A stretch of 64,000 nucleotides of DNA from Selaginella moellendorffii (taxonomy: Eukaryota > Plantae > Lycopodiophyta). Positions 1-64,000 of the stretch are shown here, in pieces; position 1 is the first letter of the stretch; every line of letters begins with the position of its first letter. Below the pieces are notes generated by a model. The model ran no database searches. It was not told the DNA's origin and saw only the letters and a list, made by a program, of their open reading frames with translations. The stretch spans positions 643,569 to 707,568 of the forward strand of contig NW_003314342.1 in NCBI RefSeq assembly GCF_000143415.4, written 5' to 3'. The translations under genes and the position numbers were made by a program.

Positions 1-1295
1 TTGTATGTGCTCAGGTGTTCAGTAGTCTCTACTCAGACAAGTGGAAGAATGCTCGTCAAATACGAATCCTATAACTTAGTATCAGTAGCTCATGGTAATC
101 ATGAAGGTAAACCCAACTCCATTGGTAGTATTGGATTATGATCATATAAGAGTTTATAGAGTGAAGCACCAATAAAACTTTGCACCTTTGTGACATATGC
201 ATACCGAAAAGACAATAAATAATCATCTCAATCCAAATCTTAAAAATTCACATACTTTGCAATCATCCCTTTGAATGTTCAAATGAGCTGTTTCACCAAA
301 CCATCTAATTGTGGATGATAAGCACTCATGAAAGTTATCCCCAACCGAGATATCAAAACATGAAATGCCTCAACAATAAATGTAGACCATTATCCAAAAA
401 AAAACCGCTCCAGACAAGAATGCTAGAATACCACTCAATTGAGGAGGAAGTATCTAACAGTAGTGGCAAAGGTGCTAGTAAGAGCACTAACTTCCACCCA
501 GTGAGTCAAATAATTAGAAGTAGTAATAACATATTTATTGCCAGCGGTCAATCATGAAAAAAGTCCCATAAGATCAAATGCCACCAACTCAAACAAATGA
601 AAAACTGCAATTGACTTTAACTGTCCTTCTACAATATGAGGGGGAGTATTACAAGCTTAGCACTAAACACAACTATGCATATACCGGATAATATCATTTT
701 ACATCTCTGGCTAATAGAAAGACCTGCACAGCTTCTCGGTCATATGACAATGTCCTATATACTCGCCTAGAATAGGGAATCATGGTAAGCATGGAGAAAC
801 TATGAAATAAATATTGAAGGCACCACCAACTATAAATGATCATCAAAATCCGTCCCCACAAAATAAAGAAGCCCGTTTTTAAGGTGATATTGAGAATGTA
901 AATGCTGGAATGGCAAGTCATCAATAAGTGATGTAGGATTTTTAAACCCATTTCGAAGCCTTTGAATCCATGGCTCAATCTTTTAAGCTTCGTAAACCTC
1001 ATCAAAAGAGGGTAAATCTTACTTTGCACTTTGTGAACATTGAACGTTAAGTATAACAACCGCTAATGGCATAGAATTCTCATCTAGAAAATCCACAAAT
1101 ACTGGAATAATGGGCTCATCAGAAACATGAGAAAAGAATGAAGGAGGAAGAGGAGCTCGAGAAAGGGCATTAGCATTAGCCATAGAACTCCATGTGCGAT
1201 GAACAACATCAAAATCATATATCTGAAGCTTCAAAGCCTACTGAGCAATATGACCAACCAGGTTTTTCTACTTTAATAATGAAGTAACAATAGCA
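1..1295 (-). mobile_element. Degenerate Ty3/gypsy RNaseH-integrase fragment, same family as the element at 38588-57027
   Basis: Reverse complement aligns by eye to ~55190-56490 (e.g. tttgacgagcattcttccacttgtc). Translation LQIYDFDVVHRTWSSMANANALSRAP is the RNaseH C-terminus. Many stops. Confidence 0.85.
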
Positions 1296-3215
1296 TGATC
1301 ACCTTCTAATAACATTCAAAAACCATATAGATATGCATGTCCTAAATTTCAGTTAAGTACCACCTCAAAATAGTACTAAGTGTGAATCAGCATTATTCTA
1401 GTGAAAATAACTTAAATTTAAGTTATCCTAACTTTAGGACTAAGTACAAAGTAAAAAAGTCCAGGATAAAGAGCATGTATGAATTGGCTCAATCTTGTCT
1501 AGAATATAGCTAACCCAACTTATCACTTAGTTTATTTGAGCACTAACATAGTTGCTAACTAGCTAAATGAACGAATGTTAATAACACAAAGGTATGACTA
1601 AATTATCAATACCATTATTATCAAAACTAGTGAAATAAAATTTCTATCTTTATGGGCCCTCATCAATCACCAATTATCTGAATTACCACAAATGAAAAAT
1701 CCAACCTTTCAACTATGCCTATGAAGAAAACACTTCATCTCATTTCAATCTTAACTTCAATAATGTCAATATTAAAGTATCAATTCAGTGCCATTAACAC
1801 AAAAATAAAGCTAAAAGAAAGCTAAAATGAATCACCACTCAAAGCTTTTTAGCAACCAAGCTAACCAAGATTAAAGATATATTTATTTAATATCTGACTT
1901 CAACAATACTCACTATAAATAACACATCATCAATGAATGAAATATTATGTCTAAGACACCAAGACTAACTCAAAGATCAGTAAGATCTCACTATAAAGTA
2001 TAACAAAATATAAGATATAACCTACAACCAAACATAATGCTATAAAGAAATGCATCAAGGTCATTTTTCTAGAAAAACATAATACCACTTTTTTATTCTA
2101 ACTCTAAATTTTATCTAACTTAATTGCATTAGTCTCAAAAGCTAGCATCCCTTTTGAGCCAAACTATTTATTAAATTCTAAGCTAACCAAAGTCAACTCT
2201 AAACTTTGGCTAATTTCCAATGGCTCACATAAATAAAATAGTTTTTGGGTAAAATGATCAATAAATCAACCATTAGAAAAAGCCTAAAAAATATGTGGAA
2301 ACATTTCCATTTTAGAAAAAGAATGACTCTCCATTCAAGAATATAAATTCTCATAACTCAATCAACTTCCTACTACCTACAATTTCACATAAGTTCATCT
2401 TAATATAAATTTCTATAACTCAAAAAAATGTCTAACAATATATCTATATGCTCGACATTCGATAATTGTATTTGTAAATGTTAATGAATACCCAAAACTT
2501 GATCATGACGACTATATTTTTGGATATCCAAACTACATTTACATTCTTCTTTAATCACATTCAAGATTTAGTATAAAGCTAAAACACTAACAAAAAAAAT
2601 GATATAAAATTTTAAATTCTAAGGATTTTAGAATTCCAAACTTTTGCATCATAATCTAGATATCACAAATATCATATATATATGTATGTATCACAATCTG
2701 ATTTAATCATGGCTAGATGCTAGATAGAGTTAATTTATGAGCTAGTTATGATTCAATCAACAATTTAAGGATAATAGTGAAAATTTTAAATTGATTTTGA
2801 TCCAATCAGAGAGGAAATGATACACATTTTGATGTAAAGAGAGGGTTGTTCATAGAAATTCTAAATGTTTTATCCTACCACATAAATACTCATTCATAAA
2901 TATCTTGATTGAGCAGGATAAGTCATTATCAATAAGAGAAGCATAGGAAATAACAAAGTATTGATGAATTGGACAATTATTTTAAAGAACAAGTGAGCGA
3001 TGAACAAAATATACATGATAGCTGAAATGCATTATAAGCATCCTGTTTTTTTATCCTATTACAAAATTTGAAGAGGAAATGAGGAAATGCTACAATGGAA
3101 ATTTATAAAAATTATGATGTAACTTATGTGAAGTTACTCGTGTATGGAAATTTGCTTGGTTCAATTAATCTAGATAAAGGCTGATGAAAAGTTTGATTTC
3201 AAAAGGTTATTTCTT

Positions 3216-3620
3216 TTATATGGTGTTTTCTTTATTAATTTTATGCATTATAGATTTTTTATCTGCTCGAACAGCAGTGGCCAACAGAGGACGGGCGACG
3301 GCCTCCACCGTAGAATTCCAGCCGCAGTGAGAAATAAAAGCTCCAACCGCTACTTTCGTCTGGGGCGACCACGGGACGACCATTCCTTGATCCGTGCTTG
3401 GGAATCGGACCTTGGAGATCTCTGGCTGCTCGAGTCGGATCACCCACAGGAATTTCTTGCTGCTGGCTTCCAGTCCTCGCACGATTTCTTCCATCTGGTC
3501 GCCAGTCATGGCCGCAAAGCTCCAATCGGTATCGCATACGCCAAATCTGACAGTGTGTGGCTCGTCGTTGAGAGGACCGACTGGTAGGTGTTCACGATGG
3601 CGAGATCGGCAGCCATGAGA
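3216..3620 (-). pseudogene. UDP-glycosyltransferase (GT1) C-terminal relic
   Basis: GLEASSKKFLWVIR...VVPWSPQTKVAVGAFISHCGWNSTVEAV is a PSPG box with an internal deletion and a truncated end; no N-terminal half. Confidence 0.85.
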
Positions 3621-4009
3621 GCTTGGCTGTTGATCCTGGTAAGCTTTGTCGTTGCAAAAATGCCACGGTATCTCCGACCTTTGCACTTCAGGATCTGAGA
3701 GGATCACATCGTCAGCTAGCTCGGGGAGAGACATGGCCTTCCCCTGGGAATGGGAGCGCAACGATGTGTTTGGTAATGGAGGAATTTTTTTTGTGGTTTA
3801 TATTTGGAGCTGCCACTTGGATCATTTAGACGCAATGAGGATCCGGCCATTTTCTCTTGGATGGGATCGCATGTTTGGTGTAATTTTGTGATTTATACAC
3901 TAGCAGAGCATCAATAATGGTAAAATTATTAAACTTTATCATAAATATGTTTTAGCGAAACATTAAAATCTATAGCTGACAAAGCAGAAGAGAAGATCTT
4001 CCCGCCTCA

Positions 4010-4620
4010 TCTCGCCCTCTCAGCAGCGAACCCTGGTTGTCGGATTCCAGATCTGGACGGCCAGAGAGCGTCGCGTGGAGGATCTTGCCAATTCCGACGC
4101 TGTCTGGGCCGTCGGATCCCCTCTGCGCCAGAATGTCCAGCAGATCCCAAGGTCGGTCCAGCTGCGGTTGCCGTACACGAGGTGAGGCCGCTCTTCACGG
4201 ACATGACATTCCGGATTCCGATCCGGAAGTACGAGGGCTACAGAACGGCTGGGATCCAAGAGATCCAGAGTCCCGCCAAGGAACGCTCGAGCTTCGCAAC
4301 GTTGTAGAACATGTCTATGCAGTGGAGCTGGCAGTAGTTCCTCACCAACATCATCCCCTTCTCACACTGCTTGATCTTCCTCCATCTTCGGACCCAAGCT
4401 CATACTCCTGCTCGATTGGATCCAGCGAGCCTGGCTGGAAGTTAAAGATCTCTGGCTGTTGCTGCTCGGCGGAGAGAGGCCTCCAGCTACTACCGGACTG
4501 CTGCTATACAGCGCTCGGATCGTCCCAAGGATGAACAAGAGATCCCGGTTATCCAAGAAACATGACCATCGAGAGCACGCTTACCTGCTAGAGAGCTTGT
4601 CATCGTCCTCGACATTGTTT
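4010..4620 (-). pseudogene. GT34 glycosyltransferase pseudogene, paralog of 7572-8891
   Basis: Manual minus-strand translation across frames gives NYCQLHCIDMFYNVAKL, HLVYGNRSWTDLG and DLLDILAQRGSDGPDSVGIGKILHATLSGRPDLESDNQGSLL. These are collinear with DYCRLHGIELFYN, HLIYGERKWTGLN and DLLDTWAPMG..IGKVLTLALSGRPEDFESDDQGAF of the intact gene. Frameshifts and deletions present. Confidence 0.8.
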
Positions 4621-4999
4621 TTCTTCCTCTTACTGTGCGTGCTCGAATAACTCTTTTAAACGGGTGGAGCGCTGGTTAAATCGCTTCAGCTGAAAACGCG
4701 CTGGCCAGAAGAATTAAGATGGTGGTGGACAATTTGTCCTGCTCCAGATCTTCCTACAGCGATTCAACTGGCCTAGGAGAAAAATCGAAAGAGAAGAGCG
4801 TATCACCTATGTGAATTACCTATGGTTTCTGGAAATCAAAAAACCACCAAGGGCGGATTGCGTACAAATATTGGATCCTGCTCCATACATAGAAACTAAA
4901 ACCATTAAGGATCTAATAGCATACCAAAAATTCTCACAAGGTGCGTCCAGCTACAAGCGTTGGGAGTTTGGCAGCAAGGTGGAGAACTTAAACACATTT

Positions 5000-5709
5000 C
5001 TATCTCCTCACGGGCATGGCTCGGCCACCAGGGACTGGCTGCGGCACGCCTCGACCAGCAGCTCTTGCCTGCTAAAACACACTTTGTTAGAAACAAAACG
5101 AAGAAGGAAAATAAAAGAGAGAAGGAAACGAAGAGAGAAGTCGAAGAACATTACCTTCGCCCGCATGGATACCGCTCGTCCTCTTCCAACTCCAATTCCA
5201 GCAGAGCCCTTCCCCTGCAGAAAGGAATGTTAAAGAAAGAAAATTAATCTAGCACCTGGAAAGAAAAAAATAAGAGAGGATCATCGTACCTTGATCTTGG
5301 CTTCCAATCGTTTGAACATCGGAGCGTTTTTCAACATGTCAGGAATGATCATGAACCTGAAAGAAAAGAAAGAAAAAATCACAACTTTGTTCCAATCTCT
5401 AAACATTTTATTTTCGCAATACCTGACTTTACTGCCGCGAACGAAGACATGCTCGAGCTGCGAAACCTTCCCATCCTAGAGAACGAGAAAAACACGAGAA
5501 ACCAATGTAAGCACGAGAAACCGAGAGAAAAACTAGGAATTGGGGCAAACCTTGGCAGTGTAAGTGATATTCTCGAGCTGGCAGTTCCAGTTATCCTCGC
5601 ACTCGATCAGCGTACCCCTGTAGAGCTCGCCGCTCTTGAGCTCCACCGTGACGACGTGACCTTCCGCCTCGTGGAGGAGCTTCACTGGAATCCCCAAGCT
5701 CTTGCTCAT
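5000..5709 (-). CDS. SmD3: Small nuclear ribonucleoprotein Sm D3; 5 exons (5709-5551, 5475-5423, 5356-5290, 5214-5155, ~5068-5000)
   Basis: [32 protein letters not shown]...[34 protein letters not shown] plus an RG-rich tail; GT-AG introns. Confidence 0.97.
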
Positions 5710-5727
5710 GGCGCCCAAAGAAGCAAG

Positions 5728-5736
5728 AAACCCTAG
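5728..5736 (+). promoter_or_regulatory. Telo-box (AAACCCTAG) in the short divergent SmD3/PP2C intergenic region
   Basis: AAACCCTA motif ~20 bp upstream of the SmD3 ATG; typical of plant translation and RNA-processing genes. Confidence 0.5.
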
Positions 5737-6040
5737 AAATCTGCCCTAGGGCTTTAGCTCTTGCCAAAAGAAATAATATTCCCGCTTTAGGCGACTAAGT
5801 TACAGGGCCCCGACCGTTGGATTGTTTGAACCGCGTTGTTCTTGAGGATCCGACGGCCAAGGTTGGCTAGGTCTTTCTCGAACGCGGGGATAGAGTTTGT
5901 GGTGCTGGGACGAGATCGATCGATCGATCGTGTCGCGGGAGGTGGAGATTGCGAATGCGAGTTTAGGTCTCGTATCTGGGAGCGCGAGGAGGCTGTGCGC
6001 CGCGGTATGTAGGTTTTGGATCAGCTGTGGGGAGGAAATC

Positions 6041-7302
6041 ATGCGTTGCTTGACGGAAGCGTTTCTATCTAGCGATTCTCGGCCGCCGGTCAGTGGCAGC
6101 GGGCTAAGGTTGGAGTTTGTGTCGGTGAATTTGGGGCTAAGAGGTGTTTGTTTGTTCTTTGACAGCGAAGATGAGCGATTCAGCTATGGCTACTCGAGCC
6201 TTTGCGGGAAGAGGATGTCAATGGAAGATTTCTACGATGCTAGAATTTCCAAGATAGATGATACTGTGGTGGGTTTGTTTGGAGTTTTCGATGGTGAGGC
6301 TTTCCTAGTTTCTCTTCTACCAGGATTCATCGAGAATTCTCTTGGTTCTTGCAGGACACGGTGGTTCTGAGGCTGCCGAGTATGTGAAGAAAAACCTCTT
6401 TGACAACCTGACAAGACATCCTCACTTTGTGAGCAACACGAAGCTTGCTATTGGTTAGTGGATCTTCGTGCAAACGATTGATTGGTTGATTTAACATTCT
6501 TCTTCTTTGTTTTTTTCCTTCTTTCCAGAGGAGGCCTATAGAAAAACCGATGCGGACTACTTGCACAATGGCCCCGATCAGTGTGGCTCCACGGCCTCCA
6601 CAGCGATCTTGGTTGGAGATCGCTTGCTTGTGGCCAACCTGGGCGATTCACGAGCGGTGCTGTGCAAGGCTGGTGAAGGTACGTTTTATGGTTTTTATTA
6701 TTTGGTGTGATGGTTTTCACGTGTGCTACTCTTTCCAGCCGTTCCCTTATCCAACGATCACAAGCCGGATCGATCGGACGAGCGCCAAAGAATAGAAAAC
6801 GCTGGAGGATATGTCTTGTATTTGGGTATGCACGCAAAAGCACTTTTTGGCTCGGATTGACGATGTCTCGTGCGTTTGTCTAGGAACCTGGAGAGTTGGA
6901 GGCGTGCTGGCCGTGTCTAGAGCCTTTGGAGACAGCTCGTTGAAGAAATTCGTCCTCGCGGATCCAGAGATCCAGGTTTGCTGCTAGTTTTTTGCGACGG
7001 TCTTTCGTAGCTCACCTCGAGACACTGACAGGAAGAGAGGATAACGGAAGACGTCGAGTTTTTACTCCTCGCGAGCGATGGTTTGTGGGATGTTTTGACA
7101 AACCAGGTGAGCTTCGTGATTTGATCTCAAAGGCTGTGAATTCACTTGTTCTTGGCAGGACGCTGTGTCGATGGTCCAATCCATACTGGATCCGGAGGAA
7201 GCAGCCAAGAGATTAACGAGCGAGGCGTATGGCAAAGGAAGCGCTGACAATATAACTTGCGTCGTCGTGAGGTTCCTCCACAAGAACTCGAAGTGTGAAT
7301 AG
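6041..7302 (+). CDS. Protein phosphatase 2C (clade F-like), multi-exon
   Basis: [80 protein letters not shown]; stop TAG at 7300-7302. Confidence 0.95.
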
Positions 7303-7571
7303 AGTGTATTGTTATAATTCTTGCTAACCGGTGTTTAACGTGTTAATAAGCATAAAATATTATAATAGAACTTTGATCGATCTAAATGAATCTTATGGAA
7401 GTACCGCCATGATATCGATTGATGTCAACGTAAAACCTCTCATCACATACGAATCCTATGAGCAACCAATCGATTGATCCAATATATCCCATCGACTCGA
7501 TCGAGCTTGTCACAATCCATTGCTTCTTGTATAATTGATCGATTGGATTCACTCACCGGTGAGCGAATCCA

Positions 7572-8891
7572 TCAAGTTTGCTCGTCGCTGCTCTTGGCAG
7601 CAGCCACGATCTCGTGCGTCGCGAGGCTGGGATGGACATATCCAATCCCCTGCAAGATCTGGTTATCCGCGAAGAACAGCGCGCGATCCATTTGCCTCCT
7701 ACACTCTTCCGGCGTGTAGACATTGTTGATCTTGCCGCTGCAAATCTGGCATCCCGTGAAGTGCGTGACAAAGGGCCAGCGATCGTCCCCAAATCCCGGG
7801 TGGCTGTTCTTCGCAAACTCCTCGTATCTCTCCACTAGATCCTTCCAGTAGCCATTCAAGTAGTAAGCGTTCTCGAGGTAGACGCGCGAGCCCCACGCCG
7901 CACGATCGGCATTGAGCAAGTAAATAAACGCGCCTTGGTCGTCCGATTCGAAATCTTCCGGGCGGCCGGAAAGAGCCAGCGTGAGGACCTTGCCGATTCT
8001 ATCGGCCACGATCCCCCGGAATCCCATGGGCGCCCACGTGTCCAGCAGATCCATCGTCCACTGGCAGTTCCTCACCAGGAAGATTCCCATGTTGAGCCCC
8101 GTCCACTTCCTCTCGCCGTAGATGAGATGATCCCAGCCATGGAGCACGAAGTTGTGATCCTTGTAGCGATCCAGAGGGATGGAGAAGGCCATGTCGGTGA
8201 AAACGGCGTCGCTGTCCATCCACCAGAACCACTCCACGTCCGGGCGCGCGATCATCCAGGATCGCAGCAGCGGGAGCTTGACCCACCAGCTGGGGAGATC
8301 GGACGAGAAAGTGGCGGCGTTGTAGAACAACTCGATGCCGTGGAGGCGGCAGTAGTCGATCTTGTTCTTGGTGGATCGCAGGAGCATGTAATCGCCCAGA
8401 GTGTTGAGGCATGGATGGGGCTGGGAGCCAGTGACGAGCAAGAGCTTGGAGGGATCGCGATCTTGGTTGTGGTCGGCAAACCAGCGCGATCGCTGCTCGT
8501 CCCAGTCGGTGATTCGGGGACCCAATGCGAAGGACGTGTTGAGCAGGGGATCGATCGCGAGGGACTTGTTGAGGAGGAATTCGAGGTCTGTGCGCTCGGG
8601 CATGTACTGTGTGGCGTGCGAGTAAGAAGAAGAAGAAGAAGAGCTCTTGGAGCTCTTGGAGGAAGAGGGAGATTTAAAGGAGAGTGGGTGCCTGGATGCG
8701 TCGCCACTAGCGGCAGCAGCGAATTGGTGGTGGGCTTCTTCCTCCTCGGATTCCACCGGGGAATTGGACGCGTATGGCGCCAGCACGAAGCTCCAGATGA
8801 GGAATCCTGTGAGAATCGCGCCGATTGTCATGGGGATGTTGTCGGAGATCACTTTGATCGCGGGCCTGGTGCTGGATTTGGCAGGCTTCAT
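7572..8891 (-). CDS. GT34 family glycosyltransferase (xyloglucan xylosyltransferase / galactomannan galactosyltransferase-like), single coding exon
   Basis: N-terminal TM segment; LLLVTGSQPHPC, NKIDYCRLHG, WFWWMDSDAVFTDM, RWPFVTHFTGC; ATG at 8891. Confidence 0.93.
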   Translation of the reverse strand: MKPAKSSTRPAIKVISDNIPMTIGAILTGFLIWSFVLAPYASNSPVESEEEEAHHQFAAAASGDASRHPLSFKSPSSSKSSKSSSSSSSYSHATQYMPERTDLEFLLNKSLAIDPLLNTSFALGPRITDWDEQRSRWFADHNQDRDPSKLLLVTGSQPHPCLNTLGDYMLLRSTKNKIDYCRLHGIELFYNAATFSSDLPSWWVKLPLLRSWMIARPDVEWFWWMDSDAVFTDMAFSIPLDRYKDHNFVLHGWDHLIYGERKWTGLNMGIFLVRNCQWTMDLLDTWAPMGFRGIVADRIGKVLTLALSGRPEDFESDDQGAFIYLLNADRAAWGSRVYLENAYYLNGYWKDLVERYEEFAKNSHPGFGDDRWPFVTHFTGCQICSGKINNVYTPEECRRQMDRALFFADNQILQGIGYVHPSLATHEIVAAAKSSDEQT

Positions 8892-10018
8892 CGCAAGCGA
8901 GGCTCGAATCAATTCAGCGATCGATTGATTGATAGAAACAAGAACGAATTGACAAGAACAAGAGAACAATCGCTCATGAATGGAAGAGATAGAGAGATTG
9001 GATAAGAAATCGACCAATCAGTGATAAAAACAACTCTACCCGCGAGAAGGAATCGATGCTGACGGAAGAAGAAATAGAAGGAAGCAATGATAGAAAGAAA
9101 GAAGAGATTGGAAGAACAAGACTACGACAAGATCCCTGAGATTACCCACATTGGAAAAGTTGGCCTTTTGTGCTCACAAGAGCGCCAGAGCAGGGGTATT
9201 TCCCCACATCCGGCTACCCGCCTGGGGCCGTCCGATAAGCCCACGGATCCAACGGCGGAGGAAGCCGTACGGCAGAGCGCCGCGGTTCAAGCGTGTCAGT
9301 CGGCCGCTGGCTTCGATGTGTAAGCTGCAACAACACAAAAGATTGGCGTCACTCAGGAAAAACCAAAGCAGCGGGTGAAAAATTGCTATCTTGCCTGGAG
9401 TCACGTTGCCATTTTTCTCGCCTTTTTTTTGTTCTCGCGCGCGCTCGCAGCCATTGTATATTTCACGGTTGTTGACGCTTTCTAACAGCCAATGCAGCTT
9501 CCACAGGAGATTTGTGTCGGTCGCCTCTCAATCATCCTAGAGTAATCCAGACGTCGCAATCCTGGCTACTATAGCGTGAGCGAGCGAATCCCATGCAGAA
9601 AAGGAAGAAAACAACAGCTTTGCTTACTTGGAAGAGGCATCCAGCTGCTGGACAGCCTTTGGCGACGAGATTTTAATCCGCAGGGTGCTTGGACCCCGGT
9701 GAAAACTGGAAACTTGGCGCAGCATCTTTGATCTCCCTCGAGAGAAGCGCTGTGGAGCGATTCTCGGTACGTATCTGGCTCCAAGTTTAGAGCAAAAGAT
9801 AAGATTTTCCAGGACGGAGTGGATGGGAGAGCCTGCGTCGAACAAAAATTCTCGCTGCCAACTAGCAAAGCACATGTAGCATCTCAGCTTTCCAGTTCGA
9901 GCGTGATTCCATTGTGTCAGTTTTCCTGAGAGAAAACACAGCTCTATGTTAGCTACCAAAACAAAAACTAGAATAAAACGGAAGGAACACATTTTTTACG
10001 CTTTAGTCCTGTCCTGTG

Positions 10019-12590
10019 TCATAGGCTGATCTCCTTGTCCACGATAAATTTCGCTGGCCGTCCTTCGTTTCCTTGTTCTTCTTCTTCCTCTTGCTCCTCC
10101 TCGCCAGTACTCTCTTCCTCTTGTCTTCGAATAAAGACATAGACAGAATGCTCCACACTGTCCAGTCTGGCATAAATGTCACTCCGTGCAGCTCTCAAAA
10201 ACATGTCCAGTCTCGAGTAGCCAAGCTTTCGATGATCGATGTCGCAGCTAAACTTGCTGTAGAACCTGGCCTTGATCATACTAATGGGAATTCCATCCGG
10301 GTGTTCCAGTAGCAACTCCTCGAGCAGCGGTGCGTAATCACTCAACGAGCGTGGATTCACCTTAGCCAGCCTGGGAAACGTCCTGGTTCTTATCATGCAC
10401 ACTGTAGACTTCGGATAATATACGTGAACGATGTCTTGCATGACGCCCAAGAGGTCCTTGATCCTCACACAGCCGAATATGTTGAGGTTGAGAGAGAGGC
10501 CAAACTGCTTCTTAAACTCTGCCTTGAGATGAGAGACGTCGAAGCTTCTCCGCTCCTGTTCCACATTTAAAAAGTAGACCATCCAAATCCTCAGCTCCTC
10601 GAGGCTGGGGTAGTGTCCCTGTATCGTTTCCCAAGGACACGGTTGATCATTTAATGCGGGAGCAGTGTCGTCCGAGTTTTGGATGTCATCTTCTTCCGTT
10701 TTAAGCTGCGAGGAAGGATCCTTTTCAAGCTCCCATGCCGAGGCATCAATCTCCTTTTCGGCTACGAGACGGCTGACGACCTCTGATACCCTGTCCTCTT
10801 CCCAGTTTCGAATGCATGGCGGTCCGGACTCGCAAAGCAAGCTTGTGAATTCCTTCCTGCGGTGTGAAAGCAAGTGTCAAAAGTCTTTCAAGCTGTCAAA
10901 ACATCAAAACGAAACTTACTGGCTTTGCGATTTGGATAAAAGGGAGGCACCTTCCTCAGTCTTAGAAAACTGTTTCACAATATCCGACGCGTTGTCTCCC
11001 TTGTCCTCTTTTGCTGCCGTTGTACGCCTCCAGAAGTGACTCCAGGAGCGCCTTGGAAATGATTGATTTGATGCCTCATCGTCTGGCGGAGAAATAGAAT
11101 GGCTGGGAAAGCTTTCCTTAATCTCCTCCTGTCCACCATCGACTTTTGCTCGACTCGCAGCCTTGGATCCGAACAGAAACCTTCTCCACGTCCACTTTCC
11201 TTCGTGGGCGCTGGTGACAGCACCTGGCGAGCGACTTTGAGATGTGCTCACTGCGTTTCCATCCTTCACTGTCACCGCATTTATCTGCCGCTGACACTGA
11301 GTCGTCGAGCTCTCGGTGGTGGCTGCTACTTGCTTTGCGACTTGGACGGCGACTTTGCTATCTCTTTGCCGAGCATCATGCGTGGAGCCCCCGGACGGTG
11401 CCTCACAGGACGACTGCTTTATAGACTCGGGCTGGTTGGTGCCGGAGTCGTTTTCAGTATTCGCCAGGGCTTTTTCCTTCGAAACACTCCTGTTCTCTGT
11501 TGCTGTGGAGTGCTCATCCTTCCTACCTGCCTTGGTCACACTCAAAAGCATCGATTCCGGAGGCTTTTGGCTGAGCGTCGAGGCCGCTTGCTGGAGCAGT
11601 GCGCAAATATCCTTGTGGAAGTCCTGTAAAGAATCCTGTTTCTCTAGTCTCCCTGGCAGAGAATCTTGAGCTGGACGTGGTGATGCTGGAATAGGTGGTG
11701 GCGGAGATGGAGTGTATGAAGATGGCGAACTTGGCAGCGATGGAGACAAAGGTGGCGGTGGTGTTGGCGGCGTAAATGATGGTGGAGGCGTTGGCGTTGG
11801 CGTTGGCGGCGTAAATGATGGTGGAGGAGACGATGGTGGCGGTGGCGGCGGCGAACTTATTTCCTGTAGAAACTCCTGCGAGGAGCGATGGACGCTGCTC
11901 ACGATTGTCTGTGCTACTAGGCCTTCTCCTCTAGCGAGCTTACCCCACTGCCATACTACCGAAGCTGCGGCAAGGAGAGCCGGGGAGGCCGAGTGAGAGT
12001 TGCATGCCAGAAGAACGTTGTAGTTCTTCATCCGGAGGGAGTGTAATGCACTGGAGAGATCACTGTCCGTGGAGATGACGAAGAGATGCGCTGGTGGCGG
12101 ATGATCGACAGTCCACAGCACCAAATCCAGCATGAGAGTTCGATCTGAGGCCAAATTCTTGCGAGCTGGATAGAAAAAACAGGTATCACAACGATGGATC
12201 CACGAAAATCCAGCAAAGAGAAAAGATCGAGAACTTACACGATGGCAAATGGTGGAGAGAAATCCCAGTGGAAGCCAACGCCTCCTGTGTGCTCCGCGAG
12301 AGCTGCCATGTATCACCATACGCGTCGATCGACACTGGACCCTTGAATCCCCTGGTTCGCAGCCCAGAGATGATATTATTGCTCACATTCGTCGCAGGAA
12401 TCCCAGCTGGGATGTCGCAGTCCTCGAAATCCCACCACACCGCCACTCTCACCGCTCGCGGCCCCGCATCCCATCCACTGCCATACAAGCTCCTGGGATC
12501 ATCCTCCGCCGGCGCCGGCGCGACGGACGCGCTCCACGATCGCCGCTGGATCCTGCTCGCCCTGAGAGATCCCCGGAGAATGCGAGACAT
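10019..12590 (-). CDS. NYN-domain endoribonuclease with two C-terminal OST-HTH/LOTUS domains (MARF1/MNU-like); 3 exons
   Basis: VAVWWDFEDCDIP, SIDAYGD, ASDRTLMLDL and LFVISTDSDLSSALHSLR define NYN. LKAEFKKQFGLSLNLNIFGCVRIKDLL and IPISMIKARFYSKFSCDIDHRKLGYSRLDMFL are LOTUS-like. Frame-compatible intron 10919-10857. Arg/Ser-rich N-terminus. Confidence 0.85.
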
Positions 12591-12659
12591 AATCTAAAAA
12601 CCCTAAACCCCAAACCGTCGGAAGCTTTACAACTTTGCCGGATGATTTACTGTTTGATA

Positions 12660-13250
12660 GGATGGAAAGAGATCATGGTTCAAGCAATCCAGTCTATGAT
12701 CGTTGCATGCCCAGTGCTGGGATCTTGATGGAGCTCGAAAGTTCTTTGAGAGGATGACGCGGAGAGATTCAGTGTCATGGGCAACACTTATCAACTCTTT
12801 TGTGCAACATGGCTGCACTAATCTAGCAAGAGACACATATGAAATAATGCCACAGCACGACGTAGCAAACGCCCTGTGCAGTGAAGTCGACCAGTTACAC
12901 AATCTCTTGATTCAATGCCTCAAAGAAACCTTGTCTCGTGGACAGTTTTCTAGCAAGACTTTGCAATCAAGATGATCTTGCAAAAACTAAAAGAGTGTTT
13001 GATCTGATAGCCCAGAGAGACAGTGTTTCTTGGAATATTAAGATCACCGCATATGCCGAACTAGGGCATGTATACGAAGCAAAGTGCTTGTTTGACACTG
13101 TAGAAGTTCCAAAGTTATTATGTGGAATCAGAGAGTTGGGCAAAATGGACACTTGGCAGCATTGTTTAGATGCTGTTTACAGCCAAGCATAGTATTTGAT
13201 CAGTGTTGTGGAGCTTTCTTCCAGATGTTTCTAATTGGGGATGCTTCTTG
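12660..13250 (+). pseudogene. PLS-type PPR gene relic
   Basis: DLDGARKFFERMTRRDSVSWATLINSF and TKRVFDLIAQRDSVSWNIKITAYAELG lie in different frames with stops. Confidence 0.8.
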
Positions 13251-15589
13251 AGTGCATGTAAGATCCACGCGGAGTGAGAGGAGTGTTTGGTGCTGCTAGT
13301 TAAAGTTCTTTTCACTATTTTCATTATTTATTATGATTCACCCTATAAATTTGGAAAGTTCACAAAGGTTTTCCTATAATATTTCCTTAAGTGTTGGAGC
13401 ACCAACACAAGCTATGGTCTATCCCAAAGATTATTTTACTCTTACTACCAACGTGCTTATTTTCATTAAGTTTAATATTGAGCTTTTCCATTAGTTTTTG
13501 CATTACAACCACAATCACAATGTCAATCTTTCTTTCAAACCCAGCTATTGCTATAAAACCCTAATAACTTTTTATAATAGCTATACTAATTATAATAGTA
13601 TAGCATATAGATTTGGGATTGATCTAAGTAGGAGTTTAAACCTAATTAATATATTATATTGGTGGAGGTAAGAAGCATTATAAGCACTAAATTGTCTTCA
13701 AAAGGCAAAAATTTGTTAATAGTACTTTGCTCTAGTGTTCAAGATCATGGTTTATTTGTTTCTCAATAGATTTAGAATTTTTTGTGTAGATCTCTTTTAT
13801 TTGATCTTCATTATATTTTGTTCTTTCACAATAACATATTATTGTCAATCAAAGAGTAATTTGATCAAGATTGCAAATGCTACTCTATTGTTCTCATTAG
13901 GCAATGTTGTTTCTACTGTATCTTCCAACAACCAGACTAGCTCTCCAATTAATATCATGATTAAACTCTATATTAGCAAGAGATGGTAAGACATTGAGAA
14001 CAGAAGAAGCTATATAATCACATCCCATGGAAGCTGAAGTAATACATCAATTGGAGCAACATTAGCATAATCATGCTTCACAACACTAAAAGTTAAATTA
14101 ACATCTGATATATTCAAAGATTGAATTTATGAGAAAATAATGTTTATAACTTTGAATGGATTCCTAATTGTGATAAAGAGTTCAAGGATAATTTTGGAGA
14201 TAAATTGAAGATTTTATTGTGTAAGTGTCAATTCTTCAATCTTTTATTCACTTTACCTTTTATTCTTTCTTAGTTATTTCTTATTTTTCAGCTTAAACTA
14301 CCTTCTTCATCTGTAGTATTTCATATTCTTAATTTTTCTTCTTCATCTGTAGTATTTTCTTCTCTTAGTATATTAATTACTTTTGACTATTGTGATTCTC
14401 ATTCTTAATTTAGTTTTGAGTTAAGTGTTCTTTCTCCCTCCTCAAATTGATTTGGATGTTGAGAGTGAGAATTTTACTTTTGTTTTATTGATGAAGTTTT
14501 TAATCAATTCGGATGTTAAGTATTACCCTCACTAACAATTAATTACCCAATAATATTTACTCTCAAGTACAATCACTAAGAAAATGCCCAAGCTAGTTAA
14601 TTAAATAATAAAGTTTGCAATATTGGTACTTTGAGTCAAGGATGATAACAACCTCAAACTCCTACTCATTAGAAATAACCTTTGAAGGAGGTGGTAGTGG
14701 ATCAAAATGGGCATAATAAAGTTTCAATAAAAAAATATGGAACACAAGATATAAATTTATAAATGGAGGGAGATTGAACTAATAAATGACCTCAAAGGTA
14801 TAAGAAAGCATAAGAAAAGGACCAATATATTGATGTAAGCTCATAAATTTGAACTTCTTAAAATGTCATCCAACCCAATACTACTCAAACTAAAAACACT
14901 TTAACACCAAATATCTCAAAATATTTAGCTGATTAAAAAAGAAAATTACACTTTTATTGATAGCCCCTTCTCTTTATATTAAAATTTTAACAAATCATCT
15001 CTTAAATTTTTTTTTATTGTTTATAATTGATAATCCAATTTATTGAAAAGATGTATGGCCTTTCAATGATAACAAAGAAGTTAAACCTTTGATCCAACGA
15101 AAAAATAAAGATTAAATTGGTGAAAATGATTAATAGAATGATAATAAACAACTTGAGCATAAGAAAGGTGATAGTGAACCAATATTTACACTATGTTCAA
15201 TATTGTAGATATTGAACATACTATTCAAGATTATGAATAGTATACTTTGATTACTTATCAAGTGAGAAGTTCATAACTTACTTTTGACATAGGAAAAAGA
15301 AAGAAACTAAGCATACAAAGATAAAAATAAATTGAAACCCTCAATACCATCCAACAATCCATGAAGATATTAAACCTTATAAGTAAAAATCATTTTTGAC
15401 ATAGCAAAAAATATATTATTTTGGAAAACTTGTTGACTCACTATGAAATCCTCAAGAAAGTGGAATATTAATAAAGAAAACTATATATTTAAATTTCCAA
15501 GCTCTTGCAGCAAGAGGAAGGGGCTAGAGAAAACTAGATGAAGGATATTAAAGTATCTTGGTCTATTTGCACGATGGATAAAGATTTTA

Positions 15590-17150
15590 ATATACTATAA
15601 ATAGACTTGAAAAATGATGTATTTAAATATAAAAGGAAAAATGCCTATAAACAAGAATGTGTTTTTTTTTCAATTAGTTAAAGGTCTTAGGGCTAATTAT
15701 CCTTGGGTTTTGAGTACCACTATGCTGAGGGAAGTCTTAGAAAGTTTAAATTTAAAAGTGTTTATTTGGTATTAAAAAGTTCTTAGATCTGACTCTGTTA
15801 GTTGGTTAAAAGAATCACACCACATATTAAAATTAACATTTGCAGTTTAGCTTACTGATGCAAAAGGTAGGGAGTCCAAACAACAAAACTCTTAAGGGAG
15901 TTACAGCTTTTATCTTTTATTTATAAATGTGTGAGCTTGCAAGCAAGAGTAAAAAATATATTTTAACCCCAGTCATCTCTTAAATCATTTCTGTCAAAGG
16001 GAAAAGGCTTCATGAATAATAATGTATTTTATTTTACAATCGATTAAGGGTTTTAAGATAGGGTTAAGTGTCCTTAAGTTTGAGTATTACTAAGTTACTG
16101 AGAAGTTCAAATTTAGAAATTTATACATACTTATCCACATAAAGCCACCAAAACTATTATTAAACTAATGTGCCCTATTGCTAGGGTGTCTTAGCACACT
16201 TAAACAATACCCAACTATATCTCACCATTAGATATATAGTTGAGCATATCAATGAAGAAGCTTGTTTTAGAAATGAAAAAATTAATAATCATCATAATGA
16301 GTTAGAGAAGTATTAAAATAAATTGATTCTTAAATTTTCTGAATAAATAGATCAATGGCTTGAGTTACTTCACTCTGTTACTTGATGCAGTAATAAAGAG
16401 GAGCAGATAATTATGCAAGAGAATTAATTTGGAAGTGAGACTAAGATCCCATTAACTTTTCCTAACTAATGTGCAATTATAAATTAAAAATAAGATAGTG
16501 ACTATGACCATCAAACTTGATACCAATACCAAGGACTAATAATGAAGGTTTTGTGATCACCATATGTAAAGATCACATGGAAAGAACCCTTAGGGCAAAA
16601 ATAACTCTTTATTGAAGTTGTCATAATAATTTTTTTATAAATTTATACTTTTGAGAGAGTGGAGAGCAATTGGGTAAAGTTTGTTATTTAGTCCTTTTTA
16701 TGACAAGACAGTGTTTAAAGCAAAATCTAAAGCATTTACTTTAACAAAATATGGCTTTATATTATTTGGATGGTGTAAGTTGTTGAATTTGGTTAGGATT
16801 TTTAACCCTAACATGTGCTATAATTTCTCTAGTTAACCAATAAAGTCAAAGAGTCAGACCTAAAACCTCTTTAATAAGTTTTTGTAGTATAAACCCAAGA
16901 ACTCTTAACTCCAAGTTTTAAACTCTTTGATTTAGGATTCTTGAGAACATTGTTACTTTTGCCCAAGAATACTTAACCCTAAATATCCCAAATGATTGAA
17001 ATTCATTTTTATTCATGGGCCTTTTTTTATATTTAAACTTTGTGGATTGTTTTTCAAATTATTCTTTTTGGTTATCCCAAAACCATTAAATGATTAAAAA
17101 AGAAGGTGCACTCTTATATATAGGCCTTTTCTTTTTATATAAAACTCTAT
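15590..17150. repeat. Old diverged inverted repeat pair (~15590-15850 and ~16790-17150)
   Basis: Reverse complement of the left arm (ttaaccaactaacagagtcagatctaagaactttttaata; tataggcatttttccttttatat) resembles the right arm (ttaaccaataaagtcaaagagtcagacctaaaacctctttaata; tataggcctttttctttttatat). Confidence 0.55.
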
Positions 17151-17837
17151 TGAACTCTATTGATTGTCTATTGAGTCATTCTTTACAGATGGATAAGAAC
17201 TAAGATAGAATTGAATGTAAAGTTTAGGAGAGTAAAAAAAGTTTATATAGCAAAAGGCTACACAAAATAAGCATTTTTTATATGAAAAGGGGGATTTTGG
17301 AAAAACCTCAAATGAACACTGATAGTTCACAATATTATAAATAAAGGTTGAGCATTACCACTTAAGAATGATAAAAATCTTGAAAGAATCCATAATGATG
17401 CTATATGAAAAAATAATATAGCCTAAAAACTCCACTAAATCTTGATTAAAAGAATGTTTTTCCAACTTTGCAAAAGGTAGTATTATTGAAGGTATTGGAA
17501 AATAATACAAATATGATAGTCATGTTTTTCTTGAGTATTAGAGAAGATAACAATATCATCAAGATAGACACCAATAGAAAAATAAAGAAAATTATCATTC
17601 TTTTAAATTAAAACTATAAGGATTAATCTACTGGTTAAAATAATCATTATTGTGCTCTTTTATATTAGATTGGACTGATTTATGCAAACCATTTTGGCAT
17701 CAACTTGCATTGAGGAGGCAAGGCAATGGCCTTACAATGACAATTCCATGCTTGGACTGCTCTTTCTTTTATCATAGTCATCTCTCCAAAGGATTAAGTG
17801 CAATGTGTGGAGTTTTTCCCATGGATCAAAACGAAGT

Positions 17838-19149
17838 GAATGCGGCGATGTTGATTCTGCTCAGGAAGCGTTTGACGAGTGCCGAGCTCAGGACAACACG
17901 GGTCTCTGGAACTCTCTCATGCACGCTAAATATGGTATTAGCAATACCAGCCAGTTTAATAGAGAAGCTTGATTCAGCAGCCTCTGTTGAGACAGTGGAG
18001 GCATCTGAGATCACCATACGGCTGAGACACGTGGTGACACGTGGTGGATCTGGAGAGTCACAACTCTCACCTCTATATGTATAGCGATGATGATATCTAA
18101 GCAATAGAGTTTTTCTCTTCTTCCTTAGTTTTCAACATGGCATCAGAGATCAGGGATTAAATCCTGGGTTGAATGGAGGAGGAAGAGGAGGAAGACGATG
18201 AGCCCCCTGATCTGGAGTGGCTGTGAATTGCAAATATCAACAGGCTTACACTCTCCAGGGCCGATCGATCGAGGCCTTGGAGCGTTTCTATTCCATGATT
18301 CAGGAGGAGGGCTGTAAAGCTGACGATGTGAGTTTTGTCTCGGTGTTGAACGCTTGCAGCCATGGTGGTCTGGTCGGGAAAGGAAGGCAGCTTCTGGATG
18401 AAATGCCCAAGCAGTATGGAGTCAAGCCACGTCTGGAGCATTATGTGTGCCTGATCGATATGCTCGGGCGAGCTAACCTCCTCGACGAAGCTGTGAGAGT
18501 TCTCAGAGCCATGCCTTTTGAACCGGATGCAGTGGTTTGTACGTCCCTGCTCGGAGCCTGCCGGAAGTGGAAGAATTACACGATCGGCAAACTCGCGTTT
18601 GAGCGTCTTGTGGAGATGGATCCCAAGAGCGGCACGCCCTACGCATTGATGGCCAATATATTTGGAAACCTGGGGATGCTCAGTGAAAGGGCCGCTGTTG
18701 TGGAGAGAATGAGAGGTGAAGGCAGCTTCAGGGAGCCCGGGAGAAGCTGGTGGACGGATGTTAGCTCAGGAAAAGTGCATTCTTTTTCTGTCGGGGATAG
18801 GAGTCACTCACAGAGCGACGAGATTGCGGCCAAGCTCAAGCAATTGTTGCTGAGAATGAAAGAGGAGGGGTACGCGAGCGATGTGATCAACGTTCTAAAA
18901 GACATACCCGAGGAAGAGAAAGAGGATCACTTGTGCGGCCACAGTGAGAAGCTTGTGCTGGGGTGTGCTCTGGTGAACTCGCACCAGAAGGAGACCATCA
19001 GAATTGTGAAAAATCTCCGAGTTTGTGACGATTGCCATGCAGCCACTGCTCTCATCTCTAAGCTGGAAAAAAGGCTAATCCTCTGCAAAGATGCCAGTCG
19101 GGTTCATGTGTTCCAGGATGGCAGATGTTCCTGTGACAACTACTTTTGA
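17838..19149 (+). pseudogene. PLS PPR-E-DYW RNA-editing factor, 5'-truncated and interrupted by a ~320-bp insert; the E-DYW part (18247-19149) is open
   Basis: Upstream ECGDVDSAQEAFDECRAQDNTGLWNSLMHA joins to YTLQGRSIEALERF once 17928-18246 is removed. PGRSW box, HSEKL and CDDCH present; C-terminus CSCDNYF. Confidence 0.85.
17985..18147 (+). mobile_element. Short (~152 bp) LTR TGTTGA..TCAACA followed by a Met-type PBS (TGGCATCAGAG)
   Basis: TG..CA ends; PBS immediately downstream; close copy at ~23202-23353. Confidence 0.8.
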
Positions 19150-20499
19150 AAACATGTCAGTGCTCTTTCTTGCAGTTATCCCTGGTTTTAAACCCTCCGT
19201 GAGTCAAGCAGAAACATGGGCCGCTGAGTGAGCATGCCTCGTCAAAGTACCGCCGTCAACCTGAACTTCACGGAGAAAAAATTAACATTTAAAAGTTAAA
19301 ACTATGCAAAAGGACGTTGTCTTAAATTTAAATTTCTTTTTGGTAGCAGAATCGGGGAATGCTGACTAAACCTGCCAACAGGTGCCCCAAAATGGAGCGC
19401 CCAGATTCAGATAATAAGCCTTTATGAAGACTTGCCGGTACCCAAACTCTTTGCTGATAGCAAGTACCGCCTCATGTTCCGGGAGCAAGGTGATGGCAGC
19501 TTGCGGCATGACCAACTTTGGGTTTGTGCTCCTAGAGCACGTTGAAGACGTGTGGAAGCTGGTGACGATGGCATTTGTTTCTTGCGACATACTCACCAGT
19601 TCCTCGGCAATGTCTTCCTTCCAGATTTTTTGAGCTTGTCGTGAGTGGTGACCTGCTTGCTCTCTCCTGTGACGACTTCTTCCAGCCTCTGGTGCCCAAC
19701 CTCAAGGCTCTCTTGTGGATGGAGCTAGCCCTACACAGTGTGTGTGTGTGTATCAACCAGCAGATGCACAAATCGTTGAGAATTAGCAAGAAGTGTGTAT
19801 CATAGGTTTAGTATGTAGTGTACCAGTGTACATGTACATGTGTTTCAGCTAAATATAATGGGCCAAATACACCGAAGAAGTGTGTATAAGAAGAGTAGAA
19901 ACAAATTAAGAAATGTAAATTAAGAAGTGCAAAAGAAATGAAAATAAAAATTGTCCATCCTCATCAGTTTGCTGAAATTAAGTTGGATTCATTTCTTCCA
20001 GCTCCAAATATTGTGTGATTGAGTTGTAAGTTAATTAATAGTAGAAAATAAGAAAAAAAAACAAACATTGAAAAAATAGTGTTTGATAATATCTTCTTTG
20101 CTTTTAGTTTTTTATTTTCGAAAGAAAATTAGGGGGGAGTGCTGGTAAAGATATCTTTGCCGTTCATTGGTGGTTAATTAAATGAGCATGTTGAGAGATG
20201 TTTATAAGAGTTTAGCTCTGGACCAAGACGAAAATTAAAGTGCAAAATTTACATTTTCCCTATTTGCACAATAACTTAAGCTAAAGTAATGTACTTACCC
20301 TTATTTTTTATGGGAAAATTATTAGTATTTTGGATTCGCACGAAAACAAAAAGGCAAATTTAGAGGATTCTTAAGTAATTTTTAAAAACCCCCGACCAAA
20401 TCTAAAGTGTTGGGGGGTCATTTTATTTTAAGGGAAGTTGTTAAAAATTATTCCGGAAATATTCGAGAAGATTCTTATGTTAGGGTTTGGCGAGGTTTT

Positions 20500-21876
20500 G
20501 TTGCTTGCTGTGCAAGCTTTCATGCATGACAAGAGCCCCGGTCTCCAAGTGCTGCCTGAGGAAGAAGACCGGGAACTTCGTCGGGCTGTGATTGGGAGGA
20601 GGTTTTGCATCGCCTGTGGTGGGTGAAGCCTCAAAATGTCACCACCTGGAGTAAGTTTTCTTTGGAGTATTACGATGTGGGGATGGAGAAGAGGACCTTC
20701 TTCACCATTTGTGGCATGCTGGAGAGCGAGATCCGGAAGCAAGATACCGGTTGGAGGAGTGCAGTGCTGGTGGATGTTCGACTGGGGGTGACTTTGTACA
20801 AGCTTTTCAAGAACACAGATTACTTGGATCTGGCGGACAAGTTCGGGGAGTCCACAGCTCATGAGATTGTCATGGACACTACTGCGGTGATTGTCAAGTG
20901 TGTCAGGTACAAGATTCATTTTCCTTCAACCGCCAAGGAGGTTCGAGCTGTTGCTGCTGGCTTTCGACAAGTGACAGGTACATTTTCTTATGTTTTTTGG
21001 ATTGTCATAAGTTTTGACGACCAATAGGAACCCGACTGCCTAATGTCGCTGGGGCGATCGACTGTACTCTGAGATCATCTGATCTACTAGACTGGACGGC
21101 GAGAGCTACTACGACCGGAAGCAGCGGTACTCAGTCATCTTGCAAGGGGTTTGTGATGCCCAGAAGAGGTTCCTCAGTGTCTACGCTGGGTGGCCAGGTA
21201 TGTTTCTTTGTGTGTTGTGGATGGTTCTAAAATGTTCTTTTTGCTTTCAGGACGCGTCCATGACATGAGGGATTTTCGTAATTCAACCCTCAGGAACAAG
21301 ATTGTAGCAAGGGAGCTGCTGACATCGCCCACGGTGTTAGCATATGATGATAGGATCAAGCCATACCTAGTGGGGGACAAAGAGTACCAACTCCAGCAGC
21401 ATCTGATGATTCCACACACAAGTAAGTTTTCTTCATTTTACTTTCTTTGGTTCACTTGTTTTGGTTGTTGCTCAGCTCCAAACCCGACACCATCCAAGGC
21501 AGCTTTCAACCTTCATCAACACCTTGCTCGGATTGTTATTGAGCAAGCATTTGGACTTCTTAAAATGAAGTTCAGATGCTTGGATAAAAAACAAAGGATC
21601 CAGCCAAAGTACCTTCCCAACATCATCAAGAGTTGTTGCATCTTGCACAATTTCTTGATTGATGTTGGGGAGACTGATCTTCGGGCGGAGATCCAAGCTT
21701 GGAGGAAAGAGGTGAAAAGGCTCAAGGACCAGGACCTCTTTGTCGATTACGGTGATCCCGAGCAAGCGGAAGGGGAGCCTCATGAGGAGTTGCACAGTCT
21801 AGAGGATGCGAAAGAGGTTAGAGAGAACCTCACGTTTTCCCTCTGTCTTTGCCAGTGGCGTTCGTGTTTGCTTTGA
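20500..21876 (+). mobile_element. PIF/Harbinger DDE transposase (HARBI1-like), intron-containing, probably frameshifted
   Basis: WWVKP, VAGAIDCT, YYDRKQRYSVILQGVCD, YAGWPGRVHD, YLVGDKEYQL, RIVIEQAFGLLKMKFRCL, CCILHNF. GTGCGAA subterminal repeats at 21974-22138. Confidence 0.9.
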
Positions 21877-22359
21877 AATTTGCCGGGATATAATTCTAAA
21901 CATTTGAATTTGAATTTGAAATTTCAAAATTTGAATTAAGTGAATTTTAAGTGTTCGAATGCATTGTTTTTAAGTGCGAATCCGAGGGTGTTTTTCCACT
22001 TAAATCTAAGACATGTGCGAATGCAAAAGTCCTTATAAGTTTACTTTGTAACACAAATTTCTTCAATGTGCGAACCCAACTTTCTTAATTTTTAAAGTGG
22101 GTCGCTTAAGTTTTTTTTTCACTAAATAAATGTGCGAATTGGTCCTTTCTCAACATAAAAGATAATGTTTTGCCAAGCTTACCACAACCACTGGCAACCT
22201 TGATTGCCAATGATGTTGTCCTTGGCTGTGGTATCTATAACCATACAGCTAGGGCCAAAGTTACACACCAATGGCCCATAGCAAGCACAGCCATGGTGGC
22301 ACAAGGTCTCGGCCATGGCTAGCACTACCTTGGCTGGCCTTAGCCGTGGCATAGCCATC

Positions 22360-22710
22360 TACTAGAGGAGCTAGAGGAGAACTGTTGTAGGAGGAGTGCT
22401 AGAGGAGTTGGAGGAGAGCTGTGCAGGAGAAGTGCTGGAGGAGCTGGAGAGCTGCTATAGGAGGAGTGCTGGAGGAGCTGGAGGAGACTCAATGCACAAG
22501 GGGTTTTGAAGGAGCTAGAGGTGAGAAAGAATGATTTGATGAAAATAAAAAAAAACTGAAAAATCCAAGAGTAGGATTGGCAAAAGTACAATGTGGAAGA
22601 GAGTTGTTGCAGGAGGAGCACTAGAGGACATGGAGGAGAGTTGCTACAGGAAGAGTGTTGGAGGGAGGAGATATGTTGCATTGGAGGAAAGTAAGAGCCA
22701 CTAGAGGTGT
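22360..22710 (+). repeat. Purine-rich degenerate tandem repeat (GGAGGAGTGCTAGAGGAG-like units)
   Basis: Repeated gaggagct/ggaggagtg units. Confidence 0.6.
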
Positions 22711-23189
22711 GCAGATGGAGGTTTTCTTGTTTATTTTGTCTTGTGCAGGCAACCCTAAAATGGAGGTGGTTCTTGATCAAGACTGGCCTGGATTTGAATT
22801 GGAAGGGTTGTGACACTGCTTGCTACTGCTAAAGACAATCTGATGCCCTTGCTGCTACAAGGGAAGGCTTCCTTGGGCTGGAGACTTGCTGATGCTGCCA
22901 AGAGGCTTCTCTCAGGAATTGCTGTGCGCAAGGGCCTTGAGGCTGATGGAGAGATCACATTTGAGTGGGGGACATGGAACAAGATGCTGGTTCCTGATGG
23001 GTCCTGATACAAGCTAGGCTGTGTGCAAGCTTGGGTACCTTGGAACGTGCTGCTACTGTTGTTCAACACCACAAGATGCTAATTTCATGAGCTCAGCTTT
23101 TCTTGGCTGAGTGGGGGGAGTGAGATAGGTTTCCTAGTGGTTTAGCATTAGTTTCTTTTTTCTGATCCAGCCTTCTCATGTTGATCTCG

Positions 23190-23353
23190 GCTGAGTGGGG
23201 GTGTGAGGATGTAGTACATCCGAGATCACCGTACTGCTGAGACACGTGGTGACATGTGGTGGATCTGGAGAGTCACAACTCTCACCTCTGTATGTATAGT
23301 GATGATGATATCTGAGCGATAGAGTTTTTTCTCTTCTTCCTTAGTTTTCAACA
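23190..23353 (+). mobile_element. PPT plus 3' LTR of the same family as 17985-18136
   Basis: ggctgagtgggggtg PPT-like tract, then gagatcacc...gagtcacaactctcacctct...ttagttttcaaca nearly identical to 18007-18136. Confidence 0.8.
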
Positions 23354-23859
23354 AGAGGAGTTGGGCACTAGAGGAAAATAAGAGTTGCTAGGTGGAGAGT
23401 TGGGCATTATACACAATACCACCAAACTCAAATACATATAATTTTCTGCATTGGACTATGCAATAACGTTTGGTTTGCTTTGATATTGTCAATTTTTACA
23501 TAAATAAAAAATTTATATGATCTACTTTTTTTAATACATTTATATAATTAATTTTAGTTCTCTCAAAGAGTTCAACTAATGTTTTTTTATCAATTTTATT
23601 CTTCCTATAGCAAGCTTAAAGAAAATAGTGAAGAATATAAGGAAGAAGTCCTACACTCTTTGCAAACTTTCCTTTAAGAACATTATTACTAGTAAAAAAT
23701 TTCACTTATTTTGAGTAGTCTGATGTGTTTGTCTTTATAGCATGTCCATAAACAGAAAACAAGGAACTTTTTACTTGCTCCTCATAGTAGAGTATCACAG
23801 TGATAGAAGAAGTTTGAGCTTCTTCTCCATGCAATGGGCAACAATATAATCAAGTGGCT

Positions 23860-26385
23860 GTAGTGATTGATACAAAAGTTCTCCTGGATCTTGCTTGTTA
23901 GGCTGGCGTGGCTAAGACACTGATAAAGGTAAGTTCTGCAAGGTTTTGCTGGATTGTCCTTACTGGGCTTACAGTTAGATCATGGGTGATCAGGAGCTCA
24001 CAGTTTTGCACAAGATTTGATCAAACATGTTTCTTGCTTGAGCTAGGATCTTTGATCTGCCATGGGTGGTCATCAATGCATTCACAAAAGGTGCTGGAAT
24101 GAAATCCAACAGCTTAAGCACTTTCAAAAGGCACCCATTCTAGGCATTTGCAGTGATCATTGCATTCCAAGAGACCAAGGTCCTCTTGCTCAAAACTTCC
24201 TGCTATGCTCATGATCACATTTCCAAGATTGAGCTCCATGTTTCTAGAATTCTTCTGTGAATCGTCACTTCTTTCTCATACTGCACAGGTCACAAATCAC
24301 CCAAGAAATCACCTCATGGAGGCTGCAACACTCAATAGTTCTAGGACAGGCAGACAAGCCCTGTCCCATGGACAGTCACTGCTCCTTACGTGGGAATGTG
24401 CACATTACAGAGGTTCGTTTCTGTTTTCCAGTCTGTCTTTTAACTCCTCAAATGTCTTGATCATTATGAAGAAGGGAACCCATTGAGAAAATACAGTGTT
24501 GGGCAGACTGTTCGAGCTAAAATCCTTTCAAAACGCAAAACCAGCAGAAAGCACAGAAATGCTGCCACTTTGGATTTATCTCTACGTCCATCTGAGCTGC
24601 CCTTTGAATTAGCTTACTTATCATGACTTGCAGGAAACGATGCTGCATGCTCAGTGATTACTTTCGAGACCGTAACCATTGAACAGTCGGTTATCAGATA
24701 CGTTCAAGAAGTAAAGGACAACTGGGCATGGCTAGTCCTCTCACCCCATCTTAAAGGCTGCCTTTTTATACTGGACACGTCTGACAATCCCTCGGAGCTT
24801 GAACGTTTTAAAGAGCGCTTCAAAGTCGGTGACCCGTTCCAGTGCCATATAAGAAGTGTTAACCACGAAAGGAAGCAAGTGGATTTGTCTCTACACCCGA
24901 AAACAAGGGACGAACAATTCAAGAAAGGCGACCTGTTAGGCCGACGAATCACACGAGTTTTTGCTGGTGTTGGCGGACATACTGTGCAAGGCAGATGGGA
25001 AAGTCTCGGAAAAGTTCATGTAACGATACATGGATTGATGACCCAGCCAGTTTATTTACAGAGGGACAGTTCGTAAGGTGCAGGGTCTTGGATTTAAAAC
25101 GACCAGGGAGGGGAAAGATGGGCTTGGAACTTTCAGTAAGTTGGTGGACGTGGTGGTTTTGAGTCCCTTCCGAGCTATCAAACACTACTTCCAAGATTTG
25201 CATTAACATTTTTTGACTCTGCATCCAATGCTTCCTAGTCTATGCCGAAACCCGAGTCCGAGATGGAGCCTGAGTTTGACTCTGCAAGTAAGCAGAAACC
25301 TTGCATGCTGTGGACGTGACTTGTTTTTGTGTTGCAGGGTTTTGTCAAGAATGTGACGGAGAAAGGTTGTTTTGTGATCCTGTCACCTTCACTTGAAGCT
25401 AGAATTCAGCTGAAGAACCTATCGAACTCGTTTGTACAAAACCCTGCAGAAATGTTTCCACCAGGCAAGGTGATATCAGGAAGGTATGAACTTTTCTCCA
25501 TATGGAAGTGTTTGCTGATATCTTCTTCTTCGTCAGAATTTTAAGCATCGAGCCATTGTCTGGGCACATTGAAATGTCTTTGACGGCAACAACATCACAA
25601 GATTCAAGTGGCTGGAAGAAGTTTGGTGCTGGAGAGATTGTTAGTGGCCGCATACACAACATTGAAGCATTTGGGATCTTCATCAGCCTTCCCGAGAGCC
25701 ATGTGGTAAGCTCTCTCTCTATCTTGGTTTGAAGTTCTTAGTCTGTGCTCCAGGTTGCTTGTGTCATGTCTCTGAAGTGTCTTACAATTTTATTCAAGAC
25801 TTGTCAACACTTTACAAAGTCGGCCAATGGGTTCAAGTAAAGATTCTAAAGGTGAGAACGAAAGCTTTAGTAAAACCACAGGGTTATGATTTCCCTCTAC
25901 AGGTTGATGCGGAAACCAAACGTGTATCTCTTGGAATGAAAGCGTCATATCTGACCCCTGAGGATGGCATCAAGCCGATGGAGGAAGAAGCTATAAATGA
26001 AGAGCCTTCGAGCACAAATGTGCTCATGGATAATGATGAGAGGGAGGAGGAGGACTACTTGGATCTGGCATCAAAACGATTCCCACAGCTATGCATGTCG
26101 ATCCACTCTCAACAAAGACGTTGAGGATACAGTGCCAATTGACTTGAAAGAGCAGAGTTACTTCTTGTTTATATTCACTCTTCTCATGTCCTGCTTCTCA
26201 ACAGGGAGGCTGCAGCAAAAGAGAAGTTATTACAGAAGGACCAGCCTCCAGAGACCAAGGACGACTTTTTGATTCTAGGTGTTACAATCCAAGCTCTTTT
26301 TTATAGGGCATTGGAGAAGATAATTTATCGAGAAGAAATGGAAAAGATGAACATATGGATGGCTTATCTCAACCTAGAGAATTTC
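23860..26385 (+). pseudogene. RRP5: RRP5 (S1-repeat rRNA biogenesis protein) fragmentary pseudogene with introns
   Basis: S1 domains GFVKNVTEKGCFVILSPSLEARIQLKNLS, GEIVSGRIHNIEAFGIFISL and VQVKILKVDAETKRVSLGMKASY; HAT-region remnant EKMNIWMAYLNLEN; frameshifts and large deletions. Confidence 0.85.
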
Positions 26386-26557
26386 TCTTCTAGCATTTGA
26401 AGAGCAAATGGCAATTACTTTAGGTGGTTATAATGATCATGGAAACTACTATAGTAAGCATGCTTGTGTTTGGGGATGGAGATCAAGGGTATGGTAGAAG
26501 ACCTCAATGTTTTGAGTGCTTATATTGGGGATATATTACAACAATGTTAGGTGCCAA

Positions 26558-29018
26558 CTTTGACCACATGGTCAAGGTCAGTCAAAGGGAGGTTCAAGGG
26601 TTTATGAAGGCATGTTAGGGTAAGGAACTTAAAAGTGACGGCACAAAGGAGCTTTTGAGGTAGTTTGGGGGTGGTTGGGCAGTGAGGAATTTCAAGAGGA
26701 GGTGTAGTTTAGTCTAGGAAAACTAGATTGTTGATTTTTCGTGCTGGGTTATAACATTGGTATAAAAAGCGTTCGTTGTGATGGCCGACCAAGTTGAACA
26801 CTAGAATTCGATGGTGGTGTCGATGATAGTGCTAATGGAGCTATGGAGGTTTGGACCATGGAAGATGTTGTTCACGAGTTGCGAGCCTTTAATAAAAATC
26901 AGCAAAAGATGCAAGATAAAATGCATGGCATGATGGGTACTTTGTGCGAGCGTGTTGAAGCACTCAAGGCTGGTCGTGGTGGCACTCTAAATAAGTCTTC
27001 CTTGGTGGATTGACTTAAGATTCCAACTTTTTCCAGTGATGGTAGTGTGGATGAGTGTTTAGCTTGGCTAACCAATGTGAAAAAGTTCTTGGCTGCTAAA
27101 GGAACTCCAAATGCGGATTACAACCCCTTATATATCTTTTCACATAAAAGGAGTTGAATACTAAACAAGTTCGTTGGATGGTCAAACTCATGGAGTTTGG
27201 GGAGTTTCCTATTGACCATCGTCTGGGAAAATCAAATGTGGTAGCAGATGCTTTATCTCATGTTCACCATGTGATGGCATTACAAACACAATTTTGTCAT
27301 CATTTAAGTAAAGTGGTTAGCGAGTTTGGGCAATTAATTGAGTGTGCTCAGGCTCATGATGCTGAAGTGGTCTCATTGCAAGCCCAAATAGAAGCATTTT
27401 TCTCATTGGTGGATGGGATTCTTTATTATAATGGCTATGTGTATTTGCCACGAGTGGATGTGTTAATTACTTAGGTTTTATTCCACTATTATAATTGTCC
27501 AGAGGCCGGTCATTTTGGGGGGAAGAAAACATATAAATTGATTAAGCACAATTTCTATTGGAGGAATATAAAAGTTGATATCCTTGAGTACTGTAAGTTA
27601 TGTGAGCTTTGTCAGTGGGTAAAGGTGCTACGGGAGAAGTTGGGGGACTTTTGCAACTTTTACCTATTCCTCAGAGCCGTTGGTGTAATATCTTTATGGA
27701 CTTCATCATTTGTTTGCCATGAACACAAAGGCAAAAGAAGCAAATATGGGTCATAATGGATCATTTGATGAAGTATGTGTAGTTGTTGGCTTTTCAGAAG
27801 AGTGTCACTGCCTTAAACTTGGTTATGGTCTACTTGGAGAAGGTTTTTCCTGATTTTGGTTTGCCGGAGGACATCGTTAGCAATTGAGATTCAAAATTCA
27901 CTAGTGGATTTTGGAAGAGCTTTGCAAAGGTTATACAAGTGACTCTGAAACTCTCGAGTGGAGATCATCCTCAAACGGATGGGTAAACTAAGCATGTAAA
28001 TTAGGTGGTGGAGGATATACTACACTGTAGCATTGGTCAAAAGCAGAGACAGTGGGATTTATATTTTCTGTTGGTGCAATTTGCCTATAAAAATAGCCAA
28101 CACAGTGGAACCAAACTAAGTCCTTACTTTGCCATGTTTGGAAGGCATCCTTGAATAACGATGGAGTTGGAATTGCATTTGAGTAAGGATATTCAAGAAA
28201 AACTTGATTCAAAGGCGACTGAAACTTTATAAGATTTTGGTGGTGTGCAAATGGAATTTGCAAGTAGCTCAAGATAGAGTGGAGAAGTTTGCTAATAAGC
28301 ATCACTAATTCCGGGAATATAAAATAGGTGATGGGAAGAGTGATAAACTTTCTCATCGGTATGCTGATCCATATGAAGTGCTAGAGAGCATCGGGAAGGC
28401 AACTTATCAGGTGCGGCTGCCAACTATGGTGAAAATTCATTCAGTATTTTATGTTAGCCAGTTGAAAGGTGTACTATCTTGAAGTGACAGACCCAATGCC
28501 TCCTTGATGTATACAGCTGTGGATGGATCAAGAGCTTGAGCAAGGTTCCCCAGAAAAGGCAATCACTGGTACAATTTGTCCTTGGGACAAAGACTTTGTT
28601 GGGGGGAAGAATTGTTTGACCATGTGATCAACTTCAGTCAAAGGGAGGCTCAAAAGGCAACTTAGTTTCAATTATTTATTGCACGAGCACTAGAGTGTTA
28701 GCCATCCATCCATAAATTCCCAAATCTCTCTCAATCCCCCTCCCTAAGTTAAACTATACTTAAGGTTCAACTACACTCCTCGCAGGAACAAACAGCCAAG
28801 CACACCAAGCCTCTAGGTTCCTAACATCCTTTAATATAACAAGACTTGATCATAAAACCCTCTAAATCCCAAGCAAGTTTTAGAGTAAAGTAAAGAATTT
28901 AACCTAATTTAGAAGCTTTTGAAGTAGCTCGAGGGTGGTTGGGCGGTGAAGAACCTTGAGAGGAGGCATAGTCTAGTCTAGGAAGATTAGATTGTTACTT
29001 TTCTTGCCGTGTCATAAC
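26558..29018 (+). mobile_element. Degenerate, internally deleted Ty3/gypsy element with diverged LTRs (~26558-26757 and ~28612-29018)
   Basis: Both LTRs share tttgacca..gtcaaagggagg starts and ggtggttgggc..agtctaggaa..ataaca ends. PBS-like ttggtat at 26758, PPT ggggggaagaa at ~28600. RNaseH (GKSNVVADALS) and integrase remnants. Confidence 0.8.
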
Positions 29019-29424
29019 ACAATTGTTGTTCATGATGTGAGGAATGTCATGAATGGGGACATAACACTGGAACTTGTGCCAAATGTCAATAATATGCTAA
29101 AAAATATTCTTATGCTCTTTTGACATTTATGGATAATAAGAGTTCTATTTATTATGCTTCCAACAAATAACAAAAGTCCTCCTATTCTCTCTCCTCCACT
29201 CTCTTTCATAACATGCAATATAGAATTAGTGGAGGATGAGTAGTTTATATTTGTTTTTGCTGGACTCATAAATAGTATAAATGTGATGATCTTGGTGGAC
29301 TTTGGCTTAGCAATTTCCTCTATTCAGTGTTTAATTGTTTGAAGTTTCATTATAGCAAGTCTCTTGTACTTGACCTTTATGACTTGTGTTTACTAATCAT
29401 AAGTCATCAGTATAGATATTATGT

Positions 29425-30807
29425 ATGGAAACGCTGGTTGTCTACGCGCGGTGTGGGCATTTGGAGGAATCGAGAAGGATCTTTGATGCATTGCCGGCCA
29501 AGAACATCGCGTCGTGGACGGCGCTCGCGAGCGCGTATGCCGAGAGTGGGCATCCGGGCGAGGCCAAGGCAGCGTTCGATCGAATGGCGGTGCGGGACGT
29601 AGTTTCCTCCACTGCGATGGTCAAGGCGCTGGGCGATTGCGGGCGGATTGGATCGAGCAAGGCGGTGTTTGATGCGATGCCCGAGAGGAACTGCAAGACG
29701 TGGGCGACGCTGCTGCGGGGATTTGCTCGCGGCGGAGAGATTGGGCGAGCGAGAGAGGTGCTGGATCGGATGCCCGAGACGAATGTGGTAGCGTGGACGA
29801 TCCTCGTGCAGGGTTTCGCGCAGCGCGGGCGAGTGGGCGATGCGAAGGCCGCGTTTGATTCCATGCCCGAGAAGAACAGCATCACTCGCGCGGTAATGCT
29901 CGTCATGTTTGCAGAGAATGGATTCGTGGAGGAGGCGGAGGATGTCTTCCAGGAGATTGTCCACCGAAACGCGATCCTCTGGGGGGCGATGCACTGGTGC
30001 TATGCCCAAAATGGGGATTTGATTCATGCCAAAAGTTTGTTTGATAGGATGCCTCTGCACAGCATACTTTCGTGGACGATTATGATCAAGTCATACGCGC
30101 TAAAAGGTGACGCTGATCAAGGAAAACAATTGTTTGAAGCAATGCCACACAGAGATCTTGTTTCATGGAACTCGATAATCGCTGTTTATGCCCAGAGAGG
30201 TCGTTTCAAAGACGCTATACGAGCGTTTTCTTTGTGTTGCTGCTGGGATTCCTATTCATGGAACACAATTCTCGTGGTATACGCTTTAGATGCAAATATT
30301 TGTGAGGCAAAGAAGACGTTTGATAGAATACCAACTTGGAATTTGGTCTCCTGGAACACGATGCTAGCAGCATATGCCCAGAGTGGCCATGCGTATTCTG
30401 CGATCCAGCTTTTTTGGGCGATGTTTCTTCACGGCTTTGATCCCGACAAGGCAGCGTTTGCCATCGTTTTGACGGCGTGTAGCCATCTGGGGCTTGTCAA
30501 GGAAGCAGTAAGCTACTTCACGGCAATGAGCTTTGACAATGGATTGGACCCTTCGCAAGACCATTACACCTGTATTGTTGATGCTCTAGGACGGCTAGGG
30601 CGATTGGAAGAGGCCGAGGATGTCCTGGAGAATATGCCTTTGTCAGCTGATGGAGTTGCATGGGCAACGTTTCTTACCGCGTGTAAAAACCACGGGGAGA
30701 TGAGTCGAGGGATGCATGCTGCGGAATTTACGTGCCAGTCCAGCCTTGTGAGTGATGCATTGCCTTATGTGATGCTGGAGAACATCTTCAGAGCAGTTCA
30801 GACTTGA
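29425..30807 (+). CDS. PLS-class PPR protein with E domain (no DYW); true start uncertain
   Basis: Tandem FDxMP.RxVVSW repeats; ACSHLGLV, HYTCIVDALGRLGRL, WATFLTACKNHG, PYVMLENIF. Confidence 0.85.
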   Translation: METLVVYARCGHLEESRRIFDALPAKNIASWTALASAYAESGHPGEAKAAFDRMAVRDVVSSTAMVKALGDCGRIGSSKAVFDAMPERNCKTWATLLRGFARGGEIGRAREVLDRMPETNVVAWTILVQGFAQRGRVGDAKAAFDSMPEKNSITRAVMLVMFAENGFVEEAEDVFQEIVHRNAILWGAMHWCYAQNGDLIHAKSLFDRMPLHSILSWTIMIKSYALKGDADQGKQLFEAMPHRDLVSWNSIIAVYAQRGRFKDAIRAFSLCCCWDSYSWNTILVVYALDANICEAKKTFDRIPTWNLVSWNTMLAAYAQSGHAYSAIQLFWAMFLHGFDPDKAAFAIVLTACSHLGLVKEAVSYFTAMSFDNGLDPSQDHYTCIVDALGRLGRLEEAEDVLENMPLSADGVAWATFLTACKNHGEMSRGMHAAEFTCQSSLVSDALPYVMLENIFRAVQT

Positions 30808-32979
30808 TGTGTTGACCCAAACATCGATCGTTGATATCCAGCCATTCCGTGAGCCGCCCCATCCCCCATGGATGGAGAGCGGGACGCACAGAGGATTGAG
30901 CATAGGAGAGTCTTCATGAGGAGCATAGTCCTCCGCCTCTCGCGTATGAGTCCGTGGTGTCCCATGCATCTGGAATGTTAAGTGCAGTGGGTTTGCTATA
31001 GTCAGCAATGCAAGATCCAATGCTGCTGTTGTGAATTTCAGCAGCAGCACTGCGCTCCTCCTGCTCCACATCAGTGCCATGCTAGGCGTGGCAATCCACG
31101 CCATGCCGGTGAGAGTGAGCCGTGGAAGTCTCTCATGAGCTCTTGTTGAAAGTGGGAAGCAGTGGTGTGGAAAGCTTGCGTTTGAGGCGCGGGTGGAGAT
31201 GGGCTCATTGCAGTAAGGTGATAGCTCGATCCCATTGCCTTCCTTTTGTATCCTATCTCCCTCGTTGCCTCCCGACATGCTTCATATGTTCTCCTCTCTG
31301 TGTTCCATATGTTATCCTCTCCGCTTGCGAAGCATTGCACAGCATGTTGCTGGAGCTGGGCCTCAGCCCATTCGTTGATGGCTAGCATTTACGAAGGCTT
31401 CATTGGATGTTGATATAAGTTTAAAGACAATTGCCCCACTTTTATGATGGGCTTAATCTATGTTGACTGGATTGTTCTTTGCAAAGCATGTATGCAAGGC
31501 GATTTTACAAGGAAATTTATCAAATCTTCCGCAAAGTCAATGCCATAATCTGTCAAGAACCAAATCCTTGGAGAGCTTAGAAATTAATATATGCATAATG
31601 AAGGATAGTTAAAGTAATTTGATGATGAGAAGTTTGACATATGTTATCAAACATATTATCTAGCATAGCAATCAGGGATGCTCAACATCCCAAACAATTC
31701 TCCCAATTGGAAATAAGAAATATCACGAGTGCCATTTCCTACTCATCCATTCCCTTCGAAAACTTTCTTTCTATTCTGCAGGGTGGAGTTTTATATATAA
31801 TGTTGTTGTATAGGGCAATATTGCTTCTTCAATGGCAACTAGCACTTGTTCAATGTTTCGTGACCAATCTATTCCCTTCTCTTCCAATATCATGGAATAT
31901 AAGTATATGAAAATTTTCAAAACTAACATAGTTGTTTTGAATCGTTAGGATCATCCTTTAGTGATTTTAATCTACATTGAGTTATAATTTAAATAGATTG
32001 CTACTTTGTCCTCTATGACATGCTAGATGGAGAAAAAGTGTTATACAAGCTCATATTTTTAATGCATAAAGTATTCTTTACAAATCAAATATTTATTTTA
32101 ATAGCTTTTTTTCTGCAGGCTATTTGCAAAAGAACACCCACAAGGTGTATGACCTGTTTAGTATTTGCACACATATCAATTTTGTTATATTTATATTTTT
32201 TATTTTTCCACAATACCTATCTTTTATGGCTTCAGTGAAGTTATAGTCATTTACACTTTTGAGTATTTCTTCAATTTAGGCACTATATTTTTGGTTTTCT
32301 TAAGCAAACTAACATAGGATATACCTGGGTATTCTTGAATATTTTATAATTTAATTGTTGATATTTATTTAGAATAATTTTATGTTTATAAATTAAAACA
32401 TTTTAATAATGGTCATCACGTTGATTGACTGACAGTTTCAGCAAAAAGATGTTCTAATTTATTTTCAAAGCTTTTAAATCTTAGAACTACTAGTTCAATG
32501 TTTGGATACATAAGTTGCATGAATTTTTGTTTTTATCATTTCCCAAGTGTCTTTTATTAACCTCTGTTGTTCTCCACCAAAGCTTAACATTATCTACTAA
32601 GTATGGTTTAGCACATGAGACTTTCTTCAAACTTAATAATAATAATGCTTAAAAATAATCTTCTATATCACCACCACCTTATAGTCATTCATGTTTGCAT
32701 GTGTGATTTTGTGGCGAGGAAGCAGGAGCAACAGAAGGTCCTCCAGACAAGTTCTTCTCAAGTAACCAACTGCCACCTCCATGCAAGGGTACTTTCCACG
32801 AGCTCATAGGGTAGAGGGCTAGCTCTTGATTTTTTTGGTTGTTCTCTAGGCTCCAATCTGTTAGGAGTGATGCAAAGAGACTGTTATTGATCAGGCCAGG
32901 GATTTCCAACCCAAAGCTATGTTTCTCATACCTGAAAAGTGTATCCATGAAATATACATATCCTCTTGTAGTTTCTCTT

Positions 32980-34688
32980 CTAAATAGAAGACAAGTGCCT
33001 GAGGTTGTACATATCGAAGTACAAACCAAAGAAGCAGATCAATGGATCTCCCCGTGACGTGTCAATCAGCAGTCGAACGAGGCGAGCAGCGCATACTTGA
33101 TCCTCTTCCAGTCGATCCACTTTCCTGTAACCAATGGTGCTACCGTTGCTCACCAGGTACCAGCCCAGCTCGCTGTCCCATGCCTCGACGTGATATTCCA
33201 TGACCCTTTGTCCCATGTTTACTGGCTCTCGGATCTCCAGTGCGTTGAACTTTGAGACCTTGCCAAGATCAAGCTCGATCCAGCCGGTCGACTCCCCTTG
33301 CATTGGAGCCCAGAAAGTCTCCATACGCTCGTCAAGGATTTGCTTCGGCCCGAACGAAGAGCTGCGAACGCTGCTTGCTGTCACGGACAAGGGATTCGCT
33401 GCTAAGTTGACGCTGAAGATGGAATCTATGGCGGAGCTAAACCGCTCCAGCGTCTGGAAGTCGGATTCGTCGATCAGTCCCGACGAGTTTGGAGGGACGT
33501 TGAGCAGGAGCAAGCAGTTCCTGGCGGATGATTTGTAGAAAACGTCGAGCAGCTGCTCCAGGGATTTTGGAGCCTCGTTCCTGTGCCAAAACCAACCGGG
33601 CCTGATGGAGATATCGCACTCCGGAGGGAGCCAGTCGGTTCCAGCACTCTCTCCAGACATCAAGTACCTGTTGATGTTGCGAATTGGATCGAGTTTCACG
33701 AGAACGAAAGTTTCATGCAAGGATGGATTTTACGTACTGGCCATCGCTCCTGCCGATCGTAATGGAAGATCTGTTCGCCATCGCCCAGCATGGTTGTCCG
33801 GCCTCGCCATACTCGTTCCCAACCCATCGGATGTCGGGGCCAGCGTCGGAAAAGATGTTGGCACCGGGTTGCAGCTGATGAATCGTGTCAAACCAGAGCT
33901 CAAAATCGTAGCTCATGTTCACTGCAGTGGGTGATTTCGCACCATCCAGCCACACCTCGGAGATCGGCCCATATCTGCACGCCAAAACAAAATGCCGCGT
34001 CAAGGCATCTGCTGCTAGAGATGAAAACTACAAAAGCCCACAAGCTCGCGAGCTCCTAATGCTAAAACCGTTTGATGGGCTGGAGCAAATGCAAACATAT
34101 CACACAGTGACCATGCCACCAAGAAAATGCGTGAAGAAGAAGCAAAGAATGTCTCACTCACCCAGTAAGAAGCTCTCGGAGCTGAGCCAAGTAGAACTCG
34201 TTGTAGAGAAGAGTGTCGCCATAGCAGCTCTCGTGCAAATCCCATGGCGAGAGGTAAAAGCCCACGTCCAATCCACGCTCCCTGGCGGCGGCCACGAACT
34301 CGGCCACCACATCCCCCTTCCCTCCTCGCCAAGAGCTGCTAGCCACGGAGAAATTGGTGTAGGCCGAGGGCCACAGGCAGAACCCGTCGTGGTGCTTGAC
34401 CGTGAGGATCACGAGCTGCGCGCCCGCGGATTGGGCCGCGTCCATCCACTGCGACGCATTCAATCGCTCCGGGTTGAAGATGGAGGGCGATTCGTGGCCG
34501 GATCCACGCTCCGAGTCCGTGAATGTGTTGACGCCGAAGTGGAAGAACATCGAGAGGCGGCGCGAGTGGAACTGGAGCTGGCGCCATGAGGGAATTGGGC
34601 GGAGAGGGAGCGGTGGGGGCGAATTTAGGGCGACAGCTCTCAAGAACACTAGTATCTCGAGGAGCAAGAAAGAGAGATGGAAATTCAT
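32980..34688 (-). CDS. Alpha-L-fucosidase, GH29 (FUC1-like); 3 exons
   Basis: Signal peptide; MFFHFGVNTFTD, TVKHHDGFCLWPS, FYLSPWD, EVWLDGA, PDIRWVGNE, WLPPECDISIRPGWFW, LLLNVPPNSSGLI. Confidence 0.95.
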
Positions 34689-34956
34689 TGCTATAGAGAA
34701 TGGAGGAGAGAGCCAATCTTATAAGCCCAGTGGAGTAGAGGAATTCTCACCAGAGAGTAAAATCTTTGCTTCTTCCAGGGTGTCCTTGTTCTTGCAAGGC
34801 AAGATGGATTATCTTCTTCTTCTTAGCCGTGATCTCCAAGCTAGATTGGAATGTTCTTTCTCCGTCCAGGATTCTCAAGAGCTGTGGAGGTCGCGCCCGG
34901 ATTTTCGCAAGGAATACCTCGCGACTCGCGAATGCGTGTGAGATCCAGCAAAGTTT

Positions 34957-37900
34957 ATGGCATTGCTCTTCCCCAATTTCGTGATTTCCACAGACACCTC
35001 AGAGGATTGCTTGCTCTCCTGGGGAGCACTGCTCAAGAACTGCCGGGATCTGTCACAGGGGAGGCAAATCCACGCCCGCATTGCGCAGAGCGAGCACCGC
35101 CGCAACAAATACCTCGCGAATCTGCTCGTCCAGATGTATGGCAAATGCGGCAGCGTCGATGACGCCCGTGCAATCTTGGAATCCATAGAGAATCCTAAGC
35201 TCTTCTCCTCCAACATCATGATCCAGGCCTACGCACAGGCGAAAGATCTAAATCGAGCGCGCAGAACGTTCGATGGGATGCTCCGGCGAGATGCCTCGAC
35301 GTGGAACTCGATCGTCACGGCATATGCCGAAAACGGGCATCTTGATAAAGCGCGAGAGATTTTTGAATTGGCTCCAGAGAAGAACGAAATCTCTTGGAAT
35401 GTGATGATCACGCTTTGCATCCGCAGTGGAAAGATAGCTTCTGCCAAGGATTTGTTTGATCGGATGCCCGTGAAGACGATCGTTGCGCAGACTGCCCTCC
35501 TCACAGCATTGGCCAGGAAAGGGCATTTGGAAGAAGCCGAGGCTTTGTTTGAGAACATAAAGGAGGAGCGCGATGTAGAGTCATGGGCTTTTGGCTCTCG
35601 CTGTCTACAGACAACTCCAACCGAACAGCAAATGCAGGTTGGGCAGTCTTTTTCTCTTGAGTTGATACAAACGAAGACTTTCTGGCGACAGGCAACTGCA
35701 TTTGAGGTGAAAAGGCTACTGATTGCCGGAAAGCAGAAAGAGGCTTTACGGGCTGCTCAAGACGGGCAACTTTGGGGATGTGCTCTTCTTATGGCCCGGC
35801 AGCTGGGAGAGAAGGTACCTTGTCTTGTAGCTTCGATGTATAGACCGTTAGTGATGGTCTTGTGGTTTTTAATAGTTCTACACCGACACTATAGCGGACA
35901 TGGCTCAACGTCAGTTTCAACCAGGGTTTCCCCTCCGGACTCTAACTCTTCTTTATGCTGGTCAACATGCCGGAGTGTTCGTAGGGAACACTAATTCGTC
36001 GAACGTAACAGCGCTTCAACCTCAACCGGTTCCAGCGTCCGCTGTAGATGGTGCAACACAGGTGAAATACTTTTATCAAGCTACTCTCTTGCTTAAGGAG
36101 TGCATGTTGACTTGCAGGACGCAGTAGAAGGAATGCTCGAAGAATGGCAGGAAAACCTGGCTATAATGGCAGCTAACCGAACTAATGGGGACGAGAGAGT
36201 GATTATGCATCTTGGTGATTGTCTCTGGAGACATCGAGATGAGATATATACATGGTCACACGTTGATGTTTCTCATAGTTTTAACTTGCAGATATGTGGA
36301 GCCCATATTTGCTATCTTGTTGCAAATGCTAGTTTTGAGCCTTTCTCTACTTCTGCCAGACTTTGTCTTATAGGTGCCGACCATTGTAAGTATCCACGCA
36401 CGTACGCTAGTCCAGAAGCTATCCAGGTAAGCCGTGTTTGTCCTCAATAACAATTGTTAACCTTTTCTTCATCAGCGAATGGAAGTGTACGGATTTGCAA
36501 GAGTGACTGGCAATTCCTAGTTTATTTTACTTCCTTTTCAGCCATACAAGCTTATTTATGCGTCGATGCTTGCTGAAGCTGGAAAGATAAACGAAGCTTT
36601 AAGGTTGGTAGTGATTTTTAACTGTATCCTTAAGGTTTCTCTTCGAAGGTATTGCCAAGCGGTGTTGAAAACATTGAAAACAGTGGGCCATGCAGCTGAT
36701 GTGTGCAAAGAAGCGGCTGTAGCCTTGGAAGAGCGTCTTCGTATCCACTCTCAGGTTTGTAATCGGACACTCGGCTTTTATACTCACTTTCCTGTTATCC
36801 AGGGAGGCTCGACGTCAATTGTGCAACGGTTTTTTGGCAATATTGGTCTACACAAGATGATAGGCCCTTCTTCCCCGAAAGCTTCTGATATGCTGATATT
36901 AATAACTGTCCCGCAACAGCTTCTAGCAGAGGCAGTGTATCACTTGCCTCGTCGGCATCAATGGAACCCATAAGTGATAATACGAGAAAATCCAACATGC
37001 CAGCGAGAAGCATTTCTGAGCCTGACTTTAGGCCTGCACAGGTAACTCGACTTGCTCTTGTGTACCTTCAATTAAGACTTGTATTCTTTCATCAGATCGT
37101 TAGTCTAGCGAAAGGAACGCCAAACAGAGGCGTCTTTACTTCTTTCATGCAAAGAGCGATGGGCTTCATAAAAACACCTTCGAAGGAGGTTTGTAGAAGC
37201 TTTGGAAAGAGCGCTAGCTGATTGATGGTTGGTACGTGATGCAGGCAAAGCTTGGCGACAGCAACAAGTTTAGATAGGGTTGAAGAAGGAGCCGAGGCAC
37301 AAGCGCCAGAGCTTCCGTTGGCTCCTCCTCCCACGGCAAACAAGCTCGTCTCACGCGTGGAGGAGAACGGCGCTCCTGTTTCCATGTCTCCGGAGAGACC
37401 ACAGCCAACTCCGGAAAGGCCGCAACCGGTTGTGAGTGGAATCCCACCAATGCCTCCGAGCAGTAACCAGTACGCAGCTCGCGCACGTCAAAACGTTAGA
37501 TCAAGGTATCATTCCCAGCACTCCAATCTCACGAGGTTTTTGCAGATATGTCGATACATTCAACAAAGGTAGCGTAACACCATCCAAGACATCATCGGAC
37601 TCTCCTCCACTGTTTGGCGTGGTGCCAAAGGCAAGCGCAAAGCCTTTAGCTCCAGCGAGATTTTTCGTGCCTGCGGCCGCTGCTGCCGCTGCTCCAGATA
37701 TCAACAGCAACCATCCGGTGGATCCTTCCTCGGCACCGGCCTTTGTCCCCGACACGGCATTCTCAAACGGGAATGGACCGTTTGCAGCAGCAGCATTCGC
37801 TCAGCCGGTTGTACAGGATATGAGAAACGATCCGGGGCCAACGCCTGATCATCTCTCGAGCGGCTCTTCACCAGCAATGTTCTATTCGAATCACTATCCA

Positions 37901-38101
37901 GCAGCACCGTCGACCGTCTCGTTGCCGCCACCTCCAGCTCTGGAAGTCACTCCGCCAGTGATGGTCGAGCAGCAGCAGCAAAACCAACACCAGGAAAGTT
38001 CGATTCATCGGCACCACCATCAACAGTCCGGCACAGTGGGATTTGAAGCTGCCAGTTCCTCCGGAGTGTTTGGAGACGAATTGCAAGAGGTGGAATTGTA
38101 A
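34957..38101 (+). pseudogene. Chimeric locus: N-terminal PLS-PPR (34957-~35585) fused in frame to the C-terminal two-thirds of a SEC16 gene; premature TAG at 36518-36520
   Basis: PPR repeats up to ERDVESW, then SEC16 motifs RLLIAGKQKEALRAAQDGQLWGCALLMARQLG, WQENLAIMAANRT, AHICYLVA, LCLIGADH, YASPEAIQR, GNS*FILLPFQPYKLIYA, RSRYVDTFN and the terminal DELQEVEL. Confidence 0.85.
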
Positions 38102-39132
38102 ATCACACTCCACAAGTAAGTAGTAGTGACTGTTGCTGGGTGGATTTTGGTAGAGCAGTGTAGCGAAGTAGTAGTCGTGGAAGGAGGAATTTTTTTTTGG
38201 CTGGGGTGATTCTTTGGAGCCAGGAAACCGTTGCACGAGTTAAACCGCTTTGCAACATTAAACATCTGTACTACATTATTTAATAATCCTGCCTAAATTC
38301 AAACAAAACTGATACAAGCTATTAGTATCATAACACTACCCTATTCTTTGTCAAGCTTGCATTTCAAATTTTCACCCTCTTAGCCTTATGGTTTTTTCTT
38401 AGGTTTTATTATTTGGGTTCTCTATGGATCACATCTTAGGAGGCATTTTTCCTTCCTCTCTAGCACATCTTAAGCACATATCTCTCCCACACTGTTTTGG
38501 TTTGTTTATGGCCATGGTCTTTCCTCAAAACATATAGTTTCCATTATTATAAAGAATATACATTTGTATTTTAGTATTGCTTGGTGTTGTGAGGGCCAAG
38601 TGTACAGCTACGATGCCATATACTAATATTAGCATAGTAAGATTTTAGTAGCCGTCAGATTGGTTTCAATTTGCACCATTCGCTCTTGTATATAAGTTAA
38701 AGTTTTTAGGCTAAATGCTATGCACATTTTCTATATTCCCTTTCCATATCTCAAGAACTCACATTGGTGGAGGTGAGGGGCACCTTTGATTGTCCCTAAG
38801 GAGTGTTTGAATTTGGGATTTTGGTTTAGATCTAGCTTTTGCATCGTTTAGATTTAACTTTTTCCATTTCCTTTCTTTTGTTCTTCCTTTTTAGGATTTT
38901 GGTTTAGATCTAGCTTTTTGCATTGTCTAGATCTCCCATTTCCTTCTTGCTTTTTGTCGTTTCTCTTCTTTTCCTCTTTCTTCATCCGTCTTCATGGCAG
39001 ATCAACAATCTCCTCTTTTGATTATGGAGTAGCAGTTGGTACAATTGCTTAATGCTATGCACTTGCAATTGAGCAATCAAACTCAGTTGATAGCGGCGTT
39101 CATGGCACGTGGTACAACTCCTCTTGCTCTTG

Positions 39133-42100
39133 TATGAAACACAAAATCCCTAGGCCTCAAAGTGGAGCTGAAAGGGCACCATGTGGTAGTGGCCGAAGCG
39201 AAAGCCAAACAAGCGTAACACGTTTGGACTAAAAGCTCCGACTTGAAAAGGTCGAGAGTGGGAGTGGAACTCCCAACGAAGTGCTCGAGGAACAAACACA
39301 AAGTGAAAGAAAAGTGAGTCTCTAGAAAAGGGACACAAGAGGACCGACACATGACACGTGGAAGGACCTGAGATGGAGTCCAAGATGGAGTCTAAGATGG
39401 ATCCAAGATGGATCCGAAATGGAGTTTGAGATGGAGTCCAAGATGGAGTCTGAGAAATGGGACTTATGGAGGTTGTGAATGAGACTCCTCCAAGTGGTTG
39501 GAGGTGCGGTTAAGTGACTAAAGTAGAATGGAAAAATTAGTCGATTACAACTTGGTATCGGAGCTGTTCCTTAGTCCGACTTTTATTGATGCTTAAGTAT
39601 ATCACCACTTGTATGGGAATTAGAAGGTCCTAGGTATAGACCTATCCTCGAGGAGGAGCATGTCAAGAGGACATGGCTCTCCCCTCAAGTTCATGTGTGA
39701 ACTTGTGCGCAATGTGGTGGATGGAAAAGGCCAGTAAGGGAACGACTTTGGGATCTTGGGAACAATATAAAGGTTTCCTCAGAAAGTTGAGGATGTGATC
39801 CAGATGAGCGTTTGATGCAGTAAACGGGCTAATGTAGTTGTGGTAAACAACTATAGTTAGGATCACGGGAAAGATGCAAACTCCAAAACGATAATGGAGT
39901 CACAAGATTACCCTCATATAGTTGAGGTTGGTGCTCATGAATTTGAGACTGGAATTGATGATCGTGGGAGGTCAAATACGGTAGAGGACACAAGTCCTTG
40001 AAATGGTAGCCGGGGCTACCTTTAATAAATGTTGGAACAACCCAAGGAGTTGGGGGTGTACTTAGAGGATGAGTTGGTATTCTCATCACATGGATAAGTG
40101 GTCATAAAGGGCAAAAGGTTGCCCCTAGAGAACAAATCAAGTGTCGGAGTAACACTTGCAAAGATGGTCCTTGTGAGTAGGACATGAATACAAGGAGTTG
40201 TATTCCAGTGAGCTAGCACCTCAAAAGTAAGACCTTATGGGTCGTCGGATTAGCAAAATCCAAAAAGTCTGATGACTCTAATAGAGTTAAGGAATAATCC
40301 TAAGGGATCGAGAAGCATTTGGACTGAGGTGCGTGGTGCCCCATGAAGGATGGGGAGGATCTTGAGATCCAAGTATGAAAACAGTGTGTATCTCATTGAT
40401 GGCAAAATGTGCCACACTAAAGTCGTGGGAAAGGTGTTCCCAGAAGAAGCAACTTTAGTGCAGAGTTGTGTGCGAACACTATGGTGTAATGCTAATGAAT
40501 AGTTGGCATGAGAAACGACTGGGTTGGTCTTGGCAAAGACTTAGACACAAGTGCAAAGTGTCATAAAGGCAGACTCATGGAGCCGATGGTGTGGGGACAC
40601 CAAATGGGCCAAGGTGTGATACCTTCAGGTTATGTTGATGAGTTCATGAGAACCCTTTGCCAAGGGAATCCCAATGGAAATGAGAATGGCATAGCCTAAG
40701 CTGGAAAGCATGTGGTAGAGTGTGGTGACCCGGATAATGATGGAGGTGTGGAAGCATCAGCAATGAGTTGTGGGACTTGACAACTATGAGACAACTAAGC
40801 AGGAGGTGTAGGTAATTGGTTAAACGGGTAGAAAGTAGCTACCCAAGACTTCTTAAAGTTAAATATACCCTTATTGGGGATAAGTTGCTTATGTTGCGAT
40901 ATAATAAGTCAATGTCGTAAAAGGAAATGCTCATTGTCAAAGAGGCCATCATTGGGACACCCAAACACTCTAGAACACCAAGAGGTGGTATTTAGTGTTG
41001 CAAGGGCAATAAATAAGGCCCAAGGGACAAAGTCCCTGGCGAACGATGGATAGAAGGTGCTATCCAAACGTCCAAGATTGCAAAGATGGGAGAAATTTCT
41101 CTACCCGAATTGGACAAAGCCAAAAAGGGATTTTGGCAAAGGTAATGATGGGCATATAAAGGCATATGAGTAGCAACGTTAATCCCGGTGTGTGGGATTA
41201 CAAGGTGAGCATACTCGGATTGAGGAACCACTCCCGAGGTTATCGGGTAGATTCATCCCTATGAATACTTGCAAAGGCATGGTAGAAAGTGCAAAGCCAT
41301 CCTCCTAGTCTGAAGGAGAATAATTGAAGGAAACATATGAGGCCAAAAAGCAAAGTAGTAAAGGGATGGAACCGAACCATAGGAATCGACAGGCATAACT
41401 GAGGGTGGTTATGTAAATTGGGAGTGGAGAATCAAGAGGGTGCTCAAGGATGTTGTTACTAGCAACCGCGATGCCATGGAGAGTCTAAAATGGGGAATTA
41501 TCCATATTAGACCATATGGTGACTAGGGAGCTTGCAAAGGAGAAGCCTTAGTGAGTTAAGGAATAGAGTTCCTTGAAGGTTCCCAAAGACAATTTTAGGT
41601 AGATAAGTACTTAGAAAGCCAAGTGTAAATGATTCTTAAAGTGCGTGAAATCAGAGTGGCGCAGCAGAAGCGTGATCTTGAAGCTAGCTATGAGGCGAGG
41701 CTATCAAGGTTGGGGAAATTGTTCCCGAGTGTTCAAAGAGAGGGCTTTGAACAAAAGGCGATGGTTAAAGACTTTCACGCTTATGCATGAACCATGTTAC
41801 AGTAGCCGAATGACTTGCTAAGCGAGATTGGCGAGTCAGGGGAATAAATCCCCTAGTTGAAGGTGCTAACTTCAAAAGGGGTGGCCCATGGGGCCGAGCA
41901 TGGAGGATATGCAAGATCACAAACTTGTCAAGCGAGAGGACTTGGTAGTGTAGAGGAACTAGGTTCCTAAGCTGTGATCTATAGCATGCTTTAAGTACAT
42001 GTTGGTGCACCGGCGTGGGGAGTCACGCTAGGCATCCTGTGTGATGCCGTCCGTAGATGCATATACGGAGGTTGGGTTCGAGTCCCGACCCTCTAGTGCT

Positions 42101-45100
42101 TGGGTTCGAGTCCCAACTCACTAGGGCGTGGTGATGGTTTGGAATATGAGGATATTCATATTTCAGTGGTTATGGACTCTTAGTGGGGAGATTGGTTTGG
42201 GCACACCGCCAAGCGAGGGATGCCTTGGAGTTGTGATACACAGTTAGATTGCTTAGTATGAAAGCTCAGCATATCTAACTTGAACACTTTGGTGCAAGGG
42301 GGCACCAAGGACGAGGTGATTGAGATGGGGACACTCAATCTTAGTTGCTATGGACCCTTGGCTGGAAGGGCTGGCTTGGGCGCACCACCAAGCGTGGGGG
42401 ATGCCCCTGGGTCATAGTCAACAACTTAAAAGTCTAGGAGACCTAGTACCTATTGGCAAACCTATTAAGGTGCCGAGGTTAGATCACTAAGTGATCTTAT
42501 GGTTAAAAACAAGGATAAGGTCCTTGTGAGGTTAAGGGATAAAGTTCTAAGTTCAAAGTGTTGATTGGAACTATTGATGATAGTGTGGCTTGGTCAAGGT
42601 GATCAAGTGGGAAGGACACCTAAGGGAAATGAGATATGTTAATGCAATGACATAGTGAGTCTGAGGAAAGTAGTCTCTATAAAAGACCCATGGGAGGGTC
42701 ACAAAGTTGGGCCGTAAATAGACCCCATAGCAGAAGATGCTAAAGAGACGTACTAGGGGTGAACACCCTCCGGACTTGGCAAAGGAGAGTCTTTGCTATA
42801 GAACCGAAAGGATACCTCGAAAATGGAGGTAGCGATCCTATGTTGCTAGATGCAACAATCAAGGATAGGAGCAAAAGACTAGTGGTTAAGTAAAGAGCCA
42901 TAGAAACCATGGGAAAGAATCTAAATGGCAAAGTTAGGCCAAGAACACTAAGGTGTTGGGTGCTAACAGATTGTGGGAAATGCAAATGTGTTTCCAAGGA
43001 TGGATTCCCAATTGCTTCAATTTGGCGAAAGTGGAAGCTCTAGGGGAGGGAGCGGTAAGGTAGCCAAACACAAATTATGATAACTGGAACTTAGTGCCAA
43101 TGGTGGCACAAAATAAAAAAGAGGATGATGATGCCCTCAAGTAGAGAACTTTATAAGATGGGGAAGTGGAATTGCATAATATGTGCAATGCAAGGTGTTG
43201 GAGACATCCAAGAAATTGACTTCGAGAAGTCAAAGTTAAAAGTTCCAAAGTGCAGGGGTTATATCGATGGAAAGCGAGACTACTTGAGAATGAGTAGTGG
43301 GATTGAGTTAGAGAAGGTATCTTTAACAACTTTAGCGAGAACTAAACTAGTAAAAGGAGAGAACCACCACAAGTGGTTCAATCAGTCTTTAAGTTGGAGA
43401 GATTATACTCCTTAAAGGATGAGGAAGGCATGGTGAGCCTTCAATATCAAACCATTGACGAATATTGGTGAGGGGCCAAAGATGGAAATGGTAATACAAG
43501 TTGGTATTACTTTATAAAATAGTTTATCGTTCGATGAGGACATCGAACTTTGTCTATGGGTGGTGGAGTTGTGAGACACAAAATCCCTAGGCCCCAAAGT
43601 GGAGCTGAAAGGGTGCCACGTGGTAGTGGCCGAAGCAAAAGCCAAACGAGCGTAACACATTTGGACTAAAAGCTCCAACTTGAAAAGGTCAAGAGTGGGA
43701 GTGGAACTCCCAACAAAGTGCTCGAGAAACATGCACGAAGTGAAAAAAAAGTGAGTTTCTAGAAAAGGGACACAAGAGGACCGACACATGACACGTGGAA
43801 GGACCCGAGATGAAGTCCAAGATGGAGTCCGAGATGGATCCGAGATAGATCTGAGATGGAGTCCGAGATGGATCCGAGATGGAGTCCGAGATGGAGTCCG
43901 AGATGGACCCGAGATGGAGTCCGAGATGGAGTCCGAGATGGACCCGAGATGGAGTCCAAGATGGAGTCTGGGATGGACCTGAGATAGAGTCCGAGATGGA
44001 GTCCGAGATGGACCCGAGATGGAGTCCGAGATGGAGTCTAGATGGAGTCCGAGATGGACTCGAGATGGAGCCTGAGATAGACCCGAGATGGAGTCTGAGA
44101 TGGACCCAAGATGGAGTCCGAAGTCGAGACCGAGACCAAGACCGAGATTGAGACCGAGATCGGGACCGAGACTGAGACTGAGACCGAGGCTGAGTCCGAG
44201 TCCGAGTCCGAGTCCGAGTTTGAGTCTGAGAGGGTGAAAGCCCAAAGCGCTCGTCTCCCAAACCCTGGGGGGTTTGGTGAGCTCCAAAAGTATAGTAAGG
44301 GGGAGGACTGCAGTGGAGCCAGTTTGGCCAGGAAAGGCTAGTTTGGCCTAGGAAGACTATATCCAATGTTGGGTGATGAGTTGCCCATTGGGAAGTCCAA
44401 AACTAGAGTGAACATGGACCGACAAACGGGGTAGCTTAGTGAAGTGTTCAAGAGCCGGCTCTAGTTCCCCCGGGAGATCAACTGGCCGATGCTCCCAGTC
44501 TAAGTGTGGGTGGCACTACCTACTTGGATACCTGGTGTGGCTCAACGAAACCTCACTCTAAGCCCATGGCTAGAGCACCCAAAGGCAGAAGGCGAGGAAA
44601 GTACCCAGGAGGCCCACGTAGGGCCACGGTGTTCCGAAATGTTGCCCCAAAGTCCCAAACTATGGAAAGGAAGAGGAGTAGCCCTCTGGTGTGGTGACTA
44701 AGGAGACAGTCACACAGTGAGGAAGTCCCAGAGGACAGTTGGACTTAGTGGTCGGGCCTGTGGGCCTTGATCTAGTGGCAGTGTTAGCGAACACGACCAT
44801 GGACAAAAAGGGACTTGATGGGGACTGGAAAAGAGATATTGGGGAAGGCTATTCCCCATGTCTGTGACATCCTAAGGATGCTAAGGAGTGGATCTGGGAT
44901 GATCACTCATGGACGGATGGTCTAGCCTTTGAGAGACGGGATTGTGATGCAGGTGGCATTAGTCCACCGGTGTGACCAGGGTGAATGGGCATGGCCTTAG
45001 CATAACGGGCCGATATATCGGTGGTACCTTGGGGTGTCGGTCATGGGATCTGATATGTGGAGCACTTGGACTAAGTGTAGAGGTTGAATGGCATGGATGC

Positions 45101-45225
45101 CATTCTCGGGGCTAGCAAGCCCCAAGTCTTGAATGGGACTTATGGAGGTTGTGAATGAGACTCCTCCAAGTAGTCGGAGGTGTGGTTAAGTGACTAAAGT
45201 AGAATGGAAAAATTAGTCGCTTACA
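39133..45225 (+). mobile_element. Non-autonomous large LTR element B1: 5' LTR 39133-39549 (internally deleted), 3' LTR 43570-45225, ~4-kb non-coding core
   Basis: Perfect TSD TCTTG (39128-32 and 45226-30); PBS ttggtatcggagc; PPT atgggtggtggagt; splits gag of element A. Confidence 0.92.
43800..44230 (+). repeat. LTR minisatellite of 12-mer GAGATGGAGTCC and 11-mer GAGATGGACCC units, followed by GAGACC/GAGTCC hexamers
   Basis: Directly visible tandem units. Confidence 0.95.
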
Positions 45226-46204
45226 TCTTGGTGCTAGTTCTTTCGTTCGACCGAAGTTCTTTTGTGGGAATCCTAGGGATGATGTGTACCATTGGTTCAA
45301 TCATTTCACGGTGATTGCCACATATCATTCTTGGGATGATACTCCACGTTTGTGTGAGTTTCCCACGTGTCTCCAAGGATGGTGTTGCAATGGTACAATG
45401 GTTTGAGCACAACCACTCGTGGGGATTGGAGTGTTCTCCTGGGCGTCTTCAAACGCGCCTTCGAACATGCTGACAACTGTGATGATGCCTTCCAACAATT
45501 GCATCATCTTTGCCAAGGGCCATCTAAGTCAGTGATGCAATTTGGCTTTTATTTCCGAAGTCTTTTACTTCGTGTGGAGCCACATATGTCGAAGCGGATC
45601 AAGCTAGGAATGTTGTGGCTAGCACTTCGTTAAGATCTTGTCAGACTTGTGCATGCACTTGCTCCCGCCACCCTTGACGATGCTCTTTGCTTGGTATAAC
45701 GTTATGAGACGTCGCCTCTTCCACTTCTTGCTGCCCGTCCTTCAACTCTCCTTCTTATAGGTGATAGTCCTATTCTAATGGAGGTTGATGTTGCTGCTGC
45801 TCGAGTCCAAGGACAAGGGCGAGGACATGGTCATGGCCGTGATGTTCGCTGCTGGGCGTGTGATAAAGTTGGTCATACTTATCGGCGCTATCGGCGTTTT
45901 CCGATTGGCGACCTCCATTTCTTGGGTGGAGACTTTGGCGTCATCAATGTCCTATTGATGCTGCTGCAGTGGAAGGTTTGGACACTGAGATGCATCCGGG
46001 AAACGAGGAGTCACGCGAGTAACAGAGGGACCTTGCGTGAATAAATCAGTGACCTCTCCATCTTAATTTCGGGAGTATCATCAAGGGGTTCACTCGACAC
46101 CGGTTCATCTAGTGTTACTTTCCAAGCTCATTTTTATAACAAGAGGTCTCCTATTATTCTCTCTTTGTTGGTTGATACAAGTTCGAGTTTATCTTTTATT
46201 GCTC

Positions 46205-47685
46205 AACTTGTTCTCTGTCGTGGAGTAGTTCACCTCTGCTAGTTGTAACATATGGCTTATATATGCAATGGGATGATGCTGACTAGGCACACTCAGGCTT
46301 TCTTGCATTAGCACACCTCCAAGACTAATATCAAAAGCATCTACGCGCAAAATAAAAAGGTCAAGTGTAGTCAGGATATGCCAAAATCAGAGGAGTCGTC
46401 AATAGCACTTTGAGATCCACAAATGCCCACTCACAATCTGAAGACCAGATGAGAGATGATATTGATGACTTCAGCAATGCTCGCAATGGTGCAGTGTAAT
46501 CAGAAAGATGATCCACAAAACGACCGAGATACTACACTTTGCCCAGGAAGCGCTGCACATCATTCACACACTTCTGAGTAGGGAACTTTAGAACAGCCAC
46601 AAGTTTGTCATGATCAACTTGCAAACCTTTACGAGAAATACGGTACCCAAGATAAGTCGTGTCCTTGGACCCAAACACGCATTTTGACCACTTCAGCTTT
46701 AAACCAACGTCCTATAGCTAATCTAACACTTTACACACATCACGAATATGCTCGTCCCACGTCCCCTCTGAGTGAATTAAGACATCATCAATGAAGTTAA
46801 TAGTCACCTTTGGCATATCACAAAGAACCTCGTCCATCATCTGCTAAAAAGTTGCTAGAGCATTGTTTAAACCAAATAGCATCATCAAGAATTCATATAA
46901 ACCAAACAGTGCATAAAAAACAGTCTTAGGAATATCTTCTTCGGCTAACGATACTTGCTAGTACCCAAAAGCAAGATCTAGCTTGGTGAACCAATGACTT
47001 CGCCCTAAACGATTCAAGAGATCAGCAGTGTGAGGAAGAGGGTACACATCTAGGATCATCACTTCATTTAACGGACCATAGTCAATGTAAAAACAAATAC
47101 TCCCATCAGGCTTCGTCACAAGATGAGGTTCATATGCCCAAGGACTCCACGACTTCTGAATAACACCCTTCTCCAACGTCTCCTTGATGTTTGCACGTAA
47201 AATCTTGATCTCCTTGGGTAACCGATGACGAACAGGAACCTTGATTTGGACGAGCATCCCCAGTTGGAATGGGATGACGTGTGGCAATCTTGGCCCTAGA
47301 CAATAAGTCAAATTCAAAGAGATTAGAATACTCCTTCATGAGCCGGTCAACCGCTGCAACACAAAGACTGTCGGAGGGATCAAAAAAGGGAAGAGCAGAA
47401 CAAGACAAAAACATAGGAGGAAATAGTGGGGGAACAAAATTAATGGAAGTAGAGGTAAAAGTAGAGGGACGAAGGGGTACGGAAGTGAGAGGAATGAATG
47501 AAACATAAGGAAGTATGAGACAAGGGGGAGAAGCCTCAAAGTCACACTTGGCATGATTGCACTGCAACCAATCCATACTAAGAATGAGGTCAAAAGTTTG
47601 ACTCAGCACCACCCATAATGACTGCAACTCAAGCTCAAGATCACCTACACGCACAACCAGGTCTGCCTCATCCCGTGCACATCCA
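46205..47685 (-). mobile_element. Inverted PR-RT-RNaseH segment of element A
   Basis: Minus-strand RVGDLELELQSLWVV..FDLILSMDWL (PR), SPWAYEPHLVTKPDGS..YPLP (RT) and IAYISHMLQLAEVNYSTTE (RH), while the flanking gag and IN are on +. Confidence 0.85.
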
Positions 47686-47919
47686 TATGAGACACAAAAT
47701 CCCTAGGCCCCAAAGTGGAGCCGAAAGGGTGCCACGTGGTAGTGGCCGAAGCGAAAGCCAAATGAGCGTAACACGTTTGGACTAAAAGTTCCGACTTGAA
47801 AAGGTCGAGAGTGGGAGTGGAACTCCCAATGATGTGCTCGAGGAATGAGCACGAAGCGAGCAATAAGCGAGGCTCCAAAAAGGGACCCAAAAGGACCAAC
47901 ACATGACACATGGAAGTGT

Positions 47920-48432
47920 CTGAGATGGACCCGGGTTGGAGTCTGAAGTGGAGTTCGAGAAAGACCCTGAGATGGAGTCCGAGATGGAGTCTGAGATGGA
48001 CCCAAGATGGAGTTCGAGATGGAGTCCGAGATGGACCCGAGATGGAGTCCGAGATGGACCCAAGATGGAGTTCGAGATGGAGTCCGAGATGGACCCGAGA
48101 TGGACCCGAGATGGAGTCCGAGATGGACCCGAGATGGACCCGAGATGGAGTCCGAGATGGACCCGAGATGGAGTCCGAGATGGAGTCCGAGATGGACCTG
48201 AGATGGAGTCCAAGATGGACCCGAGATGGAGTCCGAGATGGAGTCCGAGATGGACCCGAGATGGAGTCCGAAGTCAAGACTGAGACCAGGACCGAGACCG
48301 AGATCGAGACCGGGACCGGGACCGAGACTGGGACCGGGACCGAGACCGAGACCGAGACCGAGGCCGAGTCCGAGTTCGAGTCCGAGTCCGAGTCCGAGTT
48401 CGAGTTCGAGTCTGAGTTCGAGATCGAGTCTG
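47920..48432 (+). repeat. Same LTR minisatellite, B2 5' LTR
   Basis: Directly visible tandem units. Confidence 0.95.
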
Positions 48433-51400
48433 AGAGGGTGAAAGCCCAAAGCGTTCGGCTCCCAGACCCTGGGGGGTTTAGTGAGCTCCAAAAGTATAGT
48501 AAGGGGGAGGACTGTAATGGAGCCAGTTTGGCCAGGAAAGGCCAGTTTGGCCCAGGAAGGCCGGACCCAGTGTTGGGTGATGAGCTGCCCACTGGGAATT
48601 CCAAGACTAGAGTGAACACGGACCGACAAGCGGGGTAGCTTGGTGAAGTGTTCAAGAGCTGGCTCTAGTTCGCCCGGGAGATCGACTGGCCGATGCTCCC
48701 AGTCCAAGTGTGGGTGGCATTACCTACTTGGATACCTGTCGTGGCTCAACGGAACCTTGCTCTAAGCCCATGGCTAGAGCACCTAAAGGCGAAAGGCGGG
48801 GAGAGTACCCATGAGGCTTGCGTAAGGCCACGGTGTTCCGAAATGTTGTCCCAAAGTCCCAAACGGTGAAAGGGAAGAGGAGCAAACCTCTAATGCAGTG
48901 ACCAAGGATACGGTCACATGGTGAGGAAGTCCCAAAGGATAGTGGGACTTAGCGGTCGGGCCTGCAGGCCTTGATCCAGTGGCAGTGTTGGCGAACACGG
49001 CCATGGACTAAAAGGGACTTAGTGGGGACTGGAAAAGAGTTGTCAAGGAAGGCTATTCCCCATGTCTGCAGACATCCTAAGGATGGTAAGGAGTAGATCT
49101 GGGATGATCACTCATGGACAGATGGCCCAGTCTTTGAGAGACAAGACTATGATGCTGGTGGCATTAGACCACCGGTGTGACCAAGGTGAATGGGCATGGC
49201 CTTAGCGTAACAGGCCGATATGTCGGGGGTACCTTGGTGTGTCGGTCATGGTATCAGACATGTGGAGCACTTGGACCAAGTGCAAATGTGGAGTGGCATG
49301 GATGCCATTCTCGGGGCTAGCAAGCCCCAAGTCCTAATTGGGACTTATGGAGGTTGTGAATGAGAGTCCTCCATGTGGTTGGAGGTGCGATTAAGTGACT
49401 AGAGTAAAATGGAAAAATTAGTCGCTTACAACTTGGTATCGGAGCTGTTCGTTAGTCTGACTTTTATTGGTGCTCAAGTATATCACCACTGGTGTTGGCA
49501 TCAGAAGGTCCGAGGAGTGGGCTTATCCTTGAGGAGTAGCAGGTCGGGAAGACATGGCTCTCCATTACAGTTCATGTGTGAACTTGTAGACAAGGTGGTG
49601 GATAGAAAAGGGCCAATAATGGAACAACTTTGGGATCTTGGGAACAGTGTAAGGTTTTTCTCATTGAGCTGAGGAGGTGATCTAGATGAGCGTTTGACTC
49701 AGCAAACTGGCTAATGTAGTTGTGGTAAACAATTATAGTTGGGATCACGGGGAAGATAGAGACTCCAAAAACAATAAAGGAGTCACAAGATTATCCTCAC
49801 ATAGTTGAGACTAGTGCTCATGAAGGTGAGACTGGAATGGATGACCGTGAGAGGTCAATTATGGATGAAGACACGAGTCCTTGAAGTGGTAGCCAATTTT
49901 ACCTTTTATAAATGCTGGAACAAACCCAAGGAGTTGGGGGTGCGCTCAAAGGATGAGTCAATATTCTCATCATATGGACGAGTAGTCCTAAGGGGCAAAG
50001 GTAGCCCACAGAGAACAGAAAATAATAAAGTGTTAGAGTGACACTTGCAAAGACAGTCCTTATGAATACACGAAGTTGTATTCCAGTGTGCTGGCACCTC
50101 AAAAATAGGACCTTATGGGTCATTGGATTGGCAAAGTCCGAAAATGCTAGATGACTCAAGTGGAGTCAAGGGATAATCCTAAAGGATTGGTAAAAGCATT
50201 TAGACTGAGGTGTGTGGTGCCCCATGAAGGATGGGAAGGATCTTAAGACCCAAGTATGAGAATAGTAGGTATCTCATTGATGGCAGAAGGTGCCATGCTA
50301 AAGTCGTGGGAAAGAGTTTCCCGGAAGAAAACAACTTTGACACAAAGTTGTGTGTGGACTCTATAATGCAGTGCTAATGGATAATTGGCATAAGAGACAA
50401 TCATATTAGTCTTGGCAAAAAGACCTAGACACAAGTAAGAAGTGTCATAAAGGTAGGCTCCTGGAGCTGATGGTGTGGAGACACCGAAGGTGCCAAGGTG
50501 TGCTGCCTTGAGGTCAAGTTGGCGGGTTTATGAGAACCCCTTCCAAAGGAATCCCAATGGAAATGGGAATAGCATAGCCTATGCTAAAAGGCATGCGGTT
50601 AGAGTGTGGTGACCTAGATAATGATGGAGGTGTGGAAGCATCAGCAATGAGTTGTAAGACTTGACAACTATAAGACAACTAAGCAAAAGGTGCAAAATAA
50701 ATCATTAAACTGGTAAAAGGCAACTACCTAAGACTTCTTATTGGGATAAGGAAGTTAGATATACCCTTATGGGGGAGAAATTGTTTATATTGCGATAGTA
50801 AATCAACATCGTAAAAGGAATGCTCATTGTCAAAGAAGCCATCATTGGGACACTGAAGCACTCTGGAACACCAGGAGGTGGTGTTTGGTGTTGTGAGGGC
50901 ACGGATAAGGCCCAAGGGACAAAGTTCCTAGTGAATGATGGATAGGAAGTGTTATCTAAATGTCCAAGGTTACGGAAACGGGGGAAGTCTGTCTACCTAA
51001 ATAGGACAAAGCCAAAAAGGGATTTTGGCAAGGCTAGTGATGGGCATATAAAGGCCCATAAGTAGCAACGGTAATTCCAGTGTATAAGATTACGAGGGGA
51101 GCAAACCCAAATTGAGGAACCACTCCCTAGGCTATCGGGTAGGTTCATCCCTATGAATACTTGCCAAGGCAAGGTGGAAAGTGCAAAACTATTTTCCTAG
51201 TTTGGAGGAGAATGACCAAAGGAAATGTATGAGGCCAAAAGGCAAGTAGTAAAGGGATAGAACCGAACCATGGGAATTGACAAGTATGACTAAGGGTGGT
51301 TATGCAAGTTGGGAGTGGAGAATCAAGTGGGTGCTCAAGCATGTTGTTACTAACGACTGGGATGTCATGGAGAGTCTAAAACATGGGATTGTCCATGTTA

Positions 51401-53699
51401 GACTATATAACAATTGGAAAGCTTGTGAAAGGAGAGACCTTAGCAAGCTAAGGAACAGAGTTCCTTGAACGTTCCTCCTAAGTAGATAAGTACCTAGACG
51501 TCCAAGTGTAAATGGTTTATAGAGCGCGCAAGATCAGAGTGGCACAGCAGAAGCGTGGTCTTGAAACTTGCCGAGAGGCGAGGTTATCAAGGTTAGGGAA
51601 GTAGTTCCCGAGTGTTCAAAGAGAAGGCTTCGAATGAAAGTCAATGGTTAAGGACTTTCACGCTTATGCATGAACCATGTTACGATGACCAGATGACTTG
51701 CTAAGTGAGATTGGCAAGGTGGGGGAACGAATACCCTAGTTGAAGAAGCCAACTTCAAAGGGGTGGCCCATGGGGCCGAGCATGGAGGAGTCCATGGTTG
51801 ATCACAGGCTTGTCAAGTGAGAGGACTTGGCAGTGCGGAGGAACTAAGTTCTTAAGCTGTGATCTGTAGCACACTTTAAATATAAGTTGGTGCACCGGCG
51901 TGGAGAGTCACGCCAGGCATCTTGTGTGATGCCGTCCGTAAATGCATAGGGTTCGAGTCCCGACCCTCTAGTGCTTGGGTTCGAGTCCCAAATCACTAGG
52001 GTGTGGTGATGGTTTGGAATATGAGGACACTCATATTTCGGTGGTCATGGACTCTTAGTGGGGAGACTGGTTTGGGCACACCACCAAGCGAGGGATGCCT
52101 CGGAGTCGTGATGCACGGTTAGATTGCTTAGTGTGAAAGCTCAGCATATCTAACTTGAACACTTTGGTGCCAGTGGCATCAAGGACGTGGTGAATGAGAT
52201 GGGGACACCCAGTCTTAGTTGCCATGGACCCTTGGCCGGAAGGGCTGGCTTAGGTGCACCGCTAAATGTGGGGGATGCCCTTAGGGTCATGGTCAACAAC
52301 TTAAAGGTTTGGAAGACCTAGTACCTATTGGCAAACCTGTTAAGGTGCCAAGGTTAGATCACTAAGTGATTTTATAGCAAAAAACAAGGACAAGGTCCTT
52401 GTAAGGTTAAAGGATAAAGTTCCAAGTTCAAAGTGTTGATTAGAACTATTGATGATAGTGTGGCTTGGTCAACGTGACCAAGTGGGAGGAACACCTAAAG
52501 GAAATGAGCTATGTCAATGCGATGGCATAATAAGTCCAAGGAAAGTAGTCTCTATAAGAGATCCATCGGAGGGTCTCAAAATTGGGCTATGATAGAGCCC
52601 ATGGCAGAAAATGCTAAGGAGACGTACTAGGGGTGAACACCCTCTAGACTTGGGAAAGCAAAGTCTTTGCTATGGAATTGAAAGGATACCTCGAGAATGG
52701 AGGTGACGATCTTGTGTTGCGTGGTGCAACAATCAAAGATAAGAGCAAAAGACTAGTGGCTAAGAAAAGGGCCATGGGAATCATGGGATAGAAGCCAAAT
52801 GGCAAAGCTAGTCCAAGAACACTAATGTGTTGGATGCTAACGGATTATTGGAAAGCAATATGTTTCCAAGGATAGGTTCCTAATTGCTCCGATTTGGCGA
52901 AGGGGGAAGCTTCAAGGGATGGAGTGGTAAAGTAGCCAAATGATAGGGCCATGGACAGCCCTAGCACGAATTATGATAGCTAGAACTTAGTGCTAAGGGT
53001 GGCAGGATATCGAAGAGAGGATGATGGTGCCCGCAAATAAAGAACTTCCTAGGATGGGAAGTGGAGTTGCACCATGTGCAATGTAAGGTGTCGGAGACAC
53101 CTAGGAGATTGACTGTGAGAAGTCAAAATTAAAAGGTTCCAAAGTGCAAGGGTTATATCGATGGAAAGTGAGACCACTCGAGAATGAGTAGTGGGATTGA
53201 GTTACAGAAGGTGTCTCTAACAAGTTTAGTGAGAACTAAACCAGTAAAAAGGAGAAGACCACCACAAGTGGTCCAATCAGTCTCTAAATTGGAGAGACTA
53301 CACTCCTTAGAGGATGGATAAGGCATGGTGAGGCTTCAATGTCAAACCATAGACAAATATTGGCTGAGTGCCAAGGATAGAAATGGTAACACATGTGGGT
53401 GTTACTTTACAAAATGGTTTACCGTTCGATGAGGACATCGAACTTCGTCTATGGGTGGTGGAGTTGTGAGACACAAAATCCCTAGGCCCCAAAGTGGAAC
53501 CGAAAGGGTGCCACGTGGTAGTGGCCGAAGCGAAAGCCAAATGAGCGTAACACGTTTGGACAAAAAGCTCCGACTTGAAAAGGTCGAGAGTGGGAGTGGA
53601 ACTCCCAACGATGTGCTCGAGGAATGAGCACGAAGCGAGCAATAAGCGAGGCTCCAAAAAGGGACCCAAAAGGACCAACACATGACACGTGGAAGTGTC

Positions 53700-54048
53700 T
53701 GAGATGGACCCGGGTTGGAGTCCGAAGTGGAGTCCGAGAAGGACCCCGAGATGGAGTCCGAGATGGACCCGAGATGGATCCGAGATGGAGTCCGAGATGG
53801 ACCCGAGATGGACCTGAGATGGAGTCCGAGATGGACCCGAGATGGAGTCTGAGATGGAGTCCGAGATGGATCCGAGATGGACCCGAGATGGAGTCCAAGA
53901 TGGAGTCCGAGATGGACCCAAGATGGACCCGAGATGGAGTCCGAGATGGAGTCCGAGATGGACCCGAGATCGGGACCGAAACCGAGACCAGGACCGGGAC
54001 CGAGACCGGGACCGGGACCGAGACCGAGTCCGAGTCCGAGTTCAAGTC
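53700..54048 (+). repeat. Same LTR minisatellite, B2 3' LTR
   Basis: Directly visible tandem units. Confidence 0.95.
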
Positions 54049-57000
54049 TAAGAGGGTGAAAGCCCAAAGCGTTCGGCTCCCAAACCCTGGGGGGTTTGGT
54101 GAGCTCCAAAAGTATAGTAAGGGGGAGGACTGTAGTGGAGCCAGTTTGGCCAGGAAAGGCCACTTTGGCCCAGGAAGGCCAGACCCAGTGTTGGGTGATG
54201 AGCTGCCCACTGGGAAGTTCAAGACTAGAGTGAACACGGACCGACAAGCGAGGTAGCTTGGTGAAGTGTTCAAGAGCTGGCTCTAGTTCTCCCGGGAGAT
54301 TGACTGACCAATGCTCCCAGTCCAAGTGTGGGTGGCACTACCTACTTGGATACCTATCGTGGCTCAACGGAACCTTGCTCTAAGCCCATGGCTAGAGCAC
54401 CTAAAGGCGAAAAGCGGGGAGAGTACCCATAAGGCTTGCGTAAGGCCACGGTGTTCCGAAATGTTGTCCCAAAGTCCCAAACGGTGAAAAGGAAGAGGAG
54501 CAAACCTCTAATGCAGTGACCAAGGATACGGTCACATGGTGAGGAAGTCCCAAAGGATAATGGGAATTAGCGGTCGGGCCTGCAAGCCTTGATTCAGTGG
54601 TAGTGTTGGCGAACACGGCCATGGACTAAAAGGGACTTGGTGGGGACTGGAAAAGAGTTGTCAGGGAAGGCTATTCCCCATGTCTGCAGGCATCCTAAAG
54701 ATGCTAAGGAGTAGATCTGGGATGATCACTCATGGAGGGATGGCCCAGTCTTTGAGAGACAGGACTATGATGCTGGTGGCGTTAGACCACCGGTGTGACC
54801 AAGGTGAATGGGCATGGCCTTAGCGTAACAGGCCGATATGTCGGGGGTACCTTGGGGTGTCGGTCATGGTATCGGACATGTGGAGCACTTGGACCAAGTG
54901 CAAATGTGGAGTGGCATGGATGCCATTCTCGGGGCTAGCAAGCCCCAAGTCCTAACTGGGACTTATGGAGGTTGTGAATGAGACTCCTCCAAGTGGTTGG
55001 AGGTGCGGTTAAGTGACTAGAGTATAATGGAAAAATTAATCGCTTACAATGCATATGTACAGCCGTTGCCATAAAGAATGAAAATTGGTTTTGCCACATG
55101 ACACAAGTGTAGACGGCAACGTGTTGGGGTTTCGAGAAACTTCATGCATATCTACATGGTTCTCGGACGTTATTTGAAGGTGACCATGCTGCTGTTACTT
55201 CATTATTGAAGTGGAAGAACTTGGTTGGTCATATTGCTCGGTGGGCTTTGAAGCTTTAGATATATGATTTTGATGTTGTTCATCGCTCTGGGAGTTCTAT
55301 GGCTGATGCTAATGCCCTTTCTTGAGCTCCTCTTCCTTCTCTACTCTCTTCTCATGTTTCTGACAAGCCTATTGTTCTAGCATTTGTCGATTTTCTAGAC
55401 GAGGATTTTGTGCCGTCGGCGGTTGCTGTACTTGATGTTCAGTGTCCAAAAGGCGCAGAGCAAGATCTACCTTTTCTTGATGAAGTTCACAAGGCTCAAA
55501 AGTTTGAACCGTGGATTCGAAGGCTTCGAGATGCGTTTGAAAATCCTGCATCACTTACTAATGACTTGCCTTTCCGATATTTACATTCTCAATATCGCCT
55601 TGAAGATGGCCTTCTTTATTTTTTGGGGACGGATTCTGATGGTCATTTATGGCTGGTGGTGCCTTCTATCTTTATCCCACGGTTTCTTCATGCCTACCAT
55701 GATTCTCCTATTTTAAGTAGGCATATGGGACATCATTGTGTGACCGAGAAGCTGCGCAGGTCTTTCTATTAGCCGGAGATGCGACGTGATATTATCTGGT
55801 ATGTGCGTAGCTGCGTTTAGTGCCAAGTTCGTAATACTCCCCCTTGTGCTGTGGAAAGACGGTTGGAGTCAATTGCAGTTTTCCATCCGTTTGAGTTGGT
55901 GGCATTTGATCTTATGGGACCTTTTCCATAGTCGGCTGCTGGCAATGAGTATGTTATTATTGCTTTTGACTACTTAACTCGTTGGGTGTAAGTTGGTGCT
56001 TGTGCTAACGCCTTTACAACTACTGTTGGATACTTCCTCCTCAATCGAGTGGTGTTCCAGCATTCTTGTCCAGAGTAGATTCTTTCGGATAATAGTCCCG
56101 CATTTATGGCTGAGGCATTTCATGTTTTGACATCTCGGTTGGGGATATACCACACTTTCACGAGTGCTCATCATCCACAATCAAACGGTCTGATGGAACG
56201 GCTTGTTCGGACATTCAAAGGGATGATTGCAAAGTATGTGAACTTTCAGCATTTGGATTGAGATGGTTATTTGCCGTCTCTTCAGTATGTCTATGTCACA
56301 AGGGTGCAGAGTTCTGTTGGTGCTTCACCATATAAACTTTTATATGGTCATGATCCAATATTACCAATGGAGTTGCATTTACCTTCGCAATTGCCACGAG
56401 CTCCCGATGCTAAATCGTGGGATCAATATTTGACGAGCATTCTTCCACTTGTCCGAGCAGAGTCTGCCGAACACTTAGGCCACGTACAAGTGGGATAACA
56501 ACAGTGCTACAACTCCCATCATCGTCCACCTGTGGAGTACAAAGTGGATGATTTGGTGTTAGTCTGTTTTCCCCATCTTATGGTATGTGGTTTATTTAAG
56601 GGGCTCCTTGCGTAGTGGAAAGGATCGTATCGGGTGTTGTGGCAAGTTAGACCACAAGTTTATAAGGTTCGGCATGATGTCCAACAAGCCGATCCTTCGA
56701 AGATTATGTATATGCAGCGGTTGAAACACTTCATACAAAGGGATTAGGAGCAGTTAATACCACCTACAGATTCCCCAATGTCTCCTCCAGGTCCCAGCTT
56801 GTCTACAAGAGAACCCTGACGGCCTTCCATTATTCCAAGAGGAGGGGATGATGTGAGGGCCAAGTGTATGACTACGATGCCGTATACTAATATTAGTGTA
56901 GTGGGATTTTGATAGCCATCGGATTGGTTTCAATCTGGACCACTCGCTCCTGTATATAAGCTAGGGTTTTTGGGCTAATTGATATGCACATTTTCTGTAT

Positions 57001-57054
57001 TCCCTTTCCATATTTCAAGCACTTATAGCGTGAGACTATATGATAGTGTAGTGT

Positions 57055-57197
57055 ATTTACAAGAGAGTCATCCCATACTTGTCTATAGGCATAAGAGCGC
57101 ATGCCTAGAAATCTCAAAACAAAAGAACAAAGATTTACAAGAGAGAGTCATCCAAAACTGATCTATAGGTGTATAAGTGCATACCAAGAAATCTCAA
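57055..57197 (+). repeat. Imperfect ~78-bp tandem duplication
   Basis: atttacaagagag..tcatcc..tctatagg..ataag..gcat..agaaatctcaa occurs twice. Confidence 0.6.
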
Positions 57198-58136
57198 GCT
57201 TCTTTGGAGAAACTCAAATTGGAGTTTGGCCAGGCATGAGCCCACACGCTAGCTTAAAAAAATAAGAGACCATGAGAGAGAGAGTGTTAGAAATCCTTAC
57301 ATTTTTGAAAAATGAGTGTGAGACCATGCTTGTTCAAAGTTAAGTAACCCCCATTTCTTTGGTCATTTTACAAACTTGCACTTACTAATCGATTTCTCTC
57401 TTAATTTGACTTTGGTTTATTGTGAGCTTATATTCTTTCATCAATACATTAAATTGGGTCTTTAGCGTGCAAGTGCATGCTAGAAATTCTTTGACTTTAT
57501 GTGTGCTTATTTTATGCATTTTTAATTTTTTTTGCTATATATTTTCATGTTTTTTTTTCTCATATTCACAAAAGGAGCTTTGTTTTTTAATTTCCTATTT
57601 GCTTGTCTTTTTTTTTTTACTTTTTTCCTTCTATTTGTGTTTTGATATTCGTAATTTTCTTTGTTTTTCTCAAGTTGTTAAAGGAGATGTAATAGAGATT
57701 GTTTGGGATAATGGAGAATCAATTATAAAGGGAAGAATAAAATCTTTAGATGCTATTTGCATTTGTCATTGTGCTTCTTTAAGAGTTAGATGTGTTTTGC
57801 TTTGCATTATTAAGGTGTTTAGCTTGAATTACTCCCCCCTTACAGGTGAGTTGGATGTTAGTGGGTTTTCTATATAGAAGCAAAATCAACTAATGTTTCT
57901 AATAGAGATATTTCCTACCAAAATCTCTTAAGGAAATACAATTGGAACACAGAGGAATAATGATGAAGATGTTATTCCACAAAATATAGAGAGTAAAAAT
58001 ATTTTCGAAGGTAAGAATATCCCTAATTCTGATTGTTCTTCTATAGATATAAATGCTTGTAGTATATGGTATAAAGCTTTTGTGAAGATAGTGGATGTTA
58101 TACGCTGAGGGACTAGTTATTGTTGTAGACCCTCAA

Positions 58137-58507
58137 TGTCGCGAATGTGACTTCGGGTATTGAAAGATACTTGTCGGCTAGTCCTTACGGACACTCTCTC
58201 CTTACTGCCATGACAGCAAGAGGTTGGTACTGCTGGTTCCCTTTATGTCTCCGCCCAAGCTAGTTGAGAAACTGGTCAGCACATGTGCACTTAGACCNNN
58301 NNNNNNNNNNNNNNNNNNNNNNNNNNNNNNNNNNNNNNNNNNNNNNNNNNNNNNNNNNNNNNNNNNNNNNNNNNNNNNNNNNNNNNNNNNNNNNNNNATA
58401 AAGGGAACCAGCAGTACTGACCTCTTGCCGTCATGGCAGTAAGGAGAGAGTGTCCGTAAGGACTAGTCGACAAGTATCTTCCAATACCTGAAGTCACATT
58501 CGCGACA
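58137..58507. mobile_element. TIR element spanning the assembly gap: >=110-bp TIRs TGTCGCGAA...TTCGCGACA, 5-bp TSD CTCAA
   Basis: 58137-58246 is the reverse complement of 58398-58507 with 6 transitions; CTCAA at 58132-36 and 58508-12. Confidence 0.85.
58298..58397. other. Assembly gap (100 N)
   Basis: Run of N. Confidence 1.
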
Positions 58508-61500
58508 CTCAAGATGCTCTACACAACATAACTTTAGAGTGGGATTATATTGGAATCTCAATCTCTTCTTTTGTTGATGTTTCAACTAAGTTGGAAATAG
58601 TTTAGTTCAATGGAAACTATCCCAAACTCTTTTTGGTAATAGTATACCATCTATCATACTAATAAGCACTTGCATTTCTTCCTCACATTATTGAAAACAA
58701 AAATATACATTTATTAGATGAGCTATTAAGAAGCAACCAAGCAAATAGAAATCAAATACTAATGATTTAACAAGTAGAGGTCCCTTGGGGACAATGGGGA
58801 ATAAAAATAACAATTAATCAAAGCATGGACAGCGATCGAAGATAAAAAATACAAGAATCAAGAATCTAGAAACTTGTATCAACAACAACTTTGAGGACAA
58901 CAACATTTAGAATATAACCACTACTCAGCTCATACTTTTTGAACATCACCATCGACTGGAAAACGCAAACGCTCATAGTGAGGATGTGCACGACTTTATG
59001 CAACACAATTAAAGGTAGGCCACAATTACTTTACAACAATTTAACACAACAAGGACTCATAAAAAGAGTAGCCATAGTATGCACTCCTACTTGATTCCAA
59101 AGTTGGCGAGCAACAACTTTGTTGAAAACTAATCAACTTTATCGAGTTGAGTACAACATAGCAACACAAATACTAATATATAAGATTATGTTAGTCTATA
59201 CCACATGATTCTACAACTACACAACATTTCCTCGATAAGAACACAATAAACCAAAGACAACAACAACAAAACCAAGAAAGCAAATTCAAGAAAATGATAA
59301 CTCAAGAAAACTCTAGCACAACATTGAATGTACAAACACAACCCTGATCCACTTAAGAAACAAGAGTGAGATCAAATACAACAAATATGAGAAGAGAAGA
59401 AACAACTCCAGCACAAATTAAAAGTAGACAAGCAATAGAAGACTCAAGCTTAAATCGAAATCCTTGAGACTATATTCAAGACTTTCGACAAAATGACCCA
59501 AGCCACACATGTTGGCAAACCAAGCAACATCAATACAACCAAAGACACAGTCAACCAAAATTTAGACTTAGATCAAGATTTACCACCACTCGAAACTCCC
59601 GAATACGAAGATTACAACACCAACAACTCTCAGTCTTATCTAGCTTCTCCAAAAACTGAACCATCACCAACAGTAGAAAGATGGCACTCATCAGCCTAGT
59701 AACACCCTATGCCATCATGATTACATATCCAATCTTCACCAGTAGCAAAACTGAAGATGTAGAAAGACATTTCCAGCAATTCAACCAAATTATATAACTC
59801 AATCAGCAAGAAGACAATAAAGAACTTTTATTCCCTTTCACACTTAAAAGAAAAGCATTAGCATGGTATTATAATCTAAGTTTTAGGAAAAAGTTAAGCA
59901 ATTCAAAGAGAAGTACCAACCCGGCGGCACAACAGCTGAATACCTAGAACATCTTAAAAGCATCAAATAAGGCAGTAAAAAAGATATCAAAGGCTATACC
60001 CGACGATTCAAATATCATGCAAAGCACTACAAAGATCTATTCACTAAACAAGGTAAATATATGGTATGTATATGGACTGAAGACGATATACTAGCAAATG
60101 GTTGCTCTCGCAAGTATGGAAGAAGATTTAGATGTCGAGACCTCTATTAACAATATTTCCAAGAAAATCAAGAACCTCGAGAAACAGCTTTGAAAATTTT
60201 TAAGAGTAAAAATAACAAGAACAAACAACTCTTCTGATGATAAAGAAGAATACAAACTTGAAGTCATGAAAAAAGACAAGGATCAAGAACTTACTAAAAT
60301 ACTCAAGAAAGTTACAATTAAGAACGAACTTAAAGAAGGAGTATGGTGTACAAAATGTAAAAACAAAGGACACATCCTAACAAAGTGTAAACTACTGATT
60401 CCTAAGTGTTAGATATGTGAAAAAGAAGGATATATAACAAAGATCTATTGAGACAAAAGAGCAACTGAAGTCACACAAGTCGAAAACATACCTTGAACTC
60501 CTACACCAACTAAAAGACATTACAATCAACCCAGACAAGAACCACAATAGTGGTAGCTAAACTACTAGAATCAAGGTACATATAATCCTCACCCTAGATA
60601 CCATCGACAATACAACAATGGCAACGAAGACAATTAGTATTAACAACCATACTAGTAGGCTTATCAGTAGCCTTATCAAAACAACCAACAATGGAGACCA
60701 CCACCCGGCAAAACAACTGTCAACAACAGTACCACAACAATCAACAATGGAGACCATCTCTGCAATAACTAAACTATCAACAGCAAAATCAACAATATGA
60801 TCTACCACTTAGAGTATTTCCTTGCAACAACTATCAATAGCAACCTCAAACTCAAGAAATCCGACCCCAATACTAACAACAACAAAATCAAGGAAATTGA
60901 CCTCCTCAGCAAGATCAGCAACATCGAAGACCTCCTCTAACAACAAGAAATGTCAATATTGACTAATCGAAGATGAACACTTTGAAGATGAACCTAAGGT
61001 AAAAGCTCTAACTCGAAGTCAGAAAAAACACTACACTCCTAAAGATGACCTTGAGGAAAAGTCAAAAAACAAGAACTCCAAGACAAAGTGCAAGAAATTT
61101 CAAGGCACAAATGGCAACAAAGTAAGGAGTTATTCAACTCAATTCAGCAAACCCTTCAACAACAACAACCTGAAATTGAAGATGATCAGGAAATTATAAC
61201 TAAAACTCTATCAAGAAAAGAGGAACAACCAAAGCCCATCACCAACATTCTTCAATAAAGTATCATACTCACCTTTCTAGAACTTTCACAGGTAGCTTCA
61301 TACTTGAGACAACAACTTCTACACATATGCCTACCTTCACATACCTTTCAATCTCTCCAATGTACCATTCCGTGTTTTAATAGATCATCATTGACACTTT
61401 TCAAAAATACCTCACTAAATTTATGCGAGTATTTATGGATGCCTTTAGTTCTTTAGCAACAAAGAAGATCATCTCCAATGCTTAGAGAAATGCTTCATCA

Positions 61501-61905
61501 AATGCCATAAACACAATATCATATTGAACCTTGACAAGTGCATTTTCTTCGTCAAATCAGGAATTCTACTTGAACATGTAGTTTCCAAAGAAGGAATCCT
61601 CATTGACAAGGAGCAAACCCTCACAATCACCAACATACAACATCCATTCGACATTTCAAGCCTTCGATCATTCCTTGGTAAGATGGGATACCATTGAAGA
61701 TTCATCAAAAACTACACCAAGATTGCAAAACCTATCACTAAACTCCTCAAGAAGAATTAAGCTTACAATTGGACTCAAGATTGTCAAAATGCCTTCATCA
61801 ACCTCAAGAATTCCCTCACCCAAGCTCCAATACTTGCTCAACCAAACTGGAACAAAGACTTCAACATCCAAGTCGACACCTCCCTCAGAGTGATCCTTTT
61901 GCAAC

Positions 61906-62502
61906 TGTAAGCAACCAAAGGGAACGACTCGAGAGACGATCCATTGGGGTTCAAATATAGAGGGAAAGGGCCCATGAACAAGAGTGCACCCCCTTTTCCA
62001 ATCGGTTAAGGGTCTTGGGATATTTGGGGTTAAGCGTCCTTGGGTTTGAATAGTACTGGGCTGGGTGACCTCCCGGGAAGTCCAAACTCAGGAGCTTACA
62101 TTTGGTATCAGAGAGGGTCTCGGGTCCGACTCTGTTGGTTGGCTTAGGGGAATCGCACCACATGTTGATTGACATCTGGCTGGTCCAGTTTGCTCCCACT
62201 GGGCTCGACCCGAGGGGTAGGGTGTCAAGAGAGCGAGGCTCTCGGGAGAGCTGCGGCTCTCAGCTTCCGTTCACGAGGGCGTGAACTTGCAGGGAAGCGT
62301 GGTGGATTGTAAGCAACCAAAGGGAACGACTCGAGAGACGATCCATTGGGGTTCAAATATAGAGGGAAAGGGCCCATGAACAAGAGTGCACCCCCTTTTC
62401 CAATCGGTTAAGGGTCTTGGGATATTTGGGGTTAAGCGTCCTTGGGTTTGAATAGTACTGGGCTGGGTGACCTCCCGGGAAGTCCAAACTCAGGAGCTTA
62501 CA
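61906..62502 (+). mobile_element. Cassandra-type TRIM: identical 195-bp LTRs (61906-62100, 62308-62502) carrying a 5S rRNA-derived segment; 207-bp internal domain
   Basis: TG..CA LTRs; TSD GCAAC on both sides; PBS TGGTATCAGAG (tRNA-iMet); PPT-like gggaagcgtggtgga; 5S-like GTTAAGCGTCCTTGGG..TAGTACTGGGCTGGGTGACCTCCCGGGAAGTCC. Confidence 0.95.
62029..62083 (+). promoter_or_regulatory. 5S rRNA internal control region (A box-IE-C box) copy in the 5' LTR; second copy at 62431-62485
   Basis: Matches the plant 5S rRNA segment GTTAAGCG...TAGTACT...TGGGTGACCTCCCGGGAAGTCC; lacks the 5S 5' third. Confidence 0.88.
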
Positions 62503-63432
62503 GCAACAACAAGAAGATCATAAAGACTGACTAATCTACTATGCAAGTTGAAGACTCAACTTAACCGAAATGAACTACACTACAACTGAAAAAAAAGCTC
62601 TAGCAATGATCTACACACTCCAAAAGTTTCATTACTACCTACTCAATAACTTCCTCCACCTTCTCAACAAAACAATCCTTACCAGCAGAATTGCACAATA
62701 GTTCTTACTACTTCAAGAACATAACTTCGAGATCATCTATAAGCCTAGAAGAGAATATGAACACCTAAGCCGCATTACAACCAATGAACAATTGAAACAT
62801 AATATAAATGACTTTCTTGACTCCAATATCCTTTGAATCCACACATCACCAACCTAGATGGACAACATCTACTACTACCTCATAACAACAACAATACCAA
62901 GTTGATATTCAACCTTTGACAAGCGCAAGTAATTTGTCTTGAAGACAAAACCATATTCAGTCGTGGGAAGAAAATTGTACAAGGAAGAGACAACATTTTA
63001 CAAAGATGTGCAAACCCAAAAGAAACACAAGATTTACTTGAAGAAGCCTACTATGGATAAGTAGGAGGGTATTTTACTGAAGAAATCACAGCTCAAAAAA
63101 TTTTACAAGTAAGACTTTGGTGGCTAACACTTTGGCACAACTAAGCCAAGTTCTATAAAAAATGTGACATCTACTAGTGAACCAAGTATGCACTAAAGAA
63201 ATAAACTCAAGAACTTTATCCAAAAATTCCACTCAAACCTTTTTAATGATGAGGATTCGACTTTGTTGGTCCACTTATGACAATCTCCAAGCAAAATTAG
63301 TACATTTTAATTGCAATAGATTATATGACAAAATGGGCTGAAGCTCAACCAATAAAGACTACTACAACAAAGAACACAATAAAGTTCATTTATGAAAACA
63401 TCATCACAAAATATGGCTTACCTTGAGAACTC

Positions 63433-64000
63433 TGTGAAACACAAAATCCTTAGGCCCCAAAGTGGAGCCGGAAAGGGTGCCACGTGCTAGTGGTCGAAGC
63501 GAAAGCCAAACGAGCATAACACGTTTGGACTAAAAGCTCCGACTTGGAAGGTCGAGAGCGGGAGTGGAACTCCCAACAAAGTGCTCGAAGAGCAAGCACG
63601 AGGCGGACCCGAAATGGAGTCCGATATGGAGTCTGAGATGGACCCGAAGTGGAGTCCGATATAGAGCCCGATATGGAGTCCGATATGGAGTCCGAAGTGG
63701 AGTCCGAGATGGAGTCCGATATGGAGTCCGAGATGGACCCGAAGTGGAGTCCGATATGGAGTCCGATATGGAGTCCGAGATAGAGTCTGAGATGGAGTCC
63801 GAAGTGGAGTCTGATATGGAGTCCGAGATGGAGTCCGAGATGGACCCGAGATGGATTCCGAGATGGATTCCGAGAGGGCCCCGAGATGGAGTCTGAGATG
63901 GACCCGAGATGGAGTCCGAGATGGACCCGAGATGGAGTCCGAGATGGACCCGAGATGGAGTCTGAGATGGAGTCCGAGATGGAGTCCAAGATGGAGTCCG
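63433..64000 (+). mobile_element. Start of a third family B LTR (B3) with minisatellite; runs off the window
   Basis: tgtgaaacacaaaatcc start as in B1/B2, then GATATGGAGTCC/GAGATGGACCC arrays; interrupts the integrase of the 59.7-63.4 kb gypsy. Confidence 0.9.

Follow-up and report, generated by a model that had tools for sequence, protein, structure and literature searches.

Does a lycophyte possess an element of the Cassandra type, and, if so, was it inherited together with the Cassandras of other plants or put together anew? Cassandra is the textbook LTR element that has captured a 5S Pol III promoter in place of a Pol II promoter. Published work places it in ferns and seed plants and dates it to their common ancestor, and Kojima, who dates it to the fern-angiosperm ancestor, calls its helper unknown (PMC10886601). 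The main plant-wide TRIM survey covered Selaginella moellendorffii without finding Cassandra: eight TRIM subfamilies were annotated in this species, none of them named Cassandra, and 5S sequence was absent from every non-Cassandra TRIM (Gao 2016, PMC4717578). In the literature searched I found no report of Cassandra in a lycophyte. The window analysed here is a stretch of 64,000 nucleotides of S. moellendorffii DNA, and the element at 61906-62502 is, I am highly confident, a complete, recently inserted and protein-less Cassandra-type TRIM, its predicted Pol III mechanism included. The earlier note, made from the letters of this stretch, had taken the host for a lycophyte, and rightly so, as the window contains a GT34 open reading frame whose product shows 100% identity to an S. 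moellendorffii protein at NCBI. Host gene reading frames lie at 7572-12319, 18217-19149, 29425-30807 and 34957-35994; among them are the GT34 xyloglucan xylosyltransferase, an NYN plus OST-HTH/LOTUS pair and several PPR and PPR-DYW frames.

The element measures 597 bp in total, well within 1 kb (Table 1). Its two short LTRs begin with TG and end with CA, and TGTAAGC and GCTTACA form a 7-bp terminal inverted repeat. The coding capacity is limited to short chance open reading frames without gag or pol, which is the structure of a TRIM; a translated search of other assemblies with an 82-aa chance frame across LTR and primer-binding site (PBS) returned no candidates. The identical LTRs, the perfect GCAAC duplication on both flanks and the Met PBS that the earlier note had described all hold up. 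The PBS, TGGTATCAGAG, agrees at 11 of 12 bases with the Cassandra PBS TGGTATCAGAGC given in PMC7215508 and PMC10853983, differing at the 12th, and single-base variants of this site occur among published Cassandras (PMC10853983 Suppl. Table 2A). A tRNA gene for a direct check of the PBS was not found within the window. The tract AGGGAAGCGTGGTGGAT resembles published Cassandra polypurine tracts (PPTs) ending in ..TGGAT or ..GTGTA, so that the arrangement is that of Cassandra, an initiator tRNA-Met PBS following the 5' LTR and a PPT preceding the 3' one. The internal domain had been called long, which it is not: its 207 bp compare with 190-193 bp in fern Cassandras and 157-309 bp in those of grasses (PMC10853983 Suppl. 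Table 2A, for the ferns as far as that table carries over the values of Kalendar 2008).

Table 1. Coordinates of the 5S-bearing TRIM, its older relatives, the related large non-coding LTR element (LARD) and the insertion site, counted from the first nucleotide of the window
Feature	Position	Strand	Remarks
5' LTR, TGTAAGC...GCTTACA	61906-62100	+	195 bp; 100% identical to 3' LTR
3' LTR	62308-62502	+	195 bp; 5S domain 62412-62499, A/C boxes 62430-62472, T4 run 62396-62399
Target-site duplication, left, GCAAC	61901-61905	+	frame restored by removing element and one copy
Target-site duplication, right, GCAAC	62503-62507	+	perfect match to left copy
Primer-binding site, initiator tRNA-Met, TGGTATCAGAG	62103-62113	+	2 nt after 5' LTR
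Internal domain, 207 bp	62101-62307	+	non-coding; homologous to PBS-proximal leader of LARD in window
Polypurine-type tract AGGGAAGCGTGGTGGAT	62291-62307	+	abuts 3' LTR
5S-rRNA-derived domain, 5' LTR	62010-62097	+	Rfam RF00001, 34.4 bits, E 4.1e-5
Internal control region: A-box GGTTAAGCGTCC, 18-nt spacer with intermediate element, C-box GGGCTGGGTGACC	62028-62070	+	2 mismatches to Kalendar 2020 string
TATA-like AAATATAG	61953-61960	+	~20-30 nt upstream of predicted start site; putative function
Predicted R region: start site to only T4 run of LTR	61979-61997	+	predicted from 5S promoter geometry
Dead Ty3/gypsy-type pol, left: RT C-terminus and RNase H-like positions 1-39	61449-61904	+	PF00078 weak; PF17919 E 3.4e-10
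Dead pol, right: remaining RNase H-like domain	62508-62698	+	PF17919 positions 65-96, PF17917
Cluster of at least 4 old, AT-rich, deaminated copies/LTRs of the 5S-TRIM family	14834-17183	.	~70% identical to young copy
Nearly full old copy of the 5S-TRIM family	15604-16125	+	within 14834-17183 cluster
Old LTR of the 5S-TRIM family	15025-14834	-	within 14834-17183 cluster
LARD LTR copies (n = 5)	39135-39556, 43570-45232, 47686-49437, 53465-55048, 63431-64000		12- and 23-bp minisatellites inside LTR
LARD copy 1: LTR tip TTACA, PBS, ~230 nt collinear with TRIM PBS-internal-PPT-U3(1-58)	39545-39776	+	
LARD copy 2: LTR tip, PBS, leader homologue	49426-49603	+	

The 5S internal-promoter segment claimed for each LTR is real. 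Alignment to 5S rRNA, on which the earlier note had staked its reading, was obtained in both LTRs, the match in the 3' LTR having the same score and E value as that in the 5' LTR. With a score of 34.4 the segment does not reach the gathering score of 38, since 4 nt stand in place of model positions 22-57 and ~32 nt are thereby missing: the part of helices II and III is deleted, and that of helices IV and V is kept. No 5S match anywhere in the window reaches the gathering score, and the segment has neither the full length of ~120 nt nor the tandem units of a genuine 5S gene or pseudogene array. The published Cassandra search string (Kalendar 2020) consists of the A-box RGTTAAGYRHGY, 18 nt and the C-box RRRATRGGTRACY. 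In its strict form, with 0 mismatches, the string does not match the TRIM; at 2 mismatches both LTRs match with exact 18-nt spacing (0/100 shuffles), the A-box and the C-box each being one base off the published consensus. Chance resemblance to 5S was rejected in view of the Rfam match together with this string match. The control region, with A-box, intermediate element and C-box, is sense-oriented in each LTR, as in Cassandra, and is situated towards the 3' end, the 5S region occupying 62-91% of the LTR. In TRIM structure, 5S control region, PBS and PPT the element fits Cassandra, as the earlier note had proposed, and with a small-RNA-gene-derived internal promoter in the LTR, a PBS, a PPT and a target-site duplication the element also has the make-up of the TRIMp3 class. 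The only T4 run of each LTR is found 31-34 nt upstream of the A-box (61994-61997 and 62396-62399), just upstream of the stretch aligned by Rfam, and GTTCAAAT (61949-61956) overlaps the TATA-like box. The predicted folds are unremarkable; the 5S-containing part is no more stable than shuffled sequences (z -0.6), and the internal domain likewise has the stability of shuffles (z -0.7).

Among known systems, the Cassandras of angiosperms (grasses, legumes, Rosaceae, Asteraceae and others) share with the TRIM a 5S control region in both LTRs, complete with A-box, intermediate element and C-box, a non-coding sequence of less than 1 kb and the type of PBS (PMC7215508, PMC10853983, PMC12486564). The terminator inside their 5S-derived domain would have its candidate counterpart in the T4 run of the TRIM. 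Their LTRs are longer, however (234-439 bp), with the 5S region nearer the middle (25-78% of the LTR). Ajax, a nemertean 5S-TRIM of the TRIMp3 class, likewise has LTRs with only the promoter part of 5S (A-box, intermediate element, C-box), a 5-bp target-site duplication and a presumed Pol III template, but it is an animal element of independent origin without sequence relation to the TRIM (Kojima 2024, PMC10886601). From S. moellendorffii itself, Helenus-1_SMo and the SmoRetroS elements have TRIM structure and 5-bp duplications (PMC10886601, PMC4717578). Helenus-1_SMo also has a Pol III-type promoter, but in a tRNA-derived LTR of 120 bp (PMC10886601), and SmoRetroS4 differs in measuring 393 bp with LTRs of 104 bp (Gao 2016, PMC4717578).

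The closest dimensions are those of fern Cassandras. For Nephrolepis exaltata, Didymochlaena truncatula and Sphaeropteris cooperi, elements of 565-606 bp with LTRs of 187-208 bp are given, as far as the data of Kalendar 2008 are reproduced in PMC10853983 Suppl. Table 2A, and the TRIM matches these in total, LTR and internal length. Fern elements also share with it the sense 5S control region close to the PBS, the initiator tRNA-Met PBS and the 5-bp duplication; their hosts are ferns, whereas the TRIM resides in a lycophyte. With a relaxed pattern, a fern-type Cassandra was recovered from plant DNA in a metagenome (L001:5932-6442, contig Ga0068630_1001449). This L001 element is complete at 511 bp, has LTRs of 188 bp that are about 93% identical, the duplication ATTTT and the PBS TGGTATCAGAGC, from which the TRIM departs at the 12th base only, and it carries the sequence of a Nephrolepis exaltata Cassandra primer from the supplement of PMC7215508. 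The published Nephrolepis internal domain is longer than that of the L001 element, which contains three direct repeats of ~30 nt; microsatellites flank the element.

The TRIM and the L001 element agree in the placement of the 5S core, which lies towards the 3' side of the LTR and leaves 49-62 nt to the LTR end; each has only one T4 run in the LTR, 31-38 nt ahead of the A-box. With this one fern comparator, 43 of 53 positions of the 5S core are identical (z 17.6); the PBS, together with its immediate extension, aligns as well (z 7.6). Outside these parts no similarity is significant, either in the upstream LTR (z 0.6-1.8) or in the internal domain (z 0.4). The motif GTTCAAAT stands 80 nt upstream of the A-box in the TRIM and 82 nt in the L001 element, a weak agreement (about p 0.01 by position). 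Since nothing outside the 5S core and PBS region aligns with the L001 element, I reject a recent horizontal transfer from a fern. In both elements the PBS is followed ~20 nt later by CTCTG(A), able to pair with CAGAG of the PBS (TRIM 62103-62134, L001:6121-6155); the stretch in between, I would presume, loosely resembles the complement of the tRNA T-arm.

The family has older members in the same window. In the old copies between 14.8 and 17.2 kb the 5S core is still recognisable, and C>T and G>A changes make up 67-76% of the mismatches to the young copy. Decayed copies and a young one within one window indicate a family of long standing in this genome whose activity lasted until recently; the locus under study is an ordinary young copy of it.

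A different kind of relative came to light with the internal domain. Searched with nhmmer, this domain gave a second match at 39552-39721 (E 9e-5), where the leader next to the PBS of a LARD-type element, large and non-coding, is located. The LARD is unlike the TRIM in its LTRs of ~1.7 kb with minisatellites, its non-coding interior of ~4 kb and its lack of 5S; a 5S remnant was searched for in it and none was found, nor were matching target-site duplications found for two apparent full LARD elements. Its termini and leader, in contrast, resemble those of the TRIM. The LTR ends in TTACA in copy 1 and in GCTTACA in the other three, followed in TRIM-like fashion by two bases, then T and the PBS; the LTR starts with TGT.AG, and the initiator tRNA-Met PBS precedes a leader of ~170 nt. 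Even without the PBS, the TRIM internal domain matches both LARD leaders (z about 10, 0/500 dinucleotide shuffles), and the alignment extends to the motif GTGAACTTG...GTGGTGGAT that ends the TRIM internal domain. The LARD has a PPT-type motif GAACTTG...GTGGTGGA(T/G), and its PPT region and LTR start (GAACTTTG...GGTGGTGGAGT, then TGTGAGAC across the LTR boundary) resemble their TRIM counterparts. Following the internal copy of the PPT motif in the LARD, ~58 nt match nt 1-58 of the TRIM LTR. This continuation is clear for copy 1 only (z 5.6, 0/2000 shuffles), copy 2 giving z 1.3. The alignment ends at the TATA-like box, immediately ahead of the 5S module. What is new here, as read from the alignments, is this homology of internal domain, PPT region, LTR nt 1-58 and LTR tip to a LARD. 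Elements that depend on one helper and are not autonomous are expected to have their cis-acting parts in common. From the shared parts I therefore infer one putative shared helper, of which TRIM and LARD are probably both parasites, and the TRIM internal domain is probably a functional leader and not filler.

Where the family came from is the part of the question on which the evidence divides. Not far short of an even chance, in my estimation, is that a TRIM/LARD-type backbone of the lycophyte gained a 5S promoter module, for example when a fragment of a 5S gene, or a SINE derived from 5S, inserted into an LTR, in which case the element would be Cassandra-like but not a descendant of Cassandra. 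The lack of significant similarity to the L001 element outside the 5S core and PBS region points this way, as does the different cut of the 5S piece, which lacks ~32 nt here whereas the fern element keeps ~110 nt. LTR nt 1-58, internal domain and PPT, moreover, are homologous to the local LARD up to the very border of the 5S module, and captures of this kind have happened more than once, as nemertean Ajax demonstrates (PMC10886601). On the other hand, the TRIM matches the fern Cassandras in overall size, in the length of its LTRs, in where and in which orientation the 5S core lies, in the T4 run upstream of the A-box and in the type of PBS, and missing similarity in the flanks says little after >400 Myr. 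Known Cassandras have a core of ~70 bp in common and only 44% overall LTR identity (PMC10853983); as they share so little beyond this core, the comparison with the L001 element neither proves nor excludes common descent.

Somewhat below that I would place vertical descent from a Cassandra in the vascular-plant ancestor, which stays a serious candidate. It would account for an architecture that is the same as in fern Cassandras, for the 5S core shared with the fern element and, weakly, for the spacing of GTTCAAAT, and the decayed copies show a long residence in the S. moellendorffii genome. Yet the shared sequence consists entirely of host-derived, highly conserved parts (5S core, complement of the tRNA) and of very short matches, and the comparison rests on one fern element. 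If descent from such an ancestor is correct, the origin of Cassandra would be pushed well before the fern-angiosperm ancestor.

More tentative, and rather unlikely when taken as a whole, is a further proposal that unites these observations: TRIM and LARD would both depend on one putative autonomous helper and would share an inherited cis-module of LTR tips, initiator tRNA-Met PBS, leader of ~170 nt, PPT region and U3 positions 1-58, into which the 5S block would have dropped within lycophytes, independently of Cassandra. This would add another independent origin of 5S-driven LTR elements to those of plant Cassandra and nemertean Ajax, and the shared leader would be a direct handle in the search for the helper that mobilises Cassandra-type elements. 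A candidate gag-pol helper might be recognised by the signature GCTTACA-NN-TGGTATC[AG]GAG, followed by the leader GTCCGACT.

How the TRIM would be transcribed can be predicted from its promoter. In 5S genes the A-box starts near +50 (PMC12486564, PMC10886601), and the Pol III logic of Cassandra has been set out before (PMC10886601, PMC12486564, PMC7215508). By this geometry the 5S control region would recruit RNA polymerase III to a start ~50 nt upstream of the A-box, near 61979-61985, which is ~20-30 nt downstream of the TATA-like AAATATAG. In the 5' LTR the polymerase would have to pass the weak T4 run, located at +15 to +18, and it would terminate at the corresponding run of the 3' LTR, giving an RNA of ~420 nt with a terminal redundancy of ~15-18 nt; for Cassandra an 18-nt redundancy is stated in papers after Kalendar 2008, to the extent that these papers repeat it. 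The LTR would then divide into U3 of ~74 nt, R of ~15-18 nt and U5 of ~103 nt, and with the internal promoter situated in U5 it would be carried along in the RNA. Proteins of a putative autonomous LTR retrotransposon would package this RNA in trans, initiator tRNA-Met would prime the first strand and the tract before the 3' LTR the plus strand, and the copy would integrate with a 5-bp duplication. Pol III use, the start site and read-through of the first T4 run are thus predictions drawn from the nucleotide sequence. Further T4 runs are absent along the predicted RNA, though unremarkably so (P about 0.44 in shuffles).

It is improbable, though by no means negligible, that the 5S segment is instead a passive relic and that Pol II transcribes the element from the TATA-like box as in ordinary TRIMs. 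The box is suitably spaced from the predicted start site, a T4 run only 15-18 nt after that start would hamper Pol III, and both boxes deviate from consensus by one base. This is difficult to reconcile with a young copy that keeps the exact 18-nt spacing and near-consensus boxes. Nor is the position of the T4 run peculiar to this element, since Cassandras are reported with a T-run terminator in the 5S-derived domain (PMC12486564) and the L001 fern copy has its T4 run upstream of the A-box as well. I therefore prefer Pol III as the probable polymerase.

With respect to the insertion itself, the TRIM is inserted inside the RNase H-like domain of a decayed gypsy remnant. The earlier note had placed it between RT and RNase H, but it is the RNase H-like domain that is split (PF17919 positions 1-39 on the left, 65-96 on the right). 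Removing the TRIM and one GCAAC yields a continuous, though dead, pol frame (..VDTSLRVILLQ/QQEDHKD..), the uninterrupted site reading ..CCTTTTGCAACAACAAG.., and this restoration of the frame identifies the locus as a true integration. A paralogous copy of the gypsy host that could serve as an empty site was not found within the window. The 12-bp tandem array at the right end of the window is part of another LARD LTR and cuts off the 3' part of the gypsy host.

The TRIM has a GC content of 0.53 and a CpG observed/expected ratio of 0.59, against 0.36 and 0.29-0.36 in the flanks. CpG is retained across the whole element (0.70 in the internal domain) amid strongly deaminated surroundings, from which it follows that the insertion is far younger than the gypsy host element. 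At assumed substitution rates of 1.3e-8 to 5e-9, the lack of any difference over 195 bp gives only an upper limit of about 0.6-1.5 Myr for the age. Of the description as very young, the recent insertion stands, on account of the identical LTRs, the perfect duplication and the CpG content, while the emphasis goes further than this bound. That the insertion is in fact older, with LTRs homogenised by gene conversion or an artefact of assembly, is very improbable, for although identity over only 195 bp per LTR carries little information, the duplication is perfect, CpG sites are kept throughout within deaminated flanks, PBS and PPT are intact and no gap is close by. The closest assembly gap, 100 N at 58298-58397, lies ~3.5 kb upstream of the TRIM. 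An assembly artefact was rejected in view of the exact repeats, the duplication and the restored pol frame.

The strict published string misses this TRIM family, which may explain the gap in lycophyte reports. A family of fern-like architecture in a lycophyte would mean either that Cassandra originated at the base of the vascular plants or that the same solution has arisen again. The most useful new lead is the homology of the internal domain and LTR tips to the LARD, which offers a concrete route towards the helper.
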